Origin: Hypanus sabinus
Lineage: Eukaryota
Assembly (NCBI RefSeq): GCF_030144855.1
Contig: NW_026781490.1
Span: 124,001 to 188,000 of the forward strand
DNA: 64,000 nt
Direction: 5' to 3'
Under the pieces are notes generated by a model. It saw nothing but the letters and a program-made list of their open reading frames with translations, searched no databases and was not told the DNA's origin. The translations under genes were made by a program, and so were the position numbers. Each line of letters starts with the position of its first letter. Position 1 is the first letter of the stretch. Of the stretch, positions 1 through 64,000 are shown in pieces.

Positions 1-130
1 CCCTGACCAGTGGTGAGGAGAGTGGTTAGGTACATCTCTGGCACTTCATCTACTTGCAGTTGGCGTCCAGCCCCGACACCTCTTCTTATCGTGGTGATTT
101 ACCACAATAACAGGACCCCCTGATTTGCGG

Positions 131-962
131 TGTTACGAACCCCGTAACTGGGTCACTTACCAGCAAAGATAGAGAGCTCCGTTGAAGTCTGATGGTACTA
201 TTTTTAACAGTATTTATTAGAAAAAAAACAAAAATAACATCAATACAAACATACAGATAATATACGTCGTCAACACTAAAACTAAAATTGCGGGTATAAT
301 AATAATCAATAAGAAATAGCTCTATCGTTGTCTAGGGGATAATGTATTGTCCGATGGAAATATAAAAGTCACTCAGTTCATTCAGGCTGCAGCCTTTGGT
401 TGGAGTCAAGAGAGAGATTTTTAGAAACTTGCCTGCTTTTCCTTTTTATGATTTCGATCCGACGAGAGTTCCGTTGGTGTAGCCAGTCCTTTAGCTAAGC
501 CGTTCTTCCGTGGTAAGGCCGCCAATCCCAGGCAAGGGAAAGGACGCACGCGAGCCCCACCGGCTGTCGCTATTAAACGCTATCACGGGATTCCTAGCGT
601 TTCTCCTGGTGCGTCTGAAGGGGTTGTTCCCCAGACCCTCTTTTATCCTTACTCACGGGGATTCAAATGTCAATCAGGTTGGGATGATGCAATCCCTCAA
701 CCAGCCCACTCTGGTCATTCCCTGAGGTCTTCAATGAATAGTACAGTACTCAATACACAATTCCGTCTCCAAGAGACAATGGCCGTTATCCGTGGCTTTG
801 TCTTGTGGAGGCCAGGACACATTCCAAACCGTGTGTATTCTGGACGTCTCTCTCTCATTTCCTGGGTCCCAGACCCGAATTAATAGCGATCTTGCGATTC
901 TCAATAATGAGGGGGCTACTTTGTACCCTTCGGCCCCTCAGAGTTGTGGCACTTTCGTAACA
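131..962 (-). mobile_element. Solo LTR, Gypsy-like
   Basis: Termini TGTTACGA...TCGTAACA; flanks GCGG (127-130) and GTGG (963-966) form a 4-bp TSD with one CpG-type change; TTTATT near 213 is a minus-strand polyA signal. Confidence 0.85.
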
Positions 963-1522
963 GTGGACTCCATTGTCACCAGGTGGCGCTCTGCCGCAAT
1001 AACGCTGAGAGACAAAAAAGTGACGCTTCAGCCTGCTGAAATGTTTATTCAAGATTCAGGGTTGTTTAATTCCATTTCCAGCAGACACATGTAAATGAGG
1101 TCGAAATAATTATTACTCCGGTTCCAATGCAACACAGAAACACAACAGTAACAACATATAGCCACGGCTTATATACTGTGCACGGATTGATGGTATGTTC
1201 ATAAAGTGATGCTCGGCATAGGATGCCTGCATTTAAGATGACAGACAGGAAACGATTAAGCAGAGGTGTTTGGTGTTGCGGAAGGGTGGGTTAGAGGATA
1301 GAGCTATTTATCAGCTTTACTGCTTGGGAAAAGTAGCTGTCCCGGAGGCTGGTAGTCCTGGTGAGGACGCTGCTTATCTACCCCCGATGGGAGTGAGACA
1401 AATAGTCCATGAGTGGGATGGGTGACGGTAGAGTGTGAAAATTAGATTGGTGCTTGATCTCAAGAGAGGGAATTTGGAAAATACCAATGAGATGCCTTTC
1501 AGAACAGATTGGGATTGTGCAG

Positions 1523-1768
1523 CCGGCTGGTGGCGTAGTGGCATCAGTGGCAGGAGGTCCTGAGTTCGAATCCAGCCGGCACCCTTGCATGCTCTACATC
1601 CATGCTGGTTTAAGAGCTGATGATCTCTTAAAAAATATCTCACCCGGCAGAAGGCAAATACAACAATGAGAAGCCATTGCTGTAACTAGCCTCGCACACG
1701 ATTTCCCAATACGTCAGAGGAAATCGCCCGCTAAATTGAAAATCCCGGATGTGACCTACCTTTCCTTT
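1523..1768 (+). mobile_element. tRNA-derived SINE inserted in a CR1 fragment
   Basis: A box TGGCGTAGTGG (1531) and B box GAGTTCGAATCC (1562); body matches 12535-12790. Confidence 0.8.
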
Positions 1769-2199
1769 GCAATTGTGCCCACTGCGGAAAAGTTAATTCT
1801 GGAATGAACCAAATTTGATTGGGGAGCTTTTGGTAAAGGGAGCAGGTGATAATGATAATATCATGACTGAATTCACCCTTCACTTTGAGAGGGGAAAGGT
1901 AAAACAAGATGCATCATTATTAGTGGAGTGAGGGGAACTACAGAGGCACTGGAGAAGAGCTTACCAAAATTGATTGGAAGGCTACACTGGCAGGGATGAT
2001 GGCAGAATAGCAATGGCAGGAGTTGATCCACTTGACACCCTCAGGGTTGAAGAGAAACACATCATATTCCAACTGCATAGCTCCAACCTGAAGGCATGAA
2101 TATCGATTTCTCCTTCCATTAAAAAAAATCACAGCCCATTGCCTTTCCTTCTACTTACTCCTGAGTAACGTGACATTGCACATTCTGACCACTGACATC

Positions 2200-3200
2200 T
2201 GGGACTTCCATACTCCTGCCAGTGTCTTCCAAAGAGTACGATACTTATTCAGTTCATCAGCCATCACCTTTCACCCTCTCCCCATTATTCCCTCTCCAGC
2301 ATCATTCTCCAGTGGCTTGATATCCATTTCTGTTTCACTTTTACATTATATGTACCTGAAATTAAAAATGGTATCCTCTTTAATATTACTGGCTAGCTCA
2401 CCTAAGTATTCCATCTTTTCCTTCTTAATGATTTTAGTTGCATTCTGTTCATTTTTAAAACTTCCCAATTCTCTAACTGCCTGGTGACTTTTGTTCTGTG
2501 CCCTCTTTCGTCTTTATGTTGTCTTTGGTTTCTCTTAGCAGCTACGGTTTTGTCACCTTACCTTTAGAATACTACTTCCTCTTTGTGATGTGTATATCCC
2601 GTCACTTCCAGAAATTCCAGCCATTGCTGCTTTGTTTTCATCCCTGCCCGTGTTCTTTCCAAATCAATTTTGACCAAATTTTCTCTCAGGCCTCTCAAAT
2701 TATATTTTTATTCATATCTGACATTAGTTTCTCCTTCTCTAATGTCGGGGTGAATTTGATCATATTAAGATCACTTGTCCCAAAGGGTTCCTTGAAATTA
2801 AGTGACCTAATTAATTCCGGTTTGTTACATCACCCAATCCAGAATAGCTGATCCCCAAGTGGGCTCAACCACGAGCTGCTCTAAAAAAGCATCTTGTAGG
2901 CAATCTAGGAATTCCTCCTCTTGAGACCAACACCATCCTGATTTTCCTAATCACCTGCATGACAATCCCCCATGAATATTGTAACATTGCTCTTTTGGCA
3001 CTCATTTTCTATCTCTCATTGTAAATTGTGGACCACATGATGTTTTGGGGCCACTATACAATTCCATTCAAGGATTTTTTTGTACATTTGCTGTTCCTTA
3101 TTTCTACCCACAGATTCTACACTACCCAACCCTATGGCCTCCTCTTATCTAATGATTTTATTTAATATTTTACCAACAGAGCCACACAACCCCACTACTG
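2200..3200 (-). mobile_element. Decayed CR1 LINE ORF2 fragment
   Basis: Reverse-complement similarity to CR1 pieces at 6695-6950 and 26160-26872; broken reading frame. Confidence 0.65.
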
Positions 3201-3239
3201 GCTTGTTATTTCACTAAACATATAAATATCTGGGAAACA

Positions 3240-3362
3240 GGAGAACCTGCAGATGCAAGAAATCAAGAGAAATTCACACAAAGTGCTGGAGAAGTTCAGC
3301 AGGTCAGGCAGCATTTATGGATGGGAATCAACATTTCCGGCCATGACCCTTCTTTGGGACTC
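3240..3362 (-). mobile_element. Penelope-like terminal repeat fragment with decayed hammerhead
   Basis: CTGCAGATGC...AAAGTGCTGGAGAAGTTCAGCAGGTCAGGCAGCAT pattern shared with 51363-51490. Confidence 0.65.
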
Positions 3363-3708
3363 GTGATAACAACGTATCTGGAAAATCAACAAGCAAAAAC
3401 AACAGAATGTAGTGCAATATTGGGAAAACCTTTGACAAAATTTATTTCAAGGCTTTAAAAAACTGTGGAACAGAGCTCTATGCTCAACAAATACAACAAA
3501 GGCAATAAACACTTCCATCAATACCGACATTGACTTTTTTTAATGAAAATATCTTAGTCCCATTTCAATCAGTAAATTTTACAAAGATAAGTAAGAACAG
3601 AAATGACAAGTTTAGAAAAGACTACTTACACTCAAACCCACCTAGATTAACACTTCCTTGGACAGAAGGAGGAAGAGGAATAACGCACATGAGAAAAAAT
3701 AATCACAT

Positions 3709-4020
3709 AAGACCATAAGACAAAGGAGCAGAGTTGGCCATTCGGCCCATCGAGTCTGCTGCACAATTTCATCATGAGTGGATCCAATCTGCCCTTCAGT
3801 CCCATTCCCCCACCTTCTCACCATAACCTTGGATGCCCTGACTACTCAGATACCTATCAATCTCTGCATTAAACACATCCAATGACTTGGCCTCCACTGC
3901 TGCCCGTGGCAACAAATTCCACAGATCCATCACCCTCTGACAAAAAAAATTCTCTGATTCTCTGTTCTGAATGGGTCCCCTGCAAACCACAAGTCATGCC
4001 CTCTTGTACTAGACTCCCCC
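3709..4020 (-). mobile_element. CR1 3' end
   Basis: ORF 3796-3990 has FFCQRVMDLWNLLP...FNAEIDRYL (CR1 ORF2 C-terminus), followed by a CR1-type 3'UTR and repeat tail. Confidence 0.85.
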
Positions 4021-4089
4021 AGTCACTCTCGAAATTGCATTCAGCAATGGGGATGCATTCAGCCTGCAGCTTATTGAAACTTTCTCCCC

Positions 4090-4508
4090 AATGTGAACCC
4101 GGTCATGTGTTACAAGGTTAGATTATTGAGTGAATCCCTTCCCATATTCACAACAGGTGAATGGCCCCTCCCCAGTGGAACATAATGATGCAGCCTTGGT
4201 GGAGACGGTTGAGAGAATCTCTCCCCAAAGTCTGAGCAGACGATCAGTGGTGTGAACTCGCTGGTGTTCTAATAGATGAGATGATCGTGTGAAAGCCTTC
4301 CCACATTCACAGGTCGACGGCCTTTCCCCAGTGGATCTCACTGGTGTGCCTGCAGATCAGATGACTGAGTGAATCCCTTCTCACTATCTGAGAGGGTGAA
4401 ATCCCTCTCTGCAGTGTGAACTGACTGGTGTGAAACTAGGTGAGATGATGTGGTGAATCCCTTCCCACAGTCTGAGCAGGTGAACAGCCTCTCCCCCGTG
4501 TGAACTCG
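4090..4508 (-). pseudogene. Finger repeats beyond the ZNF-A stop
   Basis: After TAG the frame continues [31 protein letters not shown], then decays into broken fingers. Confidence 0.8.
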
Positions 4509-5360
4509 CTAGTGACTCTGTAGGTTGAATGATCGAGTGAATCCTTTCCCACAGTCTGGGCAGGTGAACAGCTTCTCCCCAGTGTGAACTTGCTGGTGTC
4601 TCTGTAGGTTAGATGACTGAGTGAATCTCTTCCCACAGACTGAACAGATGTAATCCCTCACTGCAGTGTGAACTGACTGGTGAGTCACCAGGTGAGATGA
4701 TGTGGTGAATCGCTTCCCACAGTCTGAGCAGGTGAACGGCCGCTCCCCAGTGTGAACTAACTGGTGTGCTTGTAGGCTACCTAACTGTGTGAATCCCTTT
4801 CCACAGTCTGAGCAAGTGAACGGCTTCTCCCCAGTGTGAACTCGCTGGTGTGTCTGTAGGTTGGATGACTGAGTGAATGTCTTTCCACAGAATGAGCAGG
4901 TGAATGGCTTCTCCCCAGTGTGAACTGACTGGTGTCTCTGTAGGTGAGATGCCTGAGTGAATCCCTTCCCACAGTCTGAGCAAGTGAACAGCCACTCCCC
5001 AGTGTGAACTCGCTGGTGACTCTGTAGGTTGAATGATCGAGTGAATCCCTTCCCACAGTCTGAGCAGGTGAACAGCTTCTCTCCAGTGTGAACTTGCTGG
5101 TGTCTCTGTAGGTTAGATGACCGAGTGAATGTCTTCCCACAGACTGAGCAGGTGAAATCTCTCACTGCAGTGTGAACTGACTGGTGAATCAGTAGGTGAG
5201 ATGATGTGGTGAATCCCTTCCCACAGACTGAGCAGGTGAATGGCCTCTCCCCAGTGTGAACTCTCTGATGTACCTTCAGTTCAGATGACTGAGTGAATCC
5301 CTTCCCACAGTCCGAACAGGTAAACGGCCGCTCCCTGGTGAGAACTCGCTTGTGAGCCAT
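4509..5360 (-). CDS. ZNF-A: tandem C2H2 zinc-finger protein, about 283 aa, 9 full fingers plus a truncated 10th
   Basis: CxxCGKGF-x5-L-xx-H-xxx-H repeats with TGE(R/K)P-type linkers; ATG at 5360 (MAHKRV) aligns with the ZNF-B and ZNF-C starts; exon acceptor TTTTTACAG at 5760-5761. Confidence 0.85.
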
Positions 5361-6099
5361 TAGGACAGATGACCGAGTGAATCCTTCCCCCACAAATTCA
5401 ACAGATGACCAGCCTCTGCCCAGTGTGAACTGACTGGAGTGTCCACAGGTGGGAAGACTGACTGAATCCCTTCTCACACACAGCACAGGTGAATGGCCTT
5501 GCCAGTGTAAACTTGCTGACATACATTCAGTTGAAATGACTGACTGAATCCATTCCCACTGTCTGAGCAGATGAATGGTTTCCCCCCTGATTAGAATGAT
5601 GGACATGCCAGTAAGTCAGATGACAGAGTGAATCCCTCCCCACAGTTTGAGCAGAAAGGATGATCGAGTGAATCCCTTGCTCCATTTCTTAAATATCTGG
5701 ACAGAGACAGCAAAACTGTATTTGAGATTTCAGTAGACAAATTTCTTGTCATTTGTAACCTGTAAAAAGATTTTAAAAATCCATCAGTGGGTGTAGAATA
5801 ACATTTCAGATGAGATCACTTGAGTTGTCAAGGTATGATCTGACATCACACTGTTACAGTGAGGTTCAATCCAAGTTGGATGGAGAAATCATCTTCTAAC
5901 TGGGCAGAGTGCTGGTATCTGCAATGAGCATTGAATGCTCTGATGTTCTTCCTGTCTCTATAAGAATGGGGCATTTTTTCCATCTCCAATCTGTGACCTG
6001 CCTCAGTTTGACTCTCTCCATTGGCATTATTCCCTGTTCCCACTGAGCTGCATGGGTGCCTGGCCCCACAGTAACTGAAACACTCTCACACAAATAGCC

Positions 6100-7730
6100 A
6101 GCAGTGCATTCCACACACCCACCACTCTCTGTGTAAAAAACTTACCTCTGACATCCCCTCGGTATCTATTTCCAAGCACCTTAAAACTAATGTCCACTCG
6201 TGTTAGCCATTTCAGACCTGGGGAAAAAAAAACTCTGGCTATCCACACGATCAATGCCCCTCATCATCTTATACACCTGAAAACGGCTCGAAACATAAAC
6301 AAGGAAAGTGTACACTGGTTTGAGGATTTCTTAGAAGTACACAACATTATGAGGGTATAGATAGGATAAATGCAAGCAGCTTTTTCCACTGAGGTTGTGT
6401 GGGATGACAACCAGAGGTCATGGGTAAGTGGGGAAGGTGAAAATTTAATGGGAACATGTGGAAAAGCTCTTCACTGGTCATGACAGTGTGGAATGAGATG
6501 AATATAAGTAGTGAAAATCAGCTCAGTTTCACCAGTTAAAGGAAGCTTGGATGGGACCCTGGGTGGTAGGAGTATGGAGGGTGATGGTCCCGGTGCAGGT
6601 AGTTGCATTAGACTGCTTAAATGTTTTTTGGCATTGTCTAGATGGGCCAAATATCCTGGTTCTGGACTGAACTTCTCCATGTTTCTGTGATAGAGATGCT
6701 GGCCAAACTTGTTTGGAAGGGAAAAGGTAGGAGTGACAACGGAACAGCAATGGCTGGAGATTCTGGAGCAATTCGGGAGCTGAGTGATCGATACATCCCA
6801 ATGAAGTGGAAGCATTGGAAAGGCAGGAGGACATATCCGTGACTGAAATGAGAAGCCAAAGCCAACATAAAAGCCAAAGAGTGGGCAAACAAAAGAGCAA
6901 AGACTATTGGGAAGCTTTTAGAAACCAACAGCAGACAACTTTAAAAAAAAGCCACATGAGCTCAGGGTGTGGAGTCCTGATATTGTCATCATTAATGGGT
7001 CTTGGTAGCACCCAACAGTCTGAAGCATTTGGAGGAACAAAATATCCGGGGCCTCAATATCTCTTGAAAAGCAAGGTTCCCTGCACCTGTAACTTTTCAA
7101 CTTTTATTTTGGCAGGCACATACAAACCCCACACCCTCAAAATTTTACTTCTGAAGGCCTTCCACTTACAAGAACTGTGTTGCCAGGAACGAGCCTGTTC
7201 CAAACCACACTTGTCAGATGTTTCTGATACCATCAAAATTGATCTTTCTCCAATTTAGAATCTCAACCCATGGTCCAGACCTCTCTTTTTCCATATTTAC
7301 TTTGAATTTCATGGCATTATGAACACAAATTCTGTCACCAGCCCTGGATCATTTCCTAACAGCTTATTGTACACTTCTATATCAGAAATTCCACGTACTG
7401 ATTAAGGGCACATTTGACAAACTTTACCCCATCTAGTCCTTTTACAATATGGGAGTCCAGTCTATATATGTAAAGTTAGAATCACTTACTGAATCAACCT
7501 TTGTTTATTGGCATTGTCTGCAATCTCTCTACAAAGTTGTTCCTCTAAATCCCTCAGATTGTTGGGAGCAACCAAATTCCAATAATGGCTACAGTATCAT
7601 AATTCCCTGTCCTGAGCTCATCTGGCTTTCCTACGAGGCTTCTTGCATTATGATATACACAGCTCAGCACATTCATCGCACCATGCTCAACCATTTGATT
7701 GCTGACTCTATCTGAGGTCTGAACAACATC
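6100..7730. mobile_element. Mosaic of CR1 fragments in both orientations (ZNF-A intron)
   Basis: FFTQRVVGVWNAL at about 6105-6280 on - strand; CR1 3' end on + strand at 6340-6690; same mosaic duplicated at about 31150-32760. Confidence 0.75.
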
Positions 7731-7734
7731 TGAC

Positions 7735-8487
7735 TGGTGTCAAGATAACAAACTCTCCCACATTGTCACATAAACAAAGGAGCTGATTGTGGATTACAGG
7801 AGGACTGGAGACAGGCTAACCCCTGTTGACATCAATGGATCTGGGGTTAAGAAGGTGAACAGCTTTAAATTTGTCAGCATAAACATCACCAAGGATCTCA
7901 CATTGTCTGTACATACTGGCTGTGTTGTGAAAAGAGCACAGCAGCACCTCTTTCACCTCAGATAGTTGAAGAAGTTGGGGACGGGGACCCGAAATCCTAA
8001 GGACTTTCTACAGGGACACAATTGAGAGCATCCTGACTGGCTGCATCACTGCCTGGTATGGGAACTGTGCTTCCATTAATCGCAGGAAACTGCAGAGAGT
8101 GGTGCAGACACCCCAGCGCATCTGTAGATGTGAACTTTCCACTATTCAGGACATTTACAGGGACAAGTGTGTCAAAAGGCCCAAAGGATATCGGGGGCCA
8201 AATTCACCACAACCACAAACTGTTCCTGCTGCTACCATCCAGGAAACGGTACCACAGAAAAAGGACCAACAGGTTCTGGGTCATCATCTTCTACTAGGCC
8301 ATCAAACTGATTAATTCATGCTGATACAATTGCATTTCAATGTTATACTGACTGTCCTATGTACAAACTAACTATTATAAGTTACTATTAATTACACATT
8401 GCACATTTTGGTGAAGATGTAATGTAAAGATTTCTACTCCTCATGTGCAGCAAGGATGTATCGAATAAAGTCAATTCAATTCAATTC
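7735..8487 (+). mobile_element. Rex1/Babar-type LINE 3' fragment
   Basis: TKELIVDYRR...TIESILTGCITAWYGNC motifs; tail AATAAAGTCAATTCAATTCAATTCA. Confidence 0.75.
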
Positions 8488-8489
8488 AC

Positions 8490-8995
8490 CCTCTCCACTA
8501 TCTGTTCTGTCATTCTGGCTCCCATTTCCCCAGCAACTTATTTTAACCACATCACACTCTCCACCCACACTAGCACTAGCAAGCCTTACCACTAGGATAT
8601 CAGTCCCCTCCTGTTCTGTTCCCCTAACTAATGAATTTACTATCACCCCTTTGACTTTTCTCTGTCAGGTAATCTACCCTCCCCACCCCAACAGTTTCTA
8701 AAGTGTTCCACCTGTTGTTGTGTGGGATGACAACAAGAGTTCTCTGTGATGGCTATTTAACTTTATTCCGCTTCCTGACTCTCGCCCAGTTTTCTGTGTC
8801 CTGCACCTTGTGTGTAACTCACCTTTCTTCATGTCATATCTATCTCCTGCTCCAACTCCTGGATGATCCGGAATTCATCCATTTCCAGTTCCAACTCCTT
8901 AAAGTGCAGGGTTACAAGCTGCAGCTGGATGCACACCTTGTAGGTGGGGGCATAAGGGACACTGGAGGTCTCCCCACTTTCCCACAATGTCCCCC
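8490..8995 (-). mobile_element. CR1 ORF1 fragment
   Basis: LWESGETSSVP...CIQLQLVTLHFKELELEMDEFRIIQELEQEID resembles the CR1 ORF1 zinc-finger/leucine-zipper region; inverted paralog at about 45135-45560. Confidence 0.65.
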
Positions 8996-9337
8996 CTAAT
9001 TTGTAATGACCAGTGTGCACATAAATCATGTACCGTGCATTTTTTTGCCCAGTGACATGTGCACAGTGAATTTTATACAGAGAGGTAATCATTTTCACAG
9101 CGAGCAAATCACTGTCGATAAATACTTTGATATCCCCCGGGTTTGATGGAATTCATCTGCACTCTCACACAAACTATGTAGCAGGCCTGTAACGAGTAAT
9201 GAAGAATCATCTCACCAGAGCTTTTGCACATTGTTCATATGTGGTTTGCTTGCTAAATTATGCTTTAAAAAGTCAGGTTTGCAAAGATTACTCCAAGTCT
9301 TTCCACTTGCAAATTCTCCAGCACCTCTTGCATTGTC

Positions 9338-11128
9338 ACAATAGACAATAGGTGCAGAAGTAGACCATTCGGCCCCTCAAGTCTGCACCGCCATTCTGAG
9401 ATCATGGCTGATCATTCACTATCAATACCCAGTCCCTGCTTTGTCCCCATATCCCTTGATTCCCCTATCCATCAGATATCTATCTAGCTCCTTCTTGAAA
9501 GCATCCAGAGAATTGGCCTCCACCGTCTTTTGAGGCAGTGCATTCCAGACCCCCACAACTCTCTGGGAGAAGAAGTTTTTCCTTAACTCTGTCCTAAATG
9601 ACCTACCCCTAATTCTCAAACCATGCCCTCTGGTACTGGACTGTCCCAGCATCTGGAACATATTTCCTGCCTCTATCTTGTCCAATCCCTTAATAATCTT
9701 ATATGTTTCAATCAGATCCCCTCTCAATCTCCTCAATTCCAGCGTGTACAAGCCCAATCTCTCCAATCTCTCTGCGTAAGACAGCCCTGCCATCCCAGGA
9801 ATCAACCTAGTGAATCTACTCTGCACTTCCTCAATTGCCAGAATGTCCTTCCTTAAACCTGGAGACCAAAACTGTACACAATATTCCAGGTGTGGTCTCA
9901 CCAGGGCCATGTACAAATGCAAAAGGACATCCTTGCTCTTGTACTCAATTCCCCTTGTAATAAAGGCCAACATTCCATTTGCCCTCTTCACTGTCTGTTG
10001 CATTTTCTCATTCACCTTCATTGACCTACGAACTAGGACTCCTAGGTCTCTTTGCATTTCTCCTTTACCTAACTCTACACCGTTCAGACAATACTCTGCC
10101 CTCTTGTTCCTGCTTCCAAAGTGGATAACTTCACATTTGTTCGCATTGAATGACATCTGCCAAGTATCTGCCCACTCACACAGCCTATCCAAGTCTCCCT
10201 GTATTCTCCTAACGTCCTCTTCGCATGTCACACTGCCGCCCAGTTTAGTATCGTCAGCAAACTTGCTGATATAGTTTTCCATGCCCTCATCTAAATCGTT
10301 GACATAAATCGTAAAGAGCTGTGGTCCCAATACAGAGCCCTGTGGTACCCCACTAGTCACCTCCAGCCAGTCCGAGAAACACCCATTCACTGCTACCCTT
10401 TGCTTTCTATCTGCCAACCAGTTTTCTATCCATGTTGAAACCCTGCCCCCAATGCCATGAGCTCTGATTTCACTCACCAATCTCCTATGTGGCACCTTAT
10501 CGAATGCCTTCTGAAAATCTAGGTACACAACATCCACTGGCTTACCCTCGTCTAACATCCTTGTTACACCCTCAAAAAACTCCAACAGATTAGTCAAGCA
10601 TGATTTGCCCTTGGTAAATCCATGCTGGCTCAGCCTAATCCTATTACTGCCATCAAGATGTGCCACTATTTCATCCTTAATAATGGACTCAAGCATCTTC
10701 CCCACGACTGACGTTAGGCTAACAGGGCGATAGTTCTCCATTTTCTCCTTCCCTCCCTTCTTGAAAAGTGGGATAACATTAGCCACTCTCCAATCTTCAG
10801 GAACTGATCCTGAATCTAAGGAACATTGGAAAATGATTACCAATGCATCCACAATTTCCTGAGCCACCTCTTTTAGAACCCTCGGATGCAGACCATCTGG
10901 ACTCGGGGATTTATTAACCTTCAGTCCTACCAGTCTACTCATCACAGTTTCTTTCCTAATGTCAATCTGTCCCCTCTGATATTCCTCTGATATCTTATGA
11001 CCATGGCCCATCCATACATCTGGGAGATTGCTTGTGTCCTCCCTGGTGAAGATAGATCTAAAGTACGCATTAAATTCTGTTGCCATTTCCCTGTTTCCCA
11101 TAACAATTTCTCCCAATTCATTCTTCAA
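9338..11128 (-). mobile_element. Young 5'-truncated CR1 LINE with an open ORF2 reverse transcriptase (9422-11128, 568 aa)
   Basis: NYRPVSLTS, YLDFQKAFDKV, GVPQGSVLGP, FADD motifs; 3' tail reads (ACAATAG)2 on + at 9338-9351; no endonuclease domain. Confidence 0.95.
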
Positions 11129-11185
11129 TACACACAGGTAACACCAGTTTCTATATTGGACATAAATATTTCCCCTGAACCCTCC

Positions 11186-11811
11186 TGAGGAATTGAGGAT
11201 ATATAAAAAAAAACCTATGTAACCTATGTAATCTCTGGCTAAAAGAATAATTGGGACTAAATATGAATATTTGAACCAAAGTAAACACTGTCTTCAGTGG
11301 TTAGCTAAGGCAGGCTCATTGCCAGTTCTCTGTGGCTTGCAGAGAGACACACTGAGAGCTGATAACATTGTATACTGTACCGTTGTTAGTTGATACCATT
11401 ATACATTCTACCCTCATTTGAGTAAGGGGCGGAGGACTCACTGATAAGGACAGGAATGAACATCTGTTTGTAATTAAGTCAGGGCTTTGCAAAGGGAATA
11501 AGTGGACAGTACATCCATCCATAATTAAAACCTCAATATAACAAACTCTGTTATCTAAGTAATTAAGATTTGCAGCAACACACTTGGTGGGCATACCAGT
11601 TCAAATAACATCTTGAAATAGTGATGCATGGGGTGTACTGTGTATAAATATACGGCTGTAACCTAAGTCAGTCGACTTGTCAGATAGTGGAAGTGCTTAC
11701 GTGCCTTCCCTGTGACAACTGGGGCTCAAACTCCTGCAGGAGAATGTGCAATAAACTGTGGTGTCGATAAGAAGCTTGTATCTCAAGTTTTATTCAGATT
11801 CAGCTTTAACA
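11186..11811 (+). mobile_element. ERV-B 5' LTR
   Basis: TG...CA ends; TATAAATA near 11643; AATAAA at 11750; PBS directly downstream; starts where homology to 44770 and 61945 stops. Confidence 0.75.
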
Positions 11812-11813
11812 TT

Positions 11814-11831
11814 TGGCATCATGATCAGGAT
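11814..11831 (+). promoter_or_regulatory. Primer-binding site, tRNA-Ser(CGA)-like
   Basis: TGGCATCATGATCAGGAT matches 15/18 to TGGCGTCACGAACAGGAT (recalled vertebrate tRNA-Ser-CGA 3' complement); two of the three differences are CpG transitions. Confidence 0.65.
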
Positions 11832-12039
11832 CTCTATCTACAGAGCACTGAGAAGATGGGCTGAGTAAGCAGCTGAACCACTCTGGGGACTGTGGGGACT
11901 GACCGGGAGCCCAATAGGTATTTTAAATTTGTCGCTCACTGTTAGTTCCTTTGGATGTATGGTGCCTTGCCCAAGGCTGATCACATACCTTGACAGGATC
12001 GGGAAAAAAATCTGTCGGGAGACTAGTATAAGGTAGGCA

Positions 12040-12192
12040 AAAATTTTACCAAGTGGGCAGGAGGCAGTATTGGATAAAGTTTACTAAGTGGCCAGGAGGC
12101 GGTACTGGGTAAACTTTACTAAGTGGGCAGGAAGTAGACATGTCAGGTAAATTCATCAATTGAGCAGGAGGTGCCTGCTGGGTAAATTTATC
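12040..12192 (+). repeat. About four copies of a 36-39 bp tandem repeat in the ERV-B leader
   Basis: Recurring AAAnTTTACTAAGTGGGCAGGAGGCnGTAnTGGGT unit. Confidence 0.8.
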
Positions 12193-12259
12193 TGATTGTT
12201 AATTGAGCTGGAGGCTTTGTGCCTGATAAATTACTTAGAGATAATCGGTTAATTGCAGT

Positions 12260-13120
12260 CGATTGATACGAGTGTGCCAGGAGCAGCCCGACACAATTTT
12301 GTGTGAGAGTTTTCTGGACAAGGAAAATGATTTTCAAATGTTCAGTGCAGCACTGAGTAAGAAATTGGGGAACAAAATGTGGCCTCGGATGGGTGGGGGG
12401 GGGAGCCTGGGTTATTACCTCATGAGAACAAGCAGTAAATCTGATATGGAAAAAGAACTGAGGAAAGAAGTGGAAATCGTTGAAAAGGAAATGGAAGGAA
12501 AAGGCAGATGTAAAATGGAAGTTTGCCAGCTATGCCACTGATGGCCTACTGGCTTCAGAATTGGACTTTGAGGCGAGAGGTCTCGAGTTCGAATCCAGCT
12601 GACTCCCTTGCACACTTTCATCCGTGCTGGGTTAGAGCTGGTGATCTCTTAAACAAAACAACTCACCCAGCAGAAGGCAATGGCAAACTACTGCTGTAAC
12701 TTGCCTTGTACATGATTTCCCAACACCGCACAGCGGCGTGGAAGGAAATCCTCGGCTAACTGGAAAAAGCTCCGGATGTGACATACGTTTAAAGTGGAAC
12801 AGTATATTATCAGCAAGTTGGAGGAATAATGGAATGGGATAGAGGTATGTACTGCAGAAGGAATTCCAAAGGTTGGGAGCCGCTAAAAGTGGAGCGTGAA
12901 TGGCTGGATGTGACTTGTGGCCTGCTACGGCAGTTTCACAGGAGACCAAGCCTTTAAACTGGGGGGACAAATACCCATTATTAATGACTTACTGCTCCAA
13001 TGCTTACCAACTAAGTTAGCCAACATTATTAATACAAATAATATGGATTGGCCTGACAATGACCGAAATCGAATGTGACGTGCTTCGACATATTTTTGGG
13101 ACCCAACTTTCGAATCCCGA
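12260..13120 (+). pseudogene. gag: ERV-B gag remnant, interrupted by a SINE
   Basis: Lies after PBS and leader; matrix-like WP..G.GS motif; QCLPTKLANIINTNNMDWPD resembles a capsid C-terminus; similarity is weak. Confidence 0.45.
12535..12790 (+). mobile_element. tRNA-derived SINE, same family as 1523-1768
   Basis: B box GAGTTCGAATCC; GAAGGCAATGGCAAACTACTGCTGTAAC body. Confidence 0.8.
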
Positions 13121-13124
13121 TCAA

Positions 13125-14109
13125 CCCCGAAGGAAACTAATATTCTCCTGTTTGATTCTTACTAAGAGAGAGAGGGGGGCAGAACTATTTGACTATGCAG
13201 CATGTTTACACTTGTTCACAGCTTGTGTTTATATAGCTCACAGTTTGTTTTATTTAAGCAAGGACAGTCACAAACACAGTCAGCCAGAGAGAAAGAAAGA
13301 AGATGGAAGGTTCGAAACAAAGGGCCTAGTGGCCAAAGGCCACTGTTTGGACTCTCCTATGCCCACAAGGTGTGTTGACTATTGATCCAGCGTGTACTGA
13401 ATGTGTGATTGTCACTTTGATCCATAGGAGTGGATCTGTTGGTTTGGGAGTATCCTGTGAAGACCACTTGTGCTAACCCTTGCCTGGGCGTGGTAATTCA
13501 CTTGAAGAGGTACCCTTGTGACCAATCACTGTTGGTGATAATTCGTATAATCCATATGGGGATGTTGTTGGAGTATCTCGCGGCTACCACTTTTGTTAAC
13601 CCTTAGCCGGATTCGGGTGTGTTATGTGGTAACCACTTGTGAGAAGGGATATTCTGTGGAAATCACTGTCGGTAATACTTTGTGTGTTGGATCTGGATTG
13701 GGAGTACCTTGTGGAATCTACCTGTGCGTCAACCCTTGCTTGTGTGGTAGTTCCTTCTGAAGACAGTACGCCTGTGATAAGCTGCTTCTGGTGATAATTT
13801 GTATGTAGATTTAGAACGACGACGGATAGAACCTACAGCGACTGTTAACCTGTCATTTATTCCATGGCTGAACTGAACTTTCATAGTTCACCATCTCAAG
13901 ACTTTAAGCTTGGTATTCCCTGAGCTCAAAGGTTTGGGAGTTATATTTACACGTATGTGTACTCATAACACTTTTTAACTTTTGATTATTTTGCTTAATT
14001 TGTTATATTATAAGTAGATACGAATAAAGAGAGTGGTTTTAACATCAAAACCAGACTCCAGGTGTGGTCTATAGCTGCTGGTTCATTTAAACCAATTGGG
14101 TACGTAACA
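13125..14109 (+). mobile_element. Gypsy-type LTR with damaged 5' end and an internal triplication
   Basis: Ends CGTAACA; AATAAA near 14023; homologous to 50710-51976 and, inverted, to 38580-39334. Confidence 0.8.
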
Positions 14110-14900
14110 GTGCTGCTCGTGTTTATGTCTTTAAGAGGGCTCACCCCAGCGCCCAGGGGCCCCCATGTTAACACCTTTCTGTCTCTCTGTCACACCTATG
14201 CCAAGCAGGTAGAACCAGGGGCCTGCTGGGTTTGTGCTGAAATTCCTCGGTATGATAAAAGTATGATTCAAATGTCAGTAATCCTGCTCAACTAGAGTGA
14301 GGAACTATCTGCCTGGGCTTTTTCAAATAACACCCGGGGAAGAGAGTGAGGAACTGTGGTCCAGTCTGTGATGACCGTGGCTGTCAGTGTTTTGAGGGAT
14401 GGTGTCTCAGGGCCCCACCAAACGGAACTTCCTATGCTGGGAAACATGAATCCTGGCCATATCTGCAGGAGCCCAGCAGCCGAGAGGAATAACTGAGACT
14501 GAGCGATTTTTGATGATAGTTTTTCTCTCCTATGGAGTAGCCAGAAATTCATGAGGGATAATCAATTTGGCTATAAGAACTTCAGGAGCTGGCCACAAGG
14601 CTGCAGGGGCCCTGTGACAGAAACACAGGCCCAAGTAACAGAAACATCCATTGAAATGATTGCAATCTGGCAAACAGTCGTACAGAATCGTACGACTTTA
14701 GATTTTATCCCAGCTGATAAAGGGGGAACCTGTGCTATTATTGACACAGAATGCTGCACCTGCATCCCTGATGAGTCTACTAACGTTACATCCCTCTCCG
14801 AGCACACTGCAAAGGAGTGACAGCATCAAGAAAGTAGGGCAGGATTTACACGGGTTCACCAAAGGGTTGAAATGGTGATCTTCAAAGGACTGTAAGGTAA
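14110..14900 (+). pseudogene. env: ERV env remnant, gamma-type
   Basis: SU CWVC motif; TM QNRTTLDFIPADKGGTCAIIDTECC (immunosuppressive domain plus CX6CC); stops and frameshifts. Confidence 0.9.
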
Positions 14901-15067
14901 TATGTGGGGCAAAGTCCTAATCCTATGTCCTAAAAGTTGTACATATCATTGTTATAATTACTGATGTATGTTGTTTTTCCCCACTGAGAAGTCAAAGCTG
15001 TACTCAGTTGCTTTCTCTGTAAAAAAGTTACTGCTTTGTTGATCATGTAATGATCTAAAGAAAGGAA

Positions 15068-15373
15068 TGATAAAGTATGTAAAAGGGTTAGCACTTGGTT
15101 AAACTATAACAGCCTGTTTTTCTGAAAGAAACTGCTGATGATCAACAGATGTACTAAGCCATGCTGAGCCATATTTCTTTTTGAGGGTAGCGAGCTACGG
15201 TTTCAGGATGCTTATCTCCTTGTGCACTCATGTGTAGAGATAGGACAGCGTCAGTCTGTTCTGTGTGTGTGAGCCATTATGACTATTTTGTAATTTGTCT
15301 TTAGGGGCTGTCACAGTAAATAACTTTGGCTCCATCCGGTCTTGTGTGGGGGAGTATCTGGACAGATACATCT
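15068..15373 (+). mobile_element. ERV-A 3' LTR
   Basis: Follows polypurine tract AAAGAAAGGAA; paralog of 36036-36351. Confidence 0.7.
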
Positions 15374-15691
15374 AATGTGTAAGGGGAATTGGTGGATAGG
15401 GTGGGAGCTTTCACAGTCTGTTCCTGTCTGAGTGACTAACTGAGTAAGCCCCGGGTGCTTGGAACAAAGAGTTTGTACTTTATCCGGATTCGACTTCCAC
15501 TGAATGGGAGTGGTTTTAAAGGGCTGGGCTGCTGGAAGCACATTACCAGACCGGGACTGATTGCAACTGGGTCTGACAGAAGCATAACTGGTTCTTCTGG
15601 GGACATTCAGTCTCACTCCAGCTATTTCCTACCTTCCCTTGTACAGGTACGTAATGTCCAAAGGACGTGTTTATGAGTAAATGAGACTCAC

Positions 15692-15868
15692 CAAACTTTC
15701 TCCTGACTGAATCACTGGGAAATCTGAGTCTCTTGATGAAAAGTTGTTCTCTCCAGTTGCTGTTCTCAGTCCTCGGGCCAATTCACTTGTTGCTGTTCCC
15801 TAGTCTTCAGCTGTGGTTTGCTTCCAGTGGGGGTTTTTCTTCAAATAAACTTCTCACCGCATGTCTAA
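15692..15868 (-). other. Putative non-coding exon 2 of ZNF-A
   Basis: AAG/ acceptor and TTG/GTGAGT donor conserved in the paralog at 36685-36852. Confidence 0.5.
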
Positions 15869-16079
15869 CTTTAACCAGAGAGATAATGAAGTATGTTAAC
15901 ATTAAAAAGGAGAACCAAACATTTCTGCTCAATGTTACTAAGAACAAAACTCACTGAAATTTAAATGATGAATGCAGATATAATGATCTCAGTGAACAAT
16001 CTTTTATTGTCCCTCACACATCACAAAATGATATGGGATAAGAAGGAGCCATCATTCAGTCAGGAACAGAATTATGTGA

Positions 16080-16550
16080 TTTGATCCATCTAGTCCGCCC
16101 TACCATTTACCATGGCTGATTTTTATTCCAACACCATGTTCCTGCCTTCCTCCCGTAATCCTGAGCTACTCACCAATCATGAATATATTAATTTGTGTCA
16201 TAAATATACAAAATGGCAGCCTCAACCAACCTCTGCGGCAACAAATTCCACAGATCAGACATCTCTTAGCCAAAAAATTCTTCTCATCTCAGTTTTAAAG
16301 GGAAGCATCTTCATTCTGAGACAGTGCTGTCAGATCACAGACTCTGCGTCTAATGGAAACATCCTCTCCATGTCCACTGTATCCAGGCTTTTCAGCATTC
16401 GGAAGGTTTGCTTAACCATACATCCCCCCACCACCCCCACCGTCCCTCTGAACTCCATTGAGCACAGGTTCAGAACCATCAAATGCTCCTCATACATAAC
16501 ATCGATTATTCCTGAGATTATTTTTGTAAACCATGTTAGCAGCAATTGTA
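16080..16550 (-). mobile_element. CR1 3' fragment
   Basis: KQTFRMLKSLDTVDMERMFPL; paralog at about 37085-37525. Confidence 0.75.
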
Positions 16551-18522
16551 CTGAACACATTTCCAGGAATAAGAGATAAATTGATACCAGGATAATTTAC
16601 AGGGTAAGTTGAGATTTCTTTATTTTTCTACTAGCACAGAATGTGCCATTTCCATTTCCAGGTTAATTTCAGGAAATATAAACCATTCCAAGGTAAATGT
16701 AATAAAAAGAAACTAGAATTATCAGAAATTCTCAGCAGGTAAGGAACAGCTTTGGGAGAGGAACAAACTTTACAATTCAGGGTAATAATGTTTTGTCAGA
16801 ATGACTTCAAGCATTTTCAGTTTTTATTGCAGATCTCCAGCAACTTGGGATTCTGCCTGATTTCCACCGAGTGACAGACAGAAGACAGTGAGGGGGGGAT
16901 TTCGAAGAACAGTTTGAACACCAAACTCAGGGTCTATCTCTACTGTTGTAAACACGGAACAGCCCATTTACTCACAGCCTCTCCCTGTGAGGATGGAATG
17001 GGAACATCCTCTCCTCAGACTGGCAGTCATTGCTTCCAAAGGAATTCCAGAAACAAACATCTGATCCCAGACCAGAAATACTCACTCAACACCTCACAAG
17101 CCCAAGCAGCTCAATCCCTGGGTCCACTTTACCTGGATCAAAAACTGATATCTCAGGACCCAACATCACAGGCTCACACAGCTTAATCTGCCACTCACCG
17201 ACCCTGAGAGTCTCACACTTTGTTCCCACATCTCACACTGGGTAGTTTAATCCAGGATTTCCCCACAACCAATGTCCAGCTGCTCGAAGAAGGACATCCA
17301 TCCAGCCCCTTCTGTAGAAGCACTAACCAAAGTCAAATCCAAAACACCGACAGTTCCATATGGCTGGAACACTGATCACAGGACTAGAGCCAAACAAAAC
17401 CCTCCCAGTACTCTTTGCTGACTGTAATATGATGAAGTGTGTCAGGCAGTCACAGTTCACAAAATAGCACTCCCACACCAATGCACAACAGAACTGGTAC
17501 CTGATGAACCTCTGGTTTTCCAGCTGACAAGAACTGATTCTGGAAATAACTCAGCGAGGCCGAAGGTGTAAAAGAATACCTCACAATGAAGACAAGAATG
17601 ATTGCCGATATATATCATTGAAGAGGTGTGATACAGGGTGGACCAAGGTTGACCCAGATGGTTGATGCATGTCACTGATGTTGGTGGGAGAGAGACTGGA
17701 CAGAGGTTGAACAAGATGGGCAGGGAATGAGCAGATAGAATGAGGTGGAGAAGAAATCAAGGACGATCAATTATGGTTCTCCAGCAATACACAGATACTG
17801 AATTAATAGTACTCACTACTGTATAAAGGATCTTAAAATGACAAAGTTAGAACAAACAACAAGAACTTTGCCATATATACTTTGAACCCTCACCAAATTG
17901 TTATCAACACACCATAGAAAGTTTCCCATTCAGACACTTCATGCTTTTCATGGTAACTGCTCTGCCCGTGACTGCGAGGAACAGCAGAGACCTTTGGTCC
18001 AGATCAGCACTTCACAGAAACCATTCTCACACTAGACTTCCCAGTCCCTCAGGAAAGCAGGTAGTGAAATCAAAGATCCCTACAACCTGGGGCATTCTCC
18101 TTCCTCACCCACCAGCCAAAAAGCTCAAAGACAAATGCGAGGAGGCTCAGGAAGTGAGACAAGTTGGGGGAAGTTAACGGGACTCAGTGGCCAACATCAG
18201 ATTCCCCAACACAACATGGAGGAAGCATCACCTCACATCCGGGGACTCTGACCGCACACCACATGATCTTGAGTCACAAACCAGAGGGCGGGGTAGATCT
18301 GTGTTAAACAGCCTCATGTGACCTGTTGGTGGGTCTCCCATTTCAACTCTGTGGAAATAAACTGCCTGGGCTCCTGGTTTGGATCGTTCAATGCAGATTG
18401 AGTGACATCTACTTATTTTTGAAGAGCCCAGATAATTGGAAAATAAATGAGTAATTGGCCCTCAGTTCAGCACTCATGGCTAACATTGGATCTCCCCACT
18501 CGGGATCGGTCTCAATACTCAC

Positions 18523-18735
18523 TGATGGGAAAACGATATCTTCGGCCCGCAGACTGTGATCTGATCCCGGGCTTCCTGACCTAGGAGGGGAGGACCCTTT
18601 CCCAATCCCGCAGACAATCCGCTTCAGTACTGAGCAGAAAGGAAAACACCACCCAACCGGAGACAGTGAGCATGCGCGAAGAGTTAGTTACATCTGTGGA
18701 TAAATGGGAGGGGCAAACAGGATCACGTGACTGGT
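18523..18735 (-). promoter_or_regulatory. Putative ZNF-A promoter and exon 1
   Basis: Donor GTGAGTATTG (GT at 18522-18521), NRF1-like GAGCATGCGCG (about 18669), E-box ATCACGTGAC (about 18722); same order at 21284-21535 and 37810-38065. Confidence 0.6.
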
Positions 18736-19014
18736 GGGGTCCCCCCCCCCCCCAGGCAGAGAGTCCAGCTACCCACCACTTCTGTGGAAAGAGACAAACT
18801 TGCCGCTCAGATCTCCTCTCACCTTAAATGTATTAGACATTTCAACCCCCAGGAAAAATATATTATCTGTCCACACAGATTCATAATCAGGTTTATTATC
18901 ACTGGCGTGTGGTGTAAACTTTGTTAACTTTGCAGCAGCATTTCAATGCATGACATAATATAGAAGAAAAAGAAAACACAAAATAAAATAATAAGAATTA
19001 CAGTATATGTATAT

Positions 19015-20003
19015 CTGGGACCATTGCTCATCGTGATTGTTATAAATGACTTGGATGAGGAAGTGAAGCGATGTGTTAGTAAATTTGCTGATGACACAAA
19101 TGTTGGGGGTGTTGCGGATAGTGTGGAGGGCTGTCAGAGGTCACAGTAGGATACCGAAAGGATGCAAAACTGGGCTGAGAAGTTGCAAATGGATTTCAAT
19201 CTGGATAAGTTTGAAGTTGTTCAATTTATTAGGTCAAATATGATGGCAGAATATAGCATTAATGGTAAGCCTCTTCACAGTGTGGAGGATCAGCGGGATC
19301 TTGGAGTCTGAGTCCAGAGGACACTCAAACCTACTAAGCAGGTTGACTCTGTGGTTAAGACGACAAATGGTGCATTGACCTTTATTAATCGTGGAATTGA
19401 GTTTAGGAGCCGAGAGGTTTTGTTGCAGCTATATAGGACCCTGGTCACACTCCACTGTGCTCAATTCTGGTCACCTCACTACAGGAAGAATGTGGAAACC
19501 TTAGAAAGGGTGCAGAGGCACGTTACAAGGATGTTGCCTGGATTGGGGAGCATACCTTATGAGAATAGGTTGAGTGAACTCGGCCTTTTCTCCTTGGAGC
19601 GACAGAGGATGAGAGGTGACCTGATAGAAGTATATAAGTTTATGAGAGGAATTGATCATGTGGATAGTCAGAGGCCTTTTCCCAGCGCTGAATTGGTTAC
19701 CACAAGAGGGCACAGGTTTAAGTTGCTGGGGAGTACGTACAGAGGAGATATCAGGGGTGAGTTTTTTTTTTGCCAGAGATTGGTGGGGAGTGGTGTAATG
19801 GGCTGCCGGCAATGTTTATGGAAGTGGGCATAATAGGGTCTTTTCGGAGATTTTTGGATAGGAACCTGGCGGCACTGGAGAAAAACTAACTTAGAAAAAT
19901 AGAGGGCAATGGGTAACTATAGTAATTTCTAAGTTAGGGACATGTCAGCACGACTTTGTGGGCCAAAGGGCCTGTACTGTTCTGTAGGGTTTCTATTGTT
20001 CTA
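19015..20003 (+). mobile_element. CR1 ORF2 3' half, decayed
   Basis: SKFADDT; HCAQFWSPHYRKNVETLERVQR in ORF 19351-19833. Confidence 0.9.
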
Positions 20004-21009
20004 TGAATAAATTAAAAATCATGCAAAAAGCAGAAATATTATATATTTATATTGAGGTCGTGTTCAAGGGTTCAATGCCCATTTGGCTATCAGATGGCAG
20101 AGGGGAAGAAACTGTTCCTGTATCACTCAGTGTGTGCCTTCAGGCTTCTGTACCTCTCTCTCTCTTTGATGGTAACTTTGAGAAAAGGGCAGCCCTGGGT
20201 GCTGGAGTTCGTTAATAATGGACGCTGCCTTTCTGAGACACTGCTTCTAATCCTTTGGTAATCTTATAAACGTCTATTCAGTCTCACACCAGCCGGCACG
20301 TCTCCAGAGAAAACAACTCAAGTTTGTCCAACCTCTCGTTATAGCTCAGGCCCTCTATTCCAGGCAGTGTCCTGGTAAACCTCTTCTGCGCCCTCTCCAA
20401 AGCCCCGACATGCTTCAGAGAACGAGAGCGACCACAAATGTATGAAACACTCCAGATGTGGCCTAATTAATCTTATAAAGCTGCAACACAACTTCCAGAC
20501 TTTTGAACACAATGATAAAGAGAACCACACCATTTGCCTTCTTAATCTGTGCAGATCAATCTGTGCGGTCGCTTTCAGGGAGCGATGATCTCGGACTCCA
20601 AGACCCCTCTGATCATCAACACTATTCAGGGTCTTGCATTTAACAGTGTACTGTCTCTTTACATTCCACCGACCGAGCTGCGAAGATGATCATCACTAAT
20701 CAAATCTCACTGAGATTTCTCAGGACCTGTTGAATTTATTGCCAAGTGCACAAGCAGGGGAAGGTACAGGTACAGAGAAACACTGACTTGTAGCAGCATC
20801 ACAGACAAGTATATTCAGATAACACACGGAACACAAATTATACGATTCTCTGTCAGTAACAGTATAGAAATATGTTTACGTCATCCTGCTAATAGGACCA
20901 GAACAACAGGGGCTGAGCGGCGGCTCATCTCAGAGACCTTGTGAGACCTTCACACCGAACCGACCCCGGCAGATTCTGTGAAGGAAGCGAGGCGAGGCCG
21001 CCAGTCCGG

Positions 21010-21215
21010 GAAAGTTCATCCCCTCCCCCTTCAGGTTTCACCGATCACCTTCTGTTTCTCTCTCCCTTCCCCACCCCCACCTCCAGTCCTGCCGAAGGGT
21101 TTCGGCCGGTTATGTCGACTGTACTCATCTCCTAGATGCTGCCCGGCCTGCTGAGTTCCTCCAGCATTTTGTGCGCGTTGCTCGCAATTCCAGCAACTGC
21201 AGATTTTCTTTGTTT
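21010..21215 (+). mobile_element. Penelope-like terminal repeat with a decayed hammerhead at 21084-21121
   Basis: CAGTC-CTGCCGA-AGGGTTTCGGCC...GTC-GACTG followed by TAGATGCTGCCCGGCCTGCTGAGTTCCTCCAGC. Confidence 0.75.
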
Positions 21216-21283
21216 GAGTTCAGGAAAGTTAACTCACTACCCAACGTCAGAACTCCCCGATCGGAACTGGCTTCAATACTCAC

Positions 21284-21945
21284 CGAAGGAAAATTGTTGG
21301 TGTTGCCCCGCAGAGAATAATCCGTCTCCGGCTCCCCGTCCAAGGGGGCGAGAACCTACTCCCCATCCCGATCTCACCACCGACCCGGTTTCACAAAGAA
21401 CGAAAAAACAGCACTGCCAAGCCCGGGAATGTGAGCATGCGCAATGTGCTAATTGCGTCATCAGGCGGTGGGCGGGGCCTCGGAAACAAACCCGAAGATG
21501 CTTCCGATCTGCGGTAAAACGGGATCACGTGACGAGTGGAGGGTCTCTCAAGTCACCCGTTGACTGTTCCTCGCCCTTCACACCCTGCCCTTCCCACCGC
21601 CGCATTTTCCACATTATTTTATTATTTCCCTATATTATTTCCAAATTTAAACCAGATACGTATTTAGTTTTTCCCACCATATCTTCCCCGGTCCCGTTCC
21701 CTCCAGCCCCAAGTCACAGAGCGCTCAGAGTTAGAGTTTCGATTCCCATCCCAGTCAGAAACTGAACTCAGACCCAAACCGGAAGTGTGCAGGTTTCATT
21801 TAAATCAGTCTATGTCAGTAAACACTAATTTCTATTCACATTCCTCCGGCCTCACTGATCAGGAACACTGAATCATTAAGTGAGAAACAGCAGCAGGAGG
21901 CCATTCAGCCCTTCTAACCATCAACAAAATGGCGGCTGCTCTCCC
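21284..21945. promoter_or_regulatory. CpG-rich promoter with a third copy of the minus-strand exon 1, possibly bidirectional
   Basis: Donor at 21283-21278, GAGCATGCGCA, GGGCGGGG, ATCACGTGAC, ETS ACCGGAAGTG (about 21779), YY1 AAAATGGCGGC (about 21926). Confidence 0.6.
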
Positions 21946-22359
21946 TTCTTAGCCACAAACTTCTGCCCGATCCTCTTTTCCTCGATTCCCCTCGGTCTCC
22001 ACACATCTGCTTTTCTCTGTTTTATGTGAGGACGATCACTGAGTCTTCACCACCCTCTGTGGTGCGGATTTACAAACATTCACCACCCTCAGAGTGGAGA
22101 CATTTCCCCTCATCTCAGTCCCGGACAGTCCATCCCTGTTTCAGAGACTGGGATCCCTGGTTCAACCGGTAATGATGTTGTGCATTTCAATGTGTTCACC
22201 TTTCAGTCCTCGCTTCTCTAAATGAAAGGGTTATCACATTTGATCGTTCTTCATATGATGACCCCACCACTCCAGGGATTAGTCTGGTGCAGCTTCATTG
22301 CACGCTTTATAACAAATACTCTCTAACCTCTCTGTTCATCCTCTGTGGAATTAATTTCC

Positions 22360-22610
22360 ATCTTCTGCAGCACCGTGTTGGTCCAACCACTTACTTCCCA
22401 CCCTTGTCACTATTTCCACCATCCCACCTCCCCCCTCACCTGGATCCACCTCTCACTCCCCGGCTCTTGCCTCATCCCCACCCCTCTCCTCTTTTCTCTG
22501 ACTATTTCCCGTCTACTCTCAGTCCAGAGGGAGGGTCTCGGCCCGAAATGTTGACGGTCCATTTCCCTCCACAGATGCTGCCCGACCCACTAAGTTCCTC
22601 AGGCAGCGTC
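22360..22610 (+). mobile_element. Penelope-like 3' end with a decayed hammerhead at 22520-22556
   Basis: AGTCCAGAGGGAGGGTCTCGGCCCGAAATGTTGAC; paralog at about 55545-55735. Confidence 0.7.
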
Positions 22611-22739
22611 TTTGTATCCTGGTAAACTGACAGCCTGACAATGTGGACCATGGATACCCCTTCCTCTAAAAGTCATCGAATCACTCAGACGGCTAATCGC
22701 TGACAGGAATTATATTTGTTGGTCATTACATTCCAGCTG

Positions 22740-23070
22740 GATGGAGTTGATGGGGAGTTCGGCGTGTCCCCGTGAAACAGCCGAACGGCCGAGCTCTCTG
22801 CACTGTCCCTCCGGCTCCGGCCAGTGGTGGCGCTGTGGGGACCACCGGCCAGTGTCTTGAGCAGAGGGAGACGCGCAGGCGCGCTGCCGACACTAAGCCT
22901 CGCAACTCCGAGCGGCGGTGAGCCGGGGCCGATGTCGGGTTTGTGTAAATCGGGGGCCGGTAGCAGTGAGAAAGGGCCTGGCCCAAGCTCTGTCGGGTGG
23001 CTGTGGGCTCCAGGCACTCCTCAGCCCCGGTTTTAACTTTGCGACCGAGCCCGGGCTGTGGGATCAATTC
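22740..23070. promoter_or_regulatory. CpG-island-like segment
   Basis: Visibly GC- and CpG-rich; GCGCAGGCGCG NRF1-like site; partly paralogous to 56850-56900 and 57520-57600. Confidence 0.45.
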
Positions 23071-25811
23071 CTTGTGGTTCTCCAAGGGGTGAAGGGGATC
23101 TGTCCGTGTGTGTGGGTAGAGGTTATCAGTGGAGCGTGGGAGTGGGGTTGTAAGCGTGTTGGGTTCTGTTGCGAGAAAGTGGGATGATTGGACATTCCGT
23201 GATAGAGGGAGGAGGGTACCAAGACAAACTAAGTTGTAAACGAGGGATGATCTGGTGAACTGGATCAGACAGCTTAGCTCGCGTGTCCTTTCAGGAAACA
23301 ACTCTCTCTTCATATTAATGACTGTCTAAGCTTGCTGTTCACAAGATTATGAGTTACAAGATTGTGTGTTACAGAGCCCCAGAGTCCAGGACAGCTGTCT
23401 CCGTCATGGGCTGCGAGTGCAGATTGGGAAGGGGGAGGGTGTGTCAGTGACACGGGTTTCTACATCCTCCTGTGAGGTATAAATGTCCTTACAGTGAATT
23501 CTGATATGCTGGCATATCGGGAGTCTGAAAGGGAAAGGGAATCAGTAAGGGGCTCAGGACAGAGTTTTAACAGAAGAACATGTTCAGGGGTAAAGGGGTA
23601 CAGGAGCTGTCTAATAGATCATTTTATTTATTTATTTTTTGTTTGTGTGAACTCACAGAAGGTGACTGAGGAAGAAGCTTGTTGAAGGAGGATACCCAGA
23701 GGCGAGCAGGTCAGGCACAGAATCAGGAATTGAATTGAATTGACTTTATTTCATACATTCATGAGGAGTATGTCTCCATCTAAATGTGCAAAGTGCAATC
23801 ATAGTAATTTATAAGAGTTTATAATAATTAAAACAGACAATGTAATATAGAGTACATTCAAGTCAGCGTCAGTTCATCAGTCTGATGGCCTGGTGAAAGA
23901 AGCTGTCCCAGAGCCTGTTGGTCCTGGCTTTTATGCTGTTATGATGGTAGCAGCTGGAATAGAGTGACAGAGATGTGATTTCCTATGTCACGGGTATAGA
24001 CAGTCGTCTCAAGTGAGGAGTTTGTGTGGAGATGCAGCTTCCCTGGAGGTGGAGGAAAGAGGACACACCAACAGGTGGAACCAGCTGTGGGAAGACATGG
24101 TTTGTCAGGTCTGACGATGAGCTGAATGTACCATAACCTTCAGACTGAATCAGAAAACCATTCCGAGGGTATTTGAAATGTCAGAAGCAGGGGAGATGTG
24201 ATCACATATGCAGAGAGCAGGGTTTGTGTCTACAGAACCTCAGTGAGATGGATCAAGTGCAGGGTTGAAAGCACAGTGTTTGATGCGGGATTTAATCACT
24301 GATTGTGACACTGTGAGAGGGTTAGTTTTGCTGTAAGGCAGCAACATTAATGGAAGACACAGGAACTTCATCAATTGCCAGTTATTTAGCAAAAGTGACC
24401 AATCTCAATGCGACCTTGACAGAAACAGATACTTCCAATGGTGACAAAGGGGTTCAGTATGGATTATTTTAGGTTGGAGAGGGGTGTGGAGTTTTGCAAT
24501 CAATGCCTTGCGGTGCCACCATCGTTAATTGAGCATGTCCGGAGTGGTGGATCAAACAGCACGGAAACAGGCCTTTGGTCGGCCATACCTGTTCTGACCA
24601 TCCACTCACTGTCTACACTGGTCCCATTTATCAGCACTTGGTTCACAGCCGACTGTATCTCGGCAGTTTCAATGCTCATCCTCTTCGTAAATGTTGTGAA
24701 GGGACCTGCCTCCACCACCACCTCGGGCAGTGAGTTCCAGATTTCAGCTACCCTCTGAGTGAGAAATCTCCTCCTCAGATCCCTCCGAACCACTTCATCC
24801 TCTGCTTAAATCCATGCCCTCTGATCGGTGACATCTCTGTCCCAGGATCGTGGCCGATATGGGCATCAGTGAGTTCTTTCATACGGTTCAGCATGGTAAG
24901 TTGCTGTCGAAAGTTAGATCACACGGGGTCCAGGGAGAGCTGGTTAACTGGATGCACAGTTGTCTTGATGGTAGGAAGCAGAGAGTGATGGTAGGAGGCT
25001 GTTTATTGGACTCGAGGCCCGAGCCCAATGAGGTTCCTCAGGGTTACACCCCATTGCTCTCATTATTCATTGATATTTAATTATATTTGGATTTGCATAG
25101 TTGGTTGAATTCTGTGCTCTACTTGATCTTTCATCGATCATGTTACTATTCTAAAGATTTGCTAAGTATTCTTGTAGGAAAAGATATCTCATGGTTTTAT
25201 GTGGTATCTGACTATATAAAAGTTATGTACTCTGATAATAAAATTTACTTTGAACATCAACCATTGCTACTTGTCATCTGGATCAGTAATCTGGTTAAGA
25301 ATATACAGGATATGGAGAGTAGGTTTGCAGCAAGTTAAAACGATTAATTTTTCTCAAAAAATATTAAGTATAAACACTCCGCTCTGTTTCCCTCTCCACA
25401 TTCAACCACCCCTCCCTTTACTGTCTTCCCTCTCTGCCCCGTCCACTCTCTCGTCCTGACATTTCACATAAGTTCCGTGTGAAAGTGAATTATTTTCAGG
25501 GAATCTGAAGGGGAATTCTTCACTTTGGTGAAGAGGTTGGTGAGAGTATGGAATGAGCTGCCAGTGGAAGTGGAGGATGTGGGTTTGATTTAGACACTAA
25601 AGAGGGATTTGGGTGAGGACATGGGTGGGAGGTGTATGGAGGCTCTGATGCAGGTAGCTGGAAATGGGCAGTAACAACAAAAACAGGTCAGCATTGACTA
25701 GAAGGGCTGATAGGCCTGTTTCATTGCTGCTTGGCTCTGTGATTCTAATAATATTGTGGTTTGTAATTTCCACAGTTAGTACATTGCTACTAATGTCCGA
25801 ACCCAGAAATT

Positions 25812-26090
25812 TGCCCAAACAAGAATTGAAAGACTCTTGGCTGGCTAAAAAAAGTGTCTGCAAGCTGTGATACTTGCCAAAGGGGGTGCTACTGAAAATG
25901 TAGGGCGCCCAAACATTTGCTTCTGGCCCTTTTCCTTTTTTTGTTATTTTGAAACTGTAATAGATTGAAATAAAAATGTAATCTTGCTTAAATATTAAAG
26001 AAATGTGTCATCTCTAACTTTATGCCTTTTGGAAATCAGGTTGTCTTTTACTCGCTGATCTATTCACATTAGCAGAACTTTTGACAGGGG
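25812..26090 (+). mobile_element. Tc1 3' fragment (transposase end and part of the inverted repeat)
   Basis: Reverse-complement similarity to about 62130-62420. Confidence 0.75.
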
Positions 26091-26159
26091 ATCAAAAGCA
26101 AGGAAAATCATTGGGAAAATCAGATCGCTACTGGAAGAGTGGATTGGGAAAATCAGTTC

Positions 26160-26872
26160 TGCACTGGATCTCAAGAGAGAGAATTTCTAGAATGTCTATG
26201 AGATGGCTTTTTAGAACAGCTTGTTGTTGAGCCCACTAGGGGATCGCTGTACTGGATTGGGTATTGTGTGATGAAACAGAGGTAATTAGAGAGATGGAAG
26301 TGAAGGAACCCTTAGTGATGACAACATGATTGAGTACACTGTGAAATTTGAGAAAGAGAAGCCAAAATCAGATGTGTCAGTATTTCAGTGGAGTAAAGGA
26401 AATTACAGTAGCATGAGAGAGGAACTGGCCAAGGTTGACTGGAAAGGGACACTAGCAGGGAGGACGGCAGAGCAGCAGTGGCTGGAGTTTATGCGAGAAG
26501 TGAGGAAAGTGCAAGACAGATATATTCCAAAGAAAACTAAGTTTTCGAATGGATAAAGTATGTAACCGTGGCTGACAAGAGAAGTCAAAGCCAAAGTAAA
26601 AGCAAAGCAGAGGGCATACAAGGAAGCAAAACTTAGTGTGAAGACAGAGGATTGGGAAGTTTTTTTTAAAAACTTACGAAAGAAAAGTAAGGTCATTAAT
26701 AGAGAAAAGAAGAACTATGAAAGAAAGATAGCAAATAATATCAAAAAGGATACTAAAATCTTTTTCAAGTATATAAGGAGTAAAAAAACAGGTGAGGTAG
26801 ATATAGGACTGAAAGAAAATGATGTTGGAGAAATTGTAAATGGAGATAAGGATATGGCGGAGGAACTGAACT
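26160..26872 (+). mobile_element. CR1 ORF2 endonuclease-RT linker fragment
   Basis: MREELAKVDW...IPKK...FFKYIRSKK...MAEELN. Confidence 0.85.
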
Positions 26873-26879
26873 GACTCCA

Positions 26880-27515
26880 TGTGTGTATATGCAATTATGA
26901 TAAGAAATACAGACCATAAAACTTAAATGACAAGCTGGCTCAGAAAAATAAATCATCACTCTGGATGAAAACATTAACCAGTGAAATGTGTATGACCCTC
27001 CATGGGAGACATCCCAATGATCTGAGCAGACGAGATGGTGACAAGGAAGCATCGAGCACCTGACTGAGAGTTGGAGACTTCTTCCCAGAAACAGAGGAGT
27101 TCCTTGCGGAAATACAGGACGAGGTGGGTAACAAAAGTAAAACAAATCGAAACTTCATGAAATACAAACAAACAAGGCAGTAAGTGCAGAAAAGGCCAAG
27201 AGAAACCAGACACAGTCCAACACATTCTAGGATCCTGCAGCAGTTTAACTCAATCTGATTACTTACGCAGGTACAATCAAGTGGCAAATATCTTTCACCA
27301 AAATCTTGCTTTAAAATACAAACTCATGAATGCCCTCCATCACCTCATGAAAACACCATAAATTCAAGCCTGATCCAGTTTTAGAGCCAAAATATTGCAA
27401 ATTATATGATCATCAATACATTATTTCAGATAGGTCAATCCATCTGGTTATAATATTACAGGATAAACAAGCAGGAACAACTCCCCCAATAGATAAAACC
27501 ATTCCTAACACACAT
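26880..27515 (+). mobile_element. R4/Dong-clade non-LTR retrotransposon C-terminal fragment (restriction-like endonuclease type)
   Basis: Manual translation: HGRHP...ASST*LRVGDFFPETEEFLAEIQDEV...KCRKGQEKPDTVQHILGSC...YLRRYNQVANIFHQNLALKY (degenerate CCHC and RHNxV motifs). Confidence 0.75.
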
Positions 27516-28399
27516 GTTCCTCAGCCAGTGGAACACCTCACCACAGGTAGTGTTTGTGTCATCAGTCAGATAACCTAATTACTTTCTCTGTCAATCTGCT
27601 TCCAAATGTCATTCGTTGACATGCCCTGTTGCTGAATCCCCTCTCCTCATCATACGTTCTCACCCCGAACATCGTCCAGGGCCCCAAATTCTGCTCTGTG
27701 CAGACCTCCCTCTGGTTTCTGACCCAGCTTCATTGAAAATCCAATTGATGACTTCCCACTCTGCTTTCAGTCTTTAGAGGACAGTGGTGTTCGCTAACAA
27801 CATTTTAGAAGTGGGGAAAGTGACCCATAATGTGGACATGAGTCGTGATTAAGGAGGTTAACTCCCAATGTCATTCTTCCTCAGCCCAGAGATTAGAGGG
27901 GCAAAGAACATCTCAGACAGAACTGCAGTCAGCTCGACTTCTTCAGTCTGCAAGAAATTCAAGGGAAACATATTCACCCACAGAGTGATGACTGTTTGGA
28001 CCTCATCCCAGGGAGAGTGAGAGGTGAACAACAGGGGAGGATTTGAAAGATCTGTTGTGGAACAGAATCACTGGCAGGGTTCAGCCAGCCTGAGTTGACT
28101 CTCTACTGTACACTAGGTGTGTTATAAATTCACTAAGTAACAGAGACAGTGCTTAAGATAGAACTGATTCATTTGTCACAGATCTAGTCCCATTAAAGGT
28201 GAATATGCAGCAGAAGAAACTCCTCCCATGCCCAGTGACCAGGGTGCAGAACTGGGTGTGGTGAGCAGCAGCAATAATTGCAGAGTTCAACACTTACAAT
28301 CACTCTCAAAATAGCATTCAGCAATGGTGATGGACAAATATCCAGCATGAAGCTTATTGAAACTTTCTCCCCTGTGTGAATCCGGTAGTGTGTTGTAAG

Positions 28400-28814
28400 T
28401 GTAACACACTGTAAGGTTTCACTGCTAATGTAATGACCTCTCTGTAATGTTTCACTGCTGAGGTAGTGGTTTCTCTGCAGCAGCAATGTTTAGGATACAA
28501 CTAGAGATAACAGGGTTTTGTAGTGCTGGGCTATCCAATGACAGAAATGTTCTTTCTTGTGAGTCTGAATGAGAGAATTTCATGGGCTTTTGTTGTGGAG
28601 AGATGAGAAGCCACAAATGGGGAGAGTGGGCCCTTTTTTTTACTTTACTAACCATATAGTCAAAGTAAGAATTATGAATCACATCTTGTGTACTGTTTGT
28701 TATTTTGGGGTATTGATTTGTAACAGGGGACGCGGCGCAGCATCCACACACATTTGGCCGAGCTAGGGGGCTATCACCCCCTATATTAAGCTGCTAGCCG
28801 GAGTGAGAGTTACA
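28400..28814. mobile_element. Solo LTR in the ZNF-B 3' UTR
   Basis: TGTAAC...GTTACA with perfect TAAG TSD (28396-99 and 28815-18); empty paralogous site near 4100-4125. Confidence 0.9.
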
Positions 28815-28848
28815 TAAGGTTAGATGACTGAGTGAATACATTCCCACA

Positions 28849-30411
28849 TTAACAGGAGGTTAACGGCCTCTCTCCAGTGTGAACTAACTGGTGTGTCAGT
28901 AGGCGAGATGACCGAGTGAATCCCTTCCCACAGTCTGAGCAGGTGAATGGCCTCTCACCTGTGTGAATTCGCTCATGTACCTTCAATTGAGATGATTGAG
29001 TGAATCCCTTCCCACAGAATATGCAGGTGAACGGCCTCTTCCCAGTGTGAACTGACTGGTGTGCTTGTAGGCCAGCTAACTGTGTGAATCCCTTCCCACA
29101 GTCTGAGCAGGTGAATGGCCTCTCCCCAGTGTGTACTCGCTGATGTACCTTCAATTGAGATGACCGAGTGAATCCCTTCCCACAGTCTGAGCAGTTGAAT
29201 GGCCTCTCCCCAGTGTGAACTAAGTGGTGTGCTTGTAGAGTAGCTAACTGAGTGAATCCCTTCCCACAGTCTGAGCAAGTGAACGGCCTCTCCCCAGTGT
29301 GAACTCGCTGATGGACTTTCAGTTGAGATGACGAAGTGAATCCCTTCCCACAGTCCAAGCAGGTGAATGGCCTCTCCCCAGTGTGAACTCGCTGATGTAC
29401 CTTCAGTTGAGATGACCGAGTGAATCCCTTCCCACAGTCTGAGCAGGTGAATGGCCACTCTCCAGTGTGAACTGACTGGTGTGTCAGTAGGCAAGATGAT
29501 AGAGTGAATCCCTTCCCACAGACTGAGCAGGTGAATGGCCTCTCGCCAGTGTGAACTGAATGGTGTGCTTGCAGGCTAGATAACTGTGTGAATCCCTTAC
29601 CACAGTCTGAGCAGTTGAACGGCCTCTCGCCAGTGTGAACTGACTGGTGTGCTTGCAGGCCAGATAACTGTGTGAATCCCTTCCCACAGTCTGAGCAGGT
29701 GAACGGCCTCTCCCCAGTGTGAACTCGCTGATGTACCTTCAGTTGAGATGACAAAGTGAAACCCTTCCCACAGTTTGAGCAGGTGAATGGCCTCTCTCCA
29801 GAGTGAACTGACTGATGTACCTTCAGTTGAGATGACCGAATGAACCCCTTCCCACATTCTAAGCAGTTGAACGGCCACTCTCCAGTGTGAACTGACTGGT
29901 GTGCTTGTAGGTTAGCTAACTGTGTGAATCCCTTCCCACAGTCTGAGCAGGTGAATGGCCTCTCCCCAGTGTGAACTAGCTGATGTACTTTCAGTTTAGA
30001 TGATGAATTGAATCCCTTCCCACAGTCTAAGCAAGAGAACGGCCTCTCCCCAGTGTGAACTGACTGGTGTGCTTGTAGGTTAGCTAACTGTGTGAATCCC
30101 TTTCCACAGTCTGAGCAGTTGAACGGCCTCTCCCCAGTGTGAACTCGCTGATGTACCTTCAGTTGAGATGACGAAGTGAATCCCTTCCCACAGTCTGAGC
30201 AGGTGAACGGCCTCTCCCCAGTGTGAACAGACTGGTGTGCTTGTAGGCCAGCTAATTGTGTGAATCCCTTCCCACAGTCTGAGCAGGTGAATGGCCTCTC
30301 TCCAGTGTGAATTCGCTGATGTATCTTCAGTTGGGATGAGTAGGTGAATCCCTTCCCACATTCCGAGCAGGTGAACGGCCTCTCCTCAGTGTGAACTCGC
30401 TGGTGATCCAT
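28849..30411 (-). CDS. ZNF-B: tandem C2H2 zinc-finger protein, 520 aa, 18 fingers
   Basis: 18 uninterrupted 28-aa finger units; exon acceptor TTTTTACAG at 30814-30815. Confidence 0.92.
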
Positions 30412-30529
30412 GAAGTCAGATGACCGAGTGAATCCTTCCCCACAAATTCAGCAGATGACCAGCCTCTGCCCAGTGTGAACTGACTGGTGTGTCCACAGGT
30501 GGGAAGACGACTGAATCCCTTCTCACTCA

Positions 30530-30664
<135 letters not shown>

Positions 30665-33600
30665 TCAGATGACCAAGTGAATCCCTCCCCACAGCCTGAG
30701 CAGGAAGGATGATCGAGTGAATCCCTTGCTCCACTTCTTAAATATCTGGACAGAGACAGCAAAATTGGCATGTTGTGTTCGAAATTCCCGTAGATAAATT
30801 CCTTGTTTTTAGCCTGTAAAAAGATTTACAAAATCCATCAATGTGTGTGGGGCAACTTTTCATATGAGATCACTTGAGTTGTCACGGTGTGATCTGGCAA
30901 CACACTCTTACAGTGAAGTTCAACCCAAGTTGGAGAGAGAAATCATCTTCTAACTGGGCACAGTGCTGGTACCTGGAATGACCATCAAACTCTCTGATGC
31001 TCTTCCTGTCTCTTTAAGAATGGGGCATCTCTCCCATCTCCAATCTGTGACCCGGCTCAGTTTGACTCTCGCCATTGGTATTGCTCCCTCTTCCCACTGA
31101 GCAGCATGGGCTCCTGGCCCCACTGTAACTGAAATACTCTCACACAAATAGCCTGCAGTGCATTCCACGCACCCACCACTCTCTGGGTAAAAATCTTACC
31201 CCTGACATCCTCTCGGTATCTATTTCTAAGCACCATAAAACTATGCCCCTTCGTGTTAGCCATTTCAGCCCTGGGAATAAACCTCTGCCTATCCACACGA
31301 TCAATGCCCCTCATCATCCTCTACACGTAAAAAAGGCTCTAAACATAAACAAGGAAATTACACATAGCTTTGGGAAATTGTCAGAAGTATACAAGATTAT
31401 GAGGTTATAGGGTAAATGCAAGCAGCTTTTTCCACTGAGCTTGGGTGGGATGGCAACCAGAGGTCATGGGTAAGTGGGGAAGGTGAAAATTTAATGGGAA
31501 CATATGGAAAAGCTCTTTACTGAAATGGTCGTGAGAGTGTGCAATGACATGTCAGCACATGTGGTGAATACGAGCTCGGTTTCACCATTTCAAAGAGGTT
31601 TTGATGGAAGCCTGGATGGTAGGTGTATGGAGGGCGATGGTCTCGGTGCAGTTAGTTGCAATAGACAGCTTAAATGTTTTTTTGGCATTGACTAGATGGG
31701 CCAAATGGCCTGTTTCCATTTTGAACGTCTCCATTATTCTATGACAGAGAAGCTGGACAAACTTGTTTGGAAGGGAAAAGGTTGGAGTGACAACGGAGCA
31801 GCAATAGCTGGAATTTCTGGGAGCAATTCAGGAGCTGAGTGATCGACATATCCCAAGGAAGTGAAAGCATTGGAAACCAGGAGGACACAACCATAGTTGA
31901 ATTGAGAAGCTAAAGCCAACATAAAAGCCAAAGAGAGGGCAAACAAAAGAGCAAAATCTATTGGGAAGCGAGAAACCAACAGAAGACAATGAAAATGTTC
32001 AGATGAGCTCAGGGCATGGATGATGATTAATGAGTCTTGGTTGCACCCAAAAGTCTGAGGCATTTAAAGGAACGAAATATCCGGGGCTTCAATATAACCA
32101 GAAAGCCAAGATTCCCTGCACCAGTTACGTTTCAACTGTTACACAGTTAGGCACATAAAGTCTCTACACCCTCAAAATTTCACTTCTGAAGGCCTCCCAC
32201 TTACAAAGTACTCCTTTGTCAGAAAACAGCATGTCCCAATCCACACTTGTCAGATCCTTTCTGATACCATCAAAATTGACCTCTCTCCAATTTAGAATCT
32301 CAACCCATGGTCCAGACCTCTCTTTTTTCATCTTTATTTTGAATTTCATGGCATTATGAACACTAATTTCTGTCACCAGCCCTGGTCATTGCCTTACAGC
32401 TTATTGCACACTTCTACATCAGGAATTTTACGTACCAATTAAGGGCACATTTGACAAACTCTACCTCATCTAGTCCTTTTACAGTATGGGAGTCCCAGTC
32501 AATATATGGAAAGTTAAAATCGCTTACAATCTCAACCTTTGTTTCTTGGCATGGTCTGTGACCGCTCTGCAAATTTGTTCCTCTAAATCCCTCAGACTGT
32601 TGGGTGCAACCAAGCCCCTATAATGGCCACAATATCATAATTCCCTGTCCTGAGCTCATCTGGCTTTCCTACGAGGCTTCTTGCATTGTGATATACACAG
32701 CTCAGCATATTCATCGCACCATGCTGAACCATTTGATTGCTGACTCTGTCTGAGGTCTGAACAATATCTGACTGGTATCAAGAAAACAAACTCTCCCTCA
32801 TTATCACAAAAACAAAGGAGCTGATTGTGGAGGACAGGAGGAGTGGAGACACAGATAAGGGCATCACCCTGGGACTAGTGAACAACCGACAGCTTCCCCA
32901 GTTTCTGAATCCCCAGTGGTGGGCACTTAATCTGGACTCCACCGCGTTTGAACCCCTTCCGTCAGCGGCCGACCCTCATGTGATTCTGTGCTATGACACT
33001 ACGGGGTGCTCATTGAGGAAAGCCAATATTATGCACCCCTCGAGCGAGGGAAGTTCCCAGTCATGGTGATTGGACAGGATTAAGGAAAAGAGGGCAGCAC
33101 ATCACTGGCCGAAGTTCCGGATTTCCTTTTGTGACAGACAGGACTGGTGGCTCCCCGTACCATCGTTAGGGTTTGCCCTGGGTTCAAGTCAAAGAGCCTA
33201 GAGTTCATTGCCTTCACCCTGAGGAAACAAGCCTCCAGCACCAAGAGAGACTGGCAAGACTTGGCCGTGGGCCAACTCCGATACTGGAAGGACATTGAGG
33301 TGAAGACGGGACATCTGGTAAGACTCTCTTTTAAAATTGACTGAACCCAAGACATTGCACACAATCTCTGCTCAATTTCAGGCAATGAAGTTGACTGCAC
33401 CAACTGCCCCCGGTCTGGATCACCGTGAAAGAAGGACAGACTCTCCCATCCCTTCCTCAAAACCCCCTCTAGCCTGAGGTAACGTTCCTTGAGGATGGAA
33501 GCTCTTTTGTGGATCCATCAGGAAAATGATATTCTGACTATACAATAGTGACATACAGTGAAGTAATTGAGAAGGCCTCTTTTGAAGCAGCTGTCTCTGC

Positions 33601-34178
33601 CCAGAAGGCTGAGCTGTTTGCTCTGATTCGTGCCTGTATCCCAGCAACAGACTAAAGTGGGAACGTTTACACAGACTCCCGTTATGCATTTGGAATTGTA
33701 CGTGACTATGGGGCTCTCTGGGAACATGGGGATTCCTGTCTTCCTCTGGCCACCCCATTAGTAATGTCACCTTTGTAAACAACTTACTCACCGCTCTACA
33801 GCTACCTCGAGCTTTGGCTGTTATTTAATGAGCGACCCACACCCACATGTTGACTGAGTCACTAAATGCAATGCTTTAGCAGATGAGACAGCGAAAAGTG
33901 TGGCACAATCCTAGTAGTTGTAGTCTCCTCGGGTTCCCATCAGGCAACCCTCTGTGACATAAGCAGAACAGGTTAGCCAGACATGTGGGAGGTACATACT
34001 TTTCATGGGGACATCTCTGAGCAGCAGCGCAAATTGTGGTCCCAGATGGGGTGCTAGAAAGAACCCAACCTAGCTATTTGTATTACTCCAGCGGGACAGG
34101 TTTGTGTTCCTACACAGTTTTTACCAATATTGGTCGATCATATACATGATTTGACACACCCGGGAAAGGGGGGAATGG

Positions 34179-34990
34179 TTGGTAACCTGTACCCTGCACA
34201 CTGGGTACGAGTCCCTTGCCAGGTGTCTACAAGTTGATTTTATTGAATTGCCTAGAGTACATTGCTATAGATACTGCTTAGATATTATAGATGTGTTTAG
34301 TAGATGCATTGAAGCTATTCCAACTACCAATAATACTACTATGTCTGTTGTGAAGTTATTATTATGGGAAATAATTCCCAAGTATGGCCTGCCAGAGATG
34401 CTGAGCTCTCACAATGGCCCACACTTTGTGGTGAAAGTATACGAAGGGGTACCAAACGAACTAGATATCAAGCAACAATTCCACGGTGTACACCACCCAC
34501 GGGCCGCTGGCAGAGTGGAAAGAGCCAATGGCACTCTGAAGAGTAAACTGGCCAGACTAACAGCGGAGACTGGACTCACTTGGTTGAAGGTCCTACCATT
34601 AGCCTGATTCCACATGAGGGTTACCCCACAGGGGAAAACAGGGTTGTCACCAGCTGAAATCATTTCCAGATGGCCCATGAAGACACCCTGGGAACTAAGG
34701 CCTTGTGTACCATTGCTCCCAGAAAGTCTACCAGCAAAATTGGATATGCATATCTGAAGGGAAGAGATTGGGAAATATGTATGCCAACTAACCAAAATTT
34801 TCCAAGAATTACATTCACAGGTATGACAGGCTTACAAGGAAGAGAACTACCCCACAGAGAGGAGTGACTATCCCACCATAGAACCTGGGAATTTTGTCCT
34901 AATCAAGAACTGTGATTGAGGAAAACTCTGACCTCAGTGGACAGGACCATATCAGGTGCTACTGACCACTCCCACGGCTGTGAAACCGAA
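34179..34990 (+). pseudogene. pol: ERV integrase remnant
   Basis: ORF 34179-34607 has an rve-like core; GPY/F module near 34940. Confidence 0.9.
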
Positions 34991-35076
34991 GGGGCAATCT
35001 CGATGGATACATTGAACATACTGAAAATGTGTTACAGAAGGAACTGAGGAGAAGGGCTCTCTCGGACTTAAGGAAA

Positions 35077-35900
35077 ATGTATTCGTTGATAGTGGTCTTT
35101 GTGTTTTGCCTTATTGCTCAAACAATATCCGTGGCCCCATGTCAACACCTTTCTGTCTCTCTGTCACACCTCTGCCAAACAGGTAGAACTAGGGGCCTGC
35201 TGGGTTTGTGCTGCAATTCCACAGCATGGTAAAACTATGGTTCCAATGTCAGTAATTCCGCTCAACCAGAGTGAGGAACTCTAAGCCTGGGATTTCTCAA
35301 ATAACACCCGGGGAAGTGAGGTGAGGAACTGCGGTCCAGTCAGAGATGACAGTGGCTGTCAGTGTTTTGAGGGATGGTATCTCAAGTTCCCATCAAATGG
35401 AATTTCCTACACTGGGAAACATGAATCCTGGTCTTAGTTGCAGCTGCCCAGCAGCAGAGAGGAATAACAGATTGAGTGCTTTTGGATGATCGCTTTTCTC
35501 GCCTATGGAGTAGCCAGGAATTCACGAGAGACAATCAATTTACCTACAGCACTTGAGGAGCTGGCCACAACACTGCAGGGGCCCTGACAGAAACACAGTC
35601 CCAAGTAACAGAAATATCTACTGAAATGATTGCAATCTGGCAAACAGTCCTACAAAATTGTAGACTTTATCCCAGCTGAGAAAGGGGGCACCTGTGCTAT
35701 TATTGACACAGAATGCTGCACCTATATCCCTGATGAATCTACTAACATTACATCCCTCTCCAAGCACACTGCCAAGGTGATTGATAGCTACTAGATAGAA
35801 AGCAGGGCATGATTTACATCGGTTCACTGAAGGATCGAAGTGGTGGTCTTTGAAGGTATGTTCAGTAATACATGTAACAGGATATTGCATTATGACCTAA
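35077..35900 (+). pseudogene. env: ERV env remnant
   Basis: Signal peptide MYSLIVVFVFCLIAQ, GACWVC, KGGTCAIIDTECC. Confidence 0.88.
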
Positions 35901-36035
35901 TAGTTGTCCATATCAATGTTATAAATACTGTTGTACACTGTTTTTTTTCCCACTGATAAGTCAAAGTTGTACTCATTTGCTTTCCCTGCAAAAAATTACT
36001 GCTTTGTTGATCATGTAATGATCAAAAAGAGGGAA

Positions 36036-36351
36036 TGATAAAATGCATAAAAGGGTTAACACTTTGTTAAAAAATAGCAGCCTGTTTTTCTGAAAGAAAC
36101 TGCTGATAATCAACAGATGTGCTAAGCCATGCTGAGCCATATTTCTTCTTGAGGGTAGCTAGCTAGGGTTTCAGGATGCTTATCTCCTTGCACATTCACA
36201 TCTAGAGATAGTACAGCTTCAGTCTGTTCTGTGTGTGTGTAAGCCATTATGACTGTTTTGTACTCTGTCTTTAGGGGCTCCAGCTTGTCAAGTAGTAAAT
36301 AACTTTGGCTCCAGCATGTCTTGTGTGGAGGGTATCTGGACGGATATATCA
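36036..36351 (+). mobile_element. ERV-A 3' LTR
   Basis: TGATA...TATCA inverted termini immediately after the PPT. Confidence 0.8.
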
Positions 36352-36684
36352 GTGGTGTAAGGGGAATTGTTAGTCAGTTAGTGGATTGGGCGGGAACAGT
36401 CATCAACTGTTCCTGTTTGAGCGACTAACTGAGTAAGCCCGATGCTTGGAATAAAGAGTTTGTACTTATGCAGTCTCTCAGTGACTTTATCCAGATTCGA
36501 CTTCCACATAATGGGAGTGGTTTCAAAGGGTTGCTGGATGCACATTACCAGACCTGGAGTGATTGCAACTGGGTCTGACGGAGGCATAACTGGTACTTCT
36601 GGACATGTTCAGTCTCACTCCAGCTATTTGCTACCTTCCACTGTACAGGTATGAAATGTCTAAAGAACAGGAAGTAAGACTCAC

Positions 36685-36852
36685 CAAAATTTCTCCTGAC
36701 TGAATCACTGGAATCTCCGAGTCAGTTGGGTTCTCTCTGATTGATGCTCCCAGTCCTCGGGTTGGTTCACTTGTTGCTGCTCCCTCGTCATCAGTCGTGG
36801 TTTTCCTCCAGTTGGGGTTTTTCTTCCAATAAATCTCTCACTGCAGGTCTAA
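36685..36852 (-). other. Putative non-coding exon 2 of ZNF-B
   Basis: Paralog of 15692-15868 with conserved donor TTG/GTGAGT. Confidence 0.5.
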
Positions 36853-37809
36853 CTTCAAATTGAAAGATATTGAAGCATATTAACAATAACAAAGAGAACC
36901 AAACATTTCCGATTCATGTTATTAAGAACAAAACTCACTGAAATTTAAATATTGAAGGCAAATATACAGTAATGATCTCAGTGAGCAATCTTTTATTGTC
37001 CCACACACGTCACAAAACGATATGGAATCAGAAGGAGCCATCATTCAGTCATGGTCAGGCAGAAGGAACAGATTCAGATGATTCAATCCTTCTGATCTGC
37101 CCCATCATTCAACCATGGTTGATTTTTATTCCAACACCATATTCTTGCCTTCCTCCTGTAACCCTGTAGCTACTTAACAATCTTTAATGTATTAATCTCC
37201 CTCATAAATATACCCAAACGGCAGCCTCTACCAAACTTCACAAATTCCACACTTCAGACACCTTTTGGCCAAAAGATTTTTCTCAGCTGAATTTTAACAG
37301 GAGGTATTTTTATTCTGAGATGGTGCTGTCAAATCACAGACTCTCTGTCTAATGGAAACATCCTCTCCATGTACACTGTATCCAGGCTTTTTAGCATTCG
37401 GTATGTTTACTTAACCATACATCCCTCCACCACCCCCACCGTCCCTCTGAACTCCATCGAGCACAGGTCCGGAGACATCAAATGCTCCTCATAAATGAAG
37501 CCGATCGTTCCTGATATTATTCATGTTAACCTTGTTACCAACACGCCACGTGATCCTCCGTCACAAAGCGGAGGGCGGGGCGGATCTGCGGCACGCAGCC
37601 TCACGTGACCTGTTGGTTGGTCTCCCATTTCAATTCTGCGGAAACAGACAGCCTGGGCTCCTGGTTTGAATCGTTCAATGCAGATTAAGTGAAGTCGACA
37701 CATTTTTGCCGAGCCCATATAACTGGAAAATAAATGAGTAATTGGCCCTCAGTTCGGGGCTCACGGACAACATCGGACCTCCCTGCTCGGGATCAGTCTC
37801 AATACTCAC

Positions 37810-38065
37810 CATTAGGAAAGTGATATCTTCAGCCCGGAGACAGTAATCCAGAGCCCCGGCTCCCGGATATACGAGACGAGAAGCCTTTCTCGATCCCGCA
37901 GACTTCAGCACCGAGCGTTAAGGAATACACCGCACACCCGGAGACAGTGAGCATGCGCGAAGTGTGGTACGTCATCAGGAGGGCGGGGCCACAGAAACGG
38001 CAGCGCGATGTTGCCCACCTACGGTTTAATTGGGGGGGGGGGGGTAAACTGCATCACGTGACCGG
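37810..38065 (-). promoter_or_regulatory. Putative ZNF-B promoter and exon 1
   Basis: Donor ATG/GTGAGT at 37809, GAGCATGCGCG (about 37949), ACGTCA, GGGCGGGG, ATCACGTGAC. Confidence 0.62.
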
Positions 38066-38320
38066 TTTTGGTCTCCCACCCCAGAGAGATCCTGTTACCC
38101 GCTACTCTGTGGAAAGAAGCAAACTTGCCGCTCACATCTACTCTCACCTTAAATGTATTAGACATTTCAACCCCCAGGAAAAATATATCGTCTGTGTCCA
38201 CTCTGTCTATTCCTCTCGTAATCTTATAAATGTCCATCCAGTCTCACCCCAGCTTGCGCCGCTCCGGAGAAAACAACACAAGTTTGTCCAACCAGGTCGG
38301 GCTGCATCCGTCGAAACGAG

Positions 38321-38353
38321 CAGTCAACGTTTCGGGCCGAGACCCTTCGTCAG
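38321..38353 (-). ncRNA. Minimal type-I hammerhead ribozyme motif (Penelope-derived); core intact, stem I damaged
   Basis: Minus strand reads CUGACGA-AGGGUCUCGGCCC-GAAAC-GUU-GACUG. Confidence 0.65.
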
Positions 38354-38579
38354 TCCTGAGTTCCTCCAGAGTGTGTGTACGTGTTGATTTGACCACAGCA
38401 TCAGCAGTGTACTTTGTGTTCGTCCAATCTCTCGTTATAGCTCATGCCCTCTAATCCAGGCAGGGTCCTGGTAAAACTCTTCCCCGCCCTCTCCAAAGCC
38501 CCGACATCCTTCCGAGAATGGGGGCGACCAGAACTGTATGAAACACTCCAGATGTGGTCTAACTAGTTTTATAAAGCTG

Positions 38580-39334
38580 TGTTACGAACTGTGACGTTTT
38601 AGAAACGAACCAGCAGCAATAGATTTCACACTGGAGTCTGGTTTTGATGGTTAAAACACTGTTTATTAGTATTTACTTAAACATAGTAACTTAACGAAAG
38701 TTAACAGTGTTAAGTGGATATATGTGTAAATATAATTCCCCAGACTATCGAGCCTGAAGAAACAAAGCTTAGAGTCTTGAGATGGTAAAGTAGGAAAGTT
38801 CAGAAATCCACGGAATAAATGATGGGAGGGAGATATTTGTGATCCAGAGTGAAATGTAGAGAAAAGGCGGTTATTTCAAAATAACCGTCGACGAAGTTCT
38901 TATCCGTTGAATCCGTCCACATACGAGTTATCAGCGAAAATGAACTGTCACAGGAATACCGTCTTTCAGGGGTTACCAAACAATATACCCAGGCAAGGAT
39001 TAACACAAGATATTCCAAAACCCACTCCTATGGATTATACGAAGTGACAGCCACACACATTCGTTGTGGTTCCGTGTACCGATGATCAACCCATTCTTGT
39101 GGGCAGAGGAGAGTTCCAAGCCTCAGCTGCGACTAACTGAAGCTATCAGTTTTTCCAGTCTCTCTCTCTCTCTCTCTCTTTAGACTGGCCGACTGCCTGT
39201 CTGCAGATCGCTTTCTCTCTCTGATGGTTCAGTCCACAGTCAGCGCTGTCAGCCTGTGACTGACGTCATAGTCCCGCCTCCTCACGCCGGCGCTCTTAAA
39301 GAAACAGTCACAGTACGACCGCAGGCTCGTAACA
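38580..39334 (-). mobile_element. Gypsy-type solo LTR
   Basis: TGTTACGA...TCGTAACA; TSD GCTG/GCCG; empty paralogous site AAAGCTGCAACAC near 20477. Confidence 0.92.
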
Positions 39335-40429
39335 GCCGCAACACAACTTCCCGACTTTTGAACTCAGTGCTTCAACTAATAAAGACAACCATGCCATTTG
39401 CCTTCTTAACCATCCGATCAATCTGTGCAGTCTCTTTCAGGGAGCGATGAACTTGGAGTCTAAGATCCCTCTGATCATCGACACTGTTCAGGGTTTTGCA
39501 TTTAACAGTGTACTGTCTCATACATTCGACCTACCGAGCTGCCAAGATGATCATCACTAATCAAATCTCACTGAGATTTCTCAGGTCCTGTTGAATTTAT
39601 TGCCAAGTGCACAAGTACGGGAAGGTACAGGTACAGAGAAACACTGACTTGTGGCAGCATCACAGGCAAGTACTTTCAGATAACACACGGAACATAAATT
39701 ATACGATTCTCTGTCAGTAACAATCTATAAATATGTTTTATGTCATCAACAATATATAAAATACATTGCGTCATGATCACTATTAAAATGTGCATTTTGT
39801 GTCAATAACAGACTTGGAAATGTTGAATTTGGTCCCTGTCTCTCCATTCCTCCTGTAATCCACAACCAGCTCCATTGTTTTTGTCACAATGAGGGAGAGG
39901 TTGTTTTCTTGACACCACTGTGTCGGGGTGATGACTTCTCTGTACGCTGCCTCGTTATTAATTGGTATTCGGCCGATCAATGTAGTGTGGTCAGCAAATC
40001 TAATTAGCAGATTGGAACCCGCCACTGCAGCCCCACAGTGCACTATGTAGTGATTGCAAAGCTACGAAATTGCATGTGAATAGCCTCCCCTCCCTCAACT
40101 CCACTCTTTCTGCCTCACCAGCAGACTGGGACATCTCACATCTCGCTGCCTCCGCCAGGACATTAAACTGTGAACAACTGTGGTCAGGGACTGATCTCTG
40201 GGGTACTCCAAACGCTACCCCCTTCCAGTCTGAAAATGACCCACTCATCCAGCCACACACTACCGGCAGTTTATCGACCTCCAACGAAAAAGACTAATCA
40301 CCTACTCCTGAGGGTCAATACCAATGCTAACTCTGAGTTTACCACCGTCAAATGCCGGGAGGGACATAATAATCAGAAAGTCTCCAGTCACAGCCGTGTA
40401 AATAAAATGTGATCTCAGTGGGTGTGTGG

Positions 40430-41400
40430 CGCATGCTCAGAACGCGAAGGAGACAGACAGACTGAGCCAAGTCACAGACTGATGAAGGGGAGGAATGATC
40501 CATTTTGATACAAAGAGGGAGGCAGAGAGTTTGATATTGTTCCTGATGCCGGAACTGTGGCCAGTTAGAAGATGAAGTCTTGTCCCCCCAAGTTGTTTTG
40601 AGTTGTGACAGTGTTTTTCTCAGAAGGCACCATGGAAACTAAATAATCTGAGTGGAAATATTGTCCTTCACCTACCGACGTGCTTTGTAAGCTTTTAACA
40701 GTGTAGAAAAGACAAAGGATTTGTGTATGGGAATCACAAGCACAACAGCTCGTTAGTTCTGCTGTATCTGTCAGTTCACCAGCGCTTGAATGCCGCCGAT
40801 CCTTGAATGTGGAGGCGGAGATGCTGGAGAAGTCAGCGCCCCATTCGCTACAAGGAGAGCCCGAACATGTGTCCATGTCCGTGATCTGATTGGATACATC
40901 GCCATGACGTTGATAGCACTGTGACGTCATTCACTGGCTCTCATTTTGGAAAGGATTCCGTCGGCCATCGCAGATACACCAACAGCTTCGCTCTGGGAAG
41001 CGGCCGTTCACCTGCTCCGTGTGTGTAAAGAGACTCATTCAGTTAACCCACCTTGTGATGCTCCGGTGAGTTCACAATAAATAGAGGCCACATTTCTGTC
41101 CGGAGTGAGCAAAGAGTTTTCCTCAATCATCCCAGCTGCGGCAACACCAGGAACTTCACATCAGGGAGGAAGTTCAAATCAGCTCCGTGTTAAATGTTTA
41201 ACCATCATGGCGACTGAAGGCAGCTGCAGGTTCATGAGGGACTGTTACTGTCAGATTCTGCAGTTCTTGCGGCTGCTCATCGCACCCAGGACTGAACCCT
41301 GGTCACTGAGCATTGGAGGAGTCCGTTCTGCTGATGTCAGCCTTAAACTAGACTGATGTTTAATATTGTGGATATGTGAATGATAAATCAGTTCTGTATC
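40430..41400 (+). pseudogene. Finger-less ZNF relic 1
   Basis: Homologs of the pre-exon block, acceptor (TTTTAACAG, 40701), exon 5' end, one finger stub ([18 protein letters not shown], about 41002) and the ZNF-B 3' UTR (about 41180-41340). Confidence 0.7.
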
Positions 41401-41569
41401 AAATCCCGTGTCTCGCTTGAGAGGCCACTCAGCCCAGCTGGTCCCTGCCCATATTTCTGTTCCATATCAGTGTATGAAAATCTACCCCCGCCGTTTCCCT
41501 CTCACTCTCCCTGAGATGACAGGTTGCATCTAGTCACCACTCCGTAGGATAGGAGATTTCCCTTGAATG

Positions 41570-41925
41570 TCATAGAATCACAGAAATCTACAACATATTA
41601 TCGATACTTTGTCCCACAATGTTGTACCGACCATGTAACTTAGTCTAGAAATTGCTTAGAATTACCCTACCGCATAGCCATCTATTTTCCTAAGCTCCAT
41701 GTACCTATCTTAACAGACCCTTTTGTATCCGCCTCTACTACCGTCGCTGGCGGTGCATTCCACACACACGCCACTCTTTGTTTAAAAAACTTAGCTCTGA
41801 CATGTCCTCTGTACCTACTTCCAAGCAGCTTAAACCTATTCGCCCTCGTGTTAGCCGTTTCAGCCCTGGGAAAAAGCCTCTGACTATCCACACGACCAAT
41901 GCCTCTCATCATCTTATACACCTGC
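41570..41925 (-). mobile_element. CR1 3' end
   Basis: VYKMMRGIGRVD...FFKQRVACVWNAPP; paralog at about 60025-60390. Confidence 0.8.
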
Positions 41926-42105
41926 ATGAATTTCCTGCATGATTTTCTCCGGGCTGAACAAGACGATGATCTCACTGTGGTTGTGACGTTCTTCAGGGCT
42001 CCGGACGAAATTGGTTAAACTCCTTCTTACCCGCTCTTTTCAACGTTTTGGGTCATTTTCACCAATTATAAAGGATTGTGCCTCAGACAGCTGGGTTGTT
42101 GCAAT

Positions 42106-42887
42106 TGTTACGTGCCAGCAGCAATAGATCACTAACGGAGTCTGGTTTCGATGTTAAAACCACTCTCTTCATTAGTATAGTGACGGGGTCCTGAATTACC
42201 CCTATGAACTGTGTTTTTGAAAAGAGAGAGGGAGATGTTCAACACCGGACACACAGAGAGGGAGGGAGGGAAGGTGGACAGAGAGTGAGAGAGAGAGAGA
42301 GAGTTAGAGAGGAAGACTGCTCGGAGACAGTGTTATGGTTTCTCTGCAAGCTTGTTGACACTTTTACAAGGACACTGTCAGCTTCTGTGTTCTTACAGAG
42401 AGAGAAGGGAGGAACTGTTTGATGGACAGCTGGGGCTCAGCACGGTGAGATAAGTAGGAGGTCCGCTGATAGACCTCCAGACACATGGTTTTGGACACTG
42501 AATGAGCTTTGTTGTGTCCACAGAAAAAGTTGGGCTTTGGAGGATCGATCAGGAGCATCGATCAGTGGCTCTCGCAGTGTGAAAAGGCTGTGACCGGTGG
42601 GGAGTTATTCGTGTGTCCATCCCTCGCCTGGGTTAATAACTCCACCACAGAAGAACGGTATCGTTTGTAGTGTCACAGTCGGTGACTTCCAAAGGATTTC
42701 GGAGGACGAAGGGACTATCGACGGCGTCAGCTTACCCGAAGACTCAAAACTCTCCCTCTCTCTCTCTCCATCACTACCCGACTCAATCCCACGAACTGAA
42801 CCGAACTTCACTCATCACCGGAAGACGGTATCCATTCACCCCGAGGCGTGAAGAAGCTTGGCTTTCCTATTTCCACACACACAGACA

Positions 42888-42965
<78 letters not shown>

Positions 42966-43506
42966 TATTGCTAATCTGTTTGATATATCTGCATTTATAT
43001 TGCTGTATAGCGTAGTTACTAATAAAGGGAATGTAGAGAGAAGGCAATTACGAAGAATTCCACACACATTCCACGCTTGATAGACGAAATAACAGTCGCC
43101 AAAGATCTTATCCGTCGATTAGCTCCGAAATCCACTTAGAAATATCACCAGGTGACAGTCACAGGAATATCGTCTTCAAGTGATTACCACAGAACACCCC
43201 GATTCCAGGTAAGGACCAACAAAAGTAATACCACAGGATACTCCAGCAAATCCACACATATGGATGATACGAACTGACAGTCACACATCCGTTGTGCACT
43301 GCGTGCCGATGAACAGATCAACCCAACCTTTTGGGCATGGAAGAGTTGCAGTCTATAGCAGTCACACGCTGAATTTCCAATAACTTGTCTCCCTCTCCCG
43401 CTCCCGCTCCCTCAGGCTGCCGCAGCTTGTGTCTGATGTCACAGCCCCGCCTCACTCAGCCACTTAAAGCGACACTCACAGTAAACGAACCTGCGGTCTC
43501 GTAACA
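42106..43506 (-). mobile_element. Gypsy-type solo LTR containing a nested opposite-strand LTR-like insert (about 42180-43026)
   Basis: TGTTACG...CGTAACA with perfect CAAT TSD; empty site TTGCAATGCGC near 60564. Confidence 0.88.
42889..42963. repeat. (CA)n microsatellite
   Basis: Seen directly. Confidence 0.98.
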
Positions 43507-44019
43507 CAATGCACCTCTAAAGTCTGACAGCAGACTAACGAGTGAATCTTCGATGGTGCAGTGTCAGAAACCGAAGATTTGCCAGCCAGAGTCAGGGGCT
43601 CCAGAGAGAGATGGGGTCCAGAGGAGGAGGACGAATAAGACCAGCACGATGTGGTTAAAAGTGAAAGATTAGAAGCATGTGGAAACTGGTTGATCGAAAA
43701 AAAAGGTGGTTAATTTCTGCAAAACACAGGTGGAAATCAACAGATAAGGCAGAAATTTTGGAGAGGAATACATAGAAAATGTTTTCTCAGTATTTCCAGC
43801 AACTGCAGAATCTCCTGTTTTATATCTGCATTTTACTTTGGCATTAGATACACGTTGATATTGAGTATATTGCTTATGGGAGCCGCTTTCTGCGTTAAAA
43901 CAGCTGCAGATTTTTTCTATACCCAAGATAAAAAAAATGAGGTATGGATATTGAAATGGTGCTTGCAGAAATGTTTAATGGCACCGTGATTACCCATAGG
44001 GCAATTCGTTAAGAATTTC

Positions 44020-44131
44020 GCCGGCGCTGAAGCGCCGATGAAATGCGCAGGCGTCAGGCTGAGGACGTCCCTGAGTTTCACGCATGCGCGCAGTGCACAG
44101 AAGGCTTTGAAAATGTCGGTTGCAGGTAAGA
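44020..44131 (+). promoter_or_regulatory. Putative ZNF-C promoter and exon 1
   Basis: ATGCGCAGGCG and ACGCATGCGCGCA NRF1-like sites; donor CAG/GTAAGA at 44126; paralog at 61195-61321. Confidence 0.55.
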
Positions 44132-44456
44132 GCGATTAATTGTGTTTTTATCTTAAATACCGACTTCAGGATAATTCCTCTGAATTTCGGACACCGTGGG
44201 CAGCAATCCCGGGACAATCCTGCCCTCTTCCCTCTCTCTCAGCTCCACGATCCGTATACGGGCCCCGGGGAGCTTCCGGCTGATGAGGGAATGGGAACCG
44301 ATGGATCTCTCAGACAGAGCAGAGCTCCAGCTATCTAAATGCAAGGATTAGGAACTCGGAGAAAGGGAACAAAATCTTTTACATCAGCAGTTGAGAAAAT
44401 CACCTTTGTTCTACCTCCAACACAAACAAGAGAAAATCTGCAGATGCTGGAATTCC

Positions 44457-44558
44457 AAGCAACACACACAAAATGTCGGAGGAACTCAGCATTAGTACTC
44501 TTTTCCGTAGATGCTGCCTGGCCTGCTGAGTTCCTCCAGTATTTTGTGTGTGTTGCTT
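44457..44558. repeat. Penelope-derived inverted repeat with about 35-bp arms
   Basis: AAGCAACACACACAAAATGTCGGAGGAACTCAGCA ... TGCTGAGTTCCTCCAGTATTTTGTGTGTGTTGCTT; paralog at 61591-61694. Confidence 0.8.
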
Positions 44559-45616
44559 CCTCTACCTCCTCTTGCTCTGGACTTTTATACACGTGAGGAC
44601 ATGTTTTGTCCCATTCTCTCTGGGTACGTAATGATATCAAACACCTTTGCCCTGGGCAACAAGTAGCTTTCGCATCACAAATGTGCCAGACTCCAGTGAG
44701 ACAGAAAGACTACTGCCCTTCCCTTCGTATTCATTGGGATTTCATTCACTGAGTTCACCACCGTCAGTCATTGGGGACGGGTTCAGGGGGAATATATATG
44801 TAGAACACAGAAACTAGTGATGCCTGTTTGCATTTTGGTGATGCAAAAGTTGCTGGAGAATTTGCAAGTGGGAAGAAGTGGAGTGATATTTGGGAATCTG
44901 ACTTCTTAAAGTTTAATTTAGCAAGCAAACCACATATGGACAATGTGCAAAAGCTTTGGTGAGAAACTCCTGCATTTCCTGTTACAGGCCTGCTACATAG
45001 GTTGTGTGAGAGTGCAGATGAACTCGATCAAACCCAGAGGAGATTAAAGTTCCTATTGACAGTGATTTGCTAGCTGTCACTGGGTAAAAAATACACAGTC
45101 CAAGATTTATCTGTACACTGGTTATTACAAATTAGAGGGGTATTGGAGGGAAGGAGGGGAGACCTGCGGTGTCCCTGATGCCCTCCCCTACAAGATGTGC
45201 ATCCAGCTGCAACTTGTAACCCTGCACTTCAATGAGCTGCTTGAAGTGGGTGAATTCCATATCATCCAGCAGTTGGAGGGGGTGATAGATATGACATGAA
45301 GAGAGGTGAGTTACTCCCAAGGTGCAGGACACAGGAAACTGGGTGAGAGTCAGGAAGGGGAATGAGGTTAAATAGGCATCGCAGAGTACACTTGTGGCCA
45401 TTTCACACAACAACAGGTGGACCACTTCAGAAGCTGTGGGGGTAATTACCTGGCAGATGAAAGTCAAAAGACTGATAGGGGTTTTGTTAGTTAGAGGAAC
45501 AGAACAAGAGGGGCAAATATCCTAGTGGTAAGACTTGCTAGTGGTAGTGAGCAGGGGAGGGGGTGATGTGGTTAAAATAAGTTGAAGAATGACAGAACAG
45601 ATAGTGGAGAGGGTGA

Positions 45617-45960
45617 ATTGAATTGACTTTATTAAATACATATTTCATAAACATGAGTAGTAATATTTACCTTACATCATCTAAATGGGCAATGTTTCAT
45701 TTATAGTAATTTATAATAGATAGTTTGTACATAGGACAGTCAATACAACATCGAAATGCAATTGTATCAGCATGAATTAATCAGTCTGATGGCCTGGTGG
45801 AAGATGATGTCCCGGGGCCTGTTGCTCCTTTTGCTGTGGTACCATTTCCTGGATGATAGCAGCAGGAACAGTTTGTGGTTGTGGTGAATTGGGCCTGTTT
45901 GTCGCTGATATTCGTTGGGCCCTTTTTACACACCTGTCTGTGTAAATGTACTGAATCATG
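45617..45960 (-). mobile_element. Rex1/Babar-type LINE 3' fragment
   Basis: Inverted paralog of about 8140-8487. Confidence 0.75.
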
Positions 45961-46869
45961 GAAAGTAGATTGTGCAATGTATAATTTCCTTGTTTATATT
46001 TAGAGACATTTTTTGGTGTATAAAATGATGAGGGGTATTGAGCGTGTGAGTGGCCAGAGAAGTGTTTTTTCCCCCAGGGTTGAAATGGTTAATGCCGCTT
46101 TTCCACACTCCCATAGACCCTTTGTCCATCTCCTAGGTAAATAGAGTTTGAAAAATATTTAAGATCTCCTCCATCTGCTTTGGTTCCACACGTGGATTGC
46201 CATTCTGGACTTCCAAAGGACCAACTTTGTGCCTTGCAATCCTTTTGCTCCTAATCTATCACTGGAATCCCTGAGGATTATCCTTCATCTCTTCTGTGAC
46301 AGCAACCTCATGCCATCTTTTAGCCATCCTGATTGATTTCTTATGTGTTCTGTTGCATTTCTTATACTCCATAAGGAACTGACTGCCTATCCCTGTTATG
46401 TAATTCCATTTTGTGCTTTACCAGGGTCTGAATATCTCTTGCAATTCAAGTTTCCCTACAGTTTCTATCTTTACCTTTTATTCTGACATACCCGCTTACT
46501 AATTTCAAAATTTTGCTTTGAAGGCCTCCCATTTACCAAGCACACCTTTGCCATAAAGCAGCCTGTCCCAGTCCACAGTTGCCAGATCCTAGTGTTGATT
46601 CCAGGTATTGATCCATGCCCTGAACACATCCGCCTTTCCTACGCTGCTCCTTGTATTGAAATATACAGGGCTCAGCATATTCACTGCACCACGCTCAACT
46701 TTTTCATTCCTGACTTTGTCTGAGGCCTGAACAACATCTGTCTCCACAAATTCTCCACTCTCTGTTCTGTTATTCAGGCTCCCATTCCCCCTGCAACTTT
46801 AGTTTAACCCTCCTTACCCCCATCTCCCACCATGCAGATCTATCACCCCTTTGGCTTTCCTCTCCCAGA

Positions 46870-48670
46870 TCAATAAAAAGGAAGTGCATACCAGGTACAG
46901 GCAGTTAGGAACAAATGGGGTACTTACGAAATACAGGAAATTCAAGTGAACACTTACGAAAGAAATAAAAGAAGGCATGAGGTTGCCCCAGCAGACAAGG
47001 TGAAGGAGAATCCTCAGGGATTCTGCAGATATGTTAAGAGCAAAAATATTGCAAGGGAAAAAATTAATTCTCTGGAAGATCAGAATGGTAATCCATATGA
47101 AAGGATAACATAGACTTGGGGAGATTTTTTTTGCATCCGTATTTACTCAAGAGATGAACACAGAGTCTATTGAAGTGAGGCAAAGCCGCATCAACTTCAT
47201 GGACCCTGTACAGATTACAGAGGTGGAGGGGTTTGCTGTCTTGAGGCAAATTATTGTGCATCAATCCCCAGGGCCTGACAAGTTGTTCACTAGGACCCTG
47301 CGGAAGACAAGTGCAGAAATTATCGGGGCCTAAACACAGATATTTGAATCATCCTTAGTGACAGGTGAGGTACTCGAAGATTGGAGGACAGACAATGTTG
47401 TTCTGATGTTCAAGAAAGGCTGTAAAAAGAAACTAGGAAATTATACGTTGGTGGGCTTGACATCAGAACTGGGAAAGTTATTGGAATGTGTGTGCAGGAA
47501 CCAGGTATATACTGTAAGTATTTGGATAGGTGTGGACTGATAAAGGATAGACAGCATGGCTCTCGCCAATCTTATAGAGTCTCTCAAGGAAGTTATCAGG
47601 GAAGTGGATGAAGGCAAGGCAGTGGATGTTGTCTACATGGACTTCAGCAAGGCACTTGACAAAGTCTCATATGGGAGGTTGGTCAAGAAGGTTCGGTCAC
47701 TCAGCGTCTAGTGGCTGCCACAGGGATCAGTGCTGGATCTGTTGTTGTTTGTCAGTCTATATCAGTAATCTGGATGATCGTGTGGTTAACTGAATCAGCA
47801 AATTTGTGTATGACAATAAGACAGGGGGTTCAGTGGAGTGCAAGAAGACTATCATGGCTTGCAGTGCAATCTGGACCAGGTGGGAAAATGGTTTTAGAAA
47901 TGGAAAATGGAATTTAATGCAGTCTAGTATGAGTTGTTGCACTTTGGTCTGACCTACCAAGGGAGATCTTTCAGAGTGAATGGTCGGGCACGGAGGAGTG
48001 TTGTGGATGAAAGGGACCTGGGAATACAAGTCCTTAATTCACTGAAAGTGGTATCACAGGTAGATAGGGATGGAAAGAATGATTTCAGCCCATTGCCCTT
48101 CATGAACCAAAGTACTGATAACAATAGATGGATGTTCTGTTGACTTCTAGAAGACATTGGCGAGGCCTAATTTGGAGTATTGTGTACAGTTTTGGTCACC
48201 TACCTACAGGAAAGTTGTAAAAGAAGTTCAGAGATTTCAGAGAAAATTCACAAGGATGTTGCCATGTCTGGAGGACTTGGGTTATAAGGAAATATTGAAC
48301 AAATCCGGACTTCATTCCTTGGAATGCAGATGATTGAGGGGAGATTTGATTGTGATAGAGAGGCACAGATAGTGTTAATGCAAACTGGCTTGTTCCATGA
48401 AGATTGGGTGGGACAACAACCAGAGACCATGTGTTAAGGGTGAAAGGTGAAATGTTGAGGGGAACATGAGGGGAAACTTCTTCACACAGACGGTCATCCG
48501 GCTGTGGAATGAGCAGCCAGCACAAGTGGTGCATGTGAGCTCGACTTCAACATTTAAGAGGTTTGTGTTGGTACCTGGATGGTAGAGGTGTGGGAGTGGG
48601 CTGTTTAAATAGTTCAGCACAAACTAGATGGCCCAAAGTGCCTGTTTCTATGTTGAAATTTTCTATGATT
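46870..48670 (+). mobile_element. Long decayed CR1 ORF2 and 3' end
   Basis: EDWRTDNVVLMFKKG, VDVVYMDFSKA and LEYCVQFWSP remnants. Confidence 0.85.
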
Positions 48671-49580
48671 GTGACAAGAACCTGAAATAATACAAAAATT
48701 CACTCTAACCCCTTTTGACAGCTGTGTGAACCAACCAGTCATTTCAGCAGGAATTTTTTATATGGCGTTAAAACTGTGGCACTTTAAGTTAATAATACAT
48801 AAAAGAAGATTCCAGCTGCAAGTCAAGAAAAACTATTTGTGTGAGAGTGTTTCAGTTACTGAGGGGCCAGGAACCCATGCAGCTCAGTGGGAACAGGGAA
48901 TAATACCAACGGAGAGAGTCAAACTGAGCCAGGTCACAGATTGGAGATGGCAGAAATGCCCCATTCTTATAGAGACAGGAAGAGCATCAAGGAATTGATG
49001 GTCATTCCAGATACCAGCACTCTGCCCAGTCAGGAGTTGATTTCTCTCTCCAGCTTGGGTAGAACCTCACTGTAACAGTGTGATACCAGATCAAACCTTG
49101 GCAACTCAAGTAATCTCATCAGAAATGTTGTCCTACACCCATTGATGGATTTTGTAAATCTTTTTACAGGTTGAAAATGAGAAGGAATTCGTCTTCAGGA
49201 AGCTCAAACACGGCACAACAGTTTTGTTGTCTCTGTCTAGATATTTAAGAAGTGGAGCAAGGGATCCAATTGACCACCCTTCCTGCTCAGACTGTGGGGA
49301 GGGATTCTCTCGGTCATTTGACCAACTGGCACACCTGTACTTTACACAGGGGAGAGACCTTTCACCTGTTCAGACAGTGGGAATGGATTCACTCGGTTAT
49401 CACAATTGAATGTACATCAGCAAGTTCACACTGGACAAGGCCATTCACCTGTTCTGTGTGTGAGAAGGGGTTCAATCGGCCTTCCCACCTGTGGACACAC
49501 CAGTCAGTTCACACCACACCGGGCAGAGGCTTGTCATCTGCTGCATTTCTGGGAAAGGATTCACTCGGTCATTTGACCTG

Positions 49581-50636
49581 ATGGCTCACCAGCGAGTTCA
49601 CACTGGGGAGAAGCCATTCACCTGCTCAGAGTGTGGGAAAGGATTTAGGCAGTCATCTACCCTACTGGTACATCAGCGAGTTCACACTGGAGAGAAGCCG
49701 TTCACCTGCTCAGTCTGTGAGAAGGGATTCACTCAGTTAGCTACCCTACAGAGACACCAGCGAGTTCGCCCGGCGGAGAAGCCATTCACCTGTTCAGAAT
49801 GTGGGAAGAGATTTACTCAGTCATCCCACCTGCAGAGTCATCAGCGAGTTCACACTGGGGAGAAGCCGTTCACCTGCTCAGTCTGTGAGAAGGGATTCAC
49901 TCAGTTAGCTACCCTACAGAGACACCAGCGAGTTCACACTGGGAAGAAGCTGTTCACCTGCTCAGTCTGTGAGAAGGGATTCACTCAGTTAGCTACCCTA
50001 CAGAGTCACCAGCGAGTTCACACTGGGGAGAAGCCATTCACCTGTTCAGAATGTGGGAAGAGATTTACTCAGTCATCTAACCTACTGGTACACCAACGAG
50101 TTCACACTGGGGAGAAGCCGTTCACCTGCTCAGAATGTGGGAAAGGATTTACACAGTCATCTACCCTACTGGTACATCAGCGAGTTCACACTGGGGAGAA
50201 GCCGTTCACCTGCTCAGACTGTGAGAAGGGATTCACTCAGTTAGCTACCCTACTGAAACACCAGCGAGTTCACACTGGGGAGAAGCCGTTCACCTGCTCA
50301 GTCTGTGGGAAGGGATTCTCTGACTCTTCCACCCTTCAGATTCATCAGCGAGTTCACACTGGGGAGAGGCCGTTCACCTGCTCCGAATGTGGGAAGGGAT
50401 TCACTCAGTCATCCCACCTACGGAGTCACCAGCGAGTTCACTCCGGGGCAAGGCCATTCACCTGCTCAGTCTGTGGGAAGAGATTCTCTGACTCTTCCAC
50501 CCTTCAGATTCACCAGCGAGTTCACACTGGGGAGAAGCCGTTCACCTGCTCAGTCTGTGGGAAAGGATTCACTCAGACATTCACCCTACAGAAACATCAG
50601 CGAGTTCACACCAGAGAAAGGCCATTCACCTGCTGA
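49581..50636 (+). CDS. ZNF-C: tandem C2H2 zinc-finger protein, about 351 aa, 12 finger repeats (repeat 2 lacks the last His)
   Basis: Regular TGEKP-linked fingers; ATG at 49581 (MAHQRVH); exon acceptor TTTTTACAG at 49168-49169. Confidence 0.9.
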
Positions 50637-51362
50637 GAATGTGGGAAAGGATTCACTCAATCATCCCACCTACTGGCACACATGTCAGCTCACAATGGGG
50701 AGTGGCCATTGTTATGAATCTCTAGGTTTTGTTTGCTGTGGAGAGAGAGAGAGATGAAGAAGGCAAATGTGTCTGACTTGCAGCTTGTTTACATCGCGAG
50801 CAGCTTGTTTAGTTTTAACCGAGGACACAGACACTCAGAGACAGATGGAGACATAGGAGGAAAAATGGAAGAATCGAAACCAGGGAACTAGTGGCCAAGG
50901 GTCACTGTTTGTAACTTTCCTTTGCCCACAAGGGTGGGCTAATTATCGATTCACCGTACATCGAATGTGTGGTTATCACCTCATTTAACCCATAGGAGTG
51001 GATCTGATTTGGGATATCCTGTGGAGACCACTTATGTGTTAACCCTTGCCTGGCTGTGGTGTGGTAGTTCACTTGAAGATGATACCCCTTAAGACAAGTC
51101 ACTTCGGATGATAATTAGTATGTAGATTTGGAAGGATGACAGATAAAATCTACAGTGACTGTTGGTCTCGTTCAACTACCATGAAACCTGTGGAATACGA
51201 CATAATGGCCTTCTCTCAACATTTACCCTGTATTACAAATATCTCTCTCTCATCACTTATTCTGTAGTTGAACTGAACTTTCATACTTTACCATCTCAAG
51301 ACTCCAAGCCTTGTTTCCCCCACGCTCAATAGTTTGGGAGTTTTATTTATACACATAACACT

Positions 51363-51930
51363 CATGCGGAATGCAGATGCTGAAATTCAAACAACACACA
51401 CAAAATGCTGGTGGAACACAGCAGGCCAGGCAGTATCTATAAGGAGAAGAAATGTCGACGTTTCAGGCTGAGACCCTTTGTCAGGACTAACTGATAGGAA
51501 AGATACAAAGAGAATTGAAAGTCCTGGAGGGAGGGTGAAATGCAAAATGATAGGAGAAGACTGGAGGTGGTGGGATGAAGCTAAGAGCTGGAAAGGTGAT
51601 GGGTGAACGTGATACAGAGCTCGAGATGGGAAAGGATCTTTGGACAGGAGGCCTCAGGAGAAAGAAAGTTGTGGGGGAAGCACCAGAGAGACATGGAAAA
51701 CAGGCAAACAATTAAGTATGTCAGTGATGGGGTAAGAAGTGGAAGAGGGGCATTAACGGAAGTTAGAGAAGTCAATGTTCATCCCATCAGGTTGGAGGGT
51801 ACCCAGCCGGTATATAAGGTGTTGTTCCTCCAACCTGAGTTTGGATTAATTTTGATAGTAGAGGAGGCCATGGATAGACATATCAGAATGGGAATGGGAA
51901 GTGGAATTAAAATGTGTGGCCACTGGGAGT
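51363..51930 (-). mobile_element. Penelope-like element 3' end (GIY-YIG C-terminus and hammerhead) inserted in the Gypsy LTR
   Basis: Minus translation LPVATHFNSTSHSHSDMSIHGL...RLEEQHLIYRLGTLQPDGMNIDF*; AGTC-CTGACAA-AGGGTCTCAGCCT-GAAACGTC-GAC at 51454-51488. Confidence 0.85.
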
Positions 51931-52499
51931 AGTCTGTTGCTGCTGGTTCGTTTCTAAAGCGTTATGGTTTGTAACAAAATGGGGCCTGCATCTGGGATAT
52001 GAACAAATTTAAGGATTGATTTAATATTGATTTCATTGGATAAATCCCTTTTGATTTATTTGTGTGTGGAAAATCAGCAGCAATGGATGTTGATAGATAT
52101 CTGGAATTGTGAACCTCTCAGGCATTAGAGGACACCAGAAGGATTGAGTTATTGAGTATTGCTAGAACATTAATACTTGCTAAGGTGAAATTGACAATGA
52201 GGAGGGCACAGATGCAGAGGATAATAGCTGAACATTATGTATCTGAGGGAGTGTTTAAAGTGGAGGAGTTGGAGGTGTTTCCTGAAAGTAAACCTCGTGA
52301 GCTTGAGCTCCAGTACAAGTGAGAAAAATTAAAGATAGAGGCTCCGGAAAGGCAGAGGCAATTTCAGGCTGGAGAGGCAGAAAAGCAGAAAGAAAATACT
52401 CTTACTAAGTGTAATTAAGGGGAAGGCTTAGCAAGCCTATTCTGCTTTGACAGTTGCTGAAGCAGCTTATTATTTATTTATTTATGCTGCCCCAATCAT

Positions 52500-52640
52500 C
52501 GCCACTGGACTATAAATGTGCAGGAGCTGTGTGTGGTTCAGTGCTTTGCTCAAGGACACACAAGCTGCCTCGGCTGAGGCTTGAACTCATGACTTTCAGA
52601 TCGCTAGTTCAACACCTTAACCACATGGTCACACACCACA
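52500..52640 (-). mobile_element. tRNA-derived SINE head inside Gypsy gag
   Basis: Minus strand TGACCATGTGGTTAAGG...GAGTTCAAGCC...TGTGTCCTTGAGCAAAGCACTGAACC. Confidence 0.7.
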
Positions 52641-54356
52641 CATTTTGACCTAGTGAAACAGGCTGTGCTCAAAGCTTGTGAGTTGGTCCCAGAAGCAGAC
52701 AGGCAAAAGTTTAGAAACTTGAAGAAATCTGTGAACCAGACATACAGAATTTGCTTATGAGAAATTTGTGTGTTTTGACCGCTGGTGCACATCTGAACAT
52801 GTAAATGAAGTTTACATGTTAAAACATGTAACAGCTTGAAAGAGTTGGTTTTAATTGAAGAATTCAGAAGGTGTGTCCCTGATGACAGAAAGACGTATTT
52901 AGATGGAAATGATGCTGCCACTATGCAGGAATCTGCTGGATTAGCAGATCTGTTTGCTTTAACTCATAAAGTTATGTTTACCCTGAATAAGAGTTTCCAA
53001 AAGGCACTTGACAAGTTGTGGGTAAACCTAATGAGCTCACCCCAGTGGCCTGTACCTGCATTCGGTGAACCCTTTTCCAAAGTTATAGTGGATTGTGTTG
53101 GCCCATTGCCAAAGATCAAAGCTGGCCATCAGTATCTGCTAACTATATGTGTACTGCATCCAGATTCCCAGAGGCAATACCTCTCAGAAATATTAAAGCT
53201 AAAACTGTGGCGAAGGCTCTTACCAAGATTTTCACTTTATTCGATTTGTCTAAAGAAATACAGTCTGATCAAGGATGTAATTTTACATCTGGATTATTCC
53301 AGCAGGTAGTTTCTGAACTGGGAACAAAACAAATTGCATCATCTGCGTACCATACAGAATCACAAGGGGCTTTAGAAAGATTTCATTCTACCTCAAAACA
53401 ATGATTAAGACATATTGTGTTGAAAATGGAAAAGACTGGGATGAAAGAATACATTTGCTTTTGTCCACAGAAATAGAGTCAGTACAGGAATCGCTGGGCT
53501 TTACTCCTTTTGAACTTGTATGGTAGCAGTGTGCCCTTTGACCTTGTTAAAGGAACAGTGGATTGATGGGGATGTACATGTTAACTCGTTAGACTATGTT
53601 TTGAAGTTCAAAAATAAACTACACCCAACCTGTAGTCTAGTGAGACAAAACTTAAAGATTTCTCAAAACAAAATGAAGTGTTGGTTTGATAAGCAGGCTC
53701 GCGAAAGCAGGCCATGTACACAAAAAAAATTCATAACCTGGACATTCTTGCTGCAAACCCGCTTCCACATTGGCGGAGAGATACAAAAGCCTTAAAGTGC
53801 GTAACACCCGGCTGAAGGATGGATGCCTGTCTGCAGTTATAAGTCAAATGAATGATAAAATGGACCCGACCTCACAATGTAACTCGACTTGACCCTGCAC
53901 CATATGTCTATCTGCACTGCACTTTCTCTGCAGTCATAATGCTTTGTTACAGTGATTATTTTGTTGTATATCAGCTCAATGTACTGTCGTAATGTATCAA
54001 TCTGTGTGGATGGTACATCAGGCAAGATTTTCACTGTAGCTCAGTACATGATGATAATAAACAAATTCCCCATTTTAATTGTGTGGAAATATTAGGCAGA
54101 CTGAGCTTCTGCTCTGGAACCACAGAAGGAAACAGAACTGTTGTCATTTCTGTGGAATGCAAATATATGGAAAAGGCTTCAATCTCACATTACGATCTGT
54201 GGTAACTGGGATCAGGTGACCAGTGGTGGGACTCCCATATCAATATCAGAATCAAGTTTAATAGCACCGGCATATGTCATGAAATTTGTTGTTGCTGTGG
54301 TAGTAGTAGAAACTAATTCATAACAATAGCTTTTAACAATTGTGATTTTTAAAGAA

Positions 54357-54357
<1 letters not shown>

Positions 54358-54391
<34 letters not shown>

Positions 54392-54404
54392 CTATATATA
54401 TATA
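54358..54404. repeat. (TA)n microsatellite
   Basis: Seen directly. Confidence 0.95.
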
Positions 54405-55989
54405 GTACAAAAATAGAGAAAAAATAATAAGCTATTTTAATTGTGTGGAGCAGTTTGACTGACTGGGTGTTGCTTTGGAAATTCTGAAGTGAAGCTGAAC
54501 TAAACTTTACACATTTATGAGAAGCTCAGAGAAATAGAAAAGGCTAAATTCTCACATAAGTGGGTCAGACACCCAGGACCGTCGGCTGCACTTCAGCACC
54601 ACAAAACAGTGGAATGAAACATGCAGAAAGTATTGCAGAGAAAAAAATACATTGTCCACCCACAACGAGAGGACGTGACAGATCTGGATCTCACTGACTT
54701 GTCTGAACGGGTGAAAGGTGAAGCTACACATACACGTAGAGCAGTGACCCGCAGATGCTGCAGATCTGCAGAAAAACGTGAACAGGAAACGGAATCAGGT
54801 GACGGGTGGAGGGTCTCCCTCCTGAACCGGTGACTCTGCTCCTCGCCCCTCATACACTGCCCGACCCATTCAGCGCATTCCCCACATTATTCCATATTTA
54901 CCCCAGATACATGATTATTTTTCCACACCATATCTTCCCCGATCTCTTTCCCTCCACCTCTAGGTCACAGAGTCACCGGCTCAATTCCCATCCAGGTCCA
55001 AAACATAATTCAGACCCAAACAGGAAATGTTCACGTTTCATTTAAATCACTTAATTTTTATTCACATTCCTCCGGAACCTTGCTGGACAGGAACACTGAA
55101 ACATCAAGTGAGAAACAGCAGGAGGCCATTCAGCCCCTCTAACCATCAGCAAGATGGCGTCTGCTCTCCCATCTCAGCCACATGTTTCTGCCCAGTCCTC
55201 ATTTCCTCTATCCCTTCGGTCTCCACACATTTGCCGCCCTCTGTTTTACGTGGGGACGATCACTGAGTTTTCACCGCCCTCTGTGGAGGGGTTTTACAGA
55301 CATTTACCACCGTCGGAATGGAGACATTTCCCCTCATTTCAGTCCTGGATAGTCCATTCCTGTTTCAGAGACTGGGATCCCTGGTTCAACCGGCAATGAT
55401 GTTGTGCATTTCAATGTGTTCACCTCTCAGTCCTCGATTAACCAAATGAAAGGGTTATCGCATTTGATATTTCTCCATATGATGACCACACCACTCCAGG
55501 GATCAGTCAGGTGAATCTTCATTGCACTCTCTATAACAAATACCACCTCCCCACCTCCCCCCTCAGCTGGATCCACCTCTCACTCCCCAGCTCTTGCCCC
55601 ATCCCCACCCCTCACCTCTTTTCTCTGATTATTTCCCGTCCACTCTCAGTCCAGAGGGAGGGTCTTGGCCCGAAATGTTGACGGTCCATTTCCTTCCACA
55701 GATGCTGCCCGACCCGCTGAGTTCCTCCGGTAGTTTGTTCTTCGGTCTGTATAACCCGTGTTAGTATGGGGAGAGGGATTTTACACCATATTCCAGGTAC
55801 AATCTCAACAAAGCACAAATAATTGTCACTTTGCCCGGACCATCGGCCCCGCTTGCAGGGCAACAGTCTGCCGGTGTTTGCCCCCAATGTGGTGAATCCC
55901 TCTGCTCGACACCACCGTGGGCTCAGACATTTCCACAGATGAGCCCCTCCTGTTCCCACCGGGACAAACATCCTGTCCGCCCCCTCTCT

Positions 55990-56700
55990 CACCATCTTCA
56001 TCCTTTCAATAAAATCCCTCCCCGGGGAACCGGCATCGAACCGACGGGCCGAATGGTCTCCTCCTCATCAGACTCCGGCCGCAGGAGACGCCCCAACTTC
56101 CCTCGGAGGGAAATGGAAATAAATCAGAAAGCGGACATTTACTTTGAGGTTTTCTCCGCTCTGATGAGGCGGTCGGCGCTTGAGCGGGAGACGAACCCAG
56201 CGGGGTAACGCCCACTCGGCCTGTCCGCCTCCGCGACTGGGTATAATCAGTGATTGACATCGCTTCCCACGAATTGGTATAGCGCAGATCCTGAATCCTG
56301 CGTTGACAGCGGTGGGGGGGGGGGGCGGGGGGGGAGGAATGGGGCTGGTCACGTGATCATTAGCCCAGCCGTTAAACCGATAAAGGTCGAGCGCAGCAGC
56401 GCGTGTGTGACGTCAGGCGCGTGGGGTGAGAAGCTGTGTGACGTCACCTGTGGGAGAGCGCTGGCATTTAAAAGCACCTTAATGGACTTTTCAGTGGGAC
56501 AACAACATTAATCGCGGGTTTCATCACTGAATCCAGTGTTGTGGGATGGAAAGTCCCCTGTTATGTGTCCGGCTGTGCCGTGTTGTTGGTAGAGTGGGCA
56601 GCGTGGTGTTTGTCTCGATTCGGGTCAGAACACCAGAATTGCCAGCGGGGTCCACACACAGTGTATTAGTCAACAGAAAACCTCTCGTCCCCGCAGTCTT
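55990..56700. promoter_or_regulatory. CpG-island-like promoter
   Basis: CpG-rich; GC box, GGTCACGTGATC (about 56347), two TGACGTCA (about 56408 and 56438), ATTGG. Confidence 0.6.
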
Positions 56701-57271
56701 TGTCTCCTGGTAAACTCAACACCCTGACAGTGTGGACCATAGATACCCCTTCCTCTCAGAGTCAGGGAATCATCCAGACAGCTGATCGCTGAGAGGAATT
56801 ATATTTATTGGTCATTAAAGTTCACCCAGATTCGTTTGGACGGATTTGATGTGGAGTTCGGGGTGTCACAGTGAAAGGGCCGAACGACCGAACTCTCTCC
56901 GTTGTCCAAACATCCTTCCAGGTGAGGCGACACTTCACCTGTTAGTCTTCCGGGGTCGCCCGTTGTGTCCGCTGCTCCCGATGCGGCCGCCTCTACACTG
57001 GTGACACCGGCTCCTCCGCAGTTGTGCCGGGTAGGAGTGTTTATTTTCGGGGGTGTTGATGTTATTGTTCCCTTTTGTACGGGAGTGGGGGAGTTTTGAG
57101 GGTTGATGATCGGGATGCCGTTAGTTCTTATGCTGGGGTTGGTGTGGAAATTTCATTTTTCTCTGTGAACGACATTTGTTTCGTGGCTCTCTGGAGAAGT
57201 AAAAAATTCAGTGTTGTTTATGGATACCTGCTTTGCTAATAAATTAACCTTTGAACTATCCGCTCCGAGCG

Positions 57272-57400
57272 GGACTTCCCGGTGTCCAAACATTTTAATT
57301 CCGATTCCCATTCCCATTCCGACGTGTGAAACATTGCCTCCTCTTGTGCCAAGATGAGGCCACCCTCAGGGTCCAGGATCAGTCCCTATATTCTATCCGA
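57272..57400 (+). mobile_element. Penelope GIY-YIG C-terminal fragment
   Basis: FPVSKHFNSDSHSHSD...LLLCQDEATLRVQDQ, homologous to the minus-strand translation of about 51800-51930. Confidence 0.65.
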
Positions 57401-57883
57401 GTATCCCCCCCCCCCCACCCGCCAACCCGTTTGCGCTGCATGGACCTCCGGCCACCGGCGGCGATGTGCAGACCTCCGCATCTGTTGTTGGCGGTTCTCC
57501 CATTCGGGCGACGATAATTATTGGCTGATCCCGAGATTGTGTAAATCGAGGCCGGTTGCATTGAGAAAGGACCGGGCCTGAGCTCTGCCGGACGGCTGGA
57601 GCAGTGGTGCAGTGCCATTTTTTTAGGTGCTGGAGCTGTACCAGGTGTGATTGATAAATTCGTGTCCTAAGTTAGAAGGACTAAAGTTATACAGCTCTCG
57701 GAACCTGCACGTGCAGTTCAACTCTTTGAGTGATTCAGAAGAGAGTTTGAAGGTAATAACTTTTGTGGTATTTCTGTTTCAGATAATTGAAAATTGCTAG
57801 GTTTTCTAAAATTGACTCCTTCCACCTTAGGCCACGGACTTAACCCCTCGTATGTCGCACCCAATTTGTGTACCCGCTCATTA

Positions 57884-57885
<2 letters not shown>

Positions 57886-57922
<37 letters not shown>

Positions 57923-57972
57923 ACGTATGTGTGTGTATATATATATATCTGTATGTATGTGTGTGTATGTAT
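57886..57972. repeat. (TG)n/(TA)n compound microsatellite
   Basis: Seen directly. Confidence 0.95.
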
Positions 57973-58929
57973 AAAATAGGGCTTCTTATAATGTCAAGCT
58001 GTAAAGCAAGATGAAAGAAATATATGAATTCCAGAGCTCCACAGAAATATAGTGATAGTTAAGACATTAACAAGATTATAGCCTATCACTACATTTCAGT
58101 GTATAACTGGTACAATAACACATATACTACTTAATTTAATAATATGACGAAGTATTTCATGGTTGCACTCACTAATTATCATAAAATATAAATATCAAGC
58201 AGGTAAAGGAACGTTTTTGCTTAGAAGCCATAGGGTTGCTAGTGAGAAAATTTTACTTTTCAATCAGCGAGTTCACTGTCAATGCATCGGATGACAGTAT
58301 TGATGGCCCGCTGGGGAAATTTACAAATGAATTCGAATATTGAAAGGACTGGATAGAGAGGTCGTGGAGAGCTATACTATCTGGCTATCAGATTATTATT
58401 ATACAACTTAAATATACAATCGATAGGCTTGTTCCCCAGCTTGGGATTCTAAATTGGAGAATGGTGCTTTATTCACAAAATTGTCACAGTCCACAGTGAC
58501 TGTGCACGGATCCCAGCAATGGAACCCGCCACTACAGCCCCACAGTGCACTATGTACTGATTGCAAAGCTACGAAATTTCACGTGAATAGCCTCCCCTCC
58601 CCCAACTGCTCTCTTTCTGCTTCACCAAAGACTAGGACATCTCACATCTCGCTGCCTCCGCCAGGACATTAAAATGTGAACAACTGTGGTCAGGGACTGA
58701 TCTCTGGGGTACTCCAAACGCTACCTCCTTCCAGTCTGAAAACGACCCACTCATCCAGCCACACACTACCGGCAGTTTATCGATCTCAACGAAAAAGCCT
58801 AATCACCTACTCCCGATGATCAATACCATTGCTGACTCTGAGATTACAACCGTCAAATACCAGGAGGGACATAATAATCAGAAAGTCTCCAGTCACAGCC
58901 GTGTAAATAAAATGTGATCTCAGTCAGTG

Positions 58930-59830
58930 TGTGGCGCATGCTCAGAACGCGAAGGAGACAGACAAACTGAGCCAAGTCACAGACTGATGAAGGGGAGGAA
59001 TGATCCATTTTGACACAGAGAGGGAAGCGGAGAGTTTGATATTGTGCCTGATGCAGGAACTGTCGCCAGTTAGAAGATGATGTTTTGTTCCTCCAAATTG
59101 TGTTGAGCTGTGACGGTGTTTTTATCAGTAGGCACCATGGAGACTAAAATAATTTCAGTTGAAGTGTTGTCCTTCACCCACTGACGTGCTTTATAAACCT
59201 TTAACAGTGTAGAAAATTCAAAGGATTTGTGTATGGGAATCACAAACACAACAGCACGTTAGATCCGCTGTATCTGTTAGTTCACCAGAGCTTGAACACA
59301 AAGTACACTGCAGGTGCTGTGGGCAAAGCAACAGGTACAAAATGCTGGAGGAACCCAGCAGGCTGGGCAGCATCCGTGGAAACGAACAGTGAACATTTCG
59401 GGCCGAGACTGAAAACCGTGACCTACAGTTTTGTACTGGGAAACGGCCGTTCACTTGCTCCGTGTGTGCGAAGAGACTCATTCAGTTAACCCACCTTGTG
59501 ATGCTCCGGTGAGTTCACAATAAATAGAGGCCACATTTCTGTCCGGAGTGAGCAAAGAGTTTTACTCAATCATCCCAGCTGCTGCAGCAGCAGCAACTTC
59601 ACATCAGGGAGGAAGTCCAAATCAGCTCTGTGTTAAATGTTTAACCATCACGGTGACTGAAGGCAGCTGCGGGTTCATGAGGGACTGTTACTGTCAGATT
59701 CTGCAGTTCTTGCGGCTACTCATCACACCCAGGACTGAACCCTGGTCACTGAGCATTGGAGGAGTCTGTTCTGCTGATGTTAGCCATAAATTTGACTGGT
59801 GTTTAATATTTTGGATCTGTGAAAGATAAA
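58930..59830 (+). pseudogene. Finger-less ZNF relic 2
   Basis: Direct paralog of 40430-41400; acceptor at 59207; finger stub near 59444; Penelope fragment at about 59290-59415. Confidence 0.7.
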
Positions 59831-61194
59831 TCCAATCTGTATCAAATCCCATGTCGCAGGTACTTACTGTCACTGCCAAACTCACAATGTACACTAGAGA
59901 GGCCATTCAGTCTATCTTGTCCCTGCCCAGTTTTCTTTTCCATATCAGTGTTTTAAAACTTATCTCTCACTATCCCCGTTGCAACTTGTCACCACTCTGT
60001 GGGAGAAGAGACTTTGCTTGAATTTCATAGAATCAGAGAAATCTGCAGCAAAGTACAGGCCCTTCGGCCCACAATGTTTTTCTGACCATGTAACCTACTC
60101 TAGAAAATGCCTAGAATTACACTACCACAGGACCCTCTATTTCCCTAAGCTCCATGTACCTCTCTAAGATTCTCTTAAAAGATTCTATTGTACCCGTCTC
60201 TACCACCATCGCTGACAGTGCAGTCCACACACCCACCACTATCTGTATAAAAAATATATATCTCTGACATCTCCCTTGAACTACTTCCAAGCACCTTAAC
60301 CATGCCCCCTACGTGTTCGCCATCTCAGCCCTGGGGAAAAAGCCTCTGACTTTTCACACGATCAATGCCTCTCATCATCTTATACACCTGCATGAATTTC
60401 CTACATGATTTTCCCCAGACTAATTAACATGATGAGCTCGCTGAGTATTTGACCTTCCCCAGCGCTCTGGACTAAGGTGGTTAAACTCCTTTTTCCCTGC
60501 TCTTTTCAAGCTTTGTGTCATTTCCACTAATTTCAAAGGACTGTGCCTCAGACAGCTGGGTTGTTGCAATGCGCTTCTAAAGCCTGACAGCAGACTGGCG
60601 AGTGAATCTTCGATGGAGCAGAGTCAGAAAACAAAGAGTTACCAGCACCAATCAGGGCTTTGGGGCTCCGGAAAGAGATGGGGTCTGGAGGTTACGAGCA
60701 GGAGGAGGAAGAGGAACCAGACCAGCAGGATGTGGCTGTGAATGAAAGATGAGAAACATTTGGAAACTGGTTAATTGAAAAACAAAATGGTTAATTTCTA
60801 CAAAACATTGCAGGTAATCAGCAGATCAGGCAGCAAATGTGGAGACGAATAAATGGGCAGCATTTAAGCCGAGCCCTTTCAGCATGTCTAGACTGTGTAC
60901 TCCTCTGCTTAGTTGCTGCCTGAACTGCAGAGCTCCTTCAGCATTTTGTGTGTGTGCGTCTCTGTATTTCCAGCAACTGCAGATTCACTTTTGTTTCTCA
61001 TCTGCATTTGTATAAGGATTGTACTTTTGCATTAGATACACGAAATGCCTGTTGATATTGAGTGTATCGTTTATGGGAGCCGCTTTCTGCGTTAAGAAAG
61101 CTGCTGAGTTTTCTACACACAAAAAAAACCTGTGATATGGACATGGAACCTGTGCTTGCAGAAATTTTTAATGGCACCATGATTACCCATAAAG

Positions 61195-61321
61195 CCGCGC
61201 GTTTAACATTGCGTTGTCGTTTGCAGCACCAATCAAATGCGCAGGCGCAGGGTTGCTGCCGTCTCCGATAACTACGCATGCGCTTAGAATACAAAATGTA
61301 TGGAGGATCGAGAAGGTAAGG
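61195..61321 (+). promoter_or_regulatory. Paralog of the ZNF-C promoter and exon 1
   Basis: CCAAT, ATGCGCAGGCGCA, ACGCATGCGC, donor AAG/GTAAGG at 61316. Confidence 0.55.
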
Positions 61322-62105
61322 ACTTTTTCGACTCTAATTGAGTGACAATTGCTGTGGGAACCGGAGACTGTGGCCCGCAAACTCGGCACAGGCAGGTCTT
61401 TTCCTTCTCTCTCAGCCCCACGATCCGTACACGGGCCCCGGGGAGCTTCCGGGTAATCAGGGAATGGGAACAGATAGATCTCACAGACGGAGCTGAGCTC
61501 CAGCTATCTGAATGCAAGGATTAAGAACTGGGAAAAAGTGAACAAAATCTTTCTATCAGCTGTCGAGAAAATCTGCAGCTGCTGGAAATCCAAGCAACAC
61601 ACACAGAATGCCGGAGGAACTCAGCTTTTGTACTCTTTTCCATAGGTGCCGCCCGGCCTGCTGAGTTCCTCCTGCATTTTGTGTGTGTTGCTTGTTCTGC
61701 CTGCTCTTGTTCTGGAGTTTTCTACACGTGAGGATATGTTTTTACCCATTCTCTTGCTCTGGACTGTTCTATCGGTGAGAACATGTTTTGACCCATTCTC
61801 TCTGGGTACATAATGATATCAAAACAACTGTGCCCTGGGCAACAAGTAGCTTTCACATCACAAATGTGCCAGACTCCAATGAGACAGACTACTGTCCTTC
61901 CCTTCATATTCACTGGGATTATCATCACCGTCAGTCACCTGAGGGAGGGTTCAGGGGAAATATTTATGTACAATAGAGAAACTGGTGATACCTGTGTGTA
62001 TTGTGGTGATGCAAAAGTTGCTGGATAATTTGCAAATGGGAAGAAGGGGAGTGATATTTGGAAGTCTGATTTTTTTAAAGCATCATTCAACAAGAAAATT
62101 GCATA

Positions 62106-63738
62106 CAATGACATGCAAAAGTTTGGGCACCACTGGTCAACATTTCTGTCCCTGTGAACAGCTAAGCGAGTGAAACAATGACCTGATTTCCAAAAGGCAC
62201 AATGTTAAAGATGACACTGTTTAATATTTTAAGCAAGATTACTCTTTTATATCCATCTTTTACAGTTTCAAAATAACAAAAAAGGGAAAGCGCACAAAGT
62301 AAAAGTTTGAGCACCCTGCATGGTCAATAGTTAATAACAACCCCTTTGGCAAGTATCACAGCTTCTATTTGCCTTCTGTAGCCAGCTAAAGGTTTTCCAA
62401 TTCTTGTTTGGGGATTTTTGCCCATTCTTCCTTGCAAAAGGCTTCTAGTTCTGTGAGTTTCTTGGGCCGTCTTGCATGCACTGCTCTTTTGAGGTGTATC
62501 CACAGATTTTCGATGATGTTTAGGTCAGGGGCCTATAAGGGCCATGGCACAGCCTTCAGCTTGCGCTTCCTGAGGGAGTCCATTGTGGATTTTGAGGTCT
62601 GTTTACGATCATTATCCTGTTGTAGAAGCCATCCTCTTTTCATCTTCAGCTTTTTTACAGATGGTGTGATGTTTGCTTCCAGAACTTGCTGGTATTGAAT
62701 TTAATTCATTTTTCCCTCTACCAGTGAAATGTTCCCCGTGCCACTGGCTGCAACACAAGCCCAAAACATGATCGACCCATCCCCATGGTTAACAGTTGGA
62801 GAGGTGTTCTTTTCATGAAATTCTGAACCACTTTTTCTCCAAACATACCTTTGCTCATTGCGGCCAAGAAGTTCTTTTTTTAACTTCATCAGTCCACAGG
62901 ACTGGTTTCCAAGATGCATAAGGCTTGTATAGATGTTCCTTTGCAAACTTCTGATGCTGAGTTTTGTGGTGATGCTGTTTTGTGGTGAGGACACAGGAAA
63001 GGTTTTCTTCTGATGACTCTTCTATAAAGGTCATATTTGTGCAGGTGTCACTGCACAATAGAACAGTGCACCACCACTCCAGAGTCTGCTAAATATTCCT
63101 GAAGGTCTTTTGCAGTCAAACGGGGGTTTTGATTTCCCTTTCTAGCAATCCTACGAGCAGTTCTCTCGGAAGGATTTCTTGGTCTTCTAGACCTCAATTT
63201 GACCTCCACCATTCCTGTTAACTGCCATTTCTTAATTACAGTACGAATTGAGGAAATGGCTAACTGAAAACGCTTTGCTGTCTTCTTATAGCCTTTTCCT
63301 GCTTTGTGGGCATCATGTATTTTAATTTTCAGAGAGTTAGGCAGGGGCTTAGAGGAGCCCATGGCTGCTGATCGTTGAGACAAGGTTTGTGAAGTCAGGG
63401 TATTTATAAAGCTTTGAAAGTTGCAACACCTGGCTTTTCCTAATGAAGTTTGTGAACAAGCCATAGCCCTAACAAGGTAATTAAAAAGATAATTGGTAAA
63501 AGTTGTCTGACAGCTCAAATCTCTTGGGGTTCCCATACTTTTGCATGGTGCTCCTTTCTTTTTTTCTCACTCTAAAATTGTAAAAACAAAAATAATATAC
63601 TAATCTTGCTTAAAATGTTGAAAAGAATGGTTCATCTTTAACATTATGACTTTTGGAGATCAGTTCATCTTCCACTCTGTTAACTATTCAGAATAACAGA
63701 AATTCTGAACGGGGTTCCCAAACTTTTGCGTGCCAATG
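62106..63738 (-). mobile_element. Full-length decayed Tc1 (DD34E) transposon with long IR/DR-type termini
   Basis: TA TSDs at 62104-05 and 63739-40; termini CAATGACATGCAAAAGTTTGGG and CCCAAACTTTTGCGTGCCAATG; transposase ATG at 63362, WTDE, QQDND, PDLNIIENLW; frameshifts and stops. Confidence 0.93.
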
Positions 63739-64000
63739 TATATATGGTGTGCAAAAGCACTGGTGAGAAAATCCTTCAGTACTGCTACAGGCCTGTTACA
63801 TGGGTTGTGTGAGAGTGAAGATGAAGTCGGTGAAACCCAGAGGAGATCAATGTGCTTATTGACAGTGATTTGCTAGCTGTAGAAATGAATACCTCTCTAT
63901 ATAAAATTCAGTGTGTACATATTGTTGTCACTGGGCACAAATTTGCACAGCACAAGGTTTTTGTGCACACTGGTGACTACAAATTGGAGGGAACTTTGGT

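Follow-up and report, generated by a model that had tools for sequence, protein, structure and literature searches.

An endogenous retrovirus (ERV)-like unit in intron 1 of the zinc-finger gene ZNF-A has two long terminal repeats (LTRs) that do not match and host flanks that do not match; because both are mismatched, the sequence indicates a probable post-insertion fusion that placed the zinc-finger body under another, non-coding 5′ module. The data support the joining of two different ERV insertions with different host flanks, here called ERV X and ERV Y, with the 5′ module changing at the ERV unit. The assignment to two families is drawn from the LTRs and flanks; no intact copy of either family was found. 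The locus was compared with its paralogs (ZNF-B, ZNF-C, ZNF-F, and an orphan 5′ module, G) in the window, meaning the whole stretch of 64,000 nucleotides analyzed, and with contigs from four of 21 sequencing runs (X1, X5, X6, and X21). The left flank and the unit are laid out as follows:

7740..8487, plus strand: LINE fragment; the same insertion is found in B (first 72 bp) and in C (3′ part), with alignments across both ends
8488..9343, unstranded: host intron common to genes C and F (A-C, 85%; A-F, 80-83% on common parts)
9341..11127, minus strand: LINE inserted in the intron (RVT_1, E = 1.1e-31; insertion-free joint 9321-11126 in run X1)
11128..11190, unstranded: host intron as far as the insertion point of ERV X (81% to C 44833-44775; 94% to F 62001-61938)
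11186..11811, plus strand: 5′ LTR of ERV X (CA end, then TGG motif), without similarity to LTR Y
11812..13099, plus strand: primer-site-like motif and leader of ERV X, then its broken gag, made up of a short start, a SINE (12538-12790), and the C-terminal part of capsid
13100..13165 (interval), unstranded: A-specific deletion junction between gag and truncated LTR W (gag homology ends at 13099; W-like similarity starts at 13130-13165)
13130..14109, plus strand: 5′-truncated LTR W, of another LTR family (74-82% to 50742-51352, 38575-39028, and 43139-43346)
14110..14156, plus strand: leader, a 5′-truncated env signal-peptide-like segment (47 bp), weakly homologous to B 35092-35130
14157..15067, plus strand: ERV Y env remnant and purine tract, broken, equally short in A and B (87.8% to B)
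15068..15373, plus strand: 3′ LTR of ERV Y (89% to B 36036-36351), with no similarity to LTR X
15378..15501, plus strand: short LTR-like element Z, common to A and B by alignment, 4 bp from the LTR Y end

When the two LTRs of the unit were aligned with each other, the local score was 27, compared to 24.3 ± 3.0 for shuffled sequences (58 of 300 shuffles reached 27 or more); the 3′ LTR of A against that of B scores 448. Searching both strands of the window gave no second match to the 5′ LTR (best tile, 40). The unit therefore does not carry the two LTRs of one family that a single provirus of intact origin would have. The left edge of the 5′ LTR is uncertain (11186-11227), as the match to F extends to 11190. 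The 3′ LTR is preceded by a purine tract and has, in B, a short terminal inverted repeat; element Z in B has a TG start and an AATAAA read in the sequence. As for a target-site duplication, A and B disagree in the 4 bases that follow LTR Y, and the left side is subject to the uncertain LTR X edge.

Both C and F are empty at the ERV X insertion site and continue into their own promoters, with the empty site of F at 61938. Positions 8134-9333 and 11128-11185 of A match the intron of C with the same transcriptional orientation, and the match ends at C 44775, ~650 bp from the C exon-1 donor at 44126. To the right of the unit, A matches B at 81-85%, and 32 comparisons of this side with the 5′ modules of C and F gave no collinear match; five of them, all non-promoter, scored slightly above all 40 shuffles through short or weak matches (best score, 45.5). 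The flanks are thus not those of a single provirus, which would be continuous with an empty site: the left flank is C/F sequence up to the LTR, and the right flank does not continue into C/F. Several statements of a first-pass annotation of this DNA stand, namely, that the two LTRs have no visible similarity, that the left intron is paralogous in the same sense to that of ZNF-C with the promoter ~650 bp further on (F behaves likewise), and that the sequence right of the unit is of the ZNF-B type. Taken together, the discordant LTRs and discordant flanks would make the ZNF-A unit an inter-ERV recombinant, or chimeric ERV scar; such mismatches are treated as an accepted mark of post-insertion rearrangement in the available text of PMC6407205 and PMC11379458. 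In runs X5 and X6, summed contig depth was 23,661-49,026 in C-type intron bins versus 3,474-5,494 in LTR X and A/B exon-1 bins, with depth not to be equated with copy number. The LINE fragment at 7740..8487, for which a Pfam scan gave no match, is presumably Rex1/RTE-like, and we take the LINE at 9341..11127 to be CR1-like.

Within the unit, gag homology stops at 13099, and a 5′-truncated LTR of another family, absent from the earlier reading, then occupies about 13130-14109. Because gag runs to 13099 and there meets this truncated foreign LTR, the visible break in A lies at the gag/LTR W junction. The stretch 12866-13099 is matched by two protein candidates, P0003 and P0004, with identities of 44-48% and E values down to 5e-16; P0004 has one zinc knuckle. 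A Pfam scan of four gag pieces gave no match, and a PDB search with P0004 matched zinc knuckles only and did not find capsid. Since P0004 has no capsid match in the PDB, the gag label is drawn from the layout, the place after the LTR and leader, and putative capsid motifs. The SINE at 12538-12790 is 84% identical to window positions 1527-1763, and SINE-free joints were found in run X5. The W-like similarity begins ~200 bp into a relative at 42368. Judging from its relatives in the window, LTR W is probably of the gypsy type; at 51977, the end of a related LTR is followed by an rve integrase. Two earlier readings, with the 47-bp leader as gag continuing past a clean solo-LTR insertion and with LTR W starting at 13074, were dropped because gag homology passes on to 13099.

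The pol of ERV Y is preserved in part in B, where 32852-35050 contains RNase_H, rve, and MLVIN_C (MLVIN_C E = 2.6e-11). An MLV-type integrase C terminus together with a gamma-type env places ERV Y alone in class I, with the TLV_coat match of the env remnant (E = 8.6e-05) falling just below the curated cutoff. No RVT match was found in 32850-35100, the reverse transcriptase core being absent from both copies, and a PDB search matched integrase only. The ZNF-B copy has a junction of its own:

32851..32852, unstranded: B-specific junction between LINE and pol of ERV Y (alignment; RNase_H, rve, and MLVIN_C in 32852-35050)

It is only owing to this junction that B is without the "C-type" intron. 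Because the LINE insertion is common to A, B, and C, the alignments show that the intron of B was once of the same type as those of A and C. The short env, LTR Y, Z, and the flank are likewise common to A and B, which are collinear from the fingers to 20885 (over 4083-7813 for the body) and equally diverged on both sides of the unit (identity, 87.1 ± 1.4% left and 85.7 ± 1.4% right). B has the same promoter change as A, reached via its own LINE/pol deletion. Among the bodies, private sites number 23, 29, and 23 for A, B, and C in 432 columns; a comparison of A, C, and F gave 30, 31, and 36 in 386 columns. A five-taxon tree of 300 host bases did not resolve A, B, and C (one internal branch at 77). 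The bodies of A, B, and C are thus equidistant, and that of A is not specifically C-type. The earlier proposal of a C-type body joined to a B-type module is accordingly not supported in that form, and B carries the same switch.

The coding and 5′ features of ZNF-A are the following:

4082..5759, minus strand: ZNF-A finger exon (11 zf-C2H2 stretches, E = 6.8e-82)
6146..6217, minus strand: small exon candidate within a repeat (CT..AC joints on both sides, one contig each, in run X1)
15692..15865, minus strand: exon 2 of the A/B-type 5′ module, apparently non-coding (donor 15691 in X1 joints; acceptor from sequence only)
16545..18254, unstranded: segment in A, missing in B, without match elsewhere in the window
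18523..18735, minus strand: exon 1 and promoter candidate of the A/B-type module (81% to B 37542-37990; 69% to orphan G 21232-21478)

The bodies are 86-88% identical among A, B, and C, whereas the A/B module is unalignable to the C/F module, as expected of a promoter swap. The reading frame of ZNF-A begins inside the finger exon, with stops before and after the main finger run. Exon 2 has stops in all 3 frames, and scanning it with Pfam in 3 frames gave no match, KRAB included, so that ZNF-A does not qualify as a KRAB zinc-finger gene by the exon scanned. The swapped exons look non-coding, and the effect would be a changed promoter and untranslated exons and not a changed protein. With regard to splicing, the finger-exon acceptor at 5759/5760 is also a CT..AC joint in run X1, the AG and GT of the exon candidate at 6146..6217 are present in A and B, and joints from donor 15691 in X1 lead to 6217 (one contig) and toward the finger exon at 5718 (four contigs). 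Run X1 therefore links exon 2 to sequence on the finger side with GT-AG ends, which runs X5, X6, and X21 do not; X1 is on record only as "DNA?", and its contigs may derive from other paralogs. An exon 1-exon 2 joint was not among the 15 of 1126 joints listed. The CpG observed/expected ratio of the exon 1/promoter candidate is 0.46 in A versus 0.85 in B.

With moderate confidence, we lean toward an old fusion common to A and B that was trimmed separately in each. Because C and F have empty sites, ERV X (class I-like) would have landed in antisense orientation within intron 1 of a zinc-finger gene with a C/F-type promoter ~650 bp further on; this polarity is set by C and F only, and A, C, and F are nearly equidistant. 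The second ERV, Y, would have sat beside a different 5′ module (exon 2, exon 1, and promoter of the A/B/G type). Loss of the DNA between X and Y, including the old promoter, by deletion or ectopic recombination may then have brought the body under the new module, so that the A/B ancestor already had the 5′ part of X and the pol-env-LTR of Y in one line. A would have kept LTR X and gag and lost pol by the gag/W-LTR deletion, and B would have lost the intron, LTR X, and gag by the LINE/pol deletion; both junctions are visible, and the order is our conjecture. The switch from X to Y would lie in the stretch bounded by the gag end of A and the pol start of B, erased in both copies; alternatively, both deletions may themselves be the switches.

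A different location for the join had been proposed at the outset, namely, a crossover in env at the PHVNTF motif, with A and B alike from there on and with differing leaders upstream. Env similarity does begin at 14161/35135 (BLAST), but the leaders are not unrelated, as 26/39 aligned bases are identical and 12/1500 random positions score as well. An explanation of A by a crossover at this motif between related X and Y env genes, in which the leader is the signal peptide of X, W and the gag/W deletion lie inside X, and B came to the same 5′ module on its own, seems to us unlikely. At 14157, identity to B does rise, with 67% in the leader and 88% in env, the two share a reading frame in A, and the signal peptide of a related family could show weak homology, as observed; leader divergence also exceeds the 12-14% background (binomial p of 0.0004-0.002 before allowing for post hoc choice). 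Yet equally low windows occur without a junction at 14877-14936, 15717, and elsewhere, the A/B right-side alignment having 5 equally poor runs in 2.4 kb. Moreover, at leader positions 14113 and 14116 most covering contigs carry the letter of B and not that of A, so part of the leader gap is drift of A itself. The crossover would also need to fall ≤50 bp from an unrelated LTR insertion. Finally, diverged contigs from runs X1, X21, and X5 connect the leader with W and/or env, and the leader-env join of A is thus present in 3 of the 4 runs; a join so old is not private to A. Position 14157 is ambiguous as a crossover point, and the visible junction of A lies at gag/W.

Nested insertion offers another route: Y would have entered X (or its pol), and the remainder of X would have gone, along with the C-type promoter, in a separate deletion starting at Z or where LTR Y ends. 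That Z begins 4 bp after LTR Y without a clear target-site repeat, and that ERVs and LINEs are nested throughout the window, fit this route, which we nevertheless judge quite improbable; it needs one extra event, and no X or C-type remnant was detectable right of LTR Y. We hold equally doubtful its corollary that the promoter changed at 15373-15501, outside the ERV interior. There is very little to recommend a single ERV family that normally has this internal region, with one LTR replaced later and the flank change due to unrelated cluster turnover. The gag of X (single-knuckle relative) and the pol of Y (MLVIN_C) both fit class I and are not separable at the protein level, but gene conversion needs homology, which the LTRs lack, and the flank changes at the same ERV unit; more weakly, no joint of LTR Y to the X leader or of env to LTR X was among the 15 of 1126 joints listed. 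An assembly chimera is hardly credible. The cluster is repeat-rich, no listed contig covers the whole stretch, and none of the 32 pieces listed bridges 11185/11186 or 13100-13130. Against this, A and B independently have the body attached to Y and share one type of 5′ module; diverged contigs connect LTR X with the leader (record 19 of run X5 covers both the LTR X end and the leader) and W with the leader and env; and X1 links exon 2 to the finger side.

Relatives of the ERVs were also sought more widely. A polyprotein linking gag and pol was found among none of 308 candidates in one protein search; a second search gave 1 of 8000, which was rejected as a helicase judged by its zinc knuckle. 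The protein search with the env start gave no candidate, protein candidates P0001 and P0002 were rejected as repeat artefacts, and no related locus was found in viral and metagenome contigs. One ESM Atlas match, at 0.79, was not used as evidence.

The first-pass annotation further suggested that promoters and exons of this cluster may be shuffled by intronic ERVs. This goes too far: there is one ancestral case, the junction in B is LINE/pol, and the swapped exons look non-coding. We also entertain, tentatively, the possibility that the ERV-to-ERV fusion of our preferred history founded a KRAB-less zinc-finger subfamily with a new promoter, amplified with the scar inside and kept across several related species. 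If true, rearrangement at intronic retroelements would be a recurring route to rewired zinc-finger gene expression outside tetrapods.

By its domains, the unit resembles class I (gamma/epsilon-like) ERVs in its RNase H, integrase core, MLV-type integrase C terminus, and TLV_coat-like env, as well as in a gag relative with one zinc knuckle. The discordant-LTR rule is reportedly to be credited to Hughes and Coffin in 2001/2005. In the gibbon SERV-K/MER11 case, as described in the available text of PMC11379458 (the rule is also in PMC6407205), discordant LTRs and mismatched target-site repeats mark inter-element recombination. ZNF-A is similar in that its two LTRs differ in origin and its flanks come from separate places. 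By that account, however, the SERV-K/MER11 LTRs are of one family and cluster apart, whereas those here are unalignable; the interior here is also mostly deleted, and the reciprocal product was not found. Shark ERVs are described in PMC4422223. Among the papers listed in our literature search on zinc finger genes and endogenous retroviruses, none contains "promoter shuffling"; the extension to sharks found no paper, no paper listed in a further search was on such clusters by title, and the available main text of PMC10547256 has no passage on cartilaginous fish.

The closest parallel is provided by Bruno et al. 2025 (PMC12575710), whose available text deals with young KRAB-zinc finger clusters of the mouse and the chimeric ERVs and LINEs in them. 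Both cases involve a zinc-finger cluster that grew through segmental duplication, boundaries scarred by chimeric ERVs left from recombination, and the idea of recombination at microhomology between different ERVs. Unlike the mouse clusters, the locus studied here gave no KRAB exon (exon 2 scanned), its host is, judging by the repeats, probably a cartilaginous fish, its copies are 12-15% diverged, and its scar coincides with a promoter change, the word "promoter" being absent from the available main text of PMC12575710. The fusion is thus of a kind already known from mouse KZFP clusters, and the promoter change is the new detail. The mouse work, in the portions available (PMC12575710 and PMC13709654), suggests that turnover of zinc-finger clusters is fueled by ERVs through ectopic recombination and raises the question of how often this occurs. 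One old event illustrates the mechanism and does not measure that frequency; the ZNF-A locus supplies a case outside the mouse clusters, with empty-site paralogs as controls, in which the outcome goes beyond copy-number change to a new promoter on an old gene body.

The window, whose repeats suggest a cartilaginous fish as host, holds a cluster of C2H2 zinc-finger genes, which comprises the following genes, decayed copies and promoters:

4082-5759, minus strand: fingers of gene A
about 28809-30815, minus strand: gene B
about 49170-50720, plus strand: gene C
near 40449-41300: D, a decayed copy
near 58954-59800: E, a decayed copy
near 61300, plus strand: promoter F, whose gene extends beyond the window
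21232-21515, same sense as A: G, an orphan promoter and exon 1 of A/B type

G is 69 to 70% identical to A and B, lies 2.7 kb upstream of the A promoter, is cut off near 20886, and may provide A with an upstream promoter. In one duplicated block (40013-45077 and 58520-63880), a decayed zinc-finger gene and a C-type promoter stand head to head; within it, 40013-40790 and 58520-59296 are 91.5% alike, perhaps through conversion, and the remainder 72 to 87%. A second, promoter-side block (21517-22808 and 54787-56907) contains CpG-rich sequence resembling promoters near 22800-23100 and 56200-56450 and has no finger exon nearby.

Within the intron of A lies a provirus-like stretch, the ERV unit, in which we term X the element with the 5' LTR (11186-11811) and gag, and Y the element with pol/env and the 3' LTR (15068-15373). 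The first-pass annotation saw no similarity between these LTRs, and this was borne out: their local score of 27 falls within the range of shuffled sequences (24.3±3.0; 58 of 300 shuffles score at least 27), and comparison of 11186-11811 with the reverse strand, the B 3' LTR, and longer 3' regions gave no score better than chance. By contrast, alignment of the A 3' LTR with the B 3' LTR reaches a score of 448. The upstream LTR has a CA end, after which come a TGG motif, a leader containing a repeat, and gag-like sequence; the downstream LTR lies behind env and a purine tract. Both thus have the appearance of genuine LTRs in their positions. Judged by alignment, the two are different families.

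Left of the ERV unit, with a CR1-like LINE (9341-11127) excluded, the A intron matches C until 44775 and F until 61938. C and F have no LTR at that site, and their exon-1 donors lie 620 to 650 bp further on, in agreement with the proposed paralogy to C intron 1 and a promoter about 650 bp onward. Right of the ERV unit, in the A/B module (exon 2, 15692-15865; exon 1 and promoter, 18523-18735), A is 81 to 85% identical to B, and its promoter is 69% identical to G. A simple insertion would run on into the C/F module, which has a different promoter type and to which the right flank of A has no collinear match; the description of this noninserted sequence as B type thus stands. Discordant LTRs with discordant flanks are a recognized mark of post-insertion rearrangement (PMC6407205, PMC11379458). 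Where a target-site repeat would be expected, the left edge of the 5' LTR lies somewhere within 11186-11227, and the 4 bases after the 3' LTR differ between A and B. The LINE has an RVT_1 match and a frame open over about 570 codons, which makes it far more recent than the ERV remnants; copies without this insertion are present in sequencing run X1.

A protein search over 1.84 billion representatives gave four matches, two of them repeat artifacts; the others, gag-like proteins P0003 and P0004, align to 12866-13099 at 44 to 48%, and P0004 ends in a single zinc knuckle. We read this segment as a putative C-terminal part of capsid, a label for which PDB and Pfam comparison gave no confirmation. 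The stretch from roughly 13130-13165 to 14109 belongs to W, an LTR of a different family whose 5' end is gone, with relatives at 38575, 42368, 43139, and 50742. Since gag homology reaches 13099 and W follows, A lost the gag end, all of pol, and the env start at this gag-LTR junction, which is absent from the first-pass annotation. B keeps the RT end, RNase H, integrase, and env start, and its loss spans base 72 of a second LINE (32851; 7740-8487 in A) to pol; because the insertion of this second LINE is common to A, B, and C, B had the same intron type until that loss. Protein, viral-contig, and metagenome-contig searches found no intact member of the X or Y family. At 51880-53700, an LTR end of the W group and a primer-site-like motif precede a broken gypsy-type interior with an rve integrase. 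In one contig of sequencing run X5, a point close to the W end is joined to the beginning of the Y LTR (14049-15106; side of 25 letters), by chance or as another deletion variant.

The leaders upstream of env had been said to differ. With the env match as anchor, A 14110-14156 shares 26 of 39 bases with B 35092-35130 in an alignment that has 8 gap columns, equaled by 12 of 1500 random positions; on this alignment the A leader is weakly homologous to that of B, although its divergence does exceed the 12 to 14% background (P = 0.0004 to 0.002, post hoc). Windows this poor account for 2.2% of the A/B alignment on the right side (in five stretches) and 0.7% on the left (in one stretch). Contigs from four sequencing runs of four studies were aligned at 80% likeness, and among the 32 pieces listed of 208,924, diverged contigs cross the leader-env join in three of the four runs:

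X1, 13916-14296: 43 other letters, 8 gaps
X21, 13979-14227: 28 other letters
X5, 14126-14399: 44 other letters, 31 letters left of the join

No join-crossing contig from X6 is among these 32 pieces. The crossing contigs are other copies, 84 to 89% alike, which may be gene paralogs or free elements; the presence of the join in such diverged copies puts its age near that of the A/B split. At 14113 and 14116, the majority of covering contigs share the base of B and not that of A.

The body of A, proposed to be C type, is not specifically so: identities in nonfinger DNA are 87.3% for A-B, 88.5% for A-C, and 86.4% for B-C (each ±3%), and private sites of A, B, and C number 23, 29, and 23 of 432 columns and 6, 8, and 12 of 112. 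A and B are collinear across 4083-7813, where C is not; their identity is 87.1±1.4% left and 85.7±1.4% right of the ERV unit, and collinearity continues to 20885/39747. This collinearity and the equal identity on both sides favor reading A and B as copies of a single unit. The suggested incongruence between 5' module and body is real but lies one level up, between A/B and C/F: the A, B, and C bodies are ∼13% divergent, and the A/B and C/F 5' modules are unalignable. The C intron (46092-46750) lacks a collinear counterpart of A 6317-8134; A 7046-7219 and 7604-7735 match it inverted.

The data show LTRs of two families, flanks of two types, an empty site in both C and F, and separate deletions in A and B. 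We lean slightly toward a history in which X inserted into a C-type intron and the old promoter disappeared with the DNA that separated X from Y; the A/B ancestor would have held both ERV parts in line, and later deletions would have wiped out the switch point or been switches themselves. A crossover within env, as first proposed, seems unlikely: the excess leader divergence is in its favor, but given the leader homology and the join in diverged copies, a crossover at 14157 would not be needed to explain the leader-env join. Nesting of Y with a deletion at its LTR or at the adjacent short LTR-like element Z (15378-15501) is rather improbable; a single ERV family, set against the chance-level LTR score, is very improbable, and misassembly is hardly credible.

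As to use of the 5' module in the favored history, CT..AC joints 5759-6146 and 6217-15692 occur in one X1 contig each, and four X1 contigs join 5718 to 15690 (among 15 of 1126 joints listed); X5, X6, and X21 have no exon 2-to-finger joints among those listed, and none of the 15 involves exon 1. The X1 joints bear the signature of exon 2 spliced to the finger exon, in contigs possibly from other paralogs; X1 is recorded as "DNA?", and the small exon between 6146 and 6217 sits in a repeat. Exon 2 is interrupted by stops in every frame and gives no Pfam hit, and the A reading frame opens within the finger exon; the swap therefore alters the promoter and untranslated exons. The CpG observed/expected ratio of the A promoter (18450-18800) is 0.46 versus 0.85 to 0.96 in B, C, F, and G, a loss that may mean lower activity.

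The wider suggestion that ERVs drive shuffling in this cluster does not follow from one old event, and the B junction involves a LINE. A search of part of the literature gave no report of a promoter change at a chimeric-ERV scar or of such clusters in cartilaginous fish. Chimeric ERVs at recombined zinc-finger cluster boundaries are known in mice (PMC12575710; review, PMC13709654). The A unit works like the mouse scars. The chimeric-ERV scar is thus a kind already known in mouse clusters, of which the A unit is probably a further case.
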